This document shows, one piece after another, positions 1 through 64,000 of a stretch of DNA of 64,000 nt. The translations under genes were made by a program, and so were the position numbers. The notes below the pieces were generated by a model. It made no database searches, was not told where the DNA came from, and saw nothing but the letters and a program-made list of their open reading frames with translations. The stretch is from an uncultured Eubacteriales bacterium (GTDB taxonomy: Bacteria; Bacillota; Clostridia; Oscillospirales; JAKOTC01): NCBI GenBank assembly GCA_964587625.1, contig CAZPLU010000005.1, forward strand, positions 10,091 to 74,090. The letters are read 5' to 3'. Within the stretch, counting starts at the first letter, position 1; each line of letters starts with the position of its first letter.

Positions 1-153
1 TTCGGAATCAAGGTCTCCCACTCGCACAGACGCTCCAACAGAACTTGGAAGCCCAATGTGCGCCGCGTCAAAGCCATCGTCGGCGGCACTCCGAAAAGGA
101 TTCACGTCTGTGCGCGCTGCCTGCGTTCCAACAAGGTAACACGCGCTATATAG
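1..153 (+). CDS. rpmB: 50S ribosomal protein L28, 3' part (5' end cut by window edge)
   Basis: Frame-1 translation FGIKVSHSHRRSNRTWKPNVRRVKAIVGGTPKRIHVCARCLRSNKVTRAI* matches the conserved L28 core (SHSxxRxxRxWxPN ... RVCxxCL). Stop TAG at 151-153. Confidence 0.85.
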   Translation, partial: FGIKVSHSHRRSNRTWKPNVRRVKAIVGGTPKRIHVCARCLRSNKVTRAI

Positions 154-196
154 CGCGGCGTTGTATAGCGCGGGGTTGTATAAGCGCGGGGTTGCC
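142..196. repeat. Perfect 16-nt palindrome CGCGCTATATAGCGCG (142-157) spanning the rpmB stop, followed by about 2.5 tandem copies of G(C/G)(G)TTGTATA(A)GCGCGG
   Basis: Read directly: cgcgctatatagcgcg / gcgttgtatagcgcgg / ggttgtataagcgcgg / ggttgcc. Confidence 0.6.
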
Positions 197-217
197 TGAG
201 ACATCTGCTTTTTAAAA

Positions 218-250
218 GCGGGACGGATTTATCCGTCCCTTCTTTCGTTT
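218..250 (+). terminator. Intrinsic terminator after rpmB
   Basis: GGGACGG-ATTTAT-CCGTCCC stem-loop (220-239) followed by the T-rich run TTCTTTCGTTT. Confidence 0.7.
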
Positions 251-336
251 AACGGTTGCATTTTTACTTCATTTATTGTAAAATGAAACCTGTATCCTGC
301 AGAGATTTTGGAATTTGAGTGAAAAGAGGATTGTAT

Positions 337-2037
337 ATGAAGAGCAAACGTAACTACAAGGTACGCCATATCTCGGACATTCGCCAGATGATGCGTTCCA
401 GCGTGGAGATTTTCGGCGACCATACCGCTTTTTTAATAAAAGACAGTGAAGGCGGCACGTATAAACCCATCAGTTTTAAACGCTTCAGATCCGATGTCGA
501 GGGGCTCGGCACGGCGCTTTGGGACCTCGGCTTCAACGGCAAGCGCATCGTCGTCATCGGTGAAAATTCTTATGAATGGGCGCTGACTTATATGACCGCG
601 GTTTGCGGGCTCGGCGTCATCGTTCCGGTGGACAAGGAACTGCCTGTCGAAGAAATTGAAAATATCGTCAAACTCTCCCAAACGGCTTTGATCATCCATG
701 CGGACGAATCGGCGCCGAAAGTAGAATCCATCCACGGCATTACAAAAATCCCTTTTTCACAGCTTGGCGCACTCATTCAAAAAGGCGGAAAACTGATCGC
801 CAACGGTGAGGAGAGATACCTCAACGCCCCAATCGATCCGGATGTGCTTTCCGTTTTGCTGTTCACTTCGGGCACGACCGGCGTCTCGAAAGGCGTGATG
901 CTCTCCCACACCAATATCTGCTTTGATCTGATGCAGATGTGTATGATGTGCTATATCGACGACAAGGACGTCTTTTTGTCCGTGCTGCCCCTGCATCACA
1001 CCTACGAATGCACCTGCGGATTTTTGTGTCAAATCTACCGCGGCTCCACGATCGCCTACAGCGAGGGGCTGCGCTATATCACCAAGAACATGCAGGAAGC
1101 AAAGGTCACGATGATGCTCTGCGTTCCGATTCTGATTGAATCGATGTATAAAAAAATCTGGCAGGGCGCAGAGAAAAAAGGCAAAGCCGAGACCTTGAAA
1201 AAGGCCATCAAATTAAATAACGCCCTCAAAAAGACCGGCATCGATATGTCCAAAAAGCTGTTCAAAGACATCCACAACACCTTCGGCGGGCATCTGCGCA
1301 TGCTGATCTCGGGCGGCGCGGCTGTCGATCCGCAGGTCATGTCCGGTCTGCGCGACCTCGGCATCAAAGCCATCCAGGGCTACGGGCTGACCGAATGCGC
1401 CCCGATTGCCGCGCTCAACCGTGACCATTATTTCAAAGACGAATCGGCCGGGCTCGCGCCGCCCGACGGCAAGCTCGAAATCTTTAACGCCGGCCCCGAC
1501 GGCACCGGAGAAATCCGTTATCAAGGTCCCAACGTGATGCTCGGATATTACGACGCGCCCGAATTGACCGCCGAGATCATCAACGACGGATGGCTGTATA
1601 CCGGCGACCTCGGTTATATCGACAAAGAGGGCTTTTTGTATATCACCGGCCGCAAGAAAAATGTCATCGTCACCGCCAACGGCAAAAACGTCTTCCCCGA
1701 GGAGCTTGAGACCTATTTGGCCCGGGATCCGTTTGTCAAAGAGAGCGTCATCGTCGGCATCATGAACGAGCGCAAGCGCGATTATGACATCGTCGCCATC
1801 GTCGTGCCGGACGAGGAGAAGTTTACCGAGGAATACGGCCCGGGATATACCGCGCAGCAGGTGAAGGCCAAGCTTGAGGCGGCCGTGGAAACCGTCAACC
1901 AGATCATGCCGGCCTACAAGCGCATGACCGTCACAATTGTGCGCAACGAGGAATTCGTCAAGAACACCTCTCGCAAGATCAAGCGGTTCGGCATTGTTGA
2001 ATCGGTGATGGAGCAATATAAAAAGATTGCGTTTTAA
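337..2037 (+). CDS. Long-chain fatty acid--CoA ligase / AMP-dependent synthetase (FadD-like)
   Basis: AMP-binding signature LFTSGTTGVSKGV, plus GYGLTE, TGDLGYIDKEGFLYITGRKKN and a C-terminal KIKR. ATG at 337 sits 6 nt after AAAGAGGA, so it is preferred over the upstream GTG at 319. Confidence 0.85.
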   Translation: MKSKRNYKVRHISDIRQMMRSSVEIFGDHTAFLIKDSEGGTYKPISFKRFRSDVEGLGTALWDLGFNGKRIVVIGENSYEWALTYMTAVCGLGVIVPVDKELPVEEIENIVKLSQTALIIHADESAPKVESIHGITKIPFSQLGALIQKGGKLIANGEERYLNAPIDPDVLSVLLFTSGTTGVSKGVMLSHTNICFDLMQMCMMCYIDDKDVFLSVLPLHHTYECTCGFLCQIYRGSTIAYSEGLRYITKNMQEAKVTMMLCVPILIESMYKKIWQGAEKKGKAETLKKAIKLNNALKKTGIDMSKKLFKDIHNTFGGHLRMLISGGAAVDPQVMSGLRDLGIKAIQGYGLTECAPIAALNRDHYFKDESAGLAPPDGKLEIFNAGPDGTGEIRYQGPNVMLGYYDAPELTAEIINDGWLYTGDLGYIDKEGFLYITGRKKNVIVTANGKNVFPEELETYLARDPFVKESVIVGIMNERKRDYDIVAIVVPDEEKFTEEYGPGYTAQQVKAKLEAAVETVNQIMPAYKRMTVTIVRNEEFVKNTSRKIKRFGIVESVMEQYKKIAF

Positions 2038-2049
2038 ATGATTTAAAGA

Positions 2050-2080
2050 AACACCTCCGCGGCCGCGGAGGTGTTTTTCG
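2050..2080 (+). terminator. Intrinsic terminator after the acyl-CoA ligase gene
   Basis: Perfect palindromic stem CACCTCCGCGG/CCGCGGAGGTG followed by TTTTT. Confidence 0.85.
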
Positions 2081-2170
2081 TTCAGGGCCGGCGTCAAAGT
2101 CACCCCGGAGCGGCATGACGACCTTTTACCCGGGGACATACCTTTTACTTTTCAAACCTTGTCCGTTTGG

Positions 2171-3964
2171 CTATAATAATTTTTGCTTTTTCAGCAGCTG
2201 GTGAAGCGGCGGGATGAGCGCAATTTGTAATGCGATCAAGACGCCCGCTTTAATCAGACGGATCGGCATGATCGCAATCAACCCCTGCCCGAAGAACTCC
2301 ACCAGCCAATAGGTATCCAGGCACAGTGAAAACGCGACGGTACACAACACCGAAGCCGTGACCACTTTCCACAACCGATACCGGTAACGATATAGGAACA
2401 GACCGAGCACCGCGCCGTACAGCGCCGATGAAACCGTAAATCCGTAAAAAAACGGGCCTACCGGGAACAAGATTGCGCCGAGAAATTCCGCGATACCCCA
2501 GGCGAGCCCCGCCCACGGACCGTATAAAATCGCGAGCGCCGCGATCGGTAAAAATCCGAGGTGAAATTGCACAGTCGGCAGTTTGATCGATAAAAACCGG
2601 TGCAGAATGATTTCCAAAGCGATCATCAACGCAATGGTGACAACCATCTTCAAGACCTCATGACCGCTCATTTTGGGCTTTTTGGCCTCGGGGAAGCAGT
2701 CATAGACCTCTTTTGCGGAAAAAAACGAGCCGAAACAGCAGATCGGGAGATCGGTTTTTTTCTGAAGCGCCTTCGCCTCGGCAATGCCTTTTTTTATGCT
2801 GTCCGCGGGATAGACATCATTGACATACGGGGATATGTTCCGCGCCAGCTCATCGGCGGCCAGCGCGCGCGGATTCGGTGGCGCGACGGCGACCGCATGA
2901 GCGGCAAGCGGCGCAAACTCCGCAATCATCTCGCGGTAATCCTTGTCGGCGAGGACACCCATGACGAAGATGAATTTTTGATTCGGGAACATCTGTTTGA
3001 GTGAGGATGTGAGTGCTTTGACCCCGTGGAGGTTATGCGCGCCGTCGAACAAGACCACCGGCTTTTTTGAGATAAACGCCATTCGCCCCGGCCAGACCGC
3101 GTTTTGAAGCCCTTTGCGGATGGCGGAATCGGAAATTTCAAAGCCCTTTCGGCGCAGCACTTCGATGTTTTTGAGCGCGACCGCGACGTTTTTGCTTTGG
3201 TAACCGCCGCACAGCGAAAGCCGCAGATCTTTGAGCGCACCGTAGTCGAAGACCAATCCGTTCCGGTCGCAGGACTTGACCTGCACCCGCTCGCTTTCCG
3301 CAATATACAGCCGTGAACCCGTCTCTTTGCAACGGTTTTCCAAGACCTTTGCCGCCTCCGGCTGCTGCGCATCGCTGACGACATCGCTGCCTTGCTTGAT
3401 GATACGGGCCTTTTCGCCGGCGATCTGTTCGAGCGTGTCGCCGAGTTCCCTCATATGATCCATGCCGATGGCCGTGATGATGACGCTGACGGGATTCGTG
3501 ATCGTGTTGGTCGCGTCGAGCCGCCCGCCTAAACCTGTTTCAAGCACCACCACGTCGCATTTTTTTTCGGCGAAATACAAAAACGCCAGCGCTGTGACAA
3601 ATTCGAATTCGGTCGGCAGTTCCCCGTAGCTCTTTTCCAGCTGTTTTGCCGCGTTTTTGACCGAGACGATTATTTTTTTCAACTCGCCGTCGGTAATGTT
3701 GACGCCGTTGATCCCGATGCGTTCATTGAACTCAAACAGCGCCGGAGAGATGTAGCGACCGGTTTTATATCCGGCGGCGTGCAAAATTCGGGCGGTCATT
3801 TCCACCACCGAGCCCTTGCCGTTGGTTCCGGCGACATGGATGCACCTGACTTTTTCCTGCGGGTCGCCGAGCAGTTTTAAAAGCGCCGATATCCGTTCCA
3901 ATCCGAGATAACTGCCCTGCCTGACCGCGCCTTGCAATATTTTTTTGGAACGTTCAAAATCCAT
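2171..3964 (-). CDS. folC: Fusion protein: folylpolyglutamate synthase/dihydrofolate synthase (FolC) N-terminal ~420 aa plus a folate ECF-transporter S-component (FolT-like) C-terminal ~170 aa
   Basis: The N-terminus has the Mur-ligase P-loop HVAGTNGKGS and a FolC-like layout. The C-terminus (VLKMVVTIALMIALEIILHRFLSIKLPTVQFHLGFLPIAALAILYGPWAGL...FPVGPFFYGFT...) is a 5-6 TM segment resembling FolT. It is one uninterrupted ORF with RBS AAGGGGGA. Confidence 0.8.
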   Translation of the reverse strand: MDFERSKKILQGAVRQGSYLGLERISALLKLLGDPQEKVRCIHVAGTNGKGSVVEMTARILHAAGYKTGRYISPALFEFNERIGINGVNITDGELKKIIVSVKNAAKQLEKSYGELPTEFEFVTALAFLYFAEKKCDVVVLETGLGGRLDATNTITNPVSVIITAIGMDHMRELGDTLEQIAGEKARIIKQGSDVVSDAQQPEAAKVLENRCKETGSRLYIAESERVQVKSCDRNGLVFDYGALKDLRLSLCGGYQSKNVAVALKNIEVLRRKGFEISDSAIRKGLQNAVWPGRMAFISKKPVVLFDGAHNLHGVKALTSSLKQMFPNQKFIFVMGVLADKDYREMIAEFAPLAAHAVAVAPPNPRALAADELARNISPYVNDVYPADSIKKGIAEAKALQKKTDLPICCFGSFFSAKEVYDCFPEAKKPKMSGHEVLKMVVTIALMIALEIILHRFLSIKLPTVQFHLGFLPIAALAILYGPWAGLAWGIAEFLGAILFPVGPFFYGFTVSSALYGAVLGLFLYRYRYRLWKVVTASVLCTVAFSLCLDTYWLVEFFGQGLIAIMPIRLIKAGVLIALQIALIPPLHQLLKKQKLL

Positions 3965-4061
3965 AAATAAAATTCCCCCTTAAATTCGGCGTTTGCCGCA
4001 TAAGGAGAAATGTGTAATACAACAATAATCACTGTTTGGGAAAAATGATTATCCCCGGTAT

Positions 4062-4160
4062 GCAGCAGCGGGATGCGAAATCTGCACCGCAAGAAATCTT
4101 TTCGTCCGCCCGACAACTCCCCGTTCGAGCGGCACTTAACGCGCAAATCCCTACTCTGCC
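4062..4160 (-). promoter_or_regulatory. THF (tetrahydrofolate) riboswitch aptamer in the folC-folT leader
   Basis: The minus strand reads GGCAGAGUAGGGAUUUGCGCGUUAAGUGCCGCUCGAACGGGGAGUUGUCGGGCGGACGAAAAGAUUUCUUGCGGUGCAGAUUUCGCAUCCCGCUGCU. This contains the conserved THF-riboswitch blocks AGAGUAG, GCGUUAAGUG, GGGA, ACGAA, GCGGUG and GCAUCC(C)GCU in the canonical order. Confidence 0.8.
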
Positions 4161-4195
4161 ATTCAATTGTCGCGCGGTTTGCACCGCACGAATAA

Positions 4196-4224
4196 ATCAT
4201 AGCACACGCCCGATCGCTTTTCAA
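4196..4224 (-). promoter_or_regulatory. Sigma-70-type promoter driving the THF riboswitch and folC-folT
   Basis: Minus strand TTGAAA - 17 nt - TATGAT, about 30 nt upstream of the aptamer. Confidence 0.5.
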
Positions 4225-4298
4225 GTGTCCGGCATGCAATTGTGCCTATAAATTAAATACAAAAATCTGTGGGGAAGCGGATGTTTTTCGTTTATTAT

Positions 4299-5138
4299 TT
4301 ATGATTGGAATAATTTTAGGAACTCCTCGAGCGTGAGGTTGTTTTCCATGATATAACGCGCATTTTCCGGACCGACGAACCGGTAGTGCCAGGGCTCGTA
4401 ATCGATTGAAGTGATTTCTTCTTTGCCCTCGGGAAATCGCAGGATAAACCCATATTTCGCGCAGTTTGCAATCAGCCATTTGAATTCGTCGGTCTGGTCG
4501 AATTTCGAGGTCAGCGAGGCGTTGTTCTCATACCACCCCATGCTGACGATGTCCACCGCAAGACCCGTGCCGTGCTCACTTGTCCCCGGAGGCGCCACGA
4601 TTTTAGCGGCCTCGATCTCGGCCTCCTCGCGCGTGTTGCCGTCATCTATAAACTCGTTGATTTTCGCAGTAAACAGCTCTTCCTGCCGCTGCATGCTGCG
4701 GTAGGAAGATATCACATTCAATTTGATCCCGTCGGCCTTGGCGTCGTTGATCATCGCCTGAAGATAAGACAGCGCCCGTGCGTCGATTTTCCGCGTGGAG
4801 CTGAAATTCGCAAGCTCAACCTGGAAATTTTCGGGGAGTGTATGATCTTTATTGACCAACACCAAAGCCCAGTCAAAATTGGGGTTGCGCGTAAACGCGG
4901 AAACGGAGACCGCCGGCTCGATCGACGATTCCGGTTCGGCTGTGCTCTCGATTCTGTTCGGCATATTTTCCAATATCAAATCGGATTCCTCGGAAACGAC
5001 CGGTTGGCTCGGAACCACGATCGTATTCAACCCCACGGCGGCCGACGACGACAAAGCGACTGTTGATGTCGGGACTTTGATCGCGCATCCCGCAGACAGG
5101 AGCAGAGCGGATATTAAGATGAGAAGGAATTTTTTCAT
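4299..5138 (-). CDS. D-alanyl-D-alanine carboxypeptidase, VanY / peptidase M15B family lipoprotein
   Basis: Motifs SYRSMQRQ, SEHGTGLAVDI and EPWHYRFVG. Lipoprotein signal MKKFLLILISALLLSAGC. Start set at that Met (5138) rather than the upstream ORF Met. Confidence 0.85.
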   Translation of the reverse strand: MKKFLLILISALLLSAGCAIKVPTSTVALSSSAAVGLNTIVVPSQPVVSEESDLILENMPNRIESTAEPESSIEPAVSVSAFTRNPNFDWALVLVNKDHTLPENFQVELANFSSTRKIDARALSYLQAMINDAKADGIKLNVISSYRSMQRQEELFTAKINEFIDDGNTREEAEIEAAKIVAPPGTSEHGTGLAVDIVSMGWYENNASLTSKFDQTDEFKWLIANCAKYGFILRFPEGKEEITSIDYEPWHYRFVGPENARYIMENNLTLEEFLKLFQS

Positions 5139-5322
5139 GTTCAATTTGTGCCTTTCGATAATCACCTGACGGTAATCGCCGTCGATTATTATACCACTTC
5201 CGCTCTTTTTGTCAACCGCCGGAGCAGCGGGAAAGATTCCGGAATAAAAAACGGACAAAAAATCGCACGATAAGAAATTGAAAAAGGTTATGCCGCGGAC
5301 GTAAATATCGACCGGGAATCGT

Positions 5323-6492
5323 TCAAATCCTATCCGTTTTGATTTTTCTGCCTAAAATCGTTTTGACTTTGACGCCGTCCGCGTTTGGATAGGCGAAATC
5401 GGAATACACGATATAGGCCTCGTTTTCGCCGGTCGGGACGATTTCGCTGTAAGAGCAGGTCTTTGTTTGCATATCCCCCGGAGCGATGAGTTCGATCCGG
5501 TCGTCCCAGTCGAGCCCCGCTCCATCGGCGGTCGCCCGCAAAAACAATCCCGGCCTGCCGTAACTTGCCAAGGTCACACCGTTTTTGAGCGCGCACAGGC
5601 ACGGCCAAACCCCGTTGTTATCGAACGCTTTCGGTCGGCTCCAATTCTCGCCCCCATCGAAACTTTTTGCATAATAGGTCGGCCCGATGCCGTTACCGTC
5701 GGTGGTGCGCAGCAGGCAAAATACCGAACCGTCGGGCAAAAAACAGATATCCGGTTCGCTGAACCCGTCCCGGGCGCGATAATGATCATCCGCGTTCGGA
5801 TCGGGTTGATAGGGGATTCTGCTGAGATAGAAAAAGGTCTCGCCGCCGTCGTCCGAGACGCAAAACAGCGCGCCGTTTGCGGGCTTGGAGTTGCCGATGA
5901 AAAAATAGGGATATCCGACGGCCCAGATACGTCCGTTCGGCGCTTTCCGAACGCGCCAAAACATCGGTCTCGGCAGCACGCCTTCGCCGGTGTAAGCCGC
6001 CGCGTCGGGTACATGGATATTTTTCCAAACCGTTGTGGGTGTCCTACCTTCTCCGGTGATTTCAAAGGGAAACCGCCAAAACTCTTCGGGTAGTTTTTCC
6101 GCTCTGTAGACATTGCGCCTCAACCCGTAAGAAATTAAGAAGCCGTCGGGTTTTTCGGGGAGCGTCATGTCCGAGAGCGGCAGAGCCGCCGCAATTTTAT
6201 GGCGCAGATACCGATCGCCCGAAATGGGCACGCCGCCGCCCGGGTTGCCGCATTCTCGCCAAGTGACGCCGCCGTCCGCGCTGACCGCGTGGCCTTTGGG
6301 CTTGCCGTAAGCCAACGCGGAGTCCTTGCCGATATGATATTCGCAGTAGAGTTTGCCGCCGAGCCGCTCGACCAGCGGGAACTGGCAGATGCCCCAATGA
6401 TCCCGGTCGGACGGAAGCGGCGGCGACTGCGCGATGATCACGGGATCACCGAGTTCGATTTTTACACGGGCTGCCGATTTTTGACTTCTCAT
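5323..6492 (-). CDS. BNR/Asp-box repeat protein, sialidase-superfamily beta-propeller, no signal peptide
   Basis: Three Asp-box motifs: SADGGVTW, SDDGGETF and SFDGGENW. Start at MRSQKS, preceded by GGAAGGA. Confidence 0.6.
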   Translation of the reverse strand: MRSQKSAARVKIELGDPVIIAQSPPLPSDRDHWGICQFPLVERLGGKLYCEYHIGKDSALAYGKPKGHAVSADGGVTWRECGNPGGGVPISGDRYLRHKIAAALPLSDMTLPEKPDGFLISYGLRRNVYRAEKLPEEFWRFPFEITGEGRTPTTVWKNIHVPDAAAYTGEGVLPRPMFWRVRKAPNGRIWAVGYPYFFIGNSKPANGALFCVSDDGGETFFYLSRIPYQPDPNADDHYRARDGFSEPDICFLPDGSVFCLLRTTDGNGIGPTYYAKSFDGGENWSRPKAFDNNGVWPCLCALKNGVTLASYGRPGLFLRATADGAGLDWDDRIELIAPGDMQTKTCSYSEIVPTGENEAYIVYSDFAYPNADGVKVKTILGRKIKTDRI

Positions 6493-6671
6493 CGTAAAAA
6501 TCCTTCCCGAAATTTTCAACATCGTTTATTTTATCATAGGATCACCGGTTTTTCAACGGCTCTTTGCGCGCTTATGCCCCTGCCCTATGCAAAACGGCGT
6601 TTTTATGGTATACTGGTCTTTGACAAAATGTAAGTGATTTTGTCGAATACATCACGGAGTTATTGCAATCA

Positions 6672-7322
6672 ATGAGGACCTTTATATTTGATCTCGACGG
6701 CACCTTGGTCAATTCTCTGCCCGATATTCAAACGGCGGCAAACAAGGCCTTTCACGCCGTGAATCTCCCGCCCCGCTCCCTTGAAGAAGTCCGGCTTCAT
6801 GTCGGACACGGACTGGACGATTTTATTAAAAGCATCAACCGGCCGCACATCGTCACCGACCGAGAACTCTCGGTCATAAAAACCGTCTACGATGAATATT
6901 ATAAAAACCACCTGGTTGATTTGACGACCGTTTATGAAGGTGTTATCGACCTGCTCGAAAAGCTGCGTAAAATGGGTTGTCTGCTGATCATCGCCTCCAA
7001 TAAAACCGATCTTTATGTTAAAATTATCGCAGACAAGCTCTTTGCCGGGCTGTTTGACGACGCAATCGGACAGATGGCGCATTTCCCGCCCAAACCCCGC
7101 CCCGATCTCGGACAATATATCATGGACAAATACGGACTTTCGGCGGCCGACTGCGTGATGGTGGGGGATTCCAAATTCGACACTGCGTTTGCCAAGAACT
7201 GCGGGTTTTATTCCGTCGGAGTGCGCTGGGGATTTTCGGAACCCGGGGAATTGGAAACAGCGGGCACCGATCTGATTGTCGAAAGAGCCGATGCGATTCT
7301 CGACCTCGCCCGAATTTCCTGA
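6672..7322 (+). CDS. HAD-superfamily phosphatase (phosphoglycolate phosphatase-like)
   Basis: Motif I FDLDGTLVNS, motif II IASNK, motif IV VGDSKFD. Confidence 0.8.
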   Translation: MRTFIFDLDGTLVNSLPDIQTAANKAFHAVNLPPRSLEEVRLHVGHGLDDFIKSINRPHIVTDRELSVIKTVYDEYYKNHLVDLTTVYEGVIDLLEKLRKMGCLLIIASNKTDLYVKIIADKLFAGLFDDAIGQMAHFPPKPRPDLGQYIMDKYGLSAADCVMVGDSKFDTAFAKNCGFYSVGVRWGFSEPGELETAGTDLIVERADAILDLARIS

Positions 7323-7391
7323 TTTTTGCGATTGTCCAAACAGCGGTATTTAGGTATAATGAAACACGTAGACGCTTTTCGGAGATTTAAC

Positions 7392-8864
7392 ATGAAAAAA
7401 ATTGTTTCCATTTTGATTATCGCATTATTGACCGGTTGCGCGCCGTTTTCTCCCGGTGGGGGCTCTTCGATCCCGCCCGTTTCGTCTTCCCCGGCCATCA
7501 AACCGGCATCGGCTGCCTCGGCCGAGCATTCGTTTGCCCAATCAAGCGAAGCATTGTCGGGTGAGCCGCAATCGGCCGAGGGCTCCGCGGTCAAATCCTC
7601 AAAAACAACCGCGTCTTCCGGCGTTTCCGAACGGAGCGAATCCGCGAAACCGAGCGAGACCGAGTCGAGCAAACCCTTGGTCTCCCCCCGACCGGAGTCG
7701 TCCGCATCAAGCGGTTCCGAGACGTCAAGCGCACAATCGTCTCCGCCCCATTCCGAATCGTCAGATGAGATGCGCGGCATTTGGATCTCGTTTTATGAGC
7801 TCACCGACATCATCGATTACGGCGAATATAAAACCCGCATCGACACGATGTTTGACACGGCGAAAGCGACCGGATTCAACGCGGTCTTTTTCCATGTGCA
7901 TGCCTTTGCCGACGCCATGTATCCCTCCGAGATCTTCCCCTTCACCCACCGCATCGGGTATAAAACCCCGGGCGGCGACCCGATTCAGGGCGTAGACCCC
8001 GGTTATGACCCGCTCGCCTATGCGGTGAGCGCGGCGCACAAGCGCGGTCTCCAACTGCACGCGTGGTGGAATCCCTATCGCATCTGGACGCTGTCGGACG
8101 ATATCAGCGCTTTGTCCGAAAACAATCCCGCGTATATTTTTCGGAACAGCGATGATCCGGCTCTTAAAAATTATGTGCTCTCAACCGGAAAGGGACTCTA
8201 TTATAATCCCGCCGAGCAGGGGGTTCGGGATCTGATTTCGGCCGGTATCGCTGAGATGCTCAGCAACTATGCGGTCGACGGCGTCCATTTCGACGATTAT
8301 TTTTACCCCACGACCGATGCGACATTTGATGCGGTTTCCTATGCGATTTATAAAAACGGCGGGGGTCTGTTGTCAATGGCCGACTGGCGCAGGGAAAACG
8401 TCGATAAGCTGTTGTTGCAGGTTCATGCTTTATGCGCTTCGAAGGGCGTCCCGTTCGGCGTCAGTCCCGCGGGAAACATCAGCCGCGTCGTCGATACGAT
8501 GTATGCCAACGTCGCGCTCTGGGGCAGTTCATTCGGGTATGTCGACTACCTCTGTCCCCAGATTTATTGGGGCTTCAAGCACGATACCATGCCGTTTTCA
8601 GGCGCGCTTAACGACTGGCTCGGTTTGGTCACCCACCCCTCGGTGAAACTCTATATCGGGCTGCCCGCCTATAAGCTCGGGGAGACCGATTCCGGAGCCG
8701 GTTCCGGAAAAAACGAATTCAAGAATGACAAAGAGATTATCAAACGAATGGTGCTGACCGCGCGCGCAGTTGATTGTGACGGATTTATCGTCTACAGTTA
8801 TACCGCAATGGCCGGCAGCGCCAACGCAAAAGAGGCAAACGTGCTGAAAGAATTATTGGTGTAA
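7392..8864 (+). CDS. Lipoprotein with a Ser-rich linker and a glycosyl-hydrolase-like 10 (GHL10/YngK-type) TIM-barrel domain
   Basis: Lipobox MKKIVSILIIALLTGC, about 120 aa of S/P/E-rich low complexity, then RGIWISFYEL...FNAVFFHVHAFADAMYPS, typical of the GHL10 family. Confidence 0.6.
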   Translation: MKKIVSILIIALLTGCAPFSPGGGSSIPPVSSSPAIKPASAASAEHSFAQSSEALSGEPQSAEGSAVKSSKTTASSGVSERSESAKPSETESSKPLVSPRPESSASSGSETSSAQSSPPHSESSDEMRGIWISFYELTDIIDYGEYKTRIDTMFDTAKATGFNAVFFHVHAFADAMYPSEIFPFTHRIGYKTPGGDPIQGVDPGYDPLAYAVSAAHKRGLQLHAWWNPYRIWTLSDDISALSENNPAYIFRNSDDPALKNYVLSTGKGLYYNPAEQGVRDLISAGIAEMLSNYAVDGVHFDDYFYPTTDATFDAVSYAIYKNGGGLLSMADWRRENVDKLLLQVHALCASKGVPFGVSPAGNISRVVDTMYANVALWGSSFGYVDYLCPQIYWGFKHDTMPFSGALNDWLGLVTHPSVKLYIGLPAYKLGETDSGAGSGKNEFKNDKEIIKRMVLTARAVDCDGFIVYSYTAMAGSANAKEANVLKELLV

Positions 8865-8908
8865 GCGCGGCAGCAAACGCACGCAGGTGCGTTGGGAGGT
8901 AAAAGGAC

Positions 8909-11900
8909 ATGCAAGATTACAGCGCCAGAAGACGCAGCAGAAACGGCGGCAAACCGTTGCCGGAACGAAAGGGTCAACCCCGATCCGTTGAAAAAGAAGA
9001 AAAAAAGTCAGCGGACCTTTTTTCCGTCTCCGACGGGTCGGTCAAGACCGCAGAAAAAAGCGCCCCCGAAAAACCCGTACCGGTTCTTCAGCCGTCCCCA
9101 AAAGAGTCAAAACCAAAAGGACCAAAGGAACCCAAAAGACCCGGCGGCCGACTCGGATTAAAGATCACGGCGCTGGCTTTGGCGGCGGTGATACTCGCGG
9201 GCAGTGTTTTGACCTATGTGAAATGGTATGACATTCTCGACCTCACGGACAGCTGGAAACAGGAAGAGGTGACGGTCTTGCCGCTCTCTCAAACCGATCC
9301 GGAATATCTGTACTCGCGTTATACATACCAACCGCTGCATTACGCCTCGGCCTCCGGCGCTTTTATCGACAAGACACTCGCGCTGGAAGCCCTGCCCGGT
9401 GTGGATTTTTATACCGCGCCCGACATGTCCTTTGAAGACGTCAAAAAAGAAATTGACGCGTTGATCGCGTTTGCCTCCTCGATGAGAGCGAACGAATTGA
9501 TTGTGCCGCTGCAGTGTTCGGAAGGCGCTTTCGTCGGCATCGGCGGTTTCGACGCGCTGTATAACGGGCAGCTGGCGGCCTATTTCGTCTCTGCGGTCAA
9601 TGAGGCCGGAATCAGGATTTCATTTTCATATTCACCGTTTTCATGGGTAAAAGGCGGCAGTCCGGTTCTGCTTGATCCGACCAAACCCGCCGACCGCTCC
9701 CTGATCCGTGCCGCTGCGGCGCAGATCGCCGCGTTAGGCGCCGGGAGCTATGTCCTGACCGGCTGCGCATATGCCGAGGGTCAGGGCAGTTATGCCGATT
9801 ATGCCGCCTCGAATATCGCAAGCGGTTTCGAGGTCTATAAACGCAACGCCTTGTCCGACTGCCTGTTTGAAATCGCCGAAGCCCTGCGCGCCGGCGACAG
9901 CGCCTCCGTCGGCGTCCGCGTCAATCCGGCGTGGCAGCTCTCCTCCAACTGCGCCGAGGGCATTGACATCACCTGCGACTACGAGAGTTATACAGACGGT
10001 TATGCGGACACCAAGGCCTGGCTCTCGAACGGCATATTCGATTATTTCCAGGTGGAGAACTACGGCTCGCTGACCGATAAAGAACAGCCGTTTGACGAGG
10101 TGTTTGAATGGTGGAACCAAGCGGCCGGAGCCGGAATCCCCCTCATGGTTGTCCACGCGGGTCAAAAGATCGCTTCAAGTGAGACCGGATGGTCTTTATA
10201 TGACCAGATTCCCAAACAGATCCTCGAAGTGCAAAAACTCGACGCCTATGGCGGCAGCGTCATCAGCGGCATCTCAAAACTGGTGAAATACTCGGAAATC
10301 CCCGCCGTTATCTCCAGTTCTTTCAGCGGCGAAATCGACGGCGACGACATCCTGAGACGACTCGCCATCACCTCTCCGAAAAAAAGAGACACCACCACTT
10401 ACGAGTCCAAGTTTACGCTGTCGGGCAGCTCCGATCCCAACTTCAGCGTCATATTGAACGGCGAAGCGATCGAACGCACTTCAAAGGGTTATTTTTCGTT
10501 CAACTTTGACCTCGAAGTCGGCATCAATCAATTTGTCCTTGAGCATAAGGGTACAAAAGTCACCTATACCGTCGAGCGCAAGATCCTCGTCGTCAAGACG
10601 GTCGATCCGACCAAATCGATCACCATTTATGCCGGAACGCCGATTGTGTTCAGCGCCATTGCGCTCAAAGGCAGCACCGTCTACGCCGAGGTCGACGGTA
10701 AAAAAGTGCCGATGCACGAAGATGCGATTTTGCTGGAGGAATCCAGTGAGGCCTTCGGCGATTACATCAACTACACGGGTATTTACACCGTGCCCGAAAA
10801 TTCCAAGTCCCGCACGATCAGCGGCATCAAGATCACGGGTACCTGGGATGGGTATACCACCACCAAAAACTGCGCCGACGTCAAGGTCAAAGAGATCGAC
10901 AAAGATACCGTCAGAGTTGCGAAAGTCGTCTCCGAAACCGGCGCTGAGGTGTTCCGCTACGGCACCGTCGACGATAAATCCGTGCCGACCGCCTATCCGC
11001 TGCCCCAAGGCACGCGCGATTTCATCATCGGCGAAGTCACCCTGCCCTTCAGCGAAGACGGCGCGAGCCATGTCTATGTCTATTACCTGCTGCAGTCGGG
11101 CAAACGCGTTTACAAGAGCAAGGATGGCGTCGCCTCCGCCGATGTGATGATTGAGGCCGGTTCCACCGTGCCGTTCGCAACGATCAGCAACCCCGGGTTC
11201 GAGGTCACCGGCGATTATACCAAGCTGTATTTGGATATGAGCAGCAAGGTGCCGTTCTCGGTCGAACTGCTCCCCCAGAACTATGTCGACGCCACCAGCA
11301 CCACGCCCAACTTCACCATCGGCGACTTTACCGCCGACAAAGTCAAAATCACCTTCAATTACGTCACCGACGCCTCGGCTCTGACCACTCTTTCCGCCAG
11401 TCCCCTGTTCAGCGCGGTCAGCGGTTGGGAAAAAGACGGCAGCAACTACAGCGTCACGTTGACGATGGCTAAGTCGTTTTACGGCATGTACGGCGAATAC
11501 GAGGGCGATACGCTCGTGTTCTCGTTCAACAACCCGCCCGTGATCTCGGCCGCATCCAACAATTATGGGTATTCGTTGCAGGGTCTTACCATCCTCCTCG
11601 ATCCCGGCCACGGCGGCTCCTCTCCGGGCGCGGTCGGCGCAAACCCGAATTACCCCGAAAAACGCATCAACCTTGAATTGTCCGGCAAAATCGCGGACAT
11701 TCTCGAGGGCTTGGGCGCCAGAGTCATTATGATGCGTACAAGCGACGTCTATATCTCCATCGAGAATCGCACCATCCAGTGCGGAAAACTGCGGCCCGAC
11801 ATCTACATCAGCGTTCACCACAACTGGGGCGCTTCTGTCAACGCAATCGGCACGGACGCCTTCTACTTCATGCCGTTCTCCAAGGATCTTGCCAATTCGA

Positions 11901-12313
11901 TTTACAAACGCATGATCAGTTACTACGACAGCAATATGTATCCGGGCGCAAATTCAAACGCCTATAAGCGCGGCTGCAACTACTACCCGTTCTACGTCAC
12001 CAGGCACTGGTATTGCCCCTCCACGCTGGTCGAATACGGATTTATGAGCAACTCGGCGGAATTGCAGAAGATGATCGATCCCAATACGCAGGACGGATTC
12101 GCCCGCGCCACGGTCAGGGGTATCATCGATTATTTCGTCAACTACGGCATTGTGGCCCCGGGCGGAACCCAAATCCCCGATGAACCCTCGCAACCCTCGG
12201 CGCCGAGCGAACCCGAGATCCCGTCCGAATCGAACCCGGAGGTCTCCTCCGATGTGAGCTCGGAAGCAGAGTCATCCGAAGTGATTTCGGAAAGTCCCGC
12301 GGCTTTTCAATAG
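8909..12313 (+). CDS. Large membrane-anchored cell-wall protein with a C-terminal N-acetylmuramoyl-L-alanine amidase (Amidase_3) domain
   Basis: Lys/Pro-rich basic N-terminus, one TM segment (LKITALALAAVILAGSVLTY), about 800 aa of unassigned extracellular sequence, then the Amidase_3 motifs ILLDPGHGG, ISVHHN and LVEYGFMSN, and a Ser/Glu/Pro tail. GGGAGG lies 9 nt upstream of the ATG. Confidence 0.75.
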   Translation: MQDYSARRRSRNGGKPLPERKGQPRSVEKEEKKSADLFSVSDGSVKTAEKSAPEKPVPVLQPSPKESKPKGPKEPKRPGGRLGLKITALALAAVILAGSVLTYVKWYDILDLTDSWKQEEVTVLPLSQTDPEYLYSRYTYQPLHYASASGAFIDKTLALEALPGVDFYTAPDMSFEDVKKEIDALIAFASSMRANELIVPLQCSEGAFVGIGGFDALYNGQLAAYFVSAVNEAGIRISFSYSPFSWVKGGSPVLLDPTKPADRSLIRAAAAQIAALGAGSYVLTGCAYAEGQGSYADYAASNIASGFEVYKRNALSDCLFEIAEALRAGDSASVGVRVNPAWQLSSNCAEGIDITCDYESYTDGYADTKAWLSNGIFDYFQVENYGSLTDKEQPFDEVFEWWNQAAGAGIPLMVVHAGQKIASSETGWSLYDQIPKQILEVQKLDAYGGSVISGISKLVKYSEIPAVISSSFSGEIDGDDILRRLAITSPKKRDTTTYESKFTLSGSSDPNFSVILNGEAIERTSKGYFSFNFDLEVGINQFVLEHKGTKVTYTVERKILVVKTVDPTKSITIYAGTPIVFSAIALKGSTVYAEVDGKKVPMHEDAILLEESSEAFGDYINYTGIYTVPENSKSRTISGIKITGTWDGYTTTKNCADVKVKEIDKDTVRVAKVVSETGAEVFRYGTVDDKSVPTAYPLPQGTRDFIIGEVTLPFSEDGASHVYVYYLLQSGKRVYKSKDGVASADVMIEAGSTVPFATISNPGFEVTGDYTKLYLDMSSKVPFSVELLPQNYVDATSTTPNFTIGDFTADKVKITFNYVTDASALTTLSASPLFSAVSGWEKDGSNYSVTLTMAKSFYGMYGEYEGDTLVFSFNNPPVISAASNNYGYSLQGLTILLDPGHGGSSPGAVGANPNYPEKRINLELSGKIADILEGLGARVIMMRTSDVYISIENRTIQCGKLRPDIYISVHHNWGASVNAIGTDAFYFMPFSKDLANSIYKRMISYYDSNMYPGANSNAYKRGCNYYPFYVTRHWYCPSTLVEYGFMSNSAELQKMIDPNTQDGFARATVRGIIDYFVNYGIVAPGGTQIPDEPSQPSAPSEPEIPSESNPEVSSDVSSEAESSEVISESPAAFQ

Positions 12314-12371
12314 GGGATTGCAACATAAGCCCCATATGAAAAACACCAATTGTTAAAAACGACTGCTCTAC

Positions 12372-12411
12372 AAAAAACTCGCCCATCTTTTCAGATGAAC
12401 GAGTTTTTTTC
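12372..12411 (+). terminator. Probable intrinsic terminator after the amidase gene
   Basis: ACTCGCCCATC-TTTTCA-GATGAACGAGT imperfect stem followed by TTTTTTT. Confidence 0.5.
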
Positions 12412-12519
12412 TTGGGATTGTTTTGTTACAGTCGCTGGTATTGGATGTGTCCTTTTCTTTTCAGATCACATATGATAGATTGGTGAGGCCCACCAAATTT
12501 TTGGGGAGAGACACTATAT

Positions 12520-12729
12520 ATGGCTTGTTGTAATGATAACCGTCGCCCGGTTTGCTGCGGGAACACACCGATTTTTAATAATCGGTTCTGTATCTGCTGC
12601 GGCGGAACACCCATCTATGATGATTTCAGATGCGGGAGAGAGTCCGGCATGTGCGACAACAGACGCGATGTCTGTCGAAATGCAATTTCTCCGATCTTTA
12701 ACGGCTGGCGTTGTCCGCTGCCACGGTAA
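12520..12729 (+). CDS. Small cysteine-rich repeat protein (69 aa, 11 Cys), function unknown
   Basis: ATG preceded by GGGGAGAG about 10 nt upstream, and flanked by terminators on both sides. Three repeats: TPIFNNRFC, TPIYDDFRC and SPIFNGWRC. CC doublets at residues 3-4, 12-13 and 26-27. No signal peptide or TM segment. Confidence 0.5.
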   Translation: MACCNDNRRPVCCGNTPIFNNRFCICCGGTPIYDDFRCGRESGMCDNRRDVCRNAISPIFNGWRCPLPR

Positions 12730-12768
12730 TACTGATTTTAATTTCACAAATAAATACCAGTATAATCG

Positions 12769-12802
12769 AAAACCCCCGGGGCAAAGCCCCGGGGGTTTAT
12801 TT
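12769..12802. terminator. Bidirectional intrinsic terminator shared by the Cys-rich ORF (+) and the MutS-like operon (-)
   Basis: Perfect 10-bp GC stem CCCCCGGGGC-AAA-GCCCCGGGGG, flanked by AAAA upstream and TTTATTT downstream. Confidence 0.85.
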
Positions 12803-12815
12803 GTTCACTTTTTGT

Positions 12816-14486
12816 TCACTTATTGTTCACGTCGACGCGGTCAAGCTTCAATCCGAAGCGCTCGACAACGTCATAGGCGTGCGAAGTGCCTTCCGGCGCT
12901 TGTTCGATCAGGTGATAGGTCGGGACATTGTATTGGTTGCTCTCGTGGCGTTTGATTTGAACAACCAAGGATTTGAGCGGAGCCCCGGAGAGCAGCGAGT
13001 TGAGCCGGTAGATATCCTTGGCGAGTTTGTGCAAGTGGGTGACCCAGATGCCGCGTGCGCCGAGCAATTTGATGGTGCTCGTGATCTCGCGGGAAATGAT
13101 CAGGGTCTCGGCGGTGCCGGTTCCGGTCAGCGGCTCGTTGAACAACACCATTGAATTGCTGGAAATGTGGTTCATCATGTTGCCGACACGGGCGATTTCC
13201 TGGTCAAATTTGCCCTTCTTTGTGGTGGAGACCTCTTCTTTGAGCGCAAAGACCGTGAAGATGTTGTCGACAAGACCCATTTTGGCCTTTTTTGCGCCGA
13301 CCGGCATACCGAGTTGGAACATCAGCTGACCGACGCCGACCGAACGCAGGAAAGTCGTCTTTCCGCCCTGGTTGGCACCCGTGAGCAGTGCGAACTGCCC
13401 TTCGGGAACGAAGTCGATATCGTTGGGAATGACCGGACGGCTGCCTTTGAGCACCAACAGCAACAGCGGCAAATAGAGTTCCGAGGCGAAATACCTCTTG
13501 TCGTCACAGATCTCGGGGAAGCAATACGCGCCGCCGAGCGCCTCGATCTTGCTGAGATAGTTGAAGACGCCGATATAGAATGTCAGGGATTGCTTGAGGT
13601 TTAAAATCCATCTGGTGACCTGCTTGAGATAGTCGCGTACACGCAGACCGGCCTCGCCGACGCAAGAGCCGAGCGCCCCGCGCACAAAGTTGGACATCCT
13701 CACACCCTCACTGGCGTGGGTCGCGCTCTGAGAGCTGGCGGTCTGCTTTGTCATATCGCCCATGTTAAAGCCGGAGCGGTTGGCAAGGTCATCTTTGAGT
13801 CGATAGGAATCGGTCAGACCGCGCTTGAACGGCTCTTTGTTTTTCGGTTCGCGTTCACGCGGTTCGATGTAGGAATAATCGTTGACAGAGAGCAGTTTGA
13901 CATGGGAAATTTCGAAGCTCTCATTGAAGTTGAAACCGAGCGTAATGCTCTTGGGGTCGTCGAGATTCGGCAGACGTTCTTTCCAGGTCTCGATGATCTT
14001 TTTATAACCCTCGCTCTCGTAGGCCTCTTTGACATATCCGAAAAACTGCTTCAGGCCGTATCCGAGATCGTCCTCATCCTGATACTTGCCGAGGGTGGTG
14101 TAGAGTTTTTCTAAAATGCTGAAATAGGTCTCCGCAAACGCGTATTTGTTCATCGCAAAGAACGCCTCGAGATCGCTGGTGGAATCGTCCATGTTCGGGA
14201 TGGAGAAGAAGTCCTGCCAGTCGTTGATCGATTTCAGCAGGTCTTTGAACAGATCCAGCAGATCGGGGTGGCGCTGTAAACTCTTGATGATGTTTTGGCG
14301 CTCACAAACCACTTCTTTATCAAGCGCGAACAGGTTGCAAAGCTGCAGCGCGTTGATCTTGCTGTCCATGCCGTCGAACATGGCTTCAACCAAAAAGTCA
14401 AGGTCGAGGTTTTCGATAAACAGTTCGTCAAAGCTCGGTACGCGGTTAACAACAGGATCTTCCGTCATCCAAAGTAAATCAAACAT
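12816..14486 (-). CDS. MutS-related ABC ATPase, paralogue B (core/clamp plus ATPase domains only)
   Basis: Walker A LLTGANQGGKTTFLRSVG, Walker-B-like MVLFNEPLTGTG, H-loop WVTHLHKL, and MutS-like C-terminal YHLIEQAPEGTSHAYDVVERFGL. No domain I mismatch-binding motif and no Smr or nuclease domain. RBS AAAGGGGG. Confidence 0.8.
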   Translation of the reverse strand: MFDLLWMTEDPVVNRVPSFDELFIENLDLDFLVEAMFDGMDSKINALQLCNLFALDKEVVCERQNIIKSLQRHPDLLDLFKDLLKSINDWQDFFSIPNMDDSTSDLEAFFAMNKYAFAETYFSILEKLYTTLGKYQDEDDLGYGLKQFFGYVKEAYESEGYKKIIETWKERLPNLDDPKSITLGFNFNESFEISHVKLLSVNDYSYIEPREREPKNKEPFKRGLTDSYRLKDDLANRSGFNMGDMTKQTASSQSATHASEGVRMSNFVRGALGSCVGEAGLRVRDYLKQVTRWILNLKQSLTFYIGVFNYLSKIEALGGAYCFPEICDDKRYFASELYLPLLLLVLKGSRPVIPNDIDFVPEGQFALLTGANQGGKTTFLRSVGVGQLMFQLGMPVGAKKAKMGLVDNIFTVFALKEEVSTTKKGKFDQEIARVGNMMNHISSNSMVLFNEPLTGTGTAETLIISREITSTIKLLGARGIWVTHLHKLAKDIYRLNSLLSGAPLKSLVVQIKRHESNQYNVPTYHLIEQAPEGTSHAYDVVERFGLKLDRVDVNNK

Positions 14487-14501
14487 CTTGTTGTGCCCCC
14501 T

Positions 14502-16163
14502 TTAATTCATATCGGAGTCGCCGTCTTCATGCAGTTGCATGATGGTCGGCTTATCGATTTCGAGTTGAATCTCTCTCTCGTCGAATCGGTGCATGATCTG
14601 ACGCAGAGTGATGCCGTGGGATGCCGCGACTTCAAGCGCATAGCTCTTCTTTTGCGGGGCACCCGTTTTGATCTTGTAGGTACGGATGGCGATATCGCTT
14701 TCGGGATTGGGTTTGGTCAGGGTGATCAAGCTGCCGGTCTTTCCGGGATGCGCTTTTTCAATGGCCGGCAGAAAATCGTACAACTCGTAGAAGTGCGTCG
14801 CCACGATGCCCGAAACTTCGCTGTCAAGCAGTGTTTTGATCAAGTCGGCGCAGATCTGGGAGCCCTCCATCGGGCTTGTGGACGTCAGCGGCTCGTTCAT
14901 GATGACGATCGAGTTCGTCGTGACATTCGGGAGCATCTCGGTGATCTGACGGACTTCTTCACCCATCCGCGAGTCCTCATAGTTGTCGGTCTCGCCGCCC
15001 GAGAAGATCGTGAATATCGATTGCACCGGTGAGATCTTGACCTCTTCGGCGGGCAGGTAGAAGCCCAGCTGGAACAGCCAGATCAACTGGCCGGTGGCGG
15101 TCATATAGGTGCTCTTGCCGGAGCTGTTTGCGCCGGTCAGCAAGTAGAACTTGCCTTCGACCGGGAAAGTGATTTCGTTTTTGATCGTTTCGTTGTCGGG
15201 GTCAAGCGCCAGCAGTATCGGGTACATCTCAGTGGCTTGGAGCAGGAACTTTTCGGAGTCGACAACCGTCGGCTGACACATCGAGAAACCCTGATCGCGC
15301 AGGCGGCGGATCAGATTGAGCGCGCCGGCATAGAAAGAAAAGGCCTCGTCGACGTTCTGGAATTCTTGCAGACCCTGCGGTTTGTATTTGTTGCAGATGG
15401 CTCTGATTTCCTTGACCGATCCTTTATAGTGTTCGTGAATCATATTCAACGCTTCGTTCTGGAAAAGACCGAGGTTGGAGATGTTGGGCATCGCTTTCAG
15501 GTTTGAAACGCCCTTGATCTCTTCTTCTTTCCAATAGACGAAAATCGAGCTCTTGTCATACGGCTCGTGGGAGAACTCATCGACCGTCATCGATTGGAGA
15601 ATCTGTCCGTTTTTCAGGTTCGCGCCGAGGGCGAAACCGCGGATATCGAGCCAGGAGGTGTCAACCTTTGAAAAATCATGGAGCATCTTGTCGATTTCGT
15701 CGTTGTCATAATAGTCGTTGACCATCTTCTTGAGCACTTCGATGGCCTCGGATTTGGTCTTGACCTCGGGATCCGCGAACGCCTCGCGCAGTGCGTTCAT
15801 CAGATTGGCGTACAACGACAGGCGGCGATATTTCAGGCCGATCTGGCAGATGACGTTGTCACGGTATTCCATCTTGCGGGTGAATTCCTTCAAATAGGCC
15901 AGCGAGGACGGAATCAGGAAGAAGGCCTTTTCCAACTTCGGATTGGCGATGAGGTCGTCGATCATGCCGTTGCGGAATGCGATGATCTCGGCGTCGTTCG
16001 TCGTCAGGTCGTACAGCTGTTCGATCGACAGCGTGAATCCGGTGCCGAGGAACATATTTTCGACCAATGCCTCCAATCTGAGGTTTTGAATGTTCTTATC
16101 CCGTCTGACAACGTCAAATGCGATTTGTTCTTTATCCGCGGGATAGAGCAAGGGGTTTTTCAT
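14502..16163 (-). CDS. MutS-related ABC ATPase, paralogue A (core/clamp plus ATPase domains only)
   Basis: Walker A LLTGANSSGKSTYMTATG, Walker-B-like IVIMNEPLTSTS, H-loop VATHFYEL, and C-terminal YKIKTGAPQKKSYALEVAASHGIT as in MutS domain V. The start ATG overlaps the stop of the upstream M23 gene (ATGA). Confidence 0.8.
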   Translation of the reverse strand: MKNPLLYPADKEQIAFDVVRRDKNIQNLRLEALVENMFLGTGFTLSIEQLYDLTTNDAEIIAFRNGMIDDLIANPKLEKAFFLIPSSLAYLKEFTRKMEYRDNVICQIGLKYRRLSLYANLMNALREAFADPEVKTKSEAIEVLKKMVNDYYDNDEIDKMLHDFSKVDTSWLDIRGFALGANLKNGQILQSMTVDEFSHEPYDKSSIFVYWKEEEIKGVSNLKAMPNISNLGLFQNEALNMIHEHYKGSVKEIRAICNKYKPQGLQEFQNVDEAFSFYAGALNLIRRLRDQGFSMCQPTVVDSEKFLLQATEMYPILLALDPDNETIKNEITFPVEGKFYLLTGANSSGKSTYMTATGQLIWLFQLGFYLPAEEVKISPVQSIFTIFSGGETDNYEDSRMGEEVRQITEMLPNVTTNSIVIMNEPLTSTSPMEGSQICADLIKTLLDSEVSGIVATHFYELYDFLPAIEKAHPGKTGSLITLTKPNPESDIAIRTYKIKTGAPQKKSYALEVAASHGITLRQIMHRFDEREIQLEIDKPTIMQLHEDGDSDMN

Positions 16164-17197
16164 TGGTTGTTCATCCTTTCCAATTGTGTGTATATGTCAT
16201 CGGTACCGATCAGTACCGCAGGATCGATGTTGACGCCATTTACTTTGATGTTGAAATGCAGATGCGGACCGGTGGCGTATCCCGTGGAGCCGATTTCTCC
16301 GATTTTCTCACCTGTCGAAACCGTCTGCCACGTCTCGACGGATAACTCTGATAAATGATTATAGTAGCTGAATATGTTGAAACCGTGATCAATAATGACG
16401 GTATAGCCGTAAAATTTTAATTTTCCCGCATATGTAACGCGTCCCGCTCCGGCGGCAATGACCGGATCCCCCTCATCGGCCGCGATATCATATCCCGAGT
16501 GCGCCGAGCTGTATGTCCCGTTGGTGTAGCGGCGCATCCCGTATTGGGTGGAAATCCGACCCTCGGCGGGCATCACGAATCCGCCTGCAAATAACAATTT
16601 TTGCGTTGAAACGCCGGTCGCCTGTGCGATAATTTCCTTGTCATAATCAAGATTTTCGCTGCCGCCCGCCTCTGCCATCGACGAGCCGGACACCACCGTC
16701 AAGTCCTGTCTTTCAAAAGTCCTTTTGACGAACTTGATCGTCTTTTGCGCGATAACGGCGTATTCGCCGTTTTGAGATCGGAGAATCTGCACCTTGCCGG
16801 TCTTGCCGGTCGTGCTCGACAGCGGGACAAATCCGATGAAATGTCCGTCTTCTTTGAGCAGTTCGAAGACCTTGGAGGTCACTTCGCTGAACCGCGCCCA
16901 AAGCGCGTTATCCCCGCTGCCCTCCACCCGGACGATTAAAAATTCTCCGGGGCGGATCTCGTCGGAGGAGACCGTCAGCGCAACAGACGGCGTGCTTGGA
17001 GAGGGGGCGTTTTGCGAAGAGACGTTGACAGATGGCGCGCTCTGCGTTGGCGAAGATTTTGCTTGAGAACTCGACTCCGCGATCGAGGTCTGTGACGCCG
17101 GTAGAATATCGGTGACCGTTGAAGAGATTGTCCCCACTTCGGCACATCCGCAAAACAACAGCGCGCAACCCAAAACGGTAAGAGCCAGGCGTTTCAT
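16160..17197 (-). CDS. M23 family (LytM-type) peptidoglycan endopeptidase lipoprotein
   Basis: Lipobox [18 protein letters not shown]. Intact catalytic motifs HSGYD and [12 protein letters not shown]. Start chosen at the lipobox Met, which overlaps the mscL stop (ATGA). Confidence 0.85.
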
Positions 17198-17619
17198 TTT
17201 TTCAACTGTGTGCTCTGTTCTTTGAGCAGATCGCGAATCTCGGTGAGCAAAACTTCCTCTTTCGAAGGTTCGGGCGGAGGCGCCGGGGCTTTGGGTGCGG
17301 GCTTTTTGCGCATTGCGTTGACGGCTTTTACCACAAAGAACAGGCACAGCGCAATGATGAGAAATTCTGCGATTGTCTGAATGAACAGCCCGTAGTTCAA
17401 CGTTACCGCAGGCGTTTCACCCACCGCTTTGGCCAGCTCGAAGCTCATTTTCGAAAAATCCATGCCGCCCAAAAGGACTCCGAGCGGCGGCATAATGACA
17501 TCCGCCACAAACGAGGAGACGATTTTCCCGAAAGCGGCGCCGATGACGACGCCGATGGCCATGTCGAAGACATTTCCCTTGACCGCAAATTCTTTGAATT
17601 CGCCGAAAAATTTTTTCAT
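17194..17619 (-). CDS. mscL: Large-conductance mechanosensitive channel
   Basis: [47 protein letters not shown] is the canonical MscL N-terminus and TM1. Length 141 aa. Confidence 0.9.
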
Positions 17620-17760
17620 ACACGGCCATCCTTCCGCAGATCGTATTTCGAAATATGTATTTTCAAACTTTCAGCCCTTCCCGGCGAGGTCGAAACCGCA
17701 TACGAATGCTTGGCATACACATATATGCGCACACTGTCAATCGCATACAAGCATAAAGTT

Positions 17761-17790
17761 ATTATATAATGTCTCACAGCGGCTTGTCAA
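17761..17790 (-). promoter_or_regulatory. Sigma-70-type promoter upstream of the mscL operon
   Basis: Minus strand TTGACA (17790-17785), then 16-18 nt, then TATATAAT (17768-17761). Confidence 0.45.
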
Positions 17791-17850
17791 CCACAAATAG
17801 GGCGAAATCGACAAAAATGTTTTCCATACGAGGTGAATTTTATCCGTTTT

Positions 17851-19407
17851 TTAAAAGACGTCAATTGCAATCTCAGCCCATTTGACCGTAAAGGGCTCGC
17901 GCATCGCGGCGATCTCGACGATATGCGCCGTCGGCATTTCCGGTCTGTTTGCGATCTCAAAAGCGTGGTATTCCAATCCGGGATAACAAGGTGCGGGAAG
18001 TGTCGTTCTCCCCGTATAGTTTAACTTTTCGGCGTCGAGAAAGACGTCGAAATCTGATTCGGAGAGTCCTCTGCCCTCATCAACCCCCAACACAAAGTAC
18101 AGTTTTGTCCCCGGCGCCACTTTGCCGACCGGGATGCGCAGCGTTTTATATTCGGATTTGCCGACAAAGGCCGGATTGCCGCCGCCGCGTTTTGCGCACT
18201 CGAGCGGAAGCGGGTTTTTATGCGGTATGCCGGGCGCTTTGACGTCGCGGTAGGTCACGATATGACGGCGCGGTTTGCCCGCCAGCGCATCGGTGGAACC
18301 GAGTTCTTTGAGCATCTGCCGATATTGTTCCCCGTGGAACAGTGCCTGTTCGCCCGAGGGGTCATCCATGTAGTTGAACAAATACACGAAATCCGCGCCC
18401 AGCGCGAGGTTGGCGGCGGCCGTGCCGCGCGCGGTCTCGACGCTGTTATATAAAACCGCTTTTTTCGGCTCGGTGAACATCGAATCGATCAAGACCTCCT
18501 GCCCCGCCGCCAGTTTGACCGGCTTTCCGGCGAGCAGCTTTTTCCAAAAATCGATCGGCATATCGTTGTCCGAGGTCGCCCAGCGCGGCGTGACCGTGAT
18601 TAAATCAACCAAACCCCGATCGACCCATTCAAAAAAATCGAAGCCGAGCCGCAGGGCAAGCAGCGGGTCCGCGGGCAGCCGCACGGCGATTTGAATCGGG
18701 TGGCCCCATTTTTGCTCCGCTTTGTCGGCTTCTTTTCGGACGCGCTCCATCAGTTCGGTGATGAGCTTCGCGCCCTGCTCCTCGCGGCCGATGCGCAGCG
18801 AATAGATTTCGCGCATCCAGTCGAGTTCAAGCCCGTGTATGTCGAATTTTTGCAAGACCTCGGCCGCCAATGCGAATAGGTGTTCGCGCACCTCGGGATA
18901 ACAAAAATCAAGGGCGTTGTCGTAGTAGTCGCAGGCCCCGAGCGTGTGGTGCAGGCCGCGGCGCTTTTCCTTGTTCTCGCGGAAAAAAGACGAGTGCAAA
19001 AAATGGTTTTCGTCGTCGTTGTTATGCACGTCGTTGGTGCGGAGCGAAATCCAGGGGTTTATGCCGATCTCGCGCAGGCGGGCGATCCAGATTTGATACA
19101 TGTCGAGGCCCTGATCGAAATAGATGCTTTTCAGCACCTCGACATAGCCGCCGTTGGACAGCGGGAGCTCCCCGTCGAGGTTTCCGCCCGCTTTTTTGAC
19201 GCGTTCATAATTGCGCAGCGCGTCGTCGCGGCTCTCGCACGGAAACCACGCGATGCTGCCGTTGACGTTGAGGAAGAAGTCGGTCACGCCCGTGTCTTGA
19301 TACTGGTCGATGAATTCATGCAGCTCTTTCAGGCCGACTTTGATATGATTGCGGTAACGTGTGTAAATAAAGTGATTGCAATCCTCGTTGAATAATATTC
19401 CGCCCAT
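17851..19407 (-). CDS. Hypothetical cytoplasmic protein, 518 aa; possible glycoside-hydrolase-like TIM barrel
   Basis: Long clean ORF with AAGGAG 8 nt upstream. No signal peptide. Segments such as FFLNVN, GLELDWMRE and FVYLFNY loosely resemble GH-like barrels, but I recognise no diagnostic motif. Confidence 0.45.
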   Translation of the reverse strand: MGGILFNEDCNHFIYTRYRNHIKVGLKELHEFIDQYQDTGVTDFFLNVNGSIAWFPCESRDDALRNYERVKKAGGNLDGELPLSNGGYVEVLKSIYFDQGLDMYQIWIARLREIGINPWISLRTNDVHNNDDENHFLHSSFFRENKEKRRGLHHTLGACDYYDNALDFCYPEVREHLFALAAEVLQKFDIHGLELDWMREIYSLRIGREEQGAKLITELMERVRKEADKAEQKWGHPIQIAVRLPADPLLALRLGFDFFEWVDRGLVDLITVTPRWATSDNDMPIDFWKKLLAGKPVKLAAGQEVLIDSMFTEPKKAVLYNSVETARGTAAANLALGADFVYLFNYMDDPSGEQALFHGEQYRQMLKELGSTDALAGKPRRHIVTYRDVKAPGIPHKNPLPLECAKRGGGNPAFVGKSEYKTLRIPVGKVAPGTKLYFVLGVDEGRGLSESDFDVFLDAEKLNYTGRTTLPAPCYPGLEYHAFEIANRPEMPTAHIVEIAAMREPFTVKWAEIAIDVF

Positions 19408-19437
19408 GATTTACGCTCCTTGAGTTCAATCTTCGGC

Positions 19438-19467
19438 AAAGAGAAAGGCAAGCCGAAACGGCCTGCC
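19438..19467 (-). terminator. Possible terminator after ireB
   Basis: Minus strand GGCAGGCCG-TTT-CGGCTTGCC followed by TTTCTCTTT. Confidence 0.4.
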
Positions 19468-19487
19468 GTGCTGCTGATTCTTTTGTT

Positions 19488-19766
19488 TTAATCGGCGAGA
19501 TAGGACTTGAGCAGCGCCGTCAACAGCTCGTCCCGGTCGATCTTGCGAATCAGCGACCGGGCGTTTTTATAAGTCGTGATATAGGTGGGATCTTCCGACA
19601 GGATATAGCCGACGATCTGGTTGATCGGGTTATATCCCTTTTCCGCCATCGCGTCAAAAACGGCGGTCAAAATCTGTTTCATCTCGCCGTCCTTGTCGCC
19701 GGGGATTAAGAAGGGCTTGGTCGGCTCGGATTGCGTCAATTGATTGACCGGATTATTTTCGTTCAT
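19488..19766 (-). CDS. ireB: IreB family regulatory phosphoprotein (UPF0297)
   Basis: [49 protein letters not shown] is the hallmark UPF0297/IreB core. Start at MNENN, 8 nt after GGGAGG. Confidence 0.85.
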
Positions 19767-19880
19767 GCATCGCACCTCCCGGAGACATTTGCTGTGATGG
19801 ATATCATTATTATACCTTATGCTCGTCCGAATTGCAATATGATGATTTTATTTTTGGCACAATCCGCCAATTTCAGGCGA

Positions 19881-19916
19881 TAAAAATATCCGAACGGTCA
19901 AAAACCGTTCGGATAC
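19881..19916 (-). terminator. Intrinsic terminator (minus strand)
   Basis: 12-bp stem TATCCGAACGGT-TTTTTG-ACCGTTCGGATA followed by TTTTTAT on the minus strand. Confidence 0.65.
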
Positions 19917-20251
19917 TCATTGTTCTATGCTCTTTTTATCACAATGACGCCTTTTTTCTCACGGCGAACCAGAGTTCGACGTAGCCCTTTTTCCCGTCTC
20001 CGCCGTAGACCTCGAGGTTGAGCCCGCCAACCTACTCGTATTCCACCGTCGGCAGCCAGCCCGAAAAGAAGTTTTTATACAGCGTATTGCAGACGCGCGG
20101 CGACCGTTAAAACCAAGATATATATGGACTTCTTTAACATCATGTGTGCCTCCTATCCGTTTTGATGATATCTCAGATGCGAAATGTTCAAAGTATGGCT
20201 CCTTAAAACTTTCGCGTACATACCCGATCGGAATGGATTCACGCTCCGGCG

Positions 20252-21007
20252 TCACCGGTCTTCGTACAGCGTTTGCTTGAATTCCTCATAGGTCATCGTG
20301 ACCTCGCCCTCGGCGAGCGGGCCGAATTTCCCGTCCCCGAGGTACCGCATCTCATACCGCCGTTCGATCACTTCATCGTCCGGGATCTTATCCACGTTGT
20401 CGGTCAGGTTTCCGTAGCCGTCCCTCAATTCGATCTCGGCGATCCCATTGCTGGTGCCGGCGAATATCGACGGCCCGTGATACCGCCGCGTGCCCTGAAA
20501 AATCAGCCGGTCCCCTTCGATCCGGAAGTGGATATAGCCGTATTGTTCTATGTCGAAATGCGTGAGATACATCCCGTTACCGTCCAGGTCGTGAATATGC
20601 AACAACACGTTTCCACCGGTGTCGATCACGTAAAAATTCATGCCTGTGACATCGCCGCCGGAATTCACGACGAGCAGGATCAGATCGTCGAGCGCTTGCG
20701 CCGACGAAACGCCCCAGCACTCCCTGATCGCGACGGGCCTGCCGTCGATTGTCAGCGCCGGCGCCCGCGTGTTCGGGCCCGCGTAGGACAGCGTCAGCTC
20801 CACGGTTTTGCTTTTGCATTGCACCGACGCGGCCGCGGCGCCCCCCTCCGCGGGCAGGTCAAAGACGTCGCCGCCGATGAGCGCGCCGACATAATAGCTT
20901 CCGGCGTTCTCTTGGGAAGAAAGCGCCGATGAAACATTTCCTCTTTCCCCGCACCCGCAGAGCAGGACGAAAATCAAAATGACCGCGTAAAATATCTTTT
21001 TTGGCAT
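20252..21007 (-). CDS. Hypothetical lipoprotein
   Basis: Lipobox MPKKIFYAVILIFVLLCGCGERGNVSSALSS. No recognisable catalytic motif. Confidence 0.6.
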   Translation of the reverse strand: MPKKIFYAVILIFVLLCGCGERGNVSSALSSQENAGSYYVGALIGGDVFDLPAEGGAAAASVQCKSKTVELTLSYAGPNTRAPALTIDGRPVAIRECWGVSSAQALDDLILLVVNSGGDVTGMNFYVIDTGGNVLLHIHDLDGNGMYLTHFDIEQYGYIHFRIEGDRLIFQGTRRYHGPSIFAGTSNGIAEIELRDGYGNLTDNVDKIPDDEVIERRYEMRYLGDGKFGPLAEGEVTMTYEEFKQTLYEDR

Positions 21008-21047
21008 AATATACACTCCCTGATTAATGTAATTGGCCCTCTGTTCA

Positions 21048-22469
21048 TCAATTTGTTTCTGCCCATGGTGAATTCGCATAGAATGATTGATGATCGCACG
21101 ATAAGACGATGGAGCCGTCTTTGTCAAAAGAATATGTAATAATGGCGTCGCCCTCTCCGGTTCCTTGATCGACGGTAATTTTATCAGGTGAAACCTCGAT
21201 AAAGTACATGGAACGGCTCAATAATTTGCTTCGTTTTGTTTGCAGATCGTAGATCATCAGAGAACTTTTAGAAAAATTACACAAAAAGTAACGGTCGTTG
21301 ATCCAAACGGCGCCGCCGAAAAAGGGGCTTGTCAAAATTGTAAAATCGGGTTCGCTTCCGTCTTTATAAAGGACGTTAAATCCGGTGACGAGCGGCGAAG
21401 TCCAATCTTGATTATCAACAAGGATAACATTGCCGTCGGGCGAAACCACGCCCTCTTCTGCCGCCCGTTGTGCGGCTTCGGCTTTTTCGTGAATACGGTT
21501 TTGCTCTTTTATAAAAACCAGATCGTCGGTCAATTGGTATTCGATCAGCACGTTTCCGTCCCGATCGGCGATATCAGCCGTATTTTCGATTGACGGCAGC
21601 GAACCGGTGTTTCCGTAAATACGCAGGATGGGGCCGTTTTGTTTGCGATTATCCCATTGAATTTCGATTCCCGCCGTATAGGAGGCATAACCCACTTTTC
21701 CGGCCCGGCTTGTATATCTGTCTTGAAAAACCAACGCATAATGATAATTGTAATTTTGAAACCGCGCCGCGAAGTGCTCGGCCAGTTTTTCGGCCAGTTC
21801 GCGGGAGTACCCGCTCTCTTGGCAAAGCGCCTGCGCCTGTCGCAGGGCTTCGGCTTGATTCGCTTCGGCGAAAACAGGATAGACGGAAATTTCTTCAATC
21901 CGGTCGCTGCCAATAAAAAAGAGATAAAAGTCCTCCGCTCTGTACCCGAATAAGTACAATGAATCGTCGATAAACTGCGGTTTTCCCAAGCGGCTGATGA
22001 TTGCTTTTTTGGAACTTTTCATCGTAACGCCGTCTGCGATCTCGCCTTTATAATTTTGGTTCAATATAATGGTTTCGATATTCCCGACCGGTTCGGTATA
22101 ATATCCGATGGACTCCGGGTAATATGTAGTTATTTCGCTGTACTTGACATTGATTCCTTGATCAAAGTAAACGTCATATCGGTTGAAATAAGCGTCGCGC
22201 TTGCCCAAAACGGCCTGAGCGGAATCATGCTGCCATTCCATATCCATCAGTTGCTGCAAGAAGGAGTCGTTCTCAAAAGAGAGCTTTATCCGGCTGACAA
22301 CGTCTGCGGTGACAGCGTTTACGGCTTCGGAAGATGCAGAGGAAACATTGATTCCTCCTCCGCACCCGCAGAGTGCGACGACAGTCAAAATTAAGATACA
22401 TATGACCTTTTTCAATCCGCTCCATTCCTCCCGTCCATTTGCATTAAACTTTTTATCATTATTGATCAT
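21048..22469 (-). CDS. Hypothetical lipoprotein
   Basis: N-terminal LKKVICILILTVVALCGCGGGINVSSASSE lipobox, closely resembling that of the downstream gene. The rest is unassigned. Confidence 0.6.
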   Translation of the reverse strand: MINNDKKFNANGREEWSGLKKVICILILTVVALCGCGGGINVSSASSEAVNAVTADVVSRIKLSFENDSFLQQLMDMEWQHDSAQAVLGKRDAYFNRYDVYFDQGINVKYSEITTYYPESIGYYTEPVGNIETIILNQNYKGEIADGVTMKSSKKAIISRLGKPQFIDDSLYLFGYRAEDFYLFFIGSDRIEEISVYPVFAEANQAEALRQAQALCQESGYSRELAEKLAEHFAARFQNYNYHYALVFQDRYTSRAGKVGYASYTAGIEIQWDNRKQNGPILRIYGNTGSLPSIENTADIADRDGNVLIEYQLTDDLVFIKEQNRIHEKAEAAQRAAEEGVVSPDGNVILVDNQDWTSPLVTGFNVLYKDGSEPDFTILTSPFFGGAVWINDRYFLCNFSKSSLMIYDLQTKRSKLLSRSMYFIEVSPDKITVDQGTGEGDAIITYSFDKDGSIVLSCDHQSFYANSPWAETN

Positions 22470-22492
22470 AACCTGTTCCCGTACCAATCTTG

Positions 22493-23524
22493 CTAAAACC
22501 GCGTGATTTTCAACGCGCCCACTTTCCCGTTGACCGGGATCAATATGATGTCCCCGTCCATGTAGGTCGGATTAAAAATCCAGGGATCATTCGCTCCCCG
22601 GTCATACGGGATTTTATCGTAGTCAAAAACGGGCGGTATAACGACTTCACCGTCCACGTCGATCAAGCCGATCTTGCCGTTTTGCAAAATCAGCGCCAGC
22701 CCGTGATATGCCCCGCCGATTAAATCAAAACGCGTCTCGTTCAAAAGGTTTTCGTTAAAATCATACACCTGAAAATAATAGGCGCCGGGTTCGCCCGACA
22801 TGATGCTGACCGAATGATCGGATAGGATGGCCGCCCAATCGTTGGCATCCGGCGTCCGGCCCACGATCTCACCGTTCGTATTGATGACGACGTTTTTATG
22901 TTCCCCTTCGGCTAATTTGGCAAAGCAAAGACCGTTCGTGAATATGCCGGTATTTTTAAAAATCGTCTCGGTCAGCTTATACCCGTTCCTGTCCATCAAT
23001 CCGAGCAATGTATAGCCGTCCGGTAAAACATCTCCGTCGTAAAGATACATATCCTCTCCGATATTGCGGGAGGCCCCGGAGGGCCGTGTATCCGAATGAT
23101 AAAACGGATCGATTCCCGATCCTGTTATTTTTCCTTCGGCATTTATGGTTGCCCACGTACCGTTCTCAAGCTCAATCAAAGCGCGGCCGTCCGGACCGAA
23201 AGAATCGCATTGCCAAAATCCGCTTCTTCCGATCGTTTCGCCGGTTTTATCCATAAAAGTATATCGCTGGGTTTCATTTAACAGCAAGATCACATAGCCG
23301 TTGACATACCGATAACCGTTGCGCGGTTTATAAAAATCCACGCTGGCGCTGTCGATATCAGAAATAAACGCATAAGACATCTCAATCGTTTTTCCGCCGT
23401 ATGTCCCTTTGACCGGCTCATGCGGATAAGCCGTCTCGGAGCCGGAGAGGGAGGGAACGGAGCAACCGGTCAATAAAATCGCGCTCAATAAACATAAAAG
23501 CGCCGGGGCGTGCAGCCTTTTCAT
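22493..23524 (-). CDS. WG-repeat (KWG-type) lipoprotein
   Basis: Lipobox MKRLHAPALLCLLSAILLTGC. Repeated modules such as NGKIGLIDVDGEVVIPPVFDYD, GTWATINAEGKITG and LGLMDRNGYKLTETIFKN are typical of WG beta repeats. Confidence 0.65.
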   Translation of the reverse strand: MKRLHAPALLCLLSAILLTGCSVPSLSGSETAYPHEPVKGTYGGKTIEMSYAFISDIDSASVDFYKPRNGYRYVNGYVILLLNETQRYTFMDKTGETIGRSGFWQCDSFGPDGRALIELENGTWATINAEGKITGSGIDPFYHSDTRPSGASRNIGEDMYLYDGDVLPDGYTLLGLMDRNGYKLTETIFKNTGIFTNGLCFAKLAEGEHKNVVINTNGEIVGRTPDANDWAAILSDHSVSIMSGEPGAYYFQVYDFNENLLNETRFDLIGGAYHGLALILQNGKIGLIDVDGEVVIPPVFDYDKIPYDRGANDPWIFNPTYMDGDIILIPVNGKVGALKITRF

Positions 23525-23543
23525 GATTTTCCTCCTGTCAGAT

Positions 23544-24611
23544 TCAATCGTCTCTGCCTAACACCGCTTTCATCGCCGCGCAGAGGGTCTTGGCCTCCTC
23601 GAAAGACGAGGTATAAATCTGATAAATGACATTGCGCTTTTCGGGGATTTTTCCCGCCAGAATCGGAGCGACCCGCTCGGGATTCATGTACGGAAGCAGG
23701 GCGACCCGCTCCGGCGCGCGCGCTGAGAGCTCCCATACGTCGTGGTGCGCGCCGTCGAAGTCGACGCCGAACAGGTTCGGAATCGAAAAAAACGACGCCA
23801 TCTGCCCGTTGTCGTGGGTGCCGCAATAGTGGATGCGCCCCTCGGTGAACGCGTCGAGCAGCATGCGGTCGTATTTTTTGATGTAGGTCTCATAAAACGC
23901 GGTCGAGACATTGTGCAACGTGCAGTTGCAAATGCGTAAATTGCCACGCCAGACGCCGCTCCAGTCGTATAAAAAGCCCTTTCCGATGCCGCACAATTCG
24001 TGATACCGGCGGGTCATTTTGATTTGAAAGCGCGTCACCTTATCGAGCAGAAGCTCAATCGCTTCCGGTTCGTCGTAAAAATCGGTGAAGATGTCGTTGC
24101 CGCGCAGCAGGTGGGCGTTGTTGAACGGGCCCTGCAGGTCGGGCAGCATGAACCCGACGCCGTAGGGCAGGTTTTCGAGGTAATATTCGTAATGCCGGTC
24201 GATTTCGGGGAAGCTGCCGCTTGTTTCGTCCGGGATTTCAAGTTCTTCAATTTCTTTCGCGTTGTTCACAACGGTGCTTTCGGTGCAGGGCAATTCGTTT
24301 TCGCGCCGGTAAATTTTACAGCCGAACGCCTCCGAGACCGGGACGGTTCCGAATTCGGCGCGCAGGGCGGGATAGGCGTCGTCGCCGACCGCCTGATGGA
24401 AACGGAAAATTTCAATTTGCTGTTCCATCGACGCGGCGGGGTTGCGCATACACTCGCCGATGGTGTATTTCCGTTCGAGCGGCGCGTGCAAAATCAACTT
24501 CGGCTCGGCCTTTTCATAATTAAAGCAAAAGTCATGCCATTTTTGAAACAGGTTATCCAGCCGCGCTCTTTCGGCGTCGGTCGCAAAAATACTGTTGCGG
24601 ATGTCACTCAT
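23544..24611 (-). CDS. Hypothetical cytoplasmic protein (possibly URO-D/MtaA-like barrel)
   Basis: Clean 355-aa ORF from MSDIRNS. The family assignment is only an impression from overall composition, with no motif confirmed. Confidence 0.35.
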   Translation of the reverse strand: MSDIRNSIFATDAERARLDNLFQKWHDFCFNYEKAEPKLILHAPLERKYTIGECMRNPAASMEQQIEIFRFHQAVGDDAYPALRAEFGTVPVSEAFGCKIYRRENELPCTESTVVNNAKEIEELEIPDETSGSFPEIDRHYEYYLENLPYGVGFMLPDLQGPFNNAHLLRGNDIFTDFYDEPEAIELLLDKVTRFQIKMTRRYHELCGIGKGFLYDWSGVWRGNLRICNCTLHNVSTAFYETYIKKYDRMLLDAFTEGRIHYCGTHDNGQMASFFSIPNLFGVDFDGAHHDVWELSARAPERVALLPYMNPERVAPILAGKIPEKRNVIYQIYTSSFEEAKTLCAAMKAVLGRDD

Positions 24612-24749
24612 TGCGCAAATCCCCTCTTGACGAAAATTCTTTTTTATCATAACACAAAACGCGATGCGCAACAACCTATTTTGCGGTTGTAAAAACGACA
24701 ATAATATGCTAAACTGGCTATGTTATCAGGATCGGAGGTGTTTTACTTT

Positions 24750-25556
24750 ATGCCCCTGCAGGACTACCACACGCATACAAATATTTCATTTGACTCCGAA
24801 TGCCCGCTCGAAACGTTGATCGAGAGCCGCAGGGCCGCCGGAATCGAATATCTGGCGGTCACCGACCACGCCGATTTCAGCGCCGCCGACCCCGAGACCA
24901 ACCGGCTGGAAAAGTTCACGGAGCGGTTCTCGCGGCTGCAGCGGCAACTGGAAATCCAAAAGCGCGAGTTCAGCGACATTGACATCGCTTTCGGCGTCGA
25001 GATCGGGCAGCCGGTCTTTTGCCCCGAAACCGCGTCCGAATTGGTCGCCCGCCTGCCGTTCGACGTGGTGCTGGCGAGCCAGCACGAGATCCCCGATCAA
25101 GAGGATTTTTATTTTATCGATTTTACCGGCGGCAAAAACCTGCCGCTTCTTGACGACTATTTCAATTTATTGTGCAAGGTGATCGCCTGGGGCGATTTCG
25201 ACGTTTTGGCGCATATGACCTACCCGTTCCGAAAAATGTACCGGCAGGGTGTAAAACCGGACGAGACCCGCTGGTTTGACGCAATCAAGGATGTTTTAAA
25301 ACTTTTAATCAAAGAAAAAAAGGCGCTTGAAATCAACCTCTCCTCGACGGGCGGGGGGCATGAGCCGATGCCGACCAAAACGATATTGGCCGCCTATAAG
25401 AACCTCGGCGGCGAGATGATTACCATCGGAACCGACGACCACAGGGCCGTGTATGCCGATAACGCCCGCGTCGGAGCGGAACTGGCAAAATCCCTCGGAT
25501 TCGAGTCGTTCACGGTCTATCATAAAAGGGAACCGCACCGGGTGCGGTTTGACTGA
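24750..25556 (+). CDS. PHP-domain histidinol-phosphatase family protein (HisJ/HisK-like)
   Basis: The N-terminal DYHTHTNISFDS plus LAVTDHADF are PHP metal-binding motifs. GGAGGTG RBS lies upstream of MPLQDYH. Confidence 0.75.
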   Translation: MPLQDYHTHTNISFDSECPLETLIESRRAAGIEYLAVTDHADFSAADPETNRLEKFTERFSRLQRQLEIQKREFSDIDIAFGVEIGQPVFCPETASELVARLPFDVVLASQHEIPDQEDFYFIDFTGGKNLPLLDDYFNLLCKVIAWGDFDVLAHMTYPFRKMYRQGVKPDETRWFDAIKDVLKLLIKEKKALEINLSSTGGGHEPMPTKTILAAYKNLGGEMITIGTDDHRAVYADNARVGAELAKSLGFESFTVYHKREPHRVRFD

Positions 25557-25577
25557 ACAGACAGGAGTTGACTTACC

Positions 25578-26069
25578 ATGGCAAACGGAATGAACATCCT
25601 CTCCCTGCTCGAGCAAAACGCGCGTCTCACGGCGGCGCAGCTGGCGCTGATGACCGGCGAAACCGAGGAGGCCGTCGCGAAACAACTCGACGAATACACC
25701 GCCAAGGGCGTGATCTGCGGCTACCGGGCGGTGATCAACTGGGAAAAGGCCGGCAGGGAGTTCATTCAGGCGTTCATCCGCATCAAAGTCACCCCGCAGC
25801 CCGAACAGGGTTTCGAGGCCGTCGCCCGCCGGATCATGACCATGCCCGAGGTGGACGGCGTCTATTTGGTCTCGGGCAGCTATGATATGTCGCTGACGAT
25901 GTCGGCCAAAAATCTGCGCGAGGTGGCGCATTTTGTCTCTGCCCGCCTCTCCCCGCTCGGCTCCGTGACCTCGACCGACACCACGTTCGTGCTGGAACGC
26001 TATAAAGAGGGCGGCGTATACTTCCTTGAAAACGGCGACACGGACGAGAAACGAGAGGTCATCCTGTGA
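25578..26069 (+). CDS. Lrp/AsnC family transcriptional regulator
   Basis: N-terminal HTH (ILSLLEQNARLTAAQLALMTGETEEAV) plus a C-terminal RAM/ACT-like domain. Overlaps the aminotransferase gene by 4 nt. Confidence 0.85.
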   Translation: MANGMNILSLLEQNARLTAAQLALMTGETEEAVAKQLDEYTAKGVICGYRAVINWEKAGREFIQAFIRIKVTPQPEQGFEAVARRIMTMPEVDGVYLVSGSYDMSLTMSAKNLREVAHFVSARLSPLGSVTSTDTTFVLERYKEGGVYFLENGDTDEKREVIL

Positions 26070-27232
26070 TCGATTATAAATTGCTGCTCAACCCGCTGGT
26101 ACAGTCGTTGAAACCCTCGGGCATCCGAAAGTTTTTCGACCTCGCCGAGGCGATGGACGATGTGATCTCGTTGGGCGTCGGCGAACCCGATTTCCAGACC
26201 CCGTGGCACATCCGTCAGGCCGGCATCGATTCTTTACAACAGGGCAAGACCAAATATACCGCAAACAAGGGCATGACCGAACTGCGCGTTGAGATTTCCA
26301 AGTATTTAAAACGCCGTTTCAACCTCGAATATGATCGCGATGACGAAATTGTTGTGACGGTCGGCGGCTCCGAGGCCATCGACATCACGCTGCGCGCGTT
26401 CGTAAACCCGGGCGACGAGGTGCTGCTGCCCGAGCCGTGTTTTGTGTGCTACGAACCGCTGGCGAAAATCTGCGGCGCAAAGGTCGTGCCCCTGCCCTGC
26501 GGGATGGATAATAATTTCAAGCTCTCGGCTGAGACGCTCAAAGCGGCCGTCACGCCGAAGTCAAAATTGTTGATTCTGCCCTTCCCCAACAACCCCACCG
26601 GCGCGATCATGACCGGGGACGAGTTGTTAAAAATCGCCGATGTACTCAAAGATACGAATATCGTCGTGCTCTCGGACGAGATCTATGCGGAATTGACTTA
26701 CGGGCATCATCATACCAGCTTCGCCTCGCTGCCCGGCATGCGGGAGCGCACGGTGATTGTCAACGGCTTTTCAAAGGCCTATGCGATGACCGGCTGGCGT
26801 TTGGGGTATACGGCTGCGCCCAAAGAGATTGCCGCTCAGCTTGCAAAACTGCACCAATTCGCCATCATGTGCGCGCCGACGACCGCCCAACACGCCGCCG
26901 TCGAGGCCCTGCGCCACGGCGACGGAGATATCGAGGAGATGCGCCGCCAATACGACATGCGCCGCCGTTTGATCGTCGGAACGCTGCGCTCGATGGGCTT
27001 TCCCTGTTTTGAGCCGGAGGGCGCGTTTTACGTCTTCCCCAAGATCGACGCGTTCGGCTTGACGGGTGAAGAATTCTGCGAGCGGCTGCTGAAACAGCAA
27101 CATGTCGCAATTGTTCCGGGCGAGGCGTTCGGAGAGAGCGGGAGGGGTTTTGCGCGCATCTCGTGCTCGTATTCGATCAACCATTTAGCCACGGCATTGG
27201 GGCGCATTGAGGCGTTTATCAAGACATTATAA
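26066..27232 (+). CDS. Class I/II pyridoxal-phosphate-dependent aminotransferase
   Basis: [16 protein letters not shown], and [16 protein letters not shown] containing the PLP lysine. Confidence 0.85.
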
Positions 27233-27260
27233 AGGTTTTGCTTTAGAGGATAATTTGTAT

Positions 27261-28007
27261 ATGAAGCTGATACTGCTGCGGCACGGGGAGAGCGAATGGA
27301 ATCTCGAAAACCGGTTTACCGGCTGGACGGACGTCGGCCTGTCCCAAACCGGCATCAAAGAGGCAAAAGGAGCCGGATATCTTTTAAAATCGAGCGGTTT
27401 TGATTTTGATGTCTGTTTTACATCAACTCTCAAACGGGCCATTCATACGCTCAATCTCGTGTTAGAGCAAATGGATCGCGAATGGCTGCCGGTGATCAAG
27501 TCGTGGAAATTAAACGAGCGGCATTACGGCGCGCTGCAAGGCCTGAACAAATCCGAGACGGCCGCAAAATACGGCGAACAACAGGTGCATATTTGGCGAA
27601 GGTCATTTGACATCCAACCGCCGGCGTTGAAATCGGATGATCCGAGAAATCCGGCATTGCAGGAACAATACCGAAAGATTAACCCATCCGAATTACCGCT
27701 GACCGAGAGTTTAAAAAATACGATTGCAAGAGTTATCCCGTATTTCAAGCAAGAGATCAAGCCGCGTATGCTAAACGGCGAACGCGTTCTGATCGCGGCG
27801 CACGGAAATTCGCTGCGCGCGTTGATTATGGTTTTTGAAAAACTCAACGAACGGGAGATCACGGAGGTCAATCTGCCGACCGGAGTTCCTTTACTTTATG
27901 AATTTGCGGAGGACTTCACCGTTGCCGGTAAAAAGTATTTGGGAGACCTTGAGACAATCAAAGAAAAAGCGGCGAAGGTCGCAAATCAGGGAAAAGCAAA
28001 AGTTTAA
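27261..28007 (+). CDS. gpmA: 2,3-bisphosphoglycerate-dependent phosphoglycerate mutase
   Basis: [30 protein letters not shown] and [10 protein letters not shown]. Confidence 0.9.
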
Positions 28008-28037
28008 ATTTGTTTTCTGCAAAGGACGGTTCTGTTT

Positions 28038-29429
28038 ATGAAACTCTGGGGCGCGAGATTTGAGCATGAGGCGGACAACATCGCCGAGGGATTCAATTCC
28101 TCCATCGGCTTTGACAGACGATTGTGGAAAGCCGATATCGAGGGCAGCGTCGCCCACGCGAGAATGCTGTCGGCCCGCGGCATCATCCCGTCGGAAATTT
28201 GCGATCAGATCATCGCGGGGCTGACCGGGATCAAAGACGACCTCGAGAGCGGCGCGCTTGAAATCGACCCCAAAGCCGAGGACATCCATATGTTCGTCGA
28301 GCAGGCGCTGACCGAGCGCATCGGCGGCGCGGGAAAATATTTGCACACCGCAAGAAGCCGCAACGATCAGGTCGCGCTGGATTTACGGCTTTGGCAGCGC
28401 GAAGCCATCGACGAGACCGCCGCCCTGTTGAAAACGCTGATCACCGCGATCGCAGACAAGGCCGAAGAACATATCAACGCCGTCATGCCGGGCTATACCC
28501 ATCTGCAGCCCGCGCAGCCGGTGACGTTCGCGCACCATGTCCTCGCTTACGCACAGGCGTTTTTACGCGACATCGACCGGCTTGCCGACTGCCGCAGACG
28601 CACCTGCGTCTCGCCGATCGGGAGCTGCGCGCTCGCCGGGACGACCTATTTCACCGACCGTTTTTACGAGGCCGAACTGCTCGGGCTTTCGGCGGTGTGC
28701 GAAAACTCGATGGACGGCGTGTCCGACCGCGATTTCGCGTTGGAATTTTGCTTCTGCCTGTCGATGATCATGACCCACCTGTCGCGTTTTTGCGAGGAGA
28801 TCATTCTCTGGTCGGGCGTCTCTTACGGTTTTATCACGCTCGACGACGCGTGGTGCACCGGCTCGTCGATCATGCCGCAGAAAAAAAACCCCGATATCGC
28901 GGAATTATGCCGCGGCAAGGCGGGGCGCGTCTACGGCGACCTGACGGCGCTGTTAGTCGTGATGAAAGGGCTTCCGATGGCCTACAACAAGGACATGCAG
29001 GAGGACAAGGAGGCGGTTTTCGACGCCGCCGACACGGTCTGCGCCTGCCTGACCGCGTTCACGCCGATGTTTACGACCGCGAAAATCAACGCCGAAAGAA
29101 TGCGCAATGCGGCTGCCGACGGCTTTATCAACGCCACCGACTGCGCCGACTATTTGGTCGGAAAGGGCCTGCCCTTCCGCGACGCCTATCAAATTGTCGG
29201 CGAACTGGTCAAACACTGCGTCAAAGCCGGAAAACGGCTCGAAGACCTCTCACTCGACGAATACAAGACCTTTTCACCGGTATTTGAAAAAGACGTTTTC
29301 GAGACGATTAAACCCGACGCCTGTGTGAACAGGCGCAAGAGCTACGGCGGCCCCGCCCCCGAGGCCGTCGCCGTGCAACTCAAAAACCTGCGCGGCAAAT
29401 TGGACGGAGCGGTCAAGCCGTCTTGTTGA
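28038..29429 (+). CDS. argH: Argininosuccinate lyase
   Basis: MKLWGARF start, TARSRNDQV, GYTHLQPAQPVT and the GSSIMPQKKNPD lyase signature. Confidence 0.93.
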   Translation: MKLWGARFEHEADNIAEGFNSSIGFDRRLWKADIEGSVAHARMLSARGIIPSEICDQIIAGLTGIKDDLESGALEIDPKAEDIHMFVEQALTERIGGAGKYLHTARSRNDQVALDLRLWQREAIDETAALLKTLITAIADKAEEHINAVMPGYTHLQPAQPVTFAHHVLAYAQAFLRDIDRLADCRRRTCVSPIGSCALAGTTYFTDRFYEAELLGLSAVCENSMDGVSDRDFALEFCFCLSMIMTHLSRFCEEIILWSGVSYGFITLDDAWCTGSSIMPQKKNPDIAELCRGKAGRVYGDLTALLVVMKGLPMAYNKDMQEDKEAVFDAADTVCACLTAFTPMFTTAKINAERMRNAAADGFINATDCADYLVGKGLPFRDAYQIVGELVKHCVKAGKRLEDLSLDEYKTFSPVFEKDVFETIKPDACVNRRKSYGGPAPEAVAVQLKNLRGKLDGAVKPSC

Positions 29430-29614
29430 AAAAGATGATATAAAAAAGCTGAACAACAACGATTTGCGTCGACTCGATGAAATAATAATGACAAAAACAA
29501 CCGTTTTCTTTGTCTTTTCCCCTTTTATGCAACCGAAAAACGGCTTAACCGCACGAATTGTTTGTGATTATATACAATTATTATAATAATATAAAAATAT
29601 TTTTGTAAAACGTG

Positions 29615-29643
29615 TTGACATAAAAGGTTTTTCGTGGTATACT
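29615..29643 (+). promoter_or_regulatory. Strong sigma-70 promoter with extended -10 and an AT-rich UP-like region
   Basis: TTGACA (29615-29620), 17 nt, TGgTATACT (-10 at 29638-29643), preceded by about 45 nt of almost pure A/T. Confidence 0.75.
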
Positions 29644-29648
29644 AAAGT

Positions 29649-30045
29649 CGTAGTTCAGGAAACTACGGGTTACTATCCGGAAAGGGGTGAGTCCGATGAA
29701 GTAAGACGGTCCGCGCGAGTCGACACGCGGACGGTAAACTGTGACTCGACAGCAAATTGCACCTTTCAGGAAAGGAATGATTCGTATGAAAATTTGCTTG
29801 AGAAACAAAACAGTTGCCGTGGAGGGTACTCCCCCGGACAATTAAGTGAAAGTTCAATGCAAAGGGAGTGGTCGCGTTTTGAATGTAGTTATGGTGATCG
29901 GAGTTTAGCACCGACTGACATCCAAGGGCTTGAAACGCCGCGAATTTTCGATGATCATGTCAGCATACGGCGCTGAAGTCCCACCCCGGCTTAATTGAAT
30001 ATTTAATCATATAGAGGGCGCCCTGATGGGGCGCTCTTTATGTTG
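29649..30045 (+). ncRNA. Unclassified structured noncoding transcript (~400 nt) with its own promoter and terminator
   Basis: No credible ORF. Several clear hairpins: CGTAGTT-CAGGA-AACTACG at 29649-29667, a 10-bp stem ACGGTCCGCG/CGCGGACGGT at 29706-29735, and a long-range pair CTGACAT/ATGTCAG. Three copies of a purine-rich GGAAAGG(G/A)/AAAGGGAG module sit about 90 nt apart. Ends at a terminator. Confidence 0.5.
30013..30045 (+). terminator. Intrinsic terminator of the noncoding unit
   Basis: Stem GCGCCC-TGATG-GGGCGC, extendable to 11 bp with G-U pairs, followed by TTTATGTT. Confidence 0.65.
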
Positions 30046-30368
30046 AAAATAAAAAACGCGCAGCCATGCAGCTTATTAACCGACGGGGTTTATTATCTTC
30101 TGCGGTTTCGGGTGAAAAACCATATGCCCGTCGCAAGCAGTAGGATCACGATAACCAGCCACGGTTGCGGCTGTACATCGCCCGCGGTTTGCGGCTGCGG
30201 GATATCGCTTACGATTGAAGAGATCCGAAATAGCATTGACACAATCCCCACCTCCGGCAGGATCAGTATACCTTTTTTCAGTTGGAAAAACAACCGTATA
30301 TTGACAGGTCGCCGCCATCGATGATATGCTTGTATCCGGGGAATACGTGAGACGAGGTGTAAAAAATT

Positions 30369-31574
30369 TTGAAAAAGTTTTTGGCTTACTTTAAGACCCC
30401 GAGGGTCATCACCGGGCTGATTGTCATCTTCTGCGGGATCACTTTTTATTTGCTGGTCAGCAATATCTCGGGCGTCGGCGCTTTTTTTGACAGCGTTATC
30501 AATGTGCTTTCCCCGTTTTTGTGGGCGGCTGCTTTTGCATATATCCTGAATCCGGCGGTCAAGTTTTTCGAAAACAAGGCCTTTGGGAAAATGAAGCGCC
30601 GCAAGTTGGCAAATATATTCGGCGTGACCATCACCTATATCGCCTTCCTCGCCGTTTTGGCGCTTTCGATTGCGCTGCTGGTCCCTCAGCTCGCCGAATC
30701 GGTGATGATGTTGTTCAACAATTTAGAGGGGTATTTCAATACCCTGCGCAATACGCTGATCGAATTCGAGGCGCGGTTCTCATTCATCGATTTCGATGTG
30801 GACGAATTTATGGGCAGTTTCAGCGAACTGATGAAAACGGCGGTCGCTTGGGTCAGCAGCAACATCGGGCAGATTGCCGACACATCCGTCAAAATCGGCA
30901 GCGGCGTATTCAACTTCTTTTTGTCGCTGATCATGTCGATCTATGTGCTGTTGGACAAGCAGCACATCCGCCGCATCATCAAACGCGTCTCGGCGGCCTT
31001 TATCAGGCGGGAGTCCTGGCCCGGATTTCGCGCCGCAGCCCATCGGGCGGACAAAGTTTTGACCAATTTTTTGGTCGGGAATATCGTCGATTCGCTGATT
31101 GTGGGCGTCGCGAACTTTTTGTTCATGATCATCCTCGGGCTGCCCTACCCCGTTTTGCTGTCCGTGATTGTGATGCTGACCAATTTTATCCCGACCTTCG
31201 GCCCGGTCATCGGCGCAGTCCCCTGCCTGCTGATCATCGTGCTGGTCAACCCGCTCGGCGCGCTGTGGTTCTTGATTTGGACGATTGTGATGCAAGCCGT
31301 CGAGGGTAATTTACTCAAGCCGCTGCTGTTTGGCGATTATACCGGTCTGCGCCCGATCTGGGTGTTGATTTCGATCGTATTGTGCGGGCGGTTGTTCGGC
31401 ATACCCGGCATGATTTTGGGCATCCCGCTGTTCGCGCTTCTCTCCGAACCCACGGAGCGCTATATCTTGCGGAAGCTCAACATAAAAGGGCTGGATGAGG
31501 ACGGCAATATCCCGACAGACGAACAACCGAAAAACGGATCCGAAGAATCAAAATCAAAACTAAGCGAAAATTGA
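30369..31574 (+). CDS. AI-2E family transporter (PerM/YhhT, UPF0118)
   Basis: About 8 TM segments. The characteristic C-terminal region is LTNFIPTFGPVIGAVP...EGNLLKPLLFGD. TTG start 11 nt after GAGGTG. Confidence 0.8.
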   Translation: MKKFLAYFKTPRVITGLIVIFCGITFYLLVSNISGVGAFFDSVINVLSPFLWAAAFAYILNPAVKFFENKAFGKMKRRKLANIFGVTITYIAFLAVLALSIALLVPQLAESVMMLFNNLEGYFNTLRNTLIEFEARFSFIDFDVDEFMGSFSELMKTAVAWVSSNIGQIADTSVKIGSGVFNFFLSLIMSIYVLLDKQHIRRIIKRVSAAFIRRESWPGFRAAAHRADKVLTNFLVGNIVDSLIVGVANFLFMIILGLPYPVLLSVIVMLTNFIPTFGPVIGAVPCLLIIVLVNPLGALWFLIWTIVMQAVEGNLLKPLLFGDYTGLRPIWVLISIVLCGRLFGIPGMILGIPLFALLSEPTERYILRKLNIKGLDEDGNIPTDEQPKNGSEESKSKLSEN

Positions 31575-31676
31575 GTCATATGCGTTCAGACGGAAATATC
31601 GGCGGTCTGTATTTTTATCCGTTTTACAACTGAGTTTTATATATTTAATAATTTATATGGATCATAGACAAATTTG

Positions 31677-31705
31677 TTGCATTTCTCCGGATATATTGCT
31701 ATAGT
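31677..31705 (+). promoter_or_regulatory. Putative promoter of the second acyl-CoA ligase gene
   Basis: TTGCAT - 17 nt - TATAGT. Leaves a leader of about 140 nt. Confidence 0.4.
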
Positions 31706-31847
31706 GTCATTTAGGGGGTGTCCTCACCCGCCTTGAGCCAAAGACCCCGAATAAACGGTGATCAACCCGTTTTCGACGCACGGTATTGAGGAAATCTAAG
31801 ACATCATATTTTTAACTATTAAATGATCAAATATAAGGACGTACCCC

Positions 31848-33521
31848 ATGAAAGCAACTTTTTACAACGAGACCCGATTTTCCGATTTTAGAGAAATCAT
31901 CAACCACAGTGCGGAAAAATTCGCAAAAAAGACCGCTTTTATCATCAAGGACGGCGACGACCGCTACTTAAAAATCAATTACGATGAATTAAAAAACAGG
32001 TTTTATACATTGTGCCGACTGCTGATTGATTTAAAATTGAAAGGCAAACGCATCGCCGTAATCGGAAAAAACAGTTTTGGGTGGGCGCTTTCGTATTTAT
32101 GCGCGGCCGTCGTCGGTGTCGTTGTGCCACTGGATAAAGAACTCAGCCCCGAAGATGTCCGGGATTTTATGGCTTGCGCCGAGTGCAGCGCTGTCTTCGG
32201 CGAAAATGTTTATTTGGAAAACCTGAAGCCGCTGCTTGCAGAAAGCGTCCGCTGCTTTGATTTTTCCGATATCATGCGTATCTCACAGCCGGTTATGCCG
32301 ATACAGACCGCTGACGTCGACGCGGTTGAAATTTCAAAAGACGAGATGCAGGTTCTTATTTTTACCTCGGGCACGACCGGAAACGCAAAAGGCGTCTGCC
32401 TTTCACAACATAATATCTGCTCGAACATCCATTCCACGGTCAGCGCCGTGAAAATCAAGCCGACCGATACGACCATTTCGATTCTGCCGCTGCACCATAC
32501 ATACGAGTGCACGCTCAACTGTCTGCTGCTTTTGTCGCGGGGTTCCTGCATCACCTACTGCGACGGGTTGAGACAGATTTCGAAAAACTTTACCGAATAT
32601 CACCCCACGGTTTTGGTGGTCGTCCCCGCCCTGTTAAAAGCGCTGAACAAACAAATCAAAAAATCCGTCACTGCCGGAGTCCCCGAAAAATATAAGCCGC
32701 TTTTTGAAACCCGGACATTATCGCAGGCGCTCTCCGGCGTCCCGGTTTTGATTCGCAACCTCATCTGCGCCAAAGTGCGCAAATCGCTCGGCGGGAAAAT
32801 CCGCCTGTTCATCGTGGGCGCCGCGGATCTGGACACTTCTTTGGTCGAGGACTTTGTGGCGCTCGGCATCCGCACCCTGCAGGGCTACGGACTGACCGAA
32901 TGCGCCCCGCTCCTTGCGGGCAACACCGATTTTTATTTGAATGCGGCGTCCACCGGCAGGGCGGTACCGGGGGTAATGTTAAAAATCGACGAGCCGAACG
33001 AGGACGGGATCGGCGAGATCCTCGCGAAAGGCGACAATATCATGCTCGGTTATTACCGGGATGACACTGCCGACCAAAAGGCCTTCCGCGACGGTTGGTT
33101 TTGTACCGGCGATCTGGGCTGTCTGGACGATGAAGGCGCGCTCTATATCAAGGGACGCAAAAAAAATGTGATCGTGACCGCCAACGGGAAAAATATTTAC
33201 CCCGAGGAACTTGAAACGCGTATCTCACAGCTGCCGGAAATCTGCGAGGTCATCGTGCTTGCGGATATACAAAACGGCGATGTCCGTGTCAAGGCAAAAA
33301 TTTTCCCGAATCTCGACTTTATCAAAGAGACCCTCGGACGGTTGCCGAAAGCGGAGGATATTCAGGCGGCGGTTCAACAAGTGATCTGCGACGTCAACGC
33401 AAAAATCCCCTCTTATAAACACATCAAGGTCGTGGAGATTTTGACCGCGGCGCTCGAAAAGACAACCACCCAAAAAATCAAGCGATTCGGACCGAATTTG
33501 GCTCCGAGTATCAATCAATAA
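31848..33521 (+). CDS. Long-chain fatty acid--CoA ligase / AMP-dependent synthetase (paralogue of 337..2037)
   Basis: IFTSGTTGNAKGV, GYGLTECAP and TGDLGCLDDEGALYIKGRKKN. Collinear with the first ligase. Confidence 0.85.
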   Translation: MKATFYNETRFSDFREIINHSAEKFAKKTAFIIKDGDDRYLKINYDELKNRFYTLCRLLIDLKLKGKRIAVIGKNSFGWALSYLCAAVVGVVVPLDKELSPEDVRDFMACAECSAVFGENVYLENLKPLLAESVRCFDFSDIMRISQPVMPIQTADVDAVEISKDEMQVLIFTSGTTGNAKGVCLSQHNICSNIHSTVSAVKIKPTDTTISILPLHHTYECTLNCLLLLSRGSCITYCDGLRQISKNFTEYHPTVLVVVPALLKALNKQIKKSVTAGVPEKYKPLFETRTLSQALSGVPVLIRNLICAKVRKSLGGKIRLFIVGAADLDTSLVEDFVALGIRTLQGYGLTECAPLLAGNTDFYLNAASTGRAVPGVMLKIDEPNEDGIGEILAKGDNIMLGYYRDDTADQKAFRDGWFCTGDLGCLDDEGALYIKGRKKNVIVTANGKNIYPEELETRISQLPEICEVIVLADIQNGDVRVKAKIFPNLDFIKETLGRLPKAEDIQAAVQQVICDVNAKIPSYKHIKVVEILTAALEKTTTQKIKRFGPNLAPSINQ

Positions 33522-33535
33522 TCATCAAAATCCGG

Positions 33536-33856
33536 TTACCCGAGCAGTTTGAATGCCAGCTCAATCACGAAAACCGCCGCGCAGGCAAACGCCGCAACGG
33601 TCGGAAGCTTTTTATCAAACAACGCCAACGTGACCGCGACAACAAGCCCGACCGCGGCGGACAAGATCATATCGGGGGCGTAAAAGATATCGGGGATGAC
33701 CATCGCCGAGAGCACGGCGAAGGGCATATAATACAAAAATGAAATCGCAAATCGGTTTTCGATTTTGCGGCGGATCAACGTCAGCGGCAACATTCGGATC
33801 AAATAGGTGACCCCCGCCATAACGATGACATAAAACAACATCTCCGCGCCGGTCAT
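33536..33856 (-). CDS. azlD: Branched-chain amino acid transport protein AzlD
   Basis: 106-aa protein with 3-4 TM segments, immediately downstream of and overlapping azlC by 4 nt. Confidence 0.8.
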   Translation of the reverse strand: MTGAEMLFYVIVMAGVTYLIRMLPLTLIRRKIENRFAISFLYYMPFAVLSAMVIPDIFYAPDMILSAAVGLVVAVTLALFDKKLPTVAAFACAAVFVIELAFKLLG

Positions 33857-34572
33857 TGCCTACCGTCCCCACCCTTGACGGGAAAACAAATCGCGCCGAA
33901 CCCCGAGGCGGCGACCGCGCAGACGATGATCACAAACCCCGAAGATAAATTTTTCAGATACGGTGTAAATTTGAATATACAGCTCAACCCGACCGATATC
34001 GCAATCACAGCGAATGCCGGCCGGTGTTTTTTTGCCGGCGGAAGAATGATGGCGGCGAACATCGCATAGAGTGCGATTGAGAGCGCCGAGCGCAACATGT
34101 CGGGCATGATGCCGCCTGCCAACGCGCCGAGCAGCGTTCCGAGCGTCCAGCCGATCACGGGTGCGGTACCCAGACCGTATAGATAAATATTGCCGAGTTC
34201 GTCCGGTTTTTCGCTGGCGACCCCGTAGACCTCGTCGGTGACGAAGAATGAGACGACAAGCCGCCGCAGCGTCGTCATGCTCATGTCGAGTTTTTGCGAC
34301 AGCGACGCCGACATCAGCGAATAGCGCAGGTTGATGACGATTTGGGACAACACCAGTTCGATGATCGGCGCGCCGCTCACGATCAGGCCGATTCCCGCGA
34401 ACTGCCCCGCCGAGGTGACCGTCGTCATCGAAATCAACACCGCAATCCACCACGGGATTCCCATGTTCACGGCCATCATGCCGAATGAAAAAGAGACCGA
34501 GAGATATCCCAGTCCGATCGGCAGCCCGTCTTTTAACCCGCGTATATACTCTTTTCCGTGCAATTCCGCCAT
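33853..34572 (-). CDS. azlC: Branched-chain amino acid permease AzlC
   Basis: GLPIGLGYLSVSFSFGMMAV N-terminus and the AzlC-type polytopic layout. Confidence 0.85.
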   Translation of the reverse strand: MAELHGKEYIRGLKDGLPIGLGYLSVSFSFGMMAVNMGIPWWIAVLISMTTVTSAGQFAGIGLIVSGAPIIELVLSQIVINLRYSLMSASLSQKLDMSMTTLRRLVVSFFVTDEVYGVASEKPDELGNIYLYGLGTAPVIGWTLGTLLGALAGGIMPDMLRSALSIALYAMFAAIILPPAKKHRPAFAVIAISVGLSCIFKFTPYLKNLSSGFVIIVCAVAASGFGAICFPVKGGDGRQ

Positions 34573-34761
34573 CTTTACCCTGCCTTATGCCGTATTCGGC
34601 GAAATGTATTATATCTCTTTTCGCCCTTTATCGCAAGCCCGTGTTGTATTTTTATGTTGTATTTTGGCGGTTTTTATGATAAAATCCCATTGTCACCTGA
34701 GGTTGGTTAAAAACAAAATTCCAAGCGCGGATTCAATCTGTACATAAGGACGGTTATGATC

Positions 34762-36249
34762 ATGAAAGCACCGCTCTCCGAGGCAACCGTTTTCAAGCGC
34801 AATAAGTGGGCATACACCTTGCCGGGATTCGGACGCGATATGGCCTACACGCTCTTTGCGACCTATGTTTTGACCTATGTCCTGTTCACGCGCGCGATCA
34901 CGCCCGAGCAGTTCGCGGCGCTCGGTATCATCTTGGCGGTCTTTCGCGTCTGGGACGCTTTGAACGATCCCGTCATGGGCGGAATCATCGAGAACACGCG
35001 CTCTAAATTCGGAAGATTCAAGCCCTGGATTTTAATCGGCGGCGTGACAAACGCGGCGGTTTTAATCGCGATGTTCACCAACCGTGCCGAGGGCTGGGCG
35101 TTTGTCTGCCTGTTTGCGATTTTATACTTGCTCTGGGATATCACTTGGACGATGAACGACATCGCCTACTGGTCGATGCTGCCGTCATTGACCAGCGACC
35201 CCAAAAACCGCGACAGCGTGACTTCAATGGCAAACCTGTTCGCCGGCATCGGCGCGATTGCCGCGACCGGACTGATTCCGATTTTCACCAACGGCGAAAA
35301 CGCCATCGGCGGCAGCTCGATCTCGGGTTATGCCGCCGTGGTGCTGTTTATCGCAGGCCTTTTAGCCGTCAGCCAGATTCTCCTCTGTCTGGGCGTCAAG
35401 CAGGATAATACCGTGCGCCCCAAGCAAGAGAGCGTAGGCCTGAAAAAGATGTTTCATGTCATTTTCCATAACGATCAGCTGCTTTGGGTCACGTTGATTA
35501 TGCTGTTATATAACCTCGGCAGCACGCTGATCACCGCGTTCGGCGTCAATTATATGTACCTGTCGTTCGGTTACAACGGCTTTTTGGTCACGCTGTTCGT
35601 GGCTTTCTGGGCCGTCGCCTCGGTCGCCATCAACGCCCTCTACCCGGCGTTTGCCGCGAAATATTCACGCACAACGCTGTCCAAACTCGCTGTCATCATG
35701 ACGACCGTCGGCTACGCGCTGTTTTTCCTCGGCGGCACGCTGATCCCGAACACCGAGGCGCTTAAAACGCTGAACGTCGCGCTGCTGTGCGTGGAGGCGT
35801 TTGTCATCGGATTCGGGCAGTCGCTGTTTTATATGGTCACCACGATTTGCCTGACCAACACCATCGAATATAACGAATACAAGACAGGGGAACGCGACGA
35901 GGCCATCATCTTCTCGCTGCGCCCGTTCATGGCCAAAATGGGCAGCGCGCTGCAGCAAGTGGCCATCACCGTCGTCTATATCGCCATCGGCATGACGACG
36001 CTGACCGGCGGCATTGCCGAGGTTGAAAAAAACGCCAACCTGAAGCTGATCGACGAAACGGCGAAGGCCGACCAAATCGCCGCGCTGCTGTCCGCCGCGC
36101 CCGATTCGATGGTGCTTTGGCTGCGGGTCTTTATGACTTTGCTGCCGATTGTCTTGATCGGATGCGCTTATCTGGTGATGCGCAAGCGGGTTAAAATCGA
36201 CGAAAAAGAATATGACCGGATGCTCGCAGCAATCGCAAAAAGGACATAA
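34762..36249 (+). CDS. Glycoside-pentoside-hexuronide (GPH):cation symporter (MelB/YicJ-like)
   Basis: GPH signature DALNDPVMGGIIENTRSKFGRFKPW. 12-TM layout. Confidence 0.85.
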   Translation: MKAPLSEATVFKRNKWAYTLPGFGRDMAYTLFATYVLTYVLFTRAITPEQFAALGIILAVFRVWDALNDPVMGGIIENTRSKFGRFKPWILIGGVTNAAVLIAMFTNRAEGWAFVCLFAILYLLWDITWTMNDIAYWSMLPSLTSDPKNRDSVTSMANLFAGIGAIAATGLIPIFTNGENAIGGSSISGYAAVVLFIAGLLAVSQILLCLGVKQDNTVRPKQESVGLKKMFHVIFHNDQLLWVTLIMLLYNLGSTLITAFGVNYMYLSFGYNGFLVTLFVAFWAVASVAINALYPAFAAKYSRTTLSKLAVIMTTVGYALFFLGGTLIPNTEALKTLNVALLCVEAFVIGFGQSLFYMVTTICLTNTIEYNEYKTGERDEAIIFSLRPFMAKMGSALQQVAITVVYIAIGMTTLTGGIAEVEKNANLKLIDETAKADQIAALLSAAPDSMVLWLRVFMTLLPIVLIGCAYLVMRKRVKIDEKEYDRMLAAIAKRT

Positions 36250-36253
36250 TAAG

Positions 36254-36601
36254 ATGGAAAACGAAAAATTTTGGGAGGCGCTCGACACGCTCGTCGGGCA
36301 ATCGGAGATCGTGATCGACCGCCCGAAAGGAGCCGCGCACCCGCGTTATCCCGCGTTTATTTACCCGGTCGATTACGGTTATCTGAAAGACACCGCCTCC
36401 ATGGACGGCGGCGGCATCGACGTTTGGGTCGGCACCGATCCGGCGCGAAAAAACGACGCCATCATGTGTATTGTCGATGTATTGAAAAGAGACAGCGAGA
36501 TTAAAATTTTGATCGGCTGTACTGAGGAGGAAAAATCGCTTGTCTGCCGGACGCACAACGAGAGCGCGTTTATGAAGGGTATTTTAATTCGGAGATCATA
36601 A
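36254..36601 (+). CDS. Small inorganic-pyrophosphatase-like protein
   Basis: RPKGAAHPRYPAFIYPVDYGYLKDTASMDGGGIDVWVG resembles the PPase YPxNYG(F/Y)...DGDxxDV core. Confidence 0.5.
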   Translation: MENEKFWEALDTLVGQSEIVIDRPKGAAHPRYPAFIYPVDYGYLKDTASMDGGGIDVWVGTDPARKNDAIMCIVDVLKRDSEIKILIGCTEEEKSLVCRTHNESAFMKGILIRRS

Positions 36602-36683
36602 ATATTGCACTTTTTCGCTGCTGTCTGTCCGAGGTTCTTCGTCTTGCGCTCAAAATCACAAAATCACCAATATACCGATTTGA

Positions 36684-36706
36684 ACCGCCGCAAAGGCGGC
36701 TTTTTA
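36684..36706 (+). terminator. Small intrinsic terminator
   Basis: CCGCC-GCAAA-GGCGG(C) followed by TTTTT. Confidence 0.45.
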
Positions 36707-36724
36707 TAAAATTTTTAGCCCCGG

Positions 36725-36756
36725 TGAAAAATTTTTGACACCTGAGTTGTATTATC
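36725..36756 (+). promoter_or_regulatory. Possible ECF-type autoregulated promoter
   Basis: TGAAAA - 17 nt - TGTATTA loosely resembles the TGAAAC-N16-CGTA class of ECF promoters. Confidence 0.3.
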
Positions 36757-36779
36757 AATGAAAGGAGTTGGGATACGGC

Positions 36780-37265
36780 ATGCATTCAAACGAGCTCATT
36801 GAATGCGTCGGGCGGGCGGTGGCGCGTTATTCCGACAACCTGCGGCGGCTGGCGTTCACCTACGTCAAATCCGTGCACAGCGCCGAGGACGTCGTGCAGG
36901 ACGTCTTTTTGGCTTATCTGCAAAAGGCGCCGAAATTCGAGAGCGCCGAGCACGAAAAGGCCTGGCTGCTGCGGGTGACGATCAACAAAAGCCGCAATGC
37001 CGTAAAAACGGGTTGGTTTCGCAGCCGCTTCGAACTGGCCGAGGAGACCGGTTATCTGCCGCCCGAACAGAGCGAAGTGCTCGAAGCCGTATTGTCGCTC
37101 GCGCCGAAATACCGGCTCCCCGTCCACCTGTATTACTACGAGGGCTATTCGATCAGGGAGATCGCAAATGTCCTCGGAACCAACCCCGCGACGGTCGGCA
37201 CCCGGCTGGCACGCGCACGGGGTTTATTGAGACAATCACTGGGAGGTTTTGAAGATGAAGCATAA
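36780..37265 (+). CDS. ECF-type RNA polymerase sigma factor (sigma-70 family, regions 2 and 4)
   Basis: Region 2 EDVVQDVFLAYL..WLLRVTINKSRN. Region 4 YYYEGYSIREIANVLGTNPATVGTRLARAR. Confidence 0.85.
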   Translation: MHSNELIECVGRAVARYSDNLRRLAFTYVKSVHSAEDVVQDVFLAYLQKAPKFESAEHEKAWLLRVTINKSRNAVKTGWFRSRFELAEETGYLPPEQSEVLEAVLSLAPKYRLPVHLYYYEGYSIREIANVLGTNPATVGTRLARARGLLRQSLGGFEDEA

Positions 37266-38781
37266 CAACTACCGCGAGGCGTTGAACGCGGTGAAATTAA
37301 ACGATGATTTCAATGAAAAAACCATCGCAATGCTGGAAAGCAAAATAAAACCGTCGCGTAAATTCCGTCTGAAACCCGCGCTTGCGGCAGGTCTTGCCGT
37401 GCTGCTTTTGAGCGGCGGCGCGTCGGCGTTCGCCATCGCGGCGGAGGCGAGGGAATACAACGCCGCCGTGGCATTTTTTTCGACCAATCATCTCCCGACC
37501 GAGGGCCTTTCGCGCGGCGAGATCAAAAGCGTCTGCCGCGACATCACGACCGGCAAATTCGCCCATGGCAAGACCGCCGAAGTGATTCAAAAAAGCGTCG
37601 GCGGTTACGAGATTTCGCAAAACGCGCCGACGCCGGAGGACGTCGAGGCGCTCTGGAACTATAAAAACGGCAACGGCAATCACTACTATATTCCGTTGGA
37701 CACCGGAGAATACCGGTACGACTATACGGAAAAATATGACGAATCACTCGCGTTATATGTGCCCGATAAGGTTTTATTCGGAAAATACGACGGCGACACC
37801 CTGCTCTGGCAGGCGGAACTCCCCGATTTCTCCATTAGCTTTTATACCGTTTACGGAGATTATATCGTATTATTCGGATGCAGCGACAGCCATTCCTCCG
37901 ATCAAGCGACATACGGGAGATTGGCTCTGCTTGATCAAAACGGGCAGATATTGTGGGACATCACTGCCGATAACGGATATCAAAGAGAATATTTTGAGAA
38001 AGCGGTCTGTGACGAAAACGGCATCACGGTGTTCGGCATGGTCAATCTGCCGATGACCGAAATCACCCAAGACGACGACCGGGTCACGCATAATTATTCC
38101 ACCGAAAAGGTGCTTGAGGTCATCCGCTATGATTACGGCGGAAACAAGATTCAACGCACCGAAAAAAAGGTCGGCAGCCACGCGGGGATATGGAACGCCG
38201 CAAAGTTCGGCGACGGCTGGCTCGTGCAAATGGGCGGTTATACCGAGGGCGAATATCTGTTGAAGGTGAACGCCGACGGGACCTTCGCCGATTCGTTCAC
38301 CTACAGCGCGCGGGACGCGGAATATTTCATCAACGATATGTTCGACTACAACGGCAAAATCTGGCTGAGTGCCTATTCGGTTCCCAAGCTCGATCCGGGC
38401 GAAGGCACGGCCGGGGGCAGATACGACATCGCGGGGATTTTAAACCCGATCTTTGAACATGAGGAATTTGACATTTCCAATGAGGAATTGACAAAGCGGG
38501 TGCGCGCGAACTTCACGGCGGTATTGCTCGTCTGCGACCCCGAAACCGGAGTGCCCGGCGAGTTTTATTCGGTCGAGGGGTCGCTCGGTTCCAAGCTGTC
38601 GGCGGATGAAAGCGGGCGGCTCATCTGGAAAGTCGAGCGCATCACCGACACCTATCTCTCAATGATGACTTCGTCTTTTACCATCGGCGGCGCGTGTGAC
38701 GTGTTTGAATATACGTTTGACGAAAGCGGTGCTTTGGTTAATCGGGCAAAAACAGAGGAAGTCACCCCGTTCAGACGGTAG
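37255..38781 (+). CDS. Putative anti-sigma factor: short cytoplasmic N-terminus, one TM segment, ~430-aa extracytoplasmic domain of unknown fold
   Basis: Overlaps the sigma gene by 11 nt. TM segment LKPALAAGLAVLLLSGGASAFAIA begins at about residue 40. GGAGG RBS. Confidence 0.6.
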   Translation: MKHNNYREALNAVKLNDDFNEKTIAMLESKIKPSRKFRLKPALAAGLAVLLLSGGASAFAIAAEAREYNAAVAFFSTNHLPTEGLSRGEIKSVCRDITTGKFAHGKTAEVIQKSVGGYEISQNAPTPEDVEALWNYKNGNGNHYYIPLDTGEYRYDYTEKYDESLALYVPDKVLFGKYDGDTLLWQAELPDFSISFYTVYGDYIVLFGCSDSHSSDQATYGRLALLDQNGQILWDITADNGYQREYFEKAVCDENGITVFGMVNLPMTEITQDDDRVTHNYSTEKVLEVIRYDYGGNKIQRTEKKVGSHAGIWNAAKFGDGWLVQMGGYTEGEYLLKVNADGTFADSFTYSARDAEYFINDMFDYNGKIWLSAYSVPKLDPGEGTAGGRYDIAGILNPIFEHEEFDISNEELTKRVRANFTAVLLVCDPETGVPGEFYSVEGSLGSKLSADESGRLIWKVERITDTYLSMMTSSFTIGGACDVFEYTFDESGALVNRAKTEEVTPFRR

Positions 38782-38887
38782 GGATTCCACTGACTCGGTG
38801 ATGACGAGATCCATCGGCTGCGCTCAGGATGATAAAATATAGTGAACTTGAAAAACAAGGCGAGGATAAACGGTAAGTGGCTTCACT

Positions 38888-38922
38888 AAACAGGCGGACG
38901 CAATCGCGTCCGCCTGTTTTTT
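38888..38922 (+). terminator. Intrinsic terminator after the anti-sigma gene
   Basis: 11-bp stem CAGGCGGACGC/GCGTCCGCCTG followed by TTTTTT. Confidence 0.85.
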
Positions 38923-38933
38923 AATACTATTGA

Positions 38934-39380
38934 TTATTCGGTACTGTCCGACTTGCGGATTTTAAATTTAACACTGAATATCTCGTGATTAAAACTCCGC
39001 CAAAACGCTTGACCCGGCAGATTGTCCGTCATACAGGAAAGCCCGATTTCATCGACCCCGAGTTGCTGAAACAGTAAACCGACTGCCTCTTTCCCAAAAC
39101 CCTGCCGCCGATGTTCGCGGGAAATAAAAAAATGCCGCACCCACATTTCAGATAAGTCAACCAGCGCGTAACCGATGATCTCACCATTTAATTGAAACGA
39201 ATAACCTGTATAGACACCTCTTTGAAACCAATCGCGCATTCGGTCTTCTAATTCCGAAACCGTCATCGTGTTTGTCTGCTGCCCCTCGTCGATCAGTTGT
39301 CTATTCATCAATGCCAACGCGGGGCAATCGTCAAGTGCGGTTGTTTCAATCGTGATTCTGTTTTTTTGATTCATCTTCAA
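38934..39380 (-). CDS. GNAT family N-acetyltransferase
   Basis: Acetyl-CoA binding motif RRQGFGKEAVGLL. Confidence 0.8.
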   Translation of the reverse strand: MKMNQKNRITIETTALDDCPALALMNRQLIDEGQQTNTMTVSELEDRMRDWFQRGVYTGYSFQLNGEIIGYALVDLSEMWVRHFFISREHRRQGFGKEAVGLLFQQLGVDEIGLSCMTDNLPGQAFWRSFNHEIFSVKFKIRKSDSTE

Positions 39381-39417
39381 ACCCTTCCGAACCCCGACAA
39401 CTTAAAAACTCTACACT

Positions 39418-40122
39418 TTAAATTTCACACTCCGCCAAATGCGGGCAGTGGTCGGACGCGACGATTTGAGGGATATCCGCGCCGACGACCGTTTTTACGT
39501 TTTTGGCGAAGATGTAATCGATTTTAACGCGCGGCGCGTCGGACGGCCAGCTTTTTAAAGTTTTATCCTTTAACAATGCCGCCGTATCGGTGTAGGACGC
39601 GTAAATCGGCGCCAAGATCGGATCATCGGGTTCGAGGTTAAAATCGCCCATTAAAATCGTCGGTCCGTTCCCGGTGTTGGCAAGCACGGTCGCAACGGCG
39701 TTTTTGGATTCGGCGCGGGCAAGTCCCATGTGGGTTGCAAGCACTGTAAAACCGTCAAATTCGGCTTTCAACAGGCAGCGGGTTTCGTAATATGTATCCT
39801 CGTCTTTTACGGGCGGATCGGGGATTTCAATGATCTTGACGGATTGAAACGGGATTTTCGAGAGGATGGCGTTGCCGTAATCGCCGTCGTCCGGAAATGT
39901 GATCGCGCGTGCGAAAAAATAATGCGGCCAACCGAGCAACCCGGCGATCCGCTCGGTTTGATGAAAATATCCCGGGTCGTCTCCGCCGTCGCGCACCTCG
40001 TTGAGCGCCACGACGTCGGGGTCGAATTTTCGTATCACGTCCGCGACCATCCCGAGGTCGATACCGCCTTTGAGATGGCGCATACCGTGCTGGATGTTAT
40101 AAGTCATAAAATTTAGTTTCAT
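39418..40122 (-). CDS. Endonuclease/exonuclease/phosphatase (EEP) family protein
   Basis: MTYNIQHG N-terminus, VALNEV, GDFN and C-terminal SDHCP motifs. Confidence 0.8.
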   Translation of the reverse strand: MKLNFMTYNIQHGMRHLKGGIDLGMVADVIRKFDPDVVALNEVRDGGDDPGYFHQTERIAGLLGWPHYFFARAITFPDDGDYGNAILSKIPFQSVKIIEIPDPPVKDEDTYYETRCLLKAEFDGFTVLATHMGLARAESKNAVATVLANTGNGPTILMGDFNLEPDDPILAPIYASYTDTAALLKDKTLKSWPSDAPRVKIDYIFAKNVKTVVGADIPQIVASDHCPHLAECEI

Positions 40123-40155
40123 GCGTGTAAACCGCCTTTTTATGATAATAGCTCT

Positions 40156-41550
<1,395 letters not shown>

Positions 41551-41611
41551 TTATTGATGTGACGCAATAGAAAACCCGAATTTTTTTGAAGTATTTATAT
41601 CCAAAAAATAT

Positions 41612-42160
41612 TCATGTTGCGTCTCGAAAAACGAGTGTTTTGCACAAAGCCGACTTGACGCCGAACGCGGCGGTGGCTTTGGCCAAGTCGAACGGGATGA
41701 ACGGAAACACGCAGATTGCCGACGCCGCCGCAAAACCGGTGCCGGTCACCTTGCAAAACCAGAGCGTTCCCAACCCGTAGCACAGCAGCAGCGAAACGGC
41801 GACGCCGAGCCAATAGCCGTACCAGCGGCCTTTGAACGCTTTTAACAACCCAGACATAGCCGGCGCCATCAGCGGATAGGCCATCAAATAGCCGCCGGTC
41901 GCGCCCATCAGCACGCCGACGCCCGCGCCGAAGCCCGAAAATACCGGCACGCCGACCGCTCCGATCAGGATATAGGTCAGTGTTGAAACGGTCGCCGGGA
42001 GCGGCGGCAGGATCGCCGCAGCCAAAAAGACGCCGAGCAGCGCCATGGTGATCGGCACCTGCCCGATCGGAATGGTGACGATCGAAAGCGCGCACAAAAT
42101 GGCGGCGAACAGGCCGCACAGGATGATGATTTTGAGTTTGGATCGGGGCGATTTCATCAT
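41612..42160 (-). CDS. bioY: Biotin ECF-transporter S component BioY
   Basis: IPIGQVPITMALLGVFLAAAILPP and GATGGYLMAYPLMA are BioY hallmarks. Lies 22 nt after the mannosidase stop. Confidence 0.85.
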   Translation of the reverse strand: MMKSPRSKLKIIILCGLFAAILCALSIVTIPIGQVPITMALLGVFLAAAILPPLPATVSTLTYILIGAVGVPVFSGFGAGVGVLMGATGGYLMAYPLMAPAMSGLLKAFKGRWYGYWLGVAVSLLLCYGLGTLWFCKVTGTGFAAASAICVFPFIPFDLAKATAAFGVKSALCKTLVFRDAT

Positions 42161-42182
42161 TTTATTGCAAACTCCGAACAAT

Positions 42183-44864
42183 TTAAAACGTAAATTCGAC
42201 CGTCTTGATTTCGTGCGGTTTGAGCGACAATAACACCTTGCCGTCCTGAACCGTCAATGCGGCCTTTTTATTTCCGAGGAAATCCGTCTCGGCGGCTGTT
42301 TGAATCGGTTTGGAAAGGGAAAACACGGCGTCGTCGGGTTGTTCGGCGGGGTTGAAGACGCGCAGCACGCCGTTCTTTTCGGACTTGAGCGCCAGCGCCG
42401 AAACCGCGCAGCTCTCGCTTTCGAGCGCGAAGAACGACTGCTCGGCATTCAAAGCGCCCGCGTGGACGCCGGTCTCGAAGGCCCGCAGCCCCGATTGATA
42501 AGCGACGCCGTTTTGCAAGGCCTTTGCGGGGGTTAGCGCGTTCGAAAACGCGGCGGCGTATTCAAACGCCAGCTCGGCCTGCATTTGCCCCATGTCGGCT
42601 TTGGGCTTGCAGACCTCGTTCGGGAACGCCCGGAACAGCGTCAGCGCAACGGTGCGGTCGGACTCGGTGACTTCGACCTCGTACAGCCCCTTGCTGTAAA
42701 GCGCGAAGGCGTTTTCGCCGTCCTCGAGAAAGACCGCGCCCTGCGTCGGGTTGACATTGGTCTCGATTTCGGCGGACTTGTCGTTGTTCGCCTTTTTCAC
42801 GTCCCATCTCTGCATGTCGAACGGCGTCCGGGTGTAAAATTCCCCGCTCTCGAAGCCCGTCGGGAACAGCACACGCAAGCGGTGGTCCTCGATTTCATTG
42901 TCAACCGTGGTTTGAAACGTGATCGTTTCGCTGCCCTTCAAAACCGTCGCGGTGGTGCGCAGTTCGAGCGTCTTGCGTTCGGTCGAGCGGGTCTTATCAG
43001 CCGGGTTATATTTTTCGGGCAGTTCGAATTTATGGGTCAGTTCAAGTACGGCGGCAAAAGGCCCGTCTGACAGCACGGCGAAGCCCGCGCAGCCGCCGAA
43101 AGTCGAAAACTCCGCGTCTCCCGCGGGCTTGACATAGTTCCAGCCGTCGCCGACGTCGCCGCAATCCTCGAAGGCCAGTTGGTTAAAATAGACCTTTCCG
43201 GTCTTTTTATCGGTCACCGTCAGCCCGCCGTTTTCGAACGCGACGGTCAAAACGCCGTTGTCCCAAACATTGCGGGCGGCGCGCATCGTGCCGCCGTAAC
43301 GCGAGGCGTCGGGCCGGTCGTTGCGGTACTCCCCGTCCCTTGGCATTTCGTAGTGTTCATATTTGACTCCGAGCGTAGTATAACCGCCCGCCGGAATTTT
43401 CAAACAGGCGGCGATTGCGACGTTTTCCTTTTCGTCGAAGCGGATGAGCTTGTGGATGGGGCTGACGGGTACCTGATAGACGCCGCCGACCGAGAGGATC
43501 TGATATGGGATTTCGGCCCCGTTTTTGTCGAACAATTTGAAGTTTTTATAGTCGCCCTTCGGTAACGCGAGCGTGAGAGCCGCATATCCCGAGACCGGTT
43601 TTTGCGAGGGGTTGAATACGGCGAACGCGGCGTCGCTTTGCAACGCAGAGGTGTCGATGTTTTCGGCGATCTGTTCGAGCGCGTCGGTGGCCATGCGCTC
43701 GCCGATGCGGAGCGCCTGATTGAAACGGAAGATATTGTCCGCGTGGATCTCGGTGGCCGAACAGCCGCAGATCGAGTCGTGCGGGTGGTTTTGCAACAAG
43801 TATTTCCACGCCTGCTTGAAAAAGCCGGCGCGCGGCAGCGGGTGGCGGATGTAAAAATCCCGTCTCGGATTTTCGATCATCGAGGACGCGAGGTCGAACG
43901 GCTCCGCCCACGCGGTCAGCAAATTTTCGCAGGCGGAATTCATCTGCTTCAAATGCACCATCGAGGACAGCACGTTTTTGAGCACGATGTTGTTGAGACC
44001 CTTTTGACCGACGTTGTAAAGCGAGCCCTCGATTTTTTGCAATTCGGGGCGTTCGGATTTAAAGGTTTTTTCAAATTCGCCGAAAGATGTTTGGATAAAT
44101 TCGTGCTCCGAGAAATGCCCGTTCAATTTTTTCAAAATTTCCGGCAGGCGCGGCTCGGCGTCGATGTGGTCGACCCCGTCCATCATCAGCAGGCAATTAC
44201 AGACGGCGGCTTTTTCGGAGCGTCCGAGCATCTCCCGCGCGCGGTGGAACAGCTCCTTGTCTTCGTATTCCCTGCCCTCGAACGGCCAGCGGATCGAAAA
44301 ATAGAAATTGCCGTAGGTGCGGTCGATGTCGAGCTTGAACGCGGTGATCTCGCTGCCGTCCGCGCCGACCCAGCAAAAAGCATCCTTCGGGAAATCGCCG
44401 ATGCCTCGGATGACCACGGCGGATTCAAAGCCGAAGCCCCTGACGATTTGGGGGAACTGGGCGTTGTGGCCGAAGATGTCGATGACATAACCGGTCTTCA
44501 TCGGCTCGGCGTGAAATTCTTTGCAAATTTCATGACCCTTTTGCAGGTTGCGCACCAGCGACTCGCCCGAGATCAAAAATTCGTCGGGCATGACGTACCA
44601 AGGACCGATGACGAGTTTGCCCGCGTCGATCAAGGCCTGCATGCGCGCCCGGTTCTCGGGGCGGATCTCCAGATAATCCTCGAGCACGATGGTCTGGCCG
44701 TCGGTGTGGAACACCTTATATTCGGGGTCCTGTTCCAAAATCTCGAGCAGCTCGTCGAACATGCGCACGAGCCGGAACCGATAGCTCTGAAAGGTCTCGT
44801 ACCACTCCCGATCCCAATGCGTGTGGGAGACGACAAAACACTTTTTCTTCTTGTTTTCGGCCAT
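42183..44864 (-). CDS. GH38 alpha-mannosidase (cytoplasmic)
   Basis: N-terminal VVSHTHWDREWY, plus FHTDGQT and GPWYVMPDEF. About 890 aa. Start at the Met 7 nt after AGGGGGA. Confidence 0.85.
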   Translation of the reverse strand: MAENKKKKCFVVSHTHWDREWYETFQSYRFRLVRMFDELLEILEQDPEYKVFHTDGQTIVLEDYLEIRPENRARMQALIDAGKLVIGPWYVMPDEFLISGESLVRNLQKGHEICKEFHAEPMKTGYVIDIFGHNAQFPQIVRGFGFESAVVIRGIGDFPKDAFCWVGADGSEITAFKLDIDRTYGNFYFSIRWPFEGREYEDKELFHRAREMLGRSEKAAVCNCLLMMDGVDHIDAEPRLPEILKKLNGHFSEHEFIQTSFGEFEKTFKSERPELQKIEGSLYNVGQKGLNNIVLKNVLSSMVHLKQMNSACENLLTAWAEPFDLASSMIENPRRDFYIRHPLPRAGFFKQAWKYLLQNHPHDSICGCSATEIHADNIFRFNQALRIGERMATDALEQIAENIDTSALQSDAAFAVFNPSQKPVSGYAALTLALPKGDYKNFKLFDKNGAEIPYQILSVGGVYQVPVSPIHKLIRFDEKENVAIAACLKIPAGGYTTLGVKYEHYEMPRDGEYRNDRPDASRYGGTMRAARNVWDNGVLTVAFENGGLTVTDKKTGKVYFNQLAFEDCGDVGDGWNYVKPAGDAEFSTFGGCAGFAVLSDGPFAAVLELTHKFELPEKYNPADKTRSTERKTLELRTTATVLKGSETITFQTTVDNEIEDHRLRVLFPTGFESGEFYTRTPFDMQRWDVKKANNDKSAEIETNVNPTQGAVFLEDGENAFALYSKGLYEVEVTESDRTVALTLFRAFPNEVCKPKADMGQMQAELAFEYAAAFSNALTPAKALQNGVAYQSGLRAFETGVHAGALNAEQSFFALESESCAVSALALKSEKNGVLRVFNPAEQPDDAVFSLSKPIQTAAETDFLGNKKAALTVQDGKVLLSLKPHEIKTVEFTF

Positions 44865-44886
44865 GACCATTCCCCCTGATCGTTTT

Positions 44887-45798
44887 TCAAATTCCCAAAT
44901 CGGCGAGGTTTTGCTGGTGCTGCTCAAAGGTCTCGGCGTAAGCATAAACGCCGGCGGCGTTCGCCGCGAAAAAGAGGTCGTTGGTTTCGAGGGGATTCAG
45001 CGCGGCCTTTATGGCGTCCATGCCCGGGTTGCAAATCGGGCCCGCCGGAAGCGCGGGGCATTTGTAGGTATTATAATATTCGTTATAACGGTTGATATCG
45101 CCCGTGATATATGGTTTAATGAATTTTTCGACATAGTTGATCGTGACGTCGCATTGCAGCTTCATGCCGGAGGAAAGGCGGTTGTGCAACACCGACGAGA
45201 CACGGCGCATCTCGCTCTTGACGCCGCACTCCTTTTCGATGATCGAGGCGATGGTCAAAATTTGGTCGACCGAATAACCCATTTCCGCCGCCTGTTCGCG
45301 CAGCTCGTCGCTCCACTTGGCCTCGCCGTTGCGTAAAAACCGCCCGATGGCGTCCTGCGGCTTCATGCCGTAATAAAACTCGTAGGTGTCGGGATAGAGA
45401 TAGCCCTCGAGCAAAAAACAACGATGTTCATTTGATTCGATGGCATCCACCAGCGGGTAGTAGGTATAATCATAGGTCGCTGCGGTCTTCCAAAGCTGCT
45501 CGGATTTACACACCCCGTTCTCCTCAAGCAGCTTGAAAATCTCAGACATGGTCATGCCCTCGGTGACGGTCACAAAAACCGTGTTTGGCCGGGAGGAAAT
45601 CGTCTGAGGCGGTACTTCCGCTGCGGATTCCGCGCTTGTCTCGGAATTTTCGGCAATATTTCCCGAGGTCTCTCCCGATGCCGCGACCGATGGCGCGGAG
45701 GGATTACTGAGTAAAAATCGGATCTGCTCACAGCCGAGGGTTGTGAGGCACAAGCCGAGCATTAAAAAGAACATGATCGCCGGTTTCAAGCGCTTCAT
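44887..45798 (-). CDS. mltG: Endolytic murein transglycosylase MltG (YceG family)
   Basis: N-terminal anchor/lipobox-like MKRLKPAIMFFLMLGLCLTTLGC. YceG motifs ASIIEKE and YNTYKCPALPAGPICNPGMDAIKAAL. Confidence 0.85.
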   Translation of the reverse strand: MKRLKPAIMFFLMLGLCLTTLGCEQIRFLLSNPSAPSVAASGETSGNIAENSETSAESAAEVPPQTISSRPNTVFVTVTEGMTMSEIFKLLEENGVCKSEQLWKTAATYDYTYYPLVDAIESNEHRCFLLEGYLYPDTYEFYYGMKPQDAIGRFLRNGEAKWSDELREQAAEMGYSVDQILTIASIIEKECGVKSEMRRVSSVLHNRLSSGMKLQCDVTINYVEKFIKPYITGDINRYNEYYNTYKCPALPAGPICNPGMDAIKAALNPLETNDLFFAANAAGVYAYAETFEQHQQNLADLGI

Positions 45799-46523
45799 AC
45801 GTCTTTTTCAAGTTCATAACCGCACTCAAGCATATCCTCACGAAAAAAATCGAACATGTGCTTGTCGTCGTCGTGCAGATAACGCCCGACCGAATCGGTC
45901 CGCATCGGAATCTTGACCGGTTTTATGCCCAAAAAGCGCTCGATACGGCGCAGGGTCTCCTCCTGATCAAAAATCATATCCTCAAAACGCACCGAAATGG
46001 TATGCTGCGGCTTCGGGGTCACACGCACCAATTCGCGTTGATAATACCAGCTGATCGCGCGGTTGCGGCGGATGTCGTCGGTTTTTTCATACCGGATGCC
46101 GAAATCGTTGAGGTCGTCGGTCAGGTGGCTTCCCAGAATGCAGTCACGCGGGTCGCGCACCCAATGGATATATCTGATGTCGGGGAACATCTTGACGATC
46201 CACGGATAGACCAGCGTGGTCTCGGGGATCTTCCAACCCTTGTTTGGGTTTGGGCTGGCAAACACCGATTTGAGATAGCTTGTGATCAGGCGCTTGAAGT
46301 CCCCGGTCGGCTCCATCGAGAGCACCTGCGAAAAATCCCATTTCAGACCGCCCTCAAAACGGACGTATTTTGCCATTTCGCGGCAGGCGTCGTACATGTC
46401 CTCCGGCGGGAGCAGATCCCCCGAGACATTGAGCGGCTCCCCCATGAAAACGCCGCTTTGCGAGAGCGTGTGCGAGATCGCCCGCGTGCCCGAATGACCT
46501 CTGCCGATCACTGTTACCATCAT
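45795..46523 (-). CDS. Cytoplasmic PAPS-dependent sulfotransferase family protein (243 aa)
   Basis: 5'-PSB-like loop VIGRGHSGTRAIS near the N-terminus and a 3'-PB-like YIHWVRDPRD. AAAGGA RBS before MMVTV. The 467-aa ORF in the track is an antisense extension over cysC. The stop overlaps the mltG start (ATGA). Confidence 0.7.
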   Translation of the reverse strand: MMVTVIGRGHSGTRAISHTLSQSGVFMGEPLNVSGDLLPPEDMYDACREMAKYVRFEGGLKWDFSQVLSMEPTGDFKRLITSYLKSVFASPNPNKGWKIPETTLVYPWIVKMFPDIRYIHWVRDPRDCILGSHLTDDLNDFGIRYEKTDDIRRNRAISWYYQRELVRVTPKPQHTISVRFEDMIFDQEETLRRIERFLGIKPVKIPMRTDSVGRYLHDDDKHMFDFFREDMLECGYELEKDV

Positions 46524-46632
46524 ATGCCGAAATCCTTTCACCGGTTGTCTTTTTTGATAAACTGGTTGTCGAAATTTTGGGTCGACATCCTCTCGACATT
46601 CTACAACACCGGATGCGTTTTTGCAAGCCATG

Positions 46633-46666
46633 TTGACTAATCCACGACAAAGCTTTAGAATATAAT
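46633..46666 (+). promoter_or_regulatory. Promoter of cysC-cysD-cysN
   Basis: TTGACT - 17 nt - TAGAAT, with an overlapping TATAAT just downstream. Confidence 0.55.
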
Positions 46667-46697
46667 CGGTCTTATATCGACCGCAATCGGGAGGGTT

Positions 46698-47297
46698 ATG
46701 ACGGTGAATGAAAACGTGTTCCGGCAAGAGCGTTTGACCGGCGAACAGGACAGAATCCGGGCGAATGGACATAAAGGCGCGGTCGTCTGGTTCACCGGGC
46801 TCTCGGGCAGCGGCAAATCGACCGTCGCGGCGCTGGTCGAAAAGCGACTGACCGACGAAGGGCTTTGCGCCTACCTGCTCGACGGCGATAACCTGCGCCG
46901 CGGGCTCTGCGGCGACCTCGGTTTTTCCGACGCCGACCGCGACGAAAACATCCGCCGCATTTCGGAGGTCGCGGCGCTGTTTGAGGACGCCGGGATCATT
47001 GCCCTTGTCAGCGCCATCTCGCCGTTCGAGAAAATGCGCGCGTTCGCCAAGGGCCGCTGTAAGCGGTTTTTGCTCGTCTATATGAACACAGGCATCGGAA
47101 CTTGCGAAAAGCGCGACCCGAAGGGGCTGTACGCCAAGGCGAAGCGCGGTGAACTCACCGGGTTTACGGGCATCGACGCGCCCTATGAAATCCCCCAAAA
47201 CCCCGATTTAATATTGGATACCGAAGCAATGAACGTCGAGGAATGCGCCGATGCGGTGATTGCGTTTATCAAAAAACAAATAACACCCGTTGAATAA
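46698..47297 (+). CDS. cysC: Adenylyl-sulfate (APS) kinase
   Basis: VVWFTGLSGSGKSTVA P-loop, LLDGDNLR and SAISPF. A GTG at 46704 is an alternative start. Confidence 0.88.
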   Translation: MTVNENVFRQERLTGEQDRIRANGHKGAVVWFTGLSGSGKSTVAALVEKRLTDEGLCAYLLDGDNLRRGLCGDLGFSDADRDENIRRISEVAALFEDAGIIALVSAISPFEKMRAFAKGRCKRFLLVYMNTGIGTCEKRDPKGLYAKAKRGELTGFTGIDAPYEIPQNPDLILDTEAMNVEECADAVIAFIKKQITPVE

Positions 47298-47336
47298 TCC
47301 GTTTTCGAAAAGATCATGATTTAAGGAGATACTTTC

Positions 47337-48218
47337 ATGGACCATCTCGACCGGCTCGAGGCAAAGAGCATCCACATCATCCGGGAGGCCTACAGCCAAT
47401 TCAAGTCGCTGTGCATGCTGTGGTCGATCGGCAAGGACAGCACGGTGCTGCTGTGCCTGGCGCGCAAGGCGTTTTACGGGCACGTCCCCTTCCCGCTCGT
47501 CCACATCGACACGCATTATAAGATCCCGGAGATGATCACATACCGCGACCGCCTTGCGCTATCTTGGAATTTGGATATGATCTACGGCGAAAACGCCGAG
47601 GCGCTGGCCGAAAAACGCACCTTCCCCGACGGCAATCTGTCCCGGATCGAGTGCTGCAAGGCGCTCAAGACCGAGGCGCTCGCGCACACCCTCGCGGGCG
47701 ACTGGCCGCGCTACCGGATGAACCACGCGCTCGGAAAATATGAGATCGACGGCAACACCGAGCCATACACCGGCGTGATCGTCGGCGTGCGGGCGGACGA
47801 GGAGGGCAGCCGCTCGAAGGAGCGCTATTTTTCGCCGCGCGACAGGCACAACGACTGGGATGTCGGCGATCAGCCGCCGGAATTTTGGGGGCAATACAAG
47901 ACCGATTTCAAGCCCGGCACGCACATCCGCATCCACCCGCTGCTGGACTGGACCGAACTGAACGTCTGGGAATACATCCGGCGCGAGAACGTGCCGGTGG
48001 TCTCGCTCTATTTCGATCAGGGCGAGGGGAAGCGCTACCGGTCGCTGGGCTGCCGGCCCTGTACCAAACCGGTCGAATCGACCGCGAAAAACCTCGACGA
48101 GATCATCGAAGAGCTGAAAACCGGGAAATTTTCCAACATCGCCGAACGCAGCGGGCGCGAGCAGGACAAGGAGGACGGCGGCGGGCTCGAAGAACTGCGC
48201 AAGGACGGGTACATGTAA
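47337..48218 (+). CDS. cysD: Sulfate adenylyltransferase subunit 2
   Basis: [15 protein letters not shown]...[14 protein letters not shown]-loop, C-terminal [15 protein letters not shown]. Confidence 0.9.
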
Positions 48219-48352
48219 CGTGAAATCCCCTCACGTTGTGAGGTCTTTCACGTCTGGAAAAAGGCGCTTCACCTTATTTATTTAATCCGTATTATCGCGC
48301 CTTTTTCATCCCTGTAAAAATTTTTCCCTATATATCCCTATATAAATAAAGC

Positions 48353-50164
48353 ATGATGGAGAATAAAATGAATTCCATATCCAAAGACGAACTCATGAAC
48401 ATCGTCATCGTCGGGCACGTCGACCACGGCAAGAGCACCGTGATCGGCCGCCTGCTCGCAGACACCGGTTCGCTGCCCGAGGGCAAACTGGAACAGATCA
48501 AGGAGATGTGCCGGCGCAACGCCAAGCCGTTCGAATACGCGTTTTTGCTTGACGCGCTCAAGGATGAGCGCTCGCAGGGCATCACGATCGACACGGCGCG
48601 CTGCTTTTTCAACACCGAAAAGCGCAAGTACATCGTCATCGACGCGCCCGGACACATCGAATTTTTGAAAAACATGATCACCGGCGCCTCCCGTGCCGAC
48701 GCCGCGCTGCTGGTCATCGACGCCGCCGAGGGGGTGCGGGAAAACTCCCGCCGCCACGGCTATATGCTGTCGATGCTCGGCATTCGGCAGGTGTGCGTTT
48801 TGATCAATAAAATGGATTTGGTCGATTATGACCGCGCGGTTTTTGAGCGGGTTCAAAATGAATACGGCGAATTTTTGGCCCGGATCGGCATCACGCCCGA
48901 GGGTTATATCCCGGTCAGCGGTATGCAAGGGGACAATATCGCGCTTGACGGAAAAACGAACATGCCCTGGTATGGCGGGCCGACCGTGCTTGACACATTG
49001 GATCGGTTCATCGCGACCGCGCCGCCCCTCTCCCTGCCGTTCCGCATGCCCGTACAGGACGTCTATAAATTCACCGCCAAGGGCGACGACCGCCGCATCA
49101 TCGCGGGCACGGTCGAGACCGGAAAACTCATGGCCGGCGACGAGCTGGTCTTTTATCCGAGCGGCAAAAAGACCGGCGTCAAACGCATTGAGCCGATGAA
49201 ATCCGATGAAGCGCAAGGCATCGCAAAGGCCGGGTATGCCACCGGTTTTACGATGACCGAGCAGATCTACATCCGCCGCGGCGAACTCTGCACCAGAGCA
49301 GACGAACCCGCGCCGCTGGTCGGCAATTTATTGAAGGTCAATATCTTTTGGCTCGGCAACACGCCGATGACCGACGAAAAGTCCTATTTCCTCAAGACCG
49401 GTTCGGCCAAGGTCGAATGCCGGCTCGAGGAGATTCTGAGCGTGATGGACGCCTCGACGCTCCGACAGGTGAAAAAAGACCGCATCGACAAATACGACGT
49501 CGCCGAGTGCATCCTCTCGACCGACCGCCTTGTTGCCTTTGACAACGTCGGGGAACTGGCCGTGACGGGGCGCTTCGTCATCGTGGACGATTATGAGATC
49601 TCGGGCGGCGGCATCTTCACCGACACCGTCCAAAGCCGCCATCTCGGCACCAAGCGCAAGCTCGAACTGCGCGACATCAAGTGGGAAAAAAGCGCGGTGA
49701 GCGTGGCGGAACGGCAGCGGCGCTTTGGGCAGAAGCCCGCCATCGTCGTGATCACGGGCGCGGAGCACACCGACAAAAAGACGCCCGCGAAGGCGCTGGA
49801 AAAATCCCTGTTCGAAAACGGAAAAAACGCCTATTACCTCGGCATCGGCAGCGTGCTTTACGGCATGAACGCCGACCTCGACCCGCAAAACCGCGAAAAG
49901 CGCGGCTCCGAGCACATCCGCCGCCTCGCCGAAACCGCGAACATCCTGACCGACGCGGGGCTGATTCTGGTCGTGACCGCCACCGAATTAAGCGAATACG
50001 ACGTCGAGACCATCAAACTGGTCTGCGCCGGAAAGCCGGTGCTCACGGTCTGGCTGGGCGACCCGCATAACACCGACTTGATTTGCGACATGGCGCTGGA
50101 CGAACACAACCCGGACATCAGCCGGGAGATCGCGAAAAAATTGCAAGCAGACGGTATTGTTTAA
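48353..50164 (+). CDS. cysN: Sulfate adenylyltransferase subunit 1 (GTPase) fused to a degenerate APS-kinase-like C-terminal domain
   Basis: G1 [10 protein letters not shown]3 DAPGH, G4 NKMD. The C-terminal ~160 aa aligns by eye to CysC, but the P-loop reads GAEHTDKK and LDGD reads LGIG. Confidence 0.85.
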
Positions 50165-50171
50165 ATGCATC

Positions 50172-50197
50172 AAAAAGCGGGGAAATCCTCGCTTTTA
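50172..50197. terminator. Terminator after cysN (usable in both directions)
   Basis: AGCGGGG-AAAT-CCTCGCT stem with an A-run before it and TTTTAT after it. Confidence 0.55.
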
Positions 50198-50341
50198 TAG
50201 TTTCATCCGCCCGATTTTTTCCGAACCGTTCTTCAATTCGTTGAGTTCCAACATGAAGTCGATTTTTCCCTTGAGATATCGCTGTTGTACCATTCCATAT
50301 CGTGTAAAAGTCAAGCGGTTTTTACATTTTAATAATTTTTG

Positions 50342-50447
50342 CAAAAAAAAAGTGCCATGAGGCACAAAATAAGGGGTTAAAAGAGAGGGAGATAAACGAA
50401 CAGCGGCTGCAGGGCAGCCATGGCCAAAAAATCCGGCCGCACTGTTC
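50342..50447 (-). ncRNA. Candidate ~105-nt sRNA with a C/U-rich single-stranded segment
   Basis: The minus strand has GGACAA - 16 nt - TGgTATGAT (extended -10 at 50454-50459). It then has a long stem GAACAG(U)GCGGC...GCCGCUGUUC, the C/U-rich stretch UAUCUCCCUCUCUUUUAACCCCUU, and GUGCC-UCAU-GGCAC followed by U9. Confidence 0.4.
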
Positions 50448-50571
50448 TCATTGATCATACCACAGTCCCTGCGGATTGTCCATACTCTGTCCGATATATT
50501 TGGAAAACTTTTTGAAGTTTGGTTCCCGCGCCAAAACGGGGCTTCGGTTTTTGTGCAATCTGACTACCCGC

Positions 50572-51024
50572 TTATCTTGCGTTTTTAAAAAATTGTTGTA
50601 AAAGCGCTTTGCACTCTTCTTCGAGAACGCCGGATTCGATTTTTACAAGTCCCGAAAACGGCATCGCAAACAGGTTGCAAATCGAAACGCAGCATCCGGT
50701 TTTTTCCTCCCGCGCACCAAAGACGACCCGTTCGACGCGAGAATTGACCATTGCGCCCGCGCACATCGCACACGGCTCCAGCGTCACATAGAGCGTACAG
50801 CCGGTCAGCCGCCAATCGCCGACGGCCTCCGCCGCTCCGCGGATCGCCTCGATCTCGGCGTGCGCCGTGGGATCGTTTCGGCTCTGGCAACGGTTTTGAC
50901 CCCGCCCGATGATTTCACCGTTTTTCACGACAACGGCGCCCACCGGCACGTCCCCGCCCTCGGCGGCGGAGGCGGCCAAAGCAAGCGCCGCGCTCATAAA
51001 CCCGGGATCAAATGAGCGAGACAT
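50572..51024 (-). CDS. tadA: tRNA adenosine(34) deaminase
   Basis: HAEIEAIR and PCAMCAGAM zinc-binding motifs. 150 aa. Confidence 0.9.
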   Translation of the reverse strand: MSRSFDPGFMSAALALAASAAEGGDVPVGAVVVKNGEIIGRGQNRCQSRNDPTAHAEIEAIRGAAEAVGDWRLTGCTLYVTLEPCAMCAGAMVNSRVERVVFGAREEKTGCCVSICNLFAMPFSGLVKIESGVLEEECKALLQQFFKNAR

Positions 51025-52063
51025 TCGGAAAAACGCTGTTGAACCAATCCATCACGAGCGTCGTCAACAGGAAGGCCGTAAAGCCGATTAAGACGATGCT
51101 GATGAGGACTGTGGGGGACTTGAAGAAGATACCGTAGCTCCTTTGTCTTCCGGTCAATTCGTACGGCTGCCGTTCGTTTTTCCACGCGCCGGTCTTTTTG
51201 GCTGTCGCAGCCGCATAAATTGCCGCCGCCGCGCCTAACAAGAAGAACGAACCCCAAGCGATATAGGTGGCGATATCACCGGCCTGATCGCCGAATTTTT
51301 GGGCGGTGATATTCAATCCGAACGCGACGGTGTTGTTGACGAAATGCAGCAAGATCGGCGCCCAGAGAGAACCGGTATAGACCGCCGCAGCGCCGAGAAC
51401 CAGACCGAATGAAAACGCAAACGGGATCTGGTAGGTATTTCCGTGGATCAAGCCGAACACAAACGCGGAGCATATAATCGCAAAAATGTTGCCGTATCTG
51501 CGTAAAATTTGCAATATCACGCCTCGAAACGCGAATTCTTCAAATATCGAGGCCAACAACGCGGTGCAGATGAACTGGACGATCAGCGCATCAGAGTCCG
51601 TGACCGGTGAGAATGCGGCTTCGAGAATCGGTTCGTATGTGTCCATTTTGATCAGCGAGAGCAGCCGGTCAAAATAGCCCGCGATGTATTGCAGCGCCGG
51701 GATACAGCCGATCCCCATCAAAATCACCGGTAAAAACGTATGCGGTTTCGGCTTTTCGGCAGAAATCAATTCGGATTTATCGCGCTTTGAGACGAAAAAC
51801 AGGATAAAAAACGGGACGGACATGCTGAGGACATAGACGGCGGCTTGGATCAGCTGTTCGGGAAGCTGACCCACATCGGTCAGCGCAGGCAAGGAGATGA
51901 TGACGCCGAGAATGTTTTGCACCGCCAAAAAAATGAGCAGCGACATCCCGATGAGAACGGAGTCCTTACGCAAAAAATATTTCTTCCACTGCTGCTGCAG
52001 TTCAGGGTTCATGTCCTCGGGCAATTTTTTGTAAAACTCTGTTTTATAATCCGATTTTTCCAT
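51008..52063 (-). CDS. CPBP family intramembrane glutamic endopeptidase (CAAX protease-like)
   Basis: EEFAFRG, FGLIHGN and HFVNN motifs. Polytopic. The 3' end overlaps the tadA start by 17 nt. Confidence 0.8.
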   Translation of the reverse strand: MEKSDYKTEFYKKLPEDMNPELQQQWKKYFLRKDSVLIGMSLLIFLAVQNILGVIISLPALTDVGQLPEQLIQAAVYVLSMSVPFFILFFVSKRDKSELISAEKPKPHTFLPVILMGIGCIPALQYIAGYFDRLLSLIKMDTYEPILEAAFSPVTDSDALIVQFICTALLASIFEEFAFRGVILQILRRYGNIFAIICSAFVFGLIHGNTYQIPFAFSFGLVLGAAAVYTGSLWAPILLHFVNNTVAFGLNITAQKFGDQAGDIATYIAWGSFFLLGAAAAIYAAATAKKTGAWKNERQPYELTGRQRSYGIFFKSPTVLISIVLIGFTAFLLTTLVMDWFNSVFPNVSLI

Positions 52064-52189
52064 CTTGTTTTTTGCTCCGTTTCTTGCCGTTGTGAAGCCA
52101 TTATACAATAAACTTGTGATGAATGCAAGAATTTCGGCGGATAACCGGCGGGCGCTATTGAAAACCCAAGACCGGTTTGATTCGGGGCA

Positions 52190-52231
52190 ATAAAAAAGCA
52201 GGCGGGGCGCAAGCCCTTACCCGCTTTTTTA
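52190..52231 (-). terminator. Terminator after the ABC permease genes (bidirectional geometry)
   Basis: Imperfect GC-rich stem AGCGGGTAAGGGC-TTGC-GCCCCGCCTGCT, flanked by an A-run and a T-run. Confidence 0.6.
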
Positions 52232-52256
52232 AAAGCAAACCGATTTTCAGCGTTGC

Positions 52257-53156
52257 TCAGCCCTTGATCGAGCCCTTGAGCATGCCCGCCGCGAAGAATT
52301 TCTGCATGAACGGATAGAGAATGAGAATCGGCAGGAATGAGACGATTGTCATCGCCGCGCCGAGACCGTCCGGGTTCAGCGCGCCCGCGCCTATATTAGA
52401 GATGCCCAACACTTCCAATTGCTTCGTCAATTCGGTGATGCGCGTGGGTCCCAGATTTTCAAATAAAATCTCGCGGATTTTAACCGGGAATGTGCGCATC
52501 TCGGGTCTGATGTTATACAGGATGGAGGGCATATAGGAATTCCAATAGCCGACGGCGGTGAACAGCGTGGTGGCCGAGATGACCGATTTGGACAGCGGGA
52601 GTATGATTTTGGTGAAGACCGTGAACTCTCCGGCTCCGTCGATCTTGGCCGCTTCGAGCAATGATTTGGGCAAAGTCCAAAAGTAGTTTCGGATGATGAT
52701 CATGTTCATCGCGCTGATCATGCCGGGGACGATCAGAACCTGGTAGGAGTTCAACCAGCCGATCGCTTTAAATAACAGGAACCCTGCGACCATGCCGCCG
52801 TGGACAAACATCGGAATGACAATCAGGAAGTAAACCATGTTGATCATGCCGGGCAAATCCCGTTTTGACAGGGAATAAGCGCCCAAGCAGTTGAATATCA
52901 TCGCACCCACAGATCCGACCGCCGTGATGAAGACGCTGTTGAGGAACGGGACGTAAACCGAGGAGTCCTCTACGATCATTTGATAAAACATCATCGAAAA
53001 CTGTTTGGGGATTATCGCGAGGTCAATCGTCGGCGGAGACAAGTCCAAGGAAGTTTTAATGACGAAGATGATCGGGAAGATGAAAAAGATCGCAAAAATC
53101 ACCATCAAAATATTATTGAAAACGCCAAACCTTTTTTCGCCTTTTGTCCGTAACAT
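52257..53156 (-). CDS. Carbohydrate ABC transporter permease (LplC/AraQ-like)
   Basis: EAA-loop region LLEAAKIDGAGEFTVFTKIILPL. 6 TM segments. Confidence 0.88.
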   Translation of the reverse strand: MLRTKGEKRFGVFNNILMVIFAIFFIFPIIFVIKTSLDLSPPTIDLAIIPKQFSMMFYQMIVEDSSVYVPFLNSVFITAVGSVGAMIFNCLGAYSLSKRDLPGMINMVYFLIVIPMFVHGGMVAGFLLFKAIGWLNSYQVLIVPGMISAMNMIIIRNYFWTLPKSLLEAAKIDGAGEFTVFTKIILPLSKSVISATTLFTAVGYWNSYMPSILYNIRPEMRTFPVKIREILFENLGPTRITELTKQLEVLGISNIGAGALNPDGLGAAMTIVSFLPILILYPFMQKFFAAGMLKGSIKG

Positions 53157-53172
53157 TTTCCACCCTCCCCTA

Positions 53173-54150
53173 TTAAAAGATTCCGCGGCCGTCGTCGGAC
53201 AGCTTTTTTGCGGTCTGGTTGACGATAATCGTCATAATCGCGCCAAATGCCGTCTTAAACAAGCTCATCGAAGATGATAGGCCGAAATTTCCGTCACTGA
53301 AGGCGGTGTAGTAGACCAAAGTATCCAAGACGATCGACACTTCGTTATTGGATGAGTTTCTCAAAACAAACATCGAGTCGAACAGATCGAGAATTCCCCG
53401 GAAAGACAAAATCAAAACCAAGAGGATGATGCCCTTCAACGCCGGCAGGGTCACATGCCAGGTCTGCCTCCATCTCCCGGCGCCGTCAATGGCGGCGGCC
53501 TCATACAGCGAATGGTCGATCGACGCCATCGTCGCCAAATAGAGGATGGTGCCCCAGCCGACGCCTTTCCACAGCGAGAGCAAGACATACATGAACGGAA
53601 ACCATTTGGGGTCGCCCAAAAAGTAGATGCTGTCTCCGCCCAAGGTTACGATCAAGCTGTTGACCCAGCCGTAATCGGGATCCAATAAAATCTTGAAGAT
53701 GCCGCTGATGACAACCCAGTTGATGAAGTGGGGAATCGTCGTCACGGTTTGAATGGCTCTTTTAAAATATTGCGCGCGCATTTCGTTGAAAAGCAGCGCC
53801 AACACGATCGGCGCGGGGAAGTTGATGACGTATCCGAGCGCGGCGTACATGAGGTTGTTGCGCAGCGCCAACGGGAAGTTGGTCATTCTCATGAGCCCGA
53901 CCAAATTATCCAGCCCGATAAAGGCCTTGAAGCCGGCGGCCGAAGTGTATTCGCACAATCCGGTGATCATACCGGGCATCGGGATGTATGTAAACACGAC
54001 ATACACGACTACCGCAGGCAAGATCATCAAATAGACGATCAGATCCTGAGGCGATAATCCCCATGGCCTCGGGGTTGTTTTTTGTAAAGGGCTGCCGCCC
54101 GGCAAAGAACCGCGGACCTCTTCGACTTCGGCGCGTGTTGCGACGCTCAT
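53173..54150 (-). CDS. Sugar ABC transporter permease (LplB/MalF-like)
   Basis: EAAAIDGAGRWRQTWHVTLPAL EAA loop. Start at MSVATR, 9 nt after AAGGTGGTG. Confidence 0.85.
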   Translation of the reverse strand: MSVATRAEVEEVRGSLPGGSPLQKTTPRPWGLSPQDLIVYLMILPAVVVYVVFTYIPMPGMITGLCEYTSAAGFKAFIGLDNLVGLMRMTNFPLALRNNLMYAALGYVINFPAPIVLALLFNEMRAQYFKRAIQTVTTIPHFINWVVISGIFKILLDPDYGWVNSLIVTLGGDSIYFLGDPKWFPFMYVLLSLWKGVGWGTILYLATMASIDHSLYEAAAIDGAGRWRQTWHVTLPALKGIILLVLILSFRGILDLFDSMFVLRNSSNNEVSIVLDTLVYYTAFSDGNFGLSSSMSLFKTAFGAIMTIIVNQTAKKLSDDGRGIF

Positions 54151-54254
54151 AAAGAAAGGCACCACCTTAGATAGTTTGTGGGAATATCGAACAGACGTTC
54201 TTCCTGCTCAACGATTCCTCTCTATTATAACTGTTGTTTGTATAATTTTAAATG

Positions 54255-54320
54255 ATACTATTTTAACATTTATAGTACTATATTAACATTTCGCCTAATT
54301 CGTGTCAATTTCGTGTAATT
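54255..54320. repeat. Two sets of direct repeats in the permease promoter region: (A/G)TACTAT(T/A)TTAACATTT x2 at 20-nt period, and TTCGTGT(C/A)A x2 at 10-11-nt period
   Basis: Read directly at 54255-54271/54275-54291 and 54299-54308/54310-54318. A minus-strand TTGACA(54308-54303)-17 nt-TAATAT promoter overlaps them. Confidence 0.55.
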
Positions 54321-54471
54321 TTTTGACGCGAATCCGTAAAACAGACCTTCCGCATAGAGAAATTTATGCAATGAATTTTCTATATTCCGTCATATCTTCC
54401 AATTATTTTGATATTTATACCTCTTTTATTGATTAGGTAATTCTTAATTGTTTGTGCATATTGCACAAGTG

Positions 54472-55686
54472 TCACTCGGAACTCTGCCGGAACTGGTTGG
54501 GCGACGCCCCGTAATATTTTTTGAAGATCCGAATGAAATACCCGGTATCATAATAATGCAGTTTTTCCGCGATGATATAAATCTTGAGATTCGTCTCTAA
54601 CAGCAGCCGTTTGGCCTCTTGCATTTTGCAGTCGCAGACATAGTCGGTAAAGGCGATGCCCTCGGTCTGCTTGAACACCTTTGACAGATAATTGGGGTGG
54701 ATGCCGAGGTATTCCGCGACGTTAACAAGTGAAAAACTCTCGTAAACCATCTCCTGGATATACCGTTTTGCCCGCTGGACAAGCGCCGTCTGCGAGCGGT
54801 TGGATTCGCCCCCGGATGAGACGACAATCTCATTCTTGCCGTACATCTCGGCGTTGCGGATCATGTCCTGCAGAGTCCGGTAAGCCGGAAAAAACCACAC
54901 TTTTCCGTTAAAACGCTCGGCGACAAACACCGACATCGATATCCCGTTTTCGTTGAAGATCGATTTGATCTCCCCGAAACGCGACCGCAGCAATTCCTCG
55001 TTGAGCGCGCCGTTCATCACAGCCGTCAGGCGGCCGCTGAAAAACATGAACACGATGGTCAGACCGGTAAAATCCCGTTTGATGCGCTCGGCCAGGTAGC
55101 TGTAATAATACTCCGTGTTTGCGGCGTCGTCGAGGCCGCCGAGTTCGATGGAACAGATCGCGCCGCCCGAATAGTCGAATTCGAGATCAAAACGGTCTCT
55201 GAGCAGCTCATACCGATCGTCATTATCGCGCCCGAGCGCGGAAAATTCCTCGTTGAGCGAAAACGAGAGGTATTCCGAGATGCTTTTTTTCGGCAATTCG
55301 ATGGTCTTGAGTCCGAGGAAATATTTTTTACGCATCTCGCAGACCTTCTGCAGCAGGGACATCTCATCGACCGGTTTTTCGATGTAGTCGTCGGCTTTAT
55401 ACATAAACGACTGCCGCACCGCGTCGAACGAGCTGTCGCCCGACAGCATGATGACCTTGAGGCCTCCGTATTGCTGCTTGACAATTTTTAAAAGATCCGT
55501 CCCGAGCATATCGGGCAGATGCAGGTCCATGATGCACAGCTGGATGATGTGTTCCTCGAGCCGGGTCAGCGCCTCCTGCGAGTCGACCGCCTCATAAATC
55601 GCAACGCCTTCTCCCGCCCGTTTACAGATGCTTCGCACATGCGCGCGGATATTGATGTCGTCATCCACAACCAAAATATTAAACAT
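54472..55686 (-). CDS. Response regulator with receiver and AraC-type HTH domains (YesN-like)
   Basis: ILVVDDD...MDLHLPDM receiver. C-terminal AraC HTH VAEYLGIHPNYLSKVFK...IAEKLHYYDTGYFIRIFKKYYGASPNQFR. Confidence 0.85.
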   Translation of the reverse strand: MFNILVVDDDINIRAHVRSICKRAGEGVAIYEAVDSQEALTRLEEHIIQLCIMDLHLPDMLGTDLLKIVKQQYGGLKVIMLSGDSSFDAVRQSFMYKADDYIEKPVDEMSLLQKVCEMRKKYFLGLKTIELPKKSISEYLSFSLNEEFSALGRDNDDRYELLRDRFDLEFDYSGGAICSIELGGLDDAANTEYYYSYLAERIKRDFTGLTIVFMFFSGRLTAVMNGALNEELLRSRFGEIKSIFNENGISMSVFVAERFNGKVWFFPAYRTLQDMIRNAEMYGKNEIVVSSGGESNRSQTALVQRAKRYIQEMVYESFSLVNVAEYLGIHPNYLSKVFKQTEGIAFTDYVCDCKMQEAKRLLLETNLKIYIIAEKLHYYDTGYFIRIFKKYYGASPNQFRQSSE

Positions 55687-57505
55687 TCTCTTCTTCCTCC
55701 CCCTCAAAGTCCTCGAGTTGGTGCACCACGGGTTTCGGCTTCTCCGCCGCCATTGTGACGGTCACTTTTGTGTAGCAACCCTGCCGGCTTTTGATTTTTA
55801 TGCCGTATTGATTGCCGTAATAGAGCTGAATGCGTTTTTGGACGTTGATCAGCCCGGATTCGCTGCGGGCGTTTTCGTCGGCCAGCAGCTGCTCGAAAAC
55901 CTCCAACCGGTTTTTGTTGATGCCTTTGCCGTTGTCGATGATCTCGAAAACAAGCTTTTCGCCCTCGCGCCTCGCGCGGATGACGATGAGATATAATTTG
56001 CGCGAGGAGTCGAAACCGTGAACAACGGCGTTTTCAACGATCGTCTGCACGATCAGATTCAGCGTTTCGATGTCTTTGACGTCATCCCCTGTTTGGATGC
56101 GGAATGCGAAATTGGTATATTTGAACTCACAGATTTTCAAATACATCTCACAACACAGCAGGACGTCTCCGACGCTGAGGAAATCGTTGCCCCTGTTGAA
56201 GACGAGCCGATACATTTTCGACAGGTAACCCGTGATCCGGTTGACATCGACGATCTCGCCGGCATTGGCTTTATAGGCGATGGAGTCAAGCGTGTTATAT
56301 AAAAAATGCGGATTGATCTGGCTTTGCAAGAACTTGAGCTCCATGTTCTTCATCAACAGGTCTTTTTGATAGGAATCGTTGATATTGGCTTTGATTTTGC
56401 GCACCATTATGTTGAAGACGCGGGTCACCTCGTCCCACTCGCGTTCTTCGAACTCCTTTTGAATGACGTCGTAATCATTGTTTTGAATTTTTTCCAGCCA
56501 GGAGACCAGACCCATGACCGGATCATAGACCGTCTTGAGAATCAAACTTCTGGCGAAGAAAATCCAGACGAGGATATCCAAAATCAGACAGATGCCCGCC
56601 ACCGCGAGAAACCGGTACATCTCGCTGTAGTAGGCGTTGGCGGGAGCCGCATAAATCGCTTTGATCGCGCTGGAGTTGTCATAATCGATATAGGTGAAAA
56701 AGCGCGCACCGTTTGCGTGCACAATTCGTTCCCCGCCTTCGTTTTCAAGCGACAGCTTATTTAATATTGCGGCTTTCGCGCTGTTTTCCGCATCCGTGGA
56801 GAATAAGACCGTACCGCCTTGGGTCAATGTGACGAATTCGCCTTCCACGCCGGAGGTGTCGTTGCTCATCGCCGCGCCGAAAAAATCGTCCGCCACCCGA
56901 AAATAGAGATAGGCCTCCCGCGGAGATCCGCTGTAACCGGCTATTTTATACATATAATAGGTGCCGGTTTTGCCGGTCCTCCCATCGGTGAAATTAAAGA
57001 ATGTGTTTTCGATCGAAATGACATAAAGCTGATAAAGCGCGTATGCCTCGCTGATCGCATTATCGTCGTGGGGTATAACGCCCAAATCGGTTGTGATTGA
57101 GATGTATTCCTCGGGAAAATACAAACCCGCTTGTGTCAGGCGCAAATCAGCCGCAACCATCTGCAGCATATTGTGTGCCTTATCCATCTCAGTATGTGAA
57201 ACGAGCGGCGAAAGTCGGTAGTTGTCCTGCGTGATGAGTTCGAAATTCACCCTGTTCATCAGGATGAGAGCCGCGTTCTCGGCAAAAACCTCGATCGAAT
57301 CGACAAAGTCGATCGTGGTTGCAAAAGCGTTTTCGATATGGCGTTCCGAGCGTTCCCGTATGCTTCCGTAAACAAAGATATACCCGGCCATAATGAACAG
57401 CAGTTGAACCAGGCAGATCAATATCACCACAAAAATCAATTTCCCTTTGAGCGTGGCTTTTTTGTTTTTTTTGTTTTCCTTGCTGGTTTTCACATCTGTG
57501 TCCAT
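55679..57505 (-). CDS. Sensor histidine kinase (YesM-like: two TM segments, HAMP, His_kinase, HATPase_c)
   Basis: H-box FLQSQINPHFLYNTLDSI. N/G boxes ENAVVHG and DNGKGI. Overlaps the regulator gene by 8 nt. Confidence 0.85.
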   Translation of the reverse strand: MDTDVKTSKENKKNKKATLKGKLIFVVILICLVQLLFIMAGYIFVYGSIRERSERHIENAFATTIDFVDSIEVFAENAALILMNRVNFELITQDNYRLSPLVSHTEMDKAHNMLQMVAADLRLTQAGLYFPEEYISITTDLGVIPHDDNAISEAYALYQLYVISIENTFFNFTDGRTGKTGTYYMYKIAGYSGSPREAYLYFRVADDFFGAAMSNDTSGVEGEFVTLTQGGTVLFSTDAENSAKAAILNKLSLENEGGERIVHANGARFFTYIDYDNSSAIKAIYAAPANAYYSEMYRFLAVAGICLILDILVWIFFARSLILKTVYDPVMGLVSWLEKIQNNDYDVIQKEFEEREWDEVTRVFNIMVRKIKANINDSYQKDLLMKNMELKFLQSQINPHFLYNTLDSIAYKANAGEIVDVNRITGYLSKMYRLVFNRGNDFLSVGDVLLCCEMYLKICEFKYTNFAFRIQTGDDVKDIETLNLIVQTIVENAVVHGFDSSRKLYLIVIRARREGEKLVFEIIDNGKGINKNRLEVFEQLLADENARSESGLINVQKRIQLYYGNQYGIKIKSRQGCYTKVTVTMAAEKPKPVVHQLEDFEGEEEENV

Positions 57506-57698
57506 GCCGTCCCCCTCCCCGCATTGTATATCTCACAATCTATTTTAATACAATGAGACAATAATTTCAAGAGCATGAGGTGAATTATGACAAAAAATCG
57601 TAAAATTGTGATATTTCCGGACAAATGATTGAAAATGCCGGTTTACGCAGCAGCGTAAAAGTGGTATAATCATGAAAACAAAGATTGGAGGCACGGTT

Positions 57699-59288
57699 TT
57701 GAAAGTCACATTTTTAGGCGCGAGCCACGAAGTAACCGGCAGCTGCACTTATCTCGAAGCCGCCGGGAAACGGTTTTTGGTGGATTGCGGAATGGAACAG
57801 GGACCGAATGAATTTGAAAACCGGGAGATCCCGATTGCCGACGGTTCGCTCGATTTCATGCTGCTGACCCACGCGCACATCGACCACTCGGGGCTGATCC
57901 CCCTTTTGTATAAAAACGGGTTCCGCGGCAAGATCTACTGCTCCGCCGCGACCGCCGCGCTCTGCCGCATCATGCTGCGCGACAGTGCGCACATTCAGGA
58001 GTTCGAAGCCGAATGGCGCAACCGCAAAGCCAAACGCGCCGACGATAAGATTTTTGAGCCCCTGTACACCATGAACGACGCGGAGGGCGCTTTGACCCTG
58101 TTTGAGCCCTGCGATTACGGACAGGCCGTGAAAATCTGCGGCGGCGTCGAATTTAAATTGACCGATGCGGGTCACCTGCTGGGCTCTTCGAGCATCCGGC
58201 TGGCGCTGACTGAAAACGGCGAAACGCGGAGCATCGTCTTTTCGGGGGATATCGGCAACATCAACCAGCCGCTCGTCAACGACCCGCAGTATCCCGCTTC
58301 CGCCGATTATGTCGTCACTGAGTCCACGTACGGCAACCGCACCCACGAGTCGCCGCCCGACTATGCCGCCGCGCTGGCCGAAATCATCGACCGAACCCTC
58401 TCTCGGGGCGGGAATGTCGTGATCCCGTCGTTTGCGGTCGGCAGAACACAGGAGTTGTTGTATTTTATCCGCCGTATGAAATCCGAGGGACTGACCCGCC
58501 ACCCGGACTTTAAGGCGTTCGTGGACAGCCCTTTGGCGATTGAGGCGACCAATATCTTCAAAAGAACCGATCCGCTCTATTTTGACAAAGAGACCCGCGC
58601 AATGCTTGACAAAGGCATTGACCCGATTCAATTCCAAGGGCTGAAAACCGCCGTCACCAGCGATGAGTCCAAGCAGATCAACTTTGACGCCGAACCCAAG
58701 GTCATCATCTCGGCCAGCGGTATGTGCGAGGCGGGCCGGATTCGGCACCACCTGAAACATAATCTCTGGCGCAGGGAGTGCAGCGTGGTCTTTGTCGGTT
58801 ATCAGGCCGTCGGAACACTCGGGCGAATTTTGCTCGACGGCGAAAATAAAGTGAAACTATTCGGCGAGGAAATCGCCGTCAAGGCCGAGATCATCAACCT
58901 GCCCGGCATCAGCGGACACGCCGACGAAGCCGAGTTGCTGAAATGGGTAAAGCAATTTCATCCCGCGCCGAAAAAGGTCTTTGTCAACCACGGCAACCAT
59001 ACCGCATGCGAGGAGTACAGGGACAAACTGCGCGCCGAGGGTTTTGACGCGGACGCCCCCTACAGCGGCACGACCTATGATATGCTCTCGGGGCGATATG
59101 TCTACCTCGCGCCGCCGGTGGCGTTCGAAAAGAGACAGCCCGCCGCCGTCTCGACGGTATTTGACCGCCTTGTCAGCGCAGGAAAGCGCCTGATCGCCGT
59201 CATCTCTTCGAAAAAGGGCTTATCGAACAAGGAACTGGCCAAATTCGCCGACCAGATCAACGCGTTGGCTGATAAATGGGAACGCTGA
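57699..59288 (+). CDS. MBL-fold beta-CASP family hydrolase (RNA-metabolising metallo-beta-lactamase)
   Basis: LLTHAHIDHSG, beta-CASP region, and C-terminal GISGHAD. TTG start 8 nt after GGAGG. Confidence 0.8.
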   Translation: MKVTFLGASHEVTGSCTYLEAAGKRFLVDCGMEQGPNEFENREIPIADGSLDFMLLTHAHIDHSGLIPLLYKNGFRGKIYCSAATAALCRIMLRDSAHIQEFEAEWRNRKAKRADDKIFEPLYTMNDAEGALTLFEPCDYGQAVKICGGVEFKLTDAGHLLGSSSIRLALTENGETRSIVFSGDIGNINQPLVNDPQYPASADYVVTESTYGNRTHESPPDYAAALAEIIDRTLSRGGNVVIPSFAVGRTQELLYFIRRMKSEGLTRHPDFKAFVDSPLAIEATNIFKRTDPLYFDKETRAMLDKGIDPIQFQGLKTAVTSDESKQINFDAEPKVIISASGMCEAGRIRHHLKHNLWRRECSVVFVGYQAVGTLGRILLDGENKVKLFGEEIAVKAEIINLPGISGHADEAELLKWVKQFHPAPKKVFVNHGNHTACEEYRDKLRAEGFDADAPYSGTTYDMLSGRYVYLAPPVAFEKRQPAAVSTVFDRLVSAGKRLIAVISSKKGLSNKELAKFADQINALADKWER

Positions 59289-59486
59289 ATGATATCGCTT
59301 GCAAAGTGATATTTTATGCCTGCCGAACCATTCAAAAACGCACAACCACAATGGTTTAATGGCGTTTTTGAATTGTTCGTGTGCAGGGAATCGTTTCGCA
59401 AAACGCATTTGTTCAGTGGACATTATTTACGGTTTACAGATATACCGATGCGGTTGAGGAGGTCTCATCAAGGCGGATTTATTGCT

Positions 59487-60764
59487 TTATTTTTGAGCGT
59501 TCTTGAAATGCTTTTTCATGTAAACCAAAAGAAGCACACCTAAAATCGGGAAAATGGCAGCTATCAGCATACCAACTTTGAATCCGACTTGATCGGGGGT
59601 TAGCGACAATGTGTTGCCAAGTGTTGCGGCCCACTCTGTAACAGATATATTATCTACAACAATACCGAGTGTTTGGGGGGCAAAGGAAGCACCGAAGTCC
59701 CCTCCCGCCGCCATCAGCGCATAAGCGGCAACTCCCGCCGCAGGAACTTTTTCTTCCATTAAAATCAATGTTCCCGGCCACAACATGGATGTGCAAATAC
59801 CGACCGTAACGCAGGCAATCAAAGACAAAACGGCGTTGGGTGAGAATGCAACAATTAAATAACATACGATTGCACCCGACATGCTGCATGTCAAAACCTT
59901 AGAGATGTTTTTACCGTATTTCGCATAAGCGGTTCTCGTAAGGGCGAGCAGTAACGCAAAGAGCGACATGCCAAGAACATCGCCCAACACTTTTGGTATA
60001 TGCAACACATTTTCAGTATATACAGATATCCAGTTAGACATCGCATTTTCCGCGCAAGCTCCCAAGAAGATACAAGCCATGCACAAAAGCAAGCTCTTGG
60101 TTCTATGCTTGGACTTGGCGGACTTTGTTTTGCCGTGTCCCATATTCATATCGGGCAGATGGGATTTCATTAACAAAATAGAAGCGACAACAGGCAAGGA
60201 TGCCCACAAGAACGTCAAATACATCCAATATTGGCTGCCCACAAATTGAAGGAACAACGTGCTGATGACAACGACACCAACAAATCCATACCCATAAAGA
60301 GAGTGGAGAACACTCATATCTCTCTCGGGGTTATCAGACGGACATGCCGCAACAGTCGGGCTGAGCAATACCTCCCCAAGTCCCGCCGCTATTGAAAAAA
60401 TAAATGTGCCGACAATAAGTCCTATATATGCATACCGGGGAAACAACATAGGGATCAAAGCATATACACACAAGCCCATTACTGTGACAAGCGGCATGAA
60501 GCGAATGGTTTTATGGATATTAAAATGTTTACTGAAAAAGCTGAAAATCAAGTCGATTCCAAGCTGAGTGCAGAAGTTTACAAGCACGAGCGTTCCAAGG
60601 AGGGTATAAGAAATCCCATATAGCTCTCTAAATGATGCAAACAAAAGCGGCGGCAAGCTGAATACCGACGACATCGCAAGGTATGTAAAATAGCACGTGA
60701 GTTTTGTTCGTCTGTAATTTATCTTTTCCAAAATCATTCCCGCCTTTTCGTCATGCGCTGACAT
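59487..60764 (-). CDS. MFS transporter
   Basis: 12 predicted hydrophobic segments with a central basic loop (GHGKTKSAKSKHRTK). Confidence 0.75.
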   Translation of the reverse strand: MSAHDEKAGMILEKINYRRTKLTCYFTYLAMSSVFSLPPLLFASFRELYGISYTLLGTLVLVNFCTQLGIDLIFSFFSKHFNIHKTIRFMPLVTVMGLCVYALIPMLFPRYAYIGLIVGTFIFSIAAGLGEVLLSPTVAACPSDNPERDMSVLHSLYGYGFVGVVVISTLFLQFVGSQYWMYLTFLWASLPVVASILLMKSHLPDMNMGHGKTKSAKSKHRTKSLLLCMACIFLGACAENAMSNWISVYTENVLHIPKVLGDVLGMSLFALLLALTRTAYAKYGKNISKVLTCSMSGAIVCYLIVAFSPNAVLSLIACVTVGICTSMLWPGTLILMEEKVPAAGVAAYALMAAGGDFGASFAPQTLGIVVDNISVTEWAATLGNTLSLTPDQVGFKVGMLIAAIFPILGVLLLVYMKKHFKNAQK

Positions 60765-60911
60765 CTATACCGGTTTCATGTGGCCCAAGCTGCGCCCGCT
60801 ATGACACAATGATGCTAAACTTGAGATACAGAGCCACCCAATCGGGGCACCTTTCTTACGGAGGGCGCTCCGATGCGCTCTTTTTTTGCCGGAAGCGCCC
60901 CGTTTAACGAC

Positions 60912-62195
60912 TTACTTGCCCTCGATCGAAATTCGTTTCATATAACGCCGCAACGGAAACTCGCCGTCGTGGGGCATACCGCAATATTGATTGGACATCT
61001 TTTCGCCGTCTGTGACGCGAACGATGCCCGTTTTGAAAAACAAGTTCTCTAAGCGCTCCCGATCCGCCGGATTGCAGATCAACGCGACGGTCTGAAGGTG
61101 ATTTTTATACGGCAGCAACGCGGACAGAATCCGATTTTGCGGCAGCGGCTTTACCCAACAATTTCGGAATTGATAGGATGCCGTGAGCGCGCTGCCGGGA
61201 TAGGCAATCACACCGCAATGATCCCCTCTGAAGATCTGTTTTTCAACCAAAGCCGACTCCAGCGCCTCGGTATATAACTCCAACGTCTTTTGAGCTGTCA
61301 AAAACGGATCATCCATTCGCGGGTATTCAGCGGATTTGCGCTGTAAAATTTCAAAAAACCGCGCGGCGAATGTTTTTACCTCGCTATAATCGCCGGTGTC
61401 GAAAAAAATGCCCTGGCACGAACTGCATAACAACTGCTCGGTTTCGCAGATGTTTTCGGCGATACCCTCCAACTCGGCGTCGGACGGGTTGCCCGAGACA
61501 TAGGCAAAACTGATTTTATGCCCCCATTCGATGACGCGGGTGTTCGGCGCGGCCATTTTCCGCACGGCCGAGATCGCGGCGTCTCCGCCCCAGACGACGA
61601 CAGCGTCGGCGGCATCCACCATTTTCCGAATGGCTTCGAAATCCTCTGACGGGACATCGAAAACGTATATATATTGCGAGAGTGAAGGTTCGAGCTTTAT
61701 CAACTCACGCATGATTGCAACGGAAAGACCGTCGTCGCCGCCGGGCAATTTGAGTATATTGATATTGCCGGTCAAAAGCCCCTCGATCACGCTGTAGGCG
61801 GGCAGCGCGTCCAGGTTGCCCGCCGCGATGTGAAACAATGTCCCGAGCGGTTTCCACTCCTGGCACACCTTGCCGCTTTCCGGTGTCGCCGCCTGACCGA
61901 ATGAGCCGTCAAATTCAAATTCAAGGCGCTTTTCGAGAAATTTTTTGGACAACATCCGCGCCGCTTCCGAGAGTTCCCGTTCGGCTTCTTTCTTGGAAAT
62001 TCCGCGTTCAAGCAACAGCGGCAGATACTCCCCGGTTTTGAGTTTATCCGAGAGCATATCGCAGGCGAAAACCACTTTTTCAACATTCAACGGTTCGCCG
62101 GAGAGCGTATTCGGAATGGATAACTGCAGCCGCTGCAGCGCTTCATGGGCTTGGATATCGTCCAAAAGCTGTCCGCCGATCAGGTTCTTATTCAT
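60912..62195 (-). CDS. LuxC-like acyl-CoA (fatty acyl) reductase
   Basis: Size, position immediately downstream of and overlapping the LuxE homologue, and an aldehyde-dehydrogenase-like core (LFHIAAGNLDALP, VVWGGDAAI, LLCSSCQGIFF with a candidate catalytic Cys). Confidence 0.65.
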   Translation of the reverse strand: MNKNLIGGQLLDDIQAHEALQRLQLSIPNTLSGEPLNVEKVVFACDMLSDKLKTGEYLPLLLERGISKKEAERELSEAARMLSKKFLEKRLEFEFDGSFGQAATPESGKVCQEWKPLGTLFHIAAGNLDALPAYSVIEGLLTGNINILKLPGGDDGLSVAIMRELIKLEPSLSQYIYVFDVPSEDFEAIRKMVDAADAVVVWGGDAAISAVRKMAAPNTRVIEWGHKISFAYVSGNPSDAELEGIAENICETEQLLCSSCQGIFFDTGDYSEVKTFAARFFEILQRKSAEYPRMDDPFLTAQKTLELYTEALESALVEKQIFRGDHCGVIAYPGSALTASYQFRNCWVKPLPQNRILSALLPYKNHLQTVALICNPADRERLENLFFKTGIVRVTDGEKMSNQYCGMPHDGEFPLRRYMKRISIEGK

Positions 62196-63294
62196 GGCCC
62201 GCTCCTTTTAACAACTCCGATGCCTCGGCGGTGCAGGTCTTGATTCCGCCGACACCCGCGCGGCCTTTGAGGTCAAAATACGGGGCCGGAATGCCGCACC
62301 CGCATTTTTGGGCGGGGAAAACGACCGCGAGGTCGTCGGTCACAATGCTTACAAGCGGCATGCTGCCGACCAAGGGCGTTATAAAACTCAAAAGCCCGAT
62401 CTGTCCTTCGGGCACGGGTTCGAGCGTGCCGACATCCCGAATGAAAACCCGGCTGTAAATCGGCACATGAAAATGCCCGTTTTTGCACTTGACATAGGGC
62501 AGCGGATGCTCGACCGCGCTGAAAAATTCAAAACAGTTTTCACGCGAAATGCCGAGTGTTTTTTCGGCTGCCCGAAACAGGGTTTCGCTGTCGATCTTTT
62601 CGCCCGAAAATTGTTTCCAGCCGCCGCCGAGCAGCACTTTAGAATGCGGGTTCAACTTTAACGATATACCCTGCTTTTCGAGTTCGCCGACCAAAAACCA
62701 CAAATAGGACGGAAAGCCGACCAGCCGCACGGGAAAGCCGCTTTTCGCATACCGGAGCAGTGCTTTTTTCGTGCCTTCGGGGTTCGGCGCATAACCGCCG
62801 CCGGTATCTTTGAGCGCGTATTCCCTGTGCAGGGCGGGTGCGAACCGCGTCATGCCGGAAGCCGTTTTGATCGCACCCATCTGCGTATGCGCACTCGGCT
62901 CATAGCCCAAAACCAGATAATTCGTCGGTAAAACGGAAATGAGCTTGTGATAGGACAAAAAACGGGTCATCATGGCGATGCCGAGGTGCATGGACTTTGC
63001 GTCAAATCCGACCGCACTCCGTTCGCCTTTTGTGCCCGAAGAAGTCGCATTGACCGACAATTTTTCTTCCGGCATCGAAAAAAGAGGGTTTCTTTTGAAA
63101 TAGAGCGTGGGCAATACGGGGATTTTATGCAGGTCGCGTTCGGTTTTGACATTGTCCGGCGAAAACCCGAGCGATTGCAGGATGCTTGAATAATCGGGAC
63201 AATGTTCCATATGGAACAATAAATTTTCGCGGATCGCCCGTAAAAACAGATCCGCGGTGTTTTGGGTGTCATAGGGATTTTTATGTAAAAACAA
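62188..63294 (-). CDS. LuxE-like acyl-protein synthetase (adenylate-forming)
   Basis: IPVLPTLYFKR...TSSGTKGERSAV, LLGGGWK and GLLSFITPL...IVTDDLAV match blocks I recall from Photobacterium LuxE (IPVFPTSVFK, TSSGTRG, ITGGGWK, GLLSYMD, IVTDDIG). Confidence 0.75.
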   Translation of the reverse strand: MFLHKNPYDTQNTADLFLRAIRENLLFHMEHCPDYSSILQSLGFSPDNVKTERDLHKIPVLPTLYFKRNPLFSMPEEKLSVNATSSGTKGERSAVGFDAKSMHLGIAMMTRFLSYHKLISVLPTNYLVLGYEPSAHTQMGAIKTASGMTRFAPALHREYALKDTGGGYAPNPEGTKKALLRYAKSGFPVRLVGFPSYLWFLVGELEKQGISLKLNPHSKVLLGGGWKQFSGEKIDSETLFRAAEKTLGISRENCFEFFSAVEHPLPYVKCKNGHFHVPIYSRVFIRDVGTLEPVPEGQIGLLSFITPLVGSMPLVSIVTDDLAVVFPAQKCGCGIPAPYFDLKGRAGVGGIKTCTAEASELLKGAGHE

Positions 63295-63369
63295 TCTGCG
63301 CCGCGCGTCCGTGCCGATCCCCCCTTTGTGTTATGGAAGCGGCGGCTTCCTTGCGGGCCGCCGTTTTGT

Positions 63370-64000
63370 CTACACCGTTCGAATGTATTTTTTCAAATTT
63401 TCCAATCCGATGCGGATCGCGGCGAGCGGTTCCTCCATGCCCTCGAATTCGATCGAGACATAGCCGTCGTAGCCGTTGGCTTTTAAAATCTTGAGGCACT
63501 GCACAATCGGCACGACGCCGTGGCCGACGATCGCGCCGCGCAAATAATTTTGGGCGCGGGTCGAAAACCATCCCTCGCCGGGGTCGGGACTGTTTCCGCA
63601 CTTAAAATGAAAATCCTTGACATGGACATGGAACGCGTAGGGCGCGTTGCGTCCGACCGCGAGCTCCGGGGCCTCGTCGGCGCACATAAAGTTGCCGATG
63701 TCGACGAGTTGTCCGAAATTGTCGTCGGCGACCGCGTGGATCAATTTTTCGACCCGGACGCTCTCTTGAACGAGCTGGCCGTGGTTTTCGACCATGGTCT
63801 TGATGCCCTTGGAGGCGGCGTAACGGGTGACTTTGCGGCAGCCGTCGGCGATCTTTAAAACCTCGGTGTCGAAGCCGCGAAAACCGCGCGCGCCGTCTTT
63901 AAAACCGAAAGTCGCGTCGTGTCGCATGGTTTTGACGCCTAAAATCGCCGCGAGATCGACCTGTTCAAACAGCCGCTCGGCCTCTTGATCAATGCTGTCG
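63370..64000 (-). CDS. Sugar phosphate isomerase/epimerase (xylose-isomerase-like TIM barrel), 5' end beyond window
   Basis: GYDGYVSIEFEGMEEP and HVHVKDF motifs. The frame stays open upstream of the listed Met to position 64000. Confidence 0.7.
   Translation of the reverse strand, partial: DSIDQEAERLFEQVDLAAILGVKTMRHDATFGFKDGARGFRGFDTEVLKIADGCRKVTRYAASKGIKTMVENHGQLVQESVRVEKLIHAVADDNFGQLVDIGNFMCADEAPELAVGRNAPYAFHVHVKDFHFKCGNSPDPGEGWFSTRAQNYLRGAIVGHGVVPIVQCLKILKANGYDGYVSIEFEGMEEPLAAIRIGLENLKKYIRTV

Follow-up and report, generated by a model that had tools for sequence, protein, structure and literature searches.

Canonical MutS1 contains domains I and II and has a Walker B motif of the type hhhhDE. 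MutS2 (RqcU), which also has Asp in its Walker B motif, does not contain the mismatch-binding domains I and II; it combines a lever-clamp-ATPase core with KOW and Smr domains, and its homodimer acts as a clamp that senses ribosome collisions and suppresses recombination, showing that MutS clamps can have targets other than mismatched DNA. Eukaryotic MSH4 and MSH5, which belong to the MutS1 lineage and have kept domain II, form a heterodimer of MutS paralogues lacking domain I; its clamp is driven by ATP and does not recognise mismatches. KamC is a MutS-related protein of ~508 aa without domains I and II, whose model NF052383 is labelled 'lysine 5,6-aminomutase reactivase ATPase'; this name, which is an NCBIfam label only, is a hint that there are MutS-like ATPases with protein and not DNA targets. 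Adjacent pairs of paralogues consisting only of the MutSac region were described in 2007 as MutS3A/MutS3B and MutS4A/MutS4B (Lin, Nei & Ma, PMC2190696). Only a handful of genomes were known at that time; the two MutS4 genes lie side by side, and the stop codon of one often overlaps the start codon of the other (PMC2190696). Finally, mutS has been recorded among the crcB-motif genes (Weinberg et al. 2010, PMC2864571).

Here, we analyzed a stretch of 64,000 nucleotides (the window) from an uncultured Eubacteriales bacterium, in which two MutS-like genes, A and B, lie directly downstream of mscL and a gene for an M23 metallopeptidase (Table 1). The ORF listing places the four genes head-to-tail in this order on the minus strand, between a promoter-like element and a strong hairpin that lies 18 nt past the stop codon of B, which confirms the layout reported in an earlier note on this DNA. 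Direct reading of the sequence also bears out the two ATGA stop/start overlaps described there (mscL/M23, 17194-17197; M23/A, 16160-16163) and the ribosome binding site in the A-B spacer, across which A and B share one reading frame. A longer M23 protein could start at a GTG at 17347; ATG 17197 is preferred because the protein then begins with a signal peptide and its length matches that of the orthologues (345-357 aa). Two perfect TTGACA-18-TATAAT sequences are present in the window, versus 0.02 expected from shuffles, and no convincing promoter or terminator was seen within the operon. Rfam models applied to the whole window at gathering thresholds detected only a THF riboswitch, located outside the mscL leader, and a permissive scan of positions 17560-17900 yielded nothing relevant, the fluoride riboswitch being absent. 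The four-gene layout is consistent with a single unit that would be co-transcribed and translationally coupled.

Table 1. Features of the mscL-M23-MutS-like operon (positions are those of the window)
Feature	Position	Strand	Description
Sigma-70-type promoter, predicted	17761..17790	minus	TTGACA-18 nt-TATAAT, 12/12 consensus match
mscL 5' leader	17620..17760	minus	~140 nt, no recognised RNA element
mscL	17194..17619	minus	141 aa; large-conductance mechanosensitive channel
M23 metallopeptidase	16160..17197	minus	345 aa; LytM-type, secreted, probably lipid-anchored
MutS-like A	14502..16163	minus	553 aa; lever/core, clamp, ABC ATPase and C-terminal HTH
A-B spacer	14487..14501	minus	15 nt with AAAGGGGG Shine-Dalgarno, read directly
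MutS-like B	12816..14486	minus	556 aa; paralogue of A over full length
Terminator-like hairpin, predicted	12770..12798	.	palindromic, G+C-rich, 13 bp, 10 G-C

The earlier note regarded A and B as clear paralogues that carry MutS motifs and have no domain I, Smr domain or nuclease, and this holds in the Pfam searches, in the alignment of the two proteins and in a structural model of A. Pfam detected MutS_V alone in A (1e-23) and B (1.8e-20), and none of the MutS_I, MutS_II, Smr or nuclease domains; the two proteins are 24% identical in a full-length alignment (E = 2e-37). The AF2 model of A (pLDDT 85.7, pTM 0.85) is entirely occupied by a MutS III-IV-V fold and matches MSH2/MutS over 530-610 columns (TMq ~0.6), and the T. 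thermophilus MutS2 core (7vuk/7vuf) is among its structural matches; these matches extend along almost all of the model. The Walker A motif, the H-loop TH and the C-terminal SYALEVA region can be aligned to E. coli MutS. The catalytic residues of A are K350 (Walker A), N423-E424 (Walker B) and H457 (H-loop), and the corresponding motifs of B are GANQGGKTT, LFNEP and VTH; the Lys of Walker A, the Glu of Walker B and the His of the H-loop are retained in both proteins. At the Walker B position aligned to D693-E694 of E. coli, A reads VIMNE and B reads VLFNE. By their motifs, HTH and lever-clamp-ATPase fold, A and B are each an ABC ATPase core of the MutS superfamily, made up solely of a helical lever/core, a small beta clamp, the ATPase domain and the C-terminal HTH. 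The clamp segment of A (residues 174-232) has a net charge of -1 and is not basic, which argues, if weakly, against a DNA ligand.

The earlier note considered that the pair might be a canonical MutS or MutS2 that has been split; such a split protein, or a degenerate one, would have its missing domains (I, II, Smr) encoded nearby, and the two genes might also be decaying pseudogenes. Their best curated matches are indeed MutS1 and MutS2, but in domain V only and at scores far from the cutoffs: 86 bits versus 480 for NF003810 and 71-77 bits versus 641.7 for TIGR01070 (both MutS1, ATPase region only), and 52-70 bits versus 400 for TIGR01069 (MutS2). Moreover, A and B are both complete units of lever, clamp and ATPase with conserved catalytic motifs, their orthologues (64-92% identity) are likewise intact and do not differ from them in length, and the window contains no other MutS-related ORF. 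These results effectively refute this reading, to which we give almost no weight.

Instead of being remnants, A and B belong to the Clostridial branch of a family of MutS-like proteins of ~500-600 aa. At E<=1e-30, this family comprises 1,634 clusters (50% identity), none of the curated NCBIfam models covers it, and full-length relatives of A or B were not found in phage records. The best 150 of the 1,634 clusters all have lengths of ~420-720 aa, except for a fusion of 1,106 aa, and most match near full length. All branches have in common a Walker B motif of the form hhhhNE, versus hhhhDE in canonical MutS. The A and B genes occur together as an autonomous unit, in the same order and on the same strand, in 38 fetched loci, several further pair loci being interrupted by contig ends; the family is a co-inherited pair of adjacent genes in most lineages sampled. 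Bootstrap support is 100% for the A clade and for the B clade, the two clades branch internally in the identical order, and the natural 1,106-aa fusion consists of two complete modules of the A-B type. These mirror-image trees and the fusion make it probable that A and B form a heterodimer, as the earlier note had proposed.

The published description of the MutS3/MutS4-type tandem pairs fits A and B: both consist of the MutSac region without domains I/II or Smr, and both are two adjacent paralogues, one from an A clade and the other from a separate B clade. By this comparison of features, A and B would be a pair of that type, the named subfamily being left unassigned; the MutS4 genes often overlap, whereas 15 nt separate A from B in the window. 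The earlier note knew of no described system with this composition, which stands for the four-gene combination but not for its core, since MutSac-only pairs were published in 2007 (PMC2190696) and the family now counts at least 1,634 clusters. The core family is already catalogued and widespread. The other relatives are more distant. Unlike MutS1, A and B lack domains I and II, according to Pfam and to the model of A, which aligns to III-IV-V only, and have Asn in place of the Walker B Asp. They share with MutS2 the lever-clamp-ATPase core without mismatch-binding domains, but they have neither KOW nor Smr, their Walker B residue is Asn, and they are probably a heterodimeric pair instead of a homodimer. 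The likeness to MSH4-MSH5 is functional only, with no specific sequence affinity. KamC resembles A and B in size and in lacking domains I/II, and NF052383 is the best curated model after MutS1; a KamC identity was nevertheless rejected, as the match scores 78-83 bits in the ATPase region versus a cutoff of 300, and no kam or lysine-fermentation genes are present near the window operon.

The earlier note further proposed that the function of the pair is stoichiometrically tied to a membrane channel and a peptidoglycan hydrolase. In a module of this kind, a MutS-like heterodimer would sense an intracellular nucleic-acid or stress signal and, by fixed stoichiometry, control MscL and M23 or cooperate with them; possible settings include regulated lysis, abortive infection, and a checkpoint of sporulation or of the cell wall. 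It would agree with the tight translational coupling of four genes behind one strong predicted promoter, with the conserved catalytic residues of M23 and with a neighbourhood rich in cell-wall genes. In addition, the four genes have stayed together, and the M23 stop still overlaps the A start, down to 64% identity of A even though the flanks have changed: at locus L003, different genes are present between mscL and an upstream gene encoding 518 aa. Because block and overlap persisted while these upstream genes changed, some selection for co-expression is possible. Furthermore, the group of M23 orthologues reaches exactly as far as the linkage does, with no example of this M23 lacking the pair.

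Nevertheless, mscL and M23 adjoin the pair at five loci only (L001, L003, L006, L007 and L074; A identity >=64%), all of which also retain IreB and/or the 518-aa upstream gene. The linkage is therefore restricted to one narrow Oscillospiraceae lineage, and the upstream synteny that its carriers have in common identifies it as a single evolutionary event. Outside this lineage, all 28 Clostridial pair loci with at least 2 kb of upstream sequence lack both envelope genes, and no gene family beside the pair is conserved across clades. Two pairs, L008 (43% identity) and L018, are the nearest paralogues; they even share MAGs with mscL-linked pairs and have no envelope genes. The reverse search gave a similar picture: at the 43 informative metagenome mscL loci, neither an adjacent M23 nor any MutS-like gene was present, the arrangement thus being seen at no mscL locus beyond the lineage. 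M23 relatives of less than 46% identity are solitary and in unrelated contexts. A function tied to the envelope is hence unsupported, because the linkage is confined to a narrow lineage with common flanking synteny, and the pair occurs in related genomes away from M23 and mscL, an outcome that the earlier note had itself named as refuting its proposal. As for a conflict or abortive-infection module, another suggestion of the earlier note, PADLOC-DB v2 gave only matches at the P-loop level for A and B (E>=0.001) and none for M23 and MscL, full-length relatives are missing from phage records, and features of mobile elements or defence islands were not seen in the window. We therefore regard an envelope-coupled module as quite improbable. 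The four-gene operon is real, yet it does not represent a conserved new system; it appears to be a lineage-specific juxtaposition of a known type of tandem pair with mscL-M23.

Distant branches of the family are the 'mutS' genes located behind fluoride riboswitches. RF01734 is found directly 5' of tandem MutS-like pairs at eight loci: three in Ferrimicrobium, one in a Methanocalculus archaeon, one in a Propionibacteriaceae genome, L082, and two on enterobacterial plasmids. On these plasmids, the riboswitch is followed on one strand by an antiporter gene, a universal stress protein gene and the MutS-like pair, and this unit adjoins crcB, eno, gpmA and a P-type ATPase gene. These pairs have the same tandem arrangement, length, full-length architecture and Asn-Glu Walker B as A and B. 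It is conceivable, then, that the family acts in ionic or toxic-anion stress and not in DNA repair, and that the pair and MscL are co-expressed in the Oscillospiraceae lineage because both respond to envelope or ion-flux stress, the coupling being regulatory and not physical. The record of mutS among crcB-motif genes and the Walker B Asn common to all branches agree with this. However, neither the 41 Clostridial loci nor the window contains a fluoride riboswitch, and no crcB, eno or antiporter gene was seen near the window pair. Furthermore, the fluoride-type subunits (F1/F2) form separate deep clades with 17-24% identity to A and B, and the first of them lacks the H-loop His that A retains. 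An explanation in terms of a stress regulon is thus unlikely for the operon studied here.

The reading that we prefer, with a probability of roughly 0.68, remains that a MutS-type heterodimer pair lies downstream of mscL-M23 as a lineage-specific juxtaposition and not as part of a module. In the ancestor of one narrow Oscillospiraceae lineage, a copy of the pair would have landed directly downstream of mscL-M23; from then on, the mscL promoter would have driven its transcription, and its translation would have been coupled to that of M23. That this copy arose by duplication is suggested by the paralogue tree and by the extra pairs in the same MAGs. By analogy with MutS, MSH4-MSH5 and MutS2, the heterodimer would form two composite nucleotide sites, and ATP binding would close the levers and clamps round a macromolecule, the ligand probably being either a nucleic acid or a nucleoprotein particle. 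Having Asn where the Walker B motif coordinates magnesium suggests that hydrolysis is altered and probably slow, which would make the pair behave like a switch. As it has no mismatch-binding domain or nuclease, the pair would signal or remodel but not cut.

MscL and the M23 endopeptidase would, in this juxtaposition, keep their ordinary envelope jobs. The MscL protein matches Pfam MscL (4.8e-45) and scores above the curated equivalog cutoffs (NF001843, 194.9 bits versus 142; TIGR00220, 156.6 versus 71). The M23 protein matches Pfam Peptidase_M23 (5.9e-32), and its zinc-binding motifs HxxxD and HxH are intact (HSGYD at 233 and HLH at 312); its motifs and export signal are those of an active M23/LytM peptidase, an activity predicted from sequence. 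Its predicted signal peptide carries Cys residues, and the protein is probably lipid-anchored. Its architecture is Pgp3/Csd3-like, with a score of 137 bits that lies under the cutoff of 300. Cell-wall genes are abundant around the operon, including those for VanY, GHL10, a 1,134-aa Amidase_3 protein and IreB.

The minus strand of the window between 17790 and 12770 carries four successive ORFs (ORF listing), encoding MscL, an M23 peptidase and two MutS-like proteins, A and B, and the operon layout put forward in the earlier note was confirmed in the sequence: ATGA stop/start overlaps join mscL to the M23 gene and the M23 gene to A, a 15-nt spacer with AAAGGGGG within it separates A from B, a promoter-like site precedes the block, and a 13-bp, G+C-rich hairpin lies 18 nt past the stop codon of B. 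Perfect promoter matches number two in the window, versus 0.02 expected by chance, and no convincing promoter or terminator was found inside the four-gene block. The perfect promoter, the hairpin and the lack of convincing internal signals together make the layout fit a single transcript, and the sequence is consistent with the four genes being co-transcribed, as predicted from that layout. Regulatory RNAs were not found in the mscL leader with Rfam, either at gathering thresholds or in a permissive scan. For the M23 gene, the ORF listing gives GTG 17347 as start codon; a start at ATG 17197 instead gives a Cys-containing signal peptide and is in line with the 345-357-aa orthologues and with how the gene is called in a contig of 92% identity. 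MscL scores above the curated model cutoffs. The M23 protein has the complete catalytic set of LytM (HSGYD and HLH) and an N-terminal part resembling the Pgp3/Csd3 type (137 bits, under cutoff), and probably works as an exported endopeptidase on peptidoglycan.

Coordinates of the features discussed (window positions unless a comparison locus, L, or protein residues are named; RF01734 matches lie upstream of the pair/antiporter-USP-pair operon)
Feature	Location	Strand	Remark
Promoter-like site	17790-17761	-	perfect TTGACA-18-TATAAT
mscL	17619-17194	-	141 aa
M23 peptidase	17197-16160	-	345 aa
MutS-like A	16163-14502	-	553 aa
MutS-like B	14486-12816	-	556 aa
A model, helical bundle	residues 21-173		
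A model, beta hairpin	residues 176-198		
A model, helices	residues 231-290		
A model, ATPase domain, then C-terminal helices	after residues 231-290		
RF01734	L055 7030-7086		
RF01734	L056 871-928		
RF01734	L057 2158-2215		
RF01734	L078 3296-3356		
RF01734	L079 4732-4792		
RF01734	L080 5118-5179		
RF01734	L081 5347-5404		
RF01734	L082 5185-5246		
VanY-type D,D-carboxypeptidase	4299-5258		
GHL10 protein	7326-8864		
1,134-aa protein, Amidase_3 domain at end	8909-12313		convergent with B
IreB	19488-19775		

A and B proved to be true paralogues over their full length (24% identity, E = 2e-37). In each of them MutS_V is the sole Pfam match, and the MutS1, KamC and MutS2 models of NCBIfam are matched far under cutoff and in the ATPase region only. 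The AlphaFold2 model of A (55-sequence alignment; pLDDT 85.7, pTM 0.85) is aligned by Foldseek with MSH2, MutS and the MutS2 core over 530-610 columns (TMq ~0.6), and this near-whole-length match means that "lever, clamp and ATPase, nothing else" is a correct description of A/B, upholding the view that both lack a mismatch domain and an Smr domain. The alternative that the pair is a split canonical MutS is ruled out, because lever, clamp and ATPase fill the model and each protein is already complete in this respect. Compared with E. coli MutS, both proteins keep the Walker A motif, the catalytic Glu, the H-loop His and the HTH region, and the catalytic residues are intact in both; where E. coli has the Walker B Asp (D693), A (N423, VIMNEP) and B (VLFNEP) have Asn. 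The clamp segment of A is not basic.

By analogy with MutS, MSH4-MSH5 and MutS2, A and B would associate into a heterodimer that has two composite ATP sites, in which nucleotide binding would close the levers and clamps round a macromolecular ligand; lacking both a mismatch-binding domain and a nuclease, the pair would act as a switch or remodeller. MutS2 is a MutS clamp able to work on ribosomes, and the KamC label in NCBIfam hints at protein clients for MutS-like ATPases, although a search of the KamC literature returned nothing usable. At the extreme N-terminus, 131 of 235 family members have a (F)SLL(W/Y)P motif within their first 25 residues, present in the window as PLLYP (A residues 4-8) and DLLW (B residues 3-6), and it opens each half of P0231, a natural fusion protein. 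The first 20 residues of the A model are non-helical yet confident (pLDDT 83-88). We take the motif to be loosely like the QxxLxP clamp-binding peptide of MutL.

A word-indexed search with A returned only 18 relatives of the same architecture. One with B returned about 80; these come from Oscillospiraceae, Methanocalculus, Proteobacteria and Propionibacteriaceae, and some bear the label 'DNA mismatch repair ATPase MutS'. When the profile search was made exhaustive, 1,634 cluster representatives (50% identity) were retrieved at E<=1e-30. Among the best 150 of these 1,634, almost all are ~420-720 aa long and most match near full length. The group has no curated model in NCBIfam. In 39 of 39 members examined, comprising Clostridial A and B, single-gene forms and fluoride-type pairs (distant MutS-like pairs behind the RF01734 fluoride riboswitch), Walker B reads hhhhNE, versus DE in three MutS1 outgroup sequences; this signature is common to all branches and sets them apart from MutS1. 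To judge from these alignments, Asn at the magnesium-coordinating Walker B position looks like a family-defining substitution. Subfamilies consisting of the MutS ATPase region only, MutS3A/B and MutS4A/B, have already been described with function unassigned (Lin, Nei, Ma 2007, PMC2190696), and MutS4 genes adjoin with overlapping stop and start codons (PMC2190696). At its core, what we found is thus a gene pair of a known kind, the likeness of the window pair to MutS3/MutS4 being drawn by description. A family that spans bacteria and archaea with at least 1,634 clusters (50% identity), shares a diagnostic Walker B Asn and in some branches is under fluoride-riboswitch control merits experimental attention, for which the cultured Bianquea renquensis NSJ-32 (L033) is a possible entry point in the Clostridial branch.

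Our neighbour-joining tree (Poisson distances, 200 bootstraps) was built at 17-30% identity, and only its strongly supported clades were relied on. In the Clostridial branch, the first genes (A) fall into one clade and the second genes (B) into another, with 100% support each and the same internal branching order, as expected for subunits that are inherited and evolve together. P0231, of 1,106 aa, contains two complete MutS-like modules (residues 8-538 and 553-1100), which supports the two modules working together. With mirrored trees and a fused form, the heterodimer suggested previously can be held as probable, and in this family the genes seem to be passed on together as a unit that encodes a heterodimer. 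Single-gene forms make up a further 100%-supported group, placed beside the Clostridial A+B clade with a placement support of 45-62%. An extra pair in the MAG of L007 (L018) is sister to the mscL-linked pairs, so that the tree fits a duplicated pair copy having landed behind mscL-M23 and is consistent with an origin of the mscL-linked copy by pair duplication.

The question of whether the pair belongs with MscL and M23 was addressed with 68 loci taken from GTDB species genomes (A-family profile) and contigs of individual homologues, in which all ORFs were scored against the four window proteins. The A->B pair is present, with order and strand unchanged, in 38 loci from Oscillospiraceae, Bianqueaceae, Lachnospiraceae, other Clostridia MAGs and Ferrimicrobium; in Chloroflexota, Rubrobacter, Thermobaculum and a spirochaete, one gene stands in its place. 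MscL and M23 lie beside the pair only in L001 and L007 (92% A identity), L003 and L006 (64%), and L074, the last reached via M23. These five loci also keep IreB and/or a 518-aa upstream gene, and this shared synteny makes them count as one lineage. We consider it most economical, with a probability of roughly 0.68, that the operon represents an autonomous pair which, in this one lineage, is transcribed together with two envelope genes of the ordinary kind. The earlier note had instead proposed an envelope-coupled module, in which the pair is functionally tied to MscL and M23. The four-gene block and its M23/A overlap do persist down to 64% identity despite changed flanks, which leaves some room for selected co-expression; however, the other 28 Clostridial loci whose upstream sequence reaches 2 kb or more have neither MscL nor M23, and the same MAGs hold extra pairs without envelope genes (CAZTDA01, L007 with L018 and L023; JAKOTC01, L006 with L008), so that we regard a functional tie as quite unlikely. 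Thus, the pair does not travel with M23/mscL across Clostridia, and adjacency in one lineage is no ground for annotating a functional module.

Other comparisons concern the neighbours themselves. All-versus-all ORF clustering within 6 kb in ~55 loci gave no partner family conserved across clades, the best flanking family being a GFO/IDH oxidoreductase (12 loci, side and strand variable). M23 orthologues of at least 46% identity coincide with the mscL-linked lineage, and the next relatives (~35% identity) occur alone in unrelated contexts. Among the 80 closest mscL loci in metagenomes, 43 extend 1.5 kb or more downstream, and not one of these shows an M23 gene next to mscL or a MutS-like gene of any kind. 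The 518-aa protein, which has no Pfam match, is encoded upstream of mscL throughout the four-gene-block lineage (window 17851-19407, minus strand; L001 4799-6355, L003 650-2242, L006 1120-2679, L074 2986-4539), to which it is confined among the fetched loci. The closest paralogous pair (L004/L008 7142-8805, 43% identity to A), in the MAG of L006, has its B gene split among three ORFs (250, 200 and 115 aa), and is either a decaying copy or the product of assembly errors.

A role of the operon in conflict or defence, also raised before, received no positive evidence: a PADLOC scan of all four proteins gave P-loop noise only, and tblastn against phage records gave ATPase-domain-level matches only, with coverage of at most 47%. 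On these grounds the defence reading was rejected, and we regard it as highly improbable. The window reveals no new defence or checkpoint system and no new principle, and adds a further example, set in an unusual operon, of an uncharacterised MutS-like pair that is very widespread.

Full-length relatives with 20-22% identity, two per record, were found by tblastn on large enterobacterial plasmids (IncHI/IncF). There, a fluoride riboswitch, a cation:proton antiporter, a universal stress protein and two MutS-like genes follow each other on one strand, and the unit adjoins a P-type ATPase gene, crcB, gpmA, eno and a second riboswitch. Other loci with RF01734 immediately 5' of the pair are three from Ferrimicrobium, one each from a Methanocalculus archaeon and a Propionibacteriaceae genome, and L082, the last three having been selected solely for long contigs; the matches in the eight loci of the table score 35.6-59.4 bits. 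'mutS' is listed among the crcB-motif genes (Weinberg et al. 2010, PMC2864571), and the riboswitch-linked tandem pairs appear to be these genes. The fluoride-type subunits form separate deep clades (17-24% identity), and their first subunit has Phe for the H-loop His (VTF/VSF versus VTH; L055, L078, L080, L081, L082), which both window subunits retain. This suggests one degenerate ATP site and, hence, an asymmetric heterodimer in the fluoride type. In the Methanocalculus sp. locus (L080 1-15464), the riboswitch-controlled pair lies among NERD, McrBC fragment, SLFN/AlbA_2, PIN and HicA genes, which are typical of defence or toxin islands.

It is conceivable that the whole pair family acts as an ATP-driven switch in ion or envelope stress rather than as a DNA-repair device. 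Consistent with this view, distant branches are turned on by fluoride riboswitches, the plasmid pair shares its strand with a riboswitch, a cation:proton antiporter and stress-protein genes, and the Oscillospiraceae-lineage copy is wired to MscL and a wall endopeptidase. If true, the recurring membrane-flux neighbours would be functional, and the Asn-for-Asp change in Walker B would be adaptive, suiting the protein to magnesium-fluoride chemistry or slow switching, for instance; as a family-wide statement we find it decidedly doubtful. That the pair and MscL belong to a shared stress regulon is unlikely: RF01734 is absent from the window (Rfam gathering thresholds over the whole window; permissive leader scan) and from all 41 Clostridial loci scanned, in agreement with a simple pattern screen. 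A fluoride link for the Clostridial clade was rejected on the same result, and the fluoride connection is a clue on the superfamily, not evidence on the window operon. An NiCo riboswitch (L013 6878-6958, 66 bits) that follows a Clostridial MutS-like pair at a distance of ~1.3 kb is probably unrelated to it.

The flanks of the operon (window 4299-12313 and 19488-19775) are rich in cell-wall genes. The other perfect promoter match, TTGACA-N16-TATAAT (5188-5215, minus strand), falls within the 5' end of the VanY ORF (listed TTG start 5258), whose true start may therefore lie further downstream. A THF riboswitch (4064-4160, minus strand, 91.2 bits) precedes a minus-strand ORF of 597 aa (3964-2171).

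Follow-up and report, generated by a model that had tools for sequence, protein, structure and literature searches.

What activated sulfate is made for is the question raised by a locus within 64 kb of DNA (64,000 nucleotides, hereafter the window) from an uncultured Eubacteriales bacterium. CysD, CysN and CysC constitute the canonical first steps of sulfate assimilation in E. coli-type pathways. Here, their genes lie divergently from a gene encoding a predicted sulfotransferase (ST), which is itself the first of a string of co-directional genes (Table 1). The locus is probably a self-contained sulfation module. In such a module, CysD and CysN would convert sulfate into APS through a GTP-driven ATP sulfurylase activity, the stand-alone CysC would phosphorylate APS to give PAPS, and the 242-aa cytoplasmic ST would transfer the sulfo group from PAPS onto an acceptor with release of PAP.

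Table 1. Genes and promoter-like sites of the locus, in coordinates of the window.
Feature	Coordinates	Strand	Description
bioY	41612..42181	-	ECF-type biotin S component; Pfam BioY 108.5 bits; last of the co-directional string
GH38 alpha-mannosidase-like	42183..44945	-	Pfam GH38 N-terminal, middle and C-terminal domains
mltG	44887..45798	-	YceG family endolytic transglycosylase; PF02618 208 bits; TIGR00247 142 bits (cut-off 103)
ST	45795..46523	-	242 aa; Pfam Sulfotransfer_3; start and stop codons read in the sequence
ST operon promoter-like site TTGCAA-17-TAGAAT	46626-46598	-	Consensus scan; hexamers kept in 5 related loci
cysC-cysD-cysN promoter-like site TTGACT-17-TAGAAT	46633..46661	+	Consensus scan, 10/12 matches; kept in 5 related loci
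cysC	46698-47297	+	APS kinase; Pfam APS_kinase 203 bits; NCBIfam adenylyl-sulfate kinase 233 bits (cut-off 163)
cysD	47337-48218	+	Sulfate adenylyltransferase small subunit; Pfam PAPS_reduct 135 bits; NCBIfam CysD 349 bits (cut-off 195)
cysN	48353-50164	+	Sulfate adenylyltransferase GTPase subunit; Pfam GTP_EFTU and partial APS_kinase; CysN TIGR02034 343 bits

ST belongs to a strongly conserved family present in at least 553 species, for which NCBIfam holds no model and a sequence search of solved structures gave no match. In Pfam, the protein matches Sulfotransfer_3 (PF13469) with 58.5 bits, for a cut-off of 27, and also passes the threshold of Sulfotransfer_1 (24.4 bits, cut-off 22). Its 5'-phosphosulfate-binding P-loop (GRGHSGTR, residues 8-15) and its 3'-phosphate-binding motif (W-V-R-D-P-R-D-C, residues 122-129, including R124-D-P-R-D128) are both invariant, as GRGHSGTR and WVRDPRD, across 32 homologues. 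Neither a signal peptide nor a membrane segment is predicted, in keeping with a cytoplasmic protein. When the AlphaFold2 model (pLDDT 91, pTM 0.87) is compared with the PDB by Foldseek, the first 38 matches are all sulfotransferases, with a best TM-score of 0.59 and at most 19% identity. Because profile, motifs and predicted fold concur, ST is, as far as sequence and model tell, a genuine PAPS-type sulfotransferase, and the predicted protein would be enzymatically active. An earlier sequence-only reading of the window had described both motifs and a divergent sulfotransferase-family gene, and had proposed the profile and structure searches whose outcome now agrees with it. The length of 243 aa that it had given needs correction, to 242 aa: the start is the ATG at 46523, 46524-46526 is a His codon, and all homologues start at the equivalent Met.

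On the plus strand, the same reading had placed cysC, cysD and cysN behind a TTGACT-17-TAGAAT promoter, and the Pfam and NCBIfam assignments as well as the position of this site bear it out. In the CysC product, the Walker A motif is intact (GLSGSGKST). CysN ends in an APS-kinase-like domain that starts near residue 450 (~49700-50164), in which the aligned Walker A is degenerate (GAEHTDKKT) and departs from the required GxxGxGKS/T pattern. This degeneracy is common to the whole CysN clade, including the CysN of assimilatory operons. The protein is not a bifunctional CysNC, as it scores 441 bits against NF004035, under the cut-off of 715. From its sequence, CysC is thus the sole predicted catalytically competent APS kinase of the cassette, and PAPS production would therefore be decided by CysC alone. 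Most likely, the CysN tail is unable to stand in for CysC and would serve channelling or feedback by binding APS or PAPS.

A supply of PAPS dedicated to a sulfotransferase has precedents. Indeed, in the rhizobial NodP/NodQ and NodH and the mycobacterial CysDNC and Stf0 systems, ATP sulfurylase and APS kinase provide PAPS to a carbohydrate sulfotransferase, as the cassette of the window would do for ST. In NodQ and CysDNC, the APS kinase fused to CysN is active, whereas the window combines a degenerate fused domain with a stand-alone CysC. Stf0 itself (1tex) is a distant structural match of the ST model, at Foldseek rank 31.

The ST and cysC units share a 174-bp region holding two back-to-back promoter-like sites, the cores of which are kept in 5 related loci while the remaining spacer has diverged. 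The conservation of these sites in a common region suggests that the ST unit and cysCDN are probably co-regulated.

Whether ST and the PAPS genes are also linked in relatives, a check called for by the sequence-only reading, was addressed in the best 80 hits, with truncated contigs included and crude ORF calling. One or more of cysC, cysD and cysN adjoin ST in 30 of these 80 species loci, and in 21 of the 48 loci having at least 3 kb on either side. Three arrangements in three phyla are represented among the pairs: 25 divergent loci in Bacillota, all but one with 84-374 bp between ST and the cassette; 4 convergent loci in Armatimonadota, with another type of CysD (32-38% identical); and 1 co-directional locus in Victivallales. 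The first gene of the cassette is a CysC-CysQ fusion, joining APS kinase and PAP phosphatase, in 20 ST-anchored loci. The pairing is frequent and not obligate, as about half of the ST loci have no adjacent cys gene and window-type ST occurs in 8 of 34 CysC-type cassettes.

Genes for PAPS synthesis beside a sulfotransferase form an architecture already established in Bacteroides (PMC9417993). In Bacteroides thetaiotaomicron, such genes adjoin the cholesterol sulfotransferase BT_0416 (BtSULT) within Bt_0411-Bt_0416 (PMC9417993, PMC13449962). As in that cluster, the window has a cytoplasmic, predicted PAPS-dependent sulfotransferase directly beside cysC, cysD and cysN, and both are interpreted as dedicated sulfation clusters of gut anaerobes. 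The window differs by its phylum, by its divergent arrangement from back-to-back promoters, and by lacking transporter and PAP phosphatase genes: no CysQ, TauE or sulfate transporter was found in it by Pfam scan, nor, for the transporter and TauE, by tblastn. Its ST/cys relatives hold TauE and CysQ, or the CysC-CysQ fusion, in the cassette, whereas the window has neither sulfate importer nor PAP phosphatase. In Clostridia, systems of this kind had been considered poorly described, which is still roughly the case but no longer fully so since the description in 2026 of ErSULT, a Sulfotransfer_3 hydroxy fatty acid sulfotransferase from Eubacterium ramulus (PMC13449962). ErSULT and ST share a host among Clostridia (from gut or digester for the window), a dependence on PAPS (predicted for ST) and a broad Pfam family; the main text of PMC13449962 mentions no gene cluster for ErSULT.

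These two enzymes, both PAPS-dependent and from gut bacteria, invite the explanation that ST sulfates a host- or diet-derived lipid, as BtSULT does with steroids and ErSULT with hydroxy fatty acids (PMC9417993, PMC13449962). Metagenome-assembled genomes from rumen and gut are indeed the source of many ST relatives. The explanation is nonetheless unlikely, since conservation of the family is just as high (60-64% identity) in genomes of Chloroflexota, Armatimonadota and Planctomycetota, with most record titles naming no host, and since the neighbours of ST are sugar-active rather than lipid enzymes. Compared by size, ST with its 242 aa is far from BT_0416-type enzymes, which reportedly average ~370 aa (PMC10932419). 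The predicted structure of ErSULT is reported to have its closest match in STF1 of M. tuberculosis, with an RMSD of 1.08 A (PMC13449962), whereas STF1 (2zq5) ranks only 43rd for the ST model in Foldseek (TMq 0.49, TMt 0.34, 13% identity) and is not among the sequence or profile matches of ST to solved structures.

In ordinary assimilatory activation, CysDN and CysC would instead supply a PAPS reductase and a sulfite reductase whose genes lie elsewhere, and the adjacency of ST would be coincidental. Besides the canonical role of the three proteins, this explanation has in its favour that the CysD/CysN clade of the window is also found in assimilatory operons and that cysH and sulfite reductase genes could sit outside the window, so that PAPS could feed assimilation too. 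Within the 64 kb, neither is linked to cysDN. Indeed, among 47 likely-gene ORFs of at least 140 aa, Pfam finds no second PAPS_reduct and no NIR_SIR domain, and tblastn queries taken from related loci (CysH, sulfite reductase, TauE and the proteins of the sulfate ABC transporter) match cysD alone, which agrees with what had been read from the sequence. CysD shares 76-96% identity with its 80 best metagenome relatives, and the loci of these comprise 30 with CysC and without CysH, 10 with CysH and without CysC, and none with both (0 of 59 informative loci). The assimilatory cysH-cysD-cysN-sulfite reductase operons (loci L126-L159), in which CysH is the direct neighbour of CysD, CysD is 76-80% identical and the C-terminal domain of CysN likewise degenerate, include an NIR_SIR sulfite reductase, sulfate ABC transporter genes and an O-acetylhomoserine sulfhydrylase; they have no CysC, CysQ or window-type ST, nor any other sulfotransferase. 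CysQ, found in 20 of the 34 CysC loci, and sulfotransferases are thus restricted to the CysC type. Furthermore, the short leader of cysC was scanned and has no S-box riboswitch or T-box, and ST became a neighbour of cys genes in three independent architectures, spread over three phyla. Assimilation as the purpose of the locus is therefore quite improbable. A sulfation module is preferred because in related loci the linkage of ST with cysCDN recurs and CysC and CysH exclude each other; together with the profile, motifs and fold of ST, this upholds the earlier proposal of sulfation rather than assimilation.

The same proposal had gone further in that the coupling to MltG was taken to raise the possibility of envelope precursor or glycan sulfation. 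In this explanation, ST and MltG would belong to a common pathway, and ST would modify lipid II, growing glycan strands or some other precursor of the wall. The overlap of the two genes is real: minus-strand positions 45800-45795 read GTATGA, in which the ST stop TGA (45797-45795) overlaps the mltG ATG (45798-45796), forming the ATGA described earlier at 45795-45798, and ST and mltG also abut or overlap in two related loci (L089 and L090). The GH38 gene and bioY follow in the same direction, again as described. The best NCBIfam match of the GH38 protein is mannosylglycerate hydrolase, under its cut-off, and its true start is probably ~24-27 codons inside the listed ORF, as relatives align from residue 24-26 on. 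In addition, ST relatives of ~41-53% identity carry a fused GT61 or GT4 glycosyltransferase. However, the ST-mltG-GH38 synteny is confined to the lineage of the window, where four loci show it (L009, L089, L090 and L091; ST 88-91% identical), with none in the other 79 species loci, which leaves the envelope link unsupported. ST is cytoplasmic whereas MltG, with its signal- or lipoprotein-like N-terminus, acts outside the membrane, and the operon has no further wall-synthesis genes. Sulfation of the envelope is thus very unlikely.

Tyrosine sulfation of peptides or proteins, in the manner of TPST or RaxST, is likewise very unlikely. In its favour, no solved structure matches ST better by profile than TPST1 and TPST2 (E about 0.002-0.02), which also figure among its top Foldseek matches (TM-score 0.49-0.59). 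However, they share just 14-18% identity with ST, and an uncharacterised bacterial sulfotransferase, the sulfotransferase domains of CurM and olefin synthase and heparan sulfate 3-O-sulfotransferase score as well as they do. Among neighbouring ORFs of at least 90 aa, no recurrent cluster is of precursor peptide, protease or exporter type.

For the sulfation module, the nature of the acceptor can be approached through what accompanies the genes elsewhere. Other CysC loci include other sulfotransferases, of Sulfotransfer_1 (L152) or Sulfotransfer_2 (L153 and L157) type, or an ST-like protein (L139), and in L118 and L160 the neighbours resemble exopolysaccharide synthesis genes, judged from N-terminal sequences. 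Elsewhere, ST itself is accompanied either by GH38 or by three other proteins, namely a TIM-barrel protein, a sulfatase-like one and a Gfo/Idh/MocA oxidoreductase. In view of this comparative context, neither a host steroid nor peptidoglycan or lipid II is favoured as acceptor. The neighbours of ST and its domain fusions rather hint at a soluble, carbohydrate- or polyol-type metabolite of the cytoplasm, which the module may sulfate.

The region is organized, by ORF reading and Pfam, as two transcription units pointing apart. The cysC, cysD and cysN genes for PAPS synthesis form one of them, and the gene of a small sulfotransferase (ST), followed by mltG, a GH38 alpha-mannosidase-like gene and bioY, forms the other.

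Features of the divergent sulfotransferase and cys units (positions in the window)
Feature	Position	Strand	Remarks
bioY	41612-42181	-	
GH38 alpha-mannosidase-like gene	42183-44945	-	
mltG	44887-45798	-	YceG 208 bits
ST	45795-46523	-	242 aa; Sulfotransfer_3 58.5 bits, cut-off 27 (Pfam)
Promoter-like site of ST	46626-46598	-	TTGCAA-17-TAGAAT; back-to-back with the cysC promoter
Promoter-like site of cysC	46633-46661	+	TTGACT-17-TAGAAT
cysC	46698-47297	+	APS_kinase 203 bits; Walker A GLSGSGKST intact
cysD	47337-48218	+	NCBIfam CysD 349 bits
cysN	48353-50164	+	603 aa; TIGR02034 343 bits

The sequence-only reading had given ST 243 residues, one too many, since codon 46524-46526 encodes His and all homologues begin at the Met encoded at 46523. 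A longer candidate for ST, the 467-aa ORF opening with the TTG at 47198, was rejected: its sequence overlaps cysC antisense, and the homologues all start at the inner Met. The overlap between the ST stop and the mltG start is real, as minus-strand positions 45800-45795 read GTATGA, in which TGA and ATG have two bases in common. The ST-cysC spacer measures 174 bp and contains the promoter previously proposed for cysC. The cores of both promoters are kept in five related loci, the remainder of the spacer having diverged, and no S-box, T-box or other riboswitch element was found upstream of cysC with Rfam.

ST is predicted to be a real sulfotransferase, but of an uncharacterised family. Its assignment, first made from motifs, passed the Sulfotransfer_3 profile check, and in an alignment of 32 ST homologues the 5'-phosphosulfate loop GRGHSGTR is invariant, as are the motifs G-W-K-x-P-E-T-T, W-x-R-D-P-R-D-C and V-G-R. 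AlphaFold2 gives a confident model (pLDDT 91, pTM 0.87), whose 38 best PDB matches by Foldseek are all sulfotransferases, with TM-scores of at most 0.59 and identities of at most 19%. The best of them are 3rnl (an uncharacterised Alicyclobacillus enzyme), TPST1, TPST2, CurM and olefin-synthase sulfotransferase domains, and heparan sulfate 3-O-sulfotransferase 1. Among solved structures, searching by sequence gave no match and a profile search only marginal TPST matches; no NCBIfam model fits ST, an exact-sequence look-up found no identical ST in the assembly collection, and a literature search found nothing relevant on this family or its gene neighbourhood. Because both a signal peptide and a membrane segment are absent, ST is placed in the cytoplasm.

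In the literature found, acceptors are assigned to only two PAPS-dependent sulfotransferases of gut bacteria: BtSULT (BT_0416), the Bacteroides cholesterol sulfotransferase, and ErSULT, the hydroxy fatty acid sulfotransferase of Eubacterium ramulus. The one close structural match reported for ErSULT, also a Clostridia enzyme, is M. tuberculosis STF1 (PMC13449962), whereas STF1 ranks only 43rd in Foldseek for the ST model. Structural comparison through STF1 thus indicates that the ST family differs from ErSULT. Enzymes of the BT_0416 type are reported at about 370 aa on average (PMC10932419) and, judged by this reported length alone, ST is probably not BT_0416-like.

The ST family is widespread. 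At E <=0.001, 3554 ST clusters were found in a collection of 5.8 billion proteins, with 995 representative clusters at the 50% identity level. The best 120 of the 3554 are 67-88% identical to ST, the few with a named source being from Oscillospiraceae, Clostridia or Chloroflexi. With one genome per species, relatives occur in at least 553 species, the best 80 of which are mainly rumen, gut and digester Clostridia; members of Chloroflexota, Armatimonadota, Planctomycetota and Verrucomicrobiota or Lentisphaerota are also among them, with ST identities of 60-65%. ST identity across phyla (about 60-70%) far exceeds that of CysD between the window and Armatimonadota (32-38%), which argues for horizontal spread, strong constraint, or both.

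Linkage between ST and the cys genes was examined by searching the species loci of these best 80 relatives with the window proteins (tblastn), with taxon labels taken from record titles and ORFs of fetched loci called crudely as the longest non-overlapping ones. The co-occurrence expected from the sequence-only reading is borne out, as cysC, cysD or cysN lies within 10 kb of ST in 30 of the best 80 species loci. Many of the contigs end early; of the 48 among the best 80 loci in which ST has 3 kb or more of sequence on each side, 21 show this linkage. In 25 Bacillota loci the two units are divergent as in the window; the gap between them is 1592 bp in one of these loci and 84-374 bp in the others. 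A convergent CysD-CysNC of another type is found instead in four Armatimonadota loci, only 21-27 bp from ST in L082 and L084, and in one Victivallales locus ST, cysD and cysNC are co-directional. Such recurrence in three independent arrangements speaks for functional coupling of ST with the cys genes. In the locus type examined closely, P0039 (L001-L008), a TauE permease gene lies 3' of cysN. The first cassette gene of 20 ST-anchored loci encodes a CysC-CysQ fusion (APS_kinase + Inositol_P, about 460 aa), as in L046 (2750-4129, -) and 19 further loci; the fusion also occurs in CysD-anchored metagenome loci, as in L103 (6869-8251, +) and others. CysQ clears PAP, the by-product of sulfotransfer.

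The converse question, namely which genes accompany this type of cysDN, was addressed with the best 80 metagenome loci with CysD nearest to that of the window (76-96% identity), whose neighbours were classed by clustering and tblastn, with spot checks by Pfam. In those loci where cysD is preceded by 1.5 kb or more of sequence, CysC occurs in 30 that lack CysH and CysH in 10 that lack CysC; the two are never found together. The CysH loci are clearly assimilatory operons: a NIR_SIR-TusA sulfite reductase occurs in them (Pfam-checked) in varying gene combinations, and N-terminal sequences point to a sulfate ABC transporter, O-acetylhomoserine sulfhydrylase, ThiF/JAMM genes and an Rrf2 regulator. 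CysQ is found in 20 of 34 CysC loci, and the ST family in 8 of these 34 versus 0 of 12 CysH loci. Other CysC loci encode further sulfotransferases (Sulfotransfer_1 in L152, Sulfotransfer_2 in L153 and L157, and in L139 an ST-like protein of 400 aa whose loop reads GMHRSGTS) or, judged by N-terminal sequences, exopolysaccharide-synthesis-like genes (L118 and L160). An insertion in CysD was rejected for matches 220-370 nt overlong, which most likely spill over into the adjacent paralogue CysH.

The C-terminal part of the window's cysN (49700-50164, +) encodes a domain resembling APS kinase in which Walker A is degenerate (GAEHTDKKT). An active CysNC fusion in the window was dismissed on this ground. 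The same Walker A is degenerate in nearly the entire CysN clade, in CysC and CysH cassettes alike, so that the separate CysC decides whether PAPS gets made; the domain itself may have a regulatory or channelling role. From gene content, CysC (with or without CysQ) beside cysDN is, in this CysD/CysN clade, the predicted mark of a cassette making PAPS for sulfation, that of the window included. The earlier preference for sulfation over assimilation is thereby upheld at the level of the cassette, since the window's is of the CysC type, never found with CysH among the informative loci.

The reductases reported missing from the 64-kb window are indeed absent: Pfam, run over the whole window on the 47 ORFs judged likely genes and measuring 140 aa or more, returned no second PAPS_reduct and no NIR_SIR match. 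None of these ORFs matched Inositol_P (CysQ), TauE or a sulfate ABC transporter. When CysH, sulfite reductase, Sbp/CysTWA, TauE and CysK of related loci were searched against the window by tblastn, the sole match was cysD, accounted for by its paralogy to CysH.

As to the acceptor, a carbohydrate type is favoured because of the neighbouring genes and the domain fusions of relatives. GH38 genes occur near ST in the window's own lineage, in L061, L065, L074, L078, L085 and L088, and possibly as a partial match in L081. Other ST neighbours include Leloir-pathway genes (by N-terminal sequences) and, confirmed by Pfam, a GH78-like hydrolase, a heparinase II/III-like protein, an MFS transporter and an FGGY kinase. 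Relatives at 37-54% identity are fused to GT61 or GT4 glycosyltransferases, TPR repeats, a glucuronyl-esterase-like domain or a methyltransferase.

In relatives, ST is also one member of a four-gene module. Its partners there are a 266-aa TIM-barrel protein (AP_endonuc_2), an S1 sulfatase-family protein of about 470 aa and a 334-aa oxidoreductase of the Gfo/Idh/MocA type. The complete order is present in L063, L072, L077 and L085, from Chloroflexota and Armatimonadota, with incomplete or rearranged versions in L081, L083 and L087. In the digester Clostridia loci L002, L013 and L015-L017, the three partner genes lie just downstream of ST behind a convergent phosphodiesterase gene, the cys cassette being on the opposite side of ST. 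Module coordinates are 7703-11827 in L085, 7729-11733 in L072, 7630-11727 in L063 and 10793-14045 in L002. For each of the four proteins, identity is 55-62% between Clostridia and Chloroflexota/Armatimonadota, and 72-74% between the latter two, so that the four genes move as one unit. The sulfatase-family member was rejected as a true sulfatase: P-T-T-P-G-Y replaces C-x-P-x-R, so that formylglycine cannot form, and Thr is probably the nucleophile. Tblastn of the relatives' TIM-barrel, sulfatase-like, Gfo, phosphodiesterase, TauE and CysQ proteins detected no orthologues in the window. It is conceivable, if rather doubtful, that ST is part of a cross-phylum, horizontally mobile four-gene pathway making or processing an undescribed sulfated sugar or cyclitol, or that sulfation serves to install a leaving group in a pathway of carbohydrate metabolism in the cytoplasm; the window's lineage would then have retained only ST and its PAPS supply.

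An envelope acceptor, suggested earlier from the coupling to MltG, is not supported by the related loci. Synteny of ST, mltG and GH38 is restricted to L009, L089, L090 and L091, which represent the window's own lineage because they are 88-91% identical in ST and 91-96% in CysD; bioY was likewise detected in L089 and L090. No mltG lies near ST in the remaining species loci among the best 80. The ST-mltG overlap is a genuine local operon feature, without support for an envelope acceptor.

Elsewhere in the window, a THF riboswitch (RF01831, 91 bits; 4064-4160, -) precedes a gene (2171-3964, -) for a 597-aa protein in which a Mur-ligase/FolC-like domain is fused to an ECF-type S component. Tandem paralogues of 556 and 553 aa (12816-16163, -) contain the MutS domain V ATPase only, and a neighbouring pair of genes, for a LuxC-like acyl-CoA reductase and a LuxE-like acyl-protein synthetase (60912-63294, -), adjoins an MFS transporter gene. 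No Pfam match at E <=1e-5 was obtained for three large ORFs in a row (518, 291 and 479 aa; 17851-22487, -).

NodPQ/NodH and CysDNC/Stf0 follow the same logic as the architecture described here. The gene architecture of the window also matches that of Bacteroides Bt_0411-0416 (PMC9417993). This kind of system is therefore already known, and the ST family is an uncharacterised component of it. In anaerobe genomes of this clade, a simple annotation rule follows, in which CysC (with or without CysQ) beside cysDN would denote sulfation and CysH beside cysDN assimilation. The mapping of sulfated metabolites from gut and environmental anaerobes is only beginning and, as the ST family is widespread, conserved and often accompanied by genes that supply its PAPS and recycle PAP, it offers a tractable target for a new sulfated metabolite.
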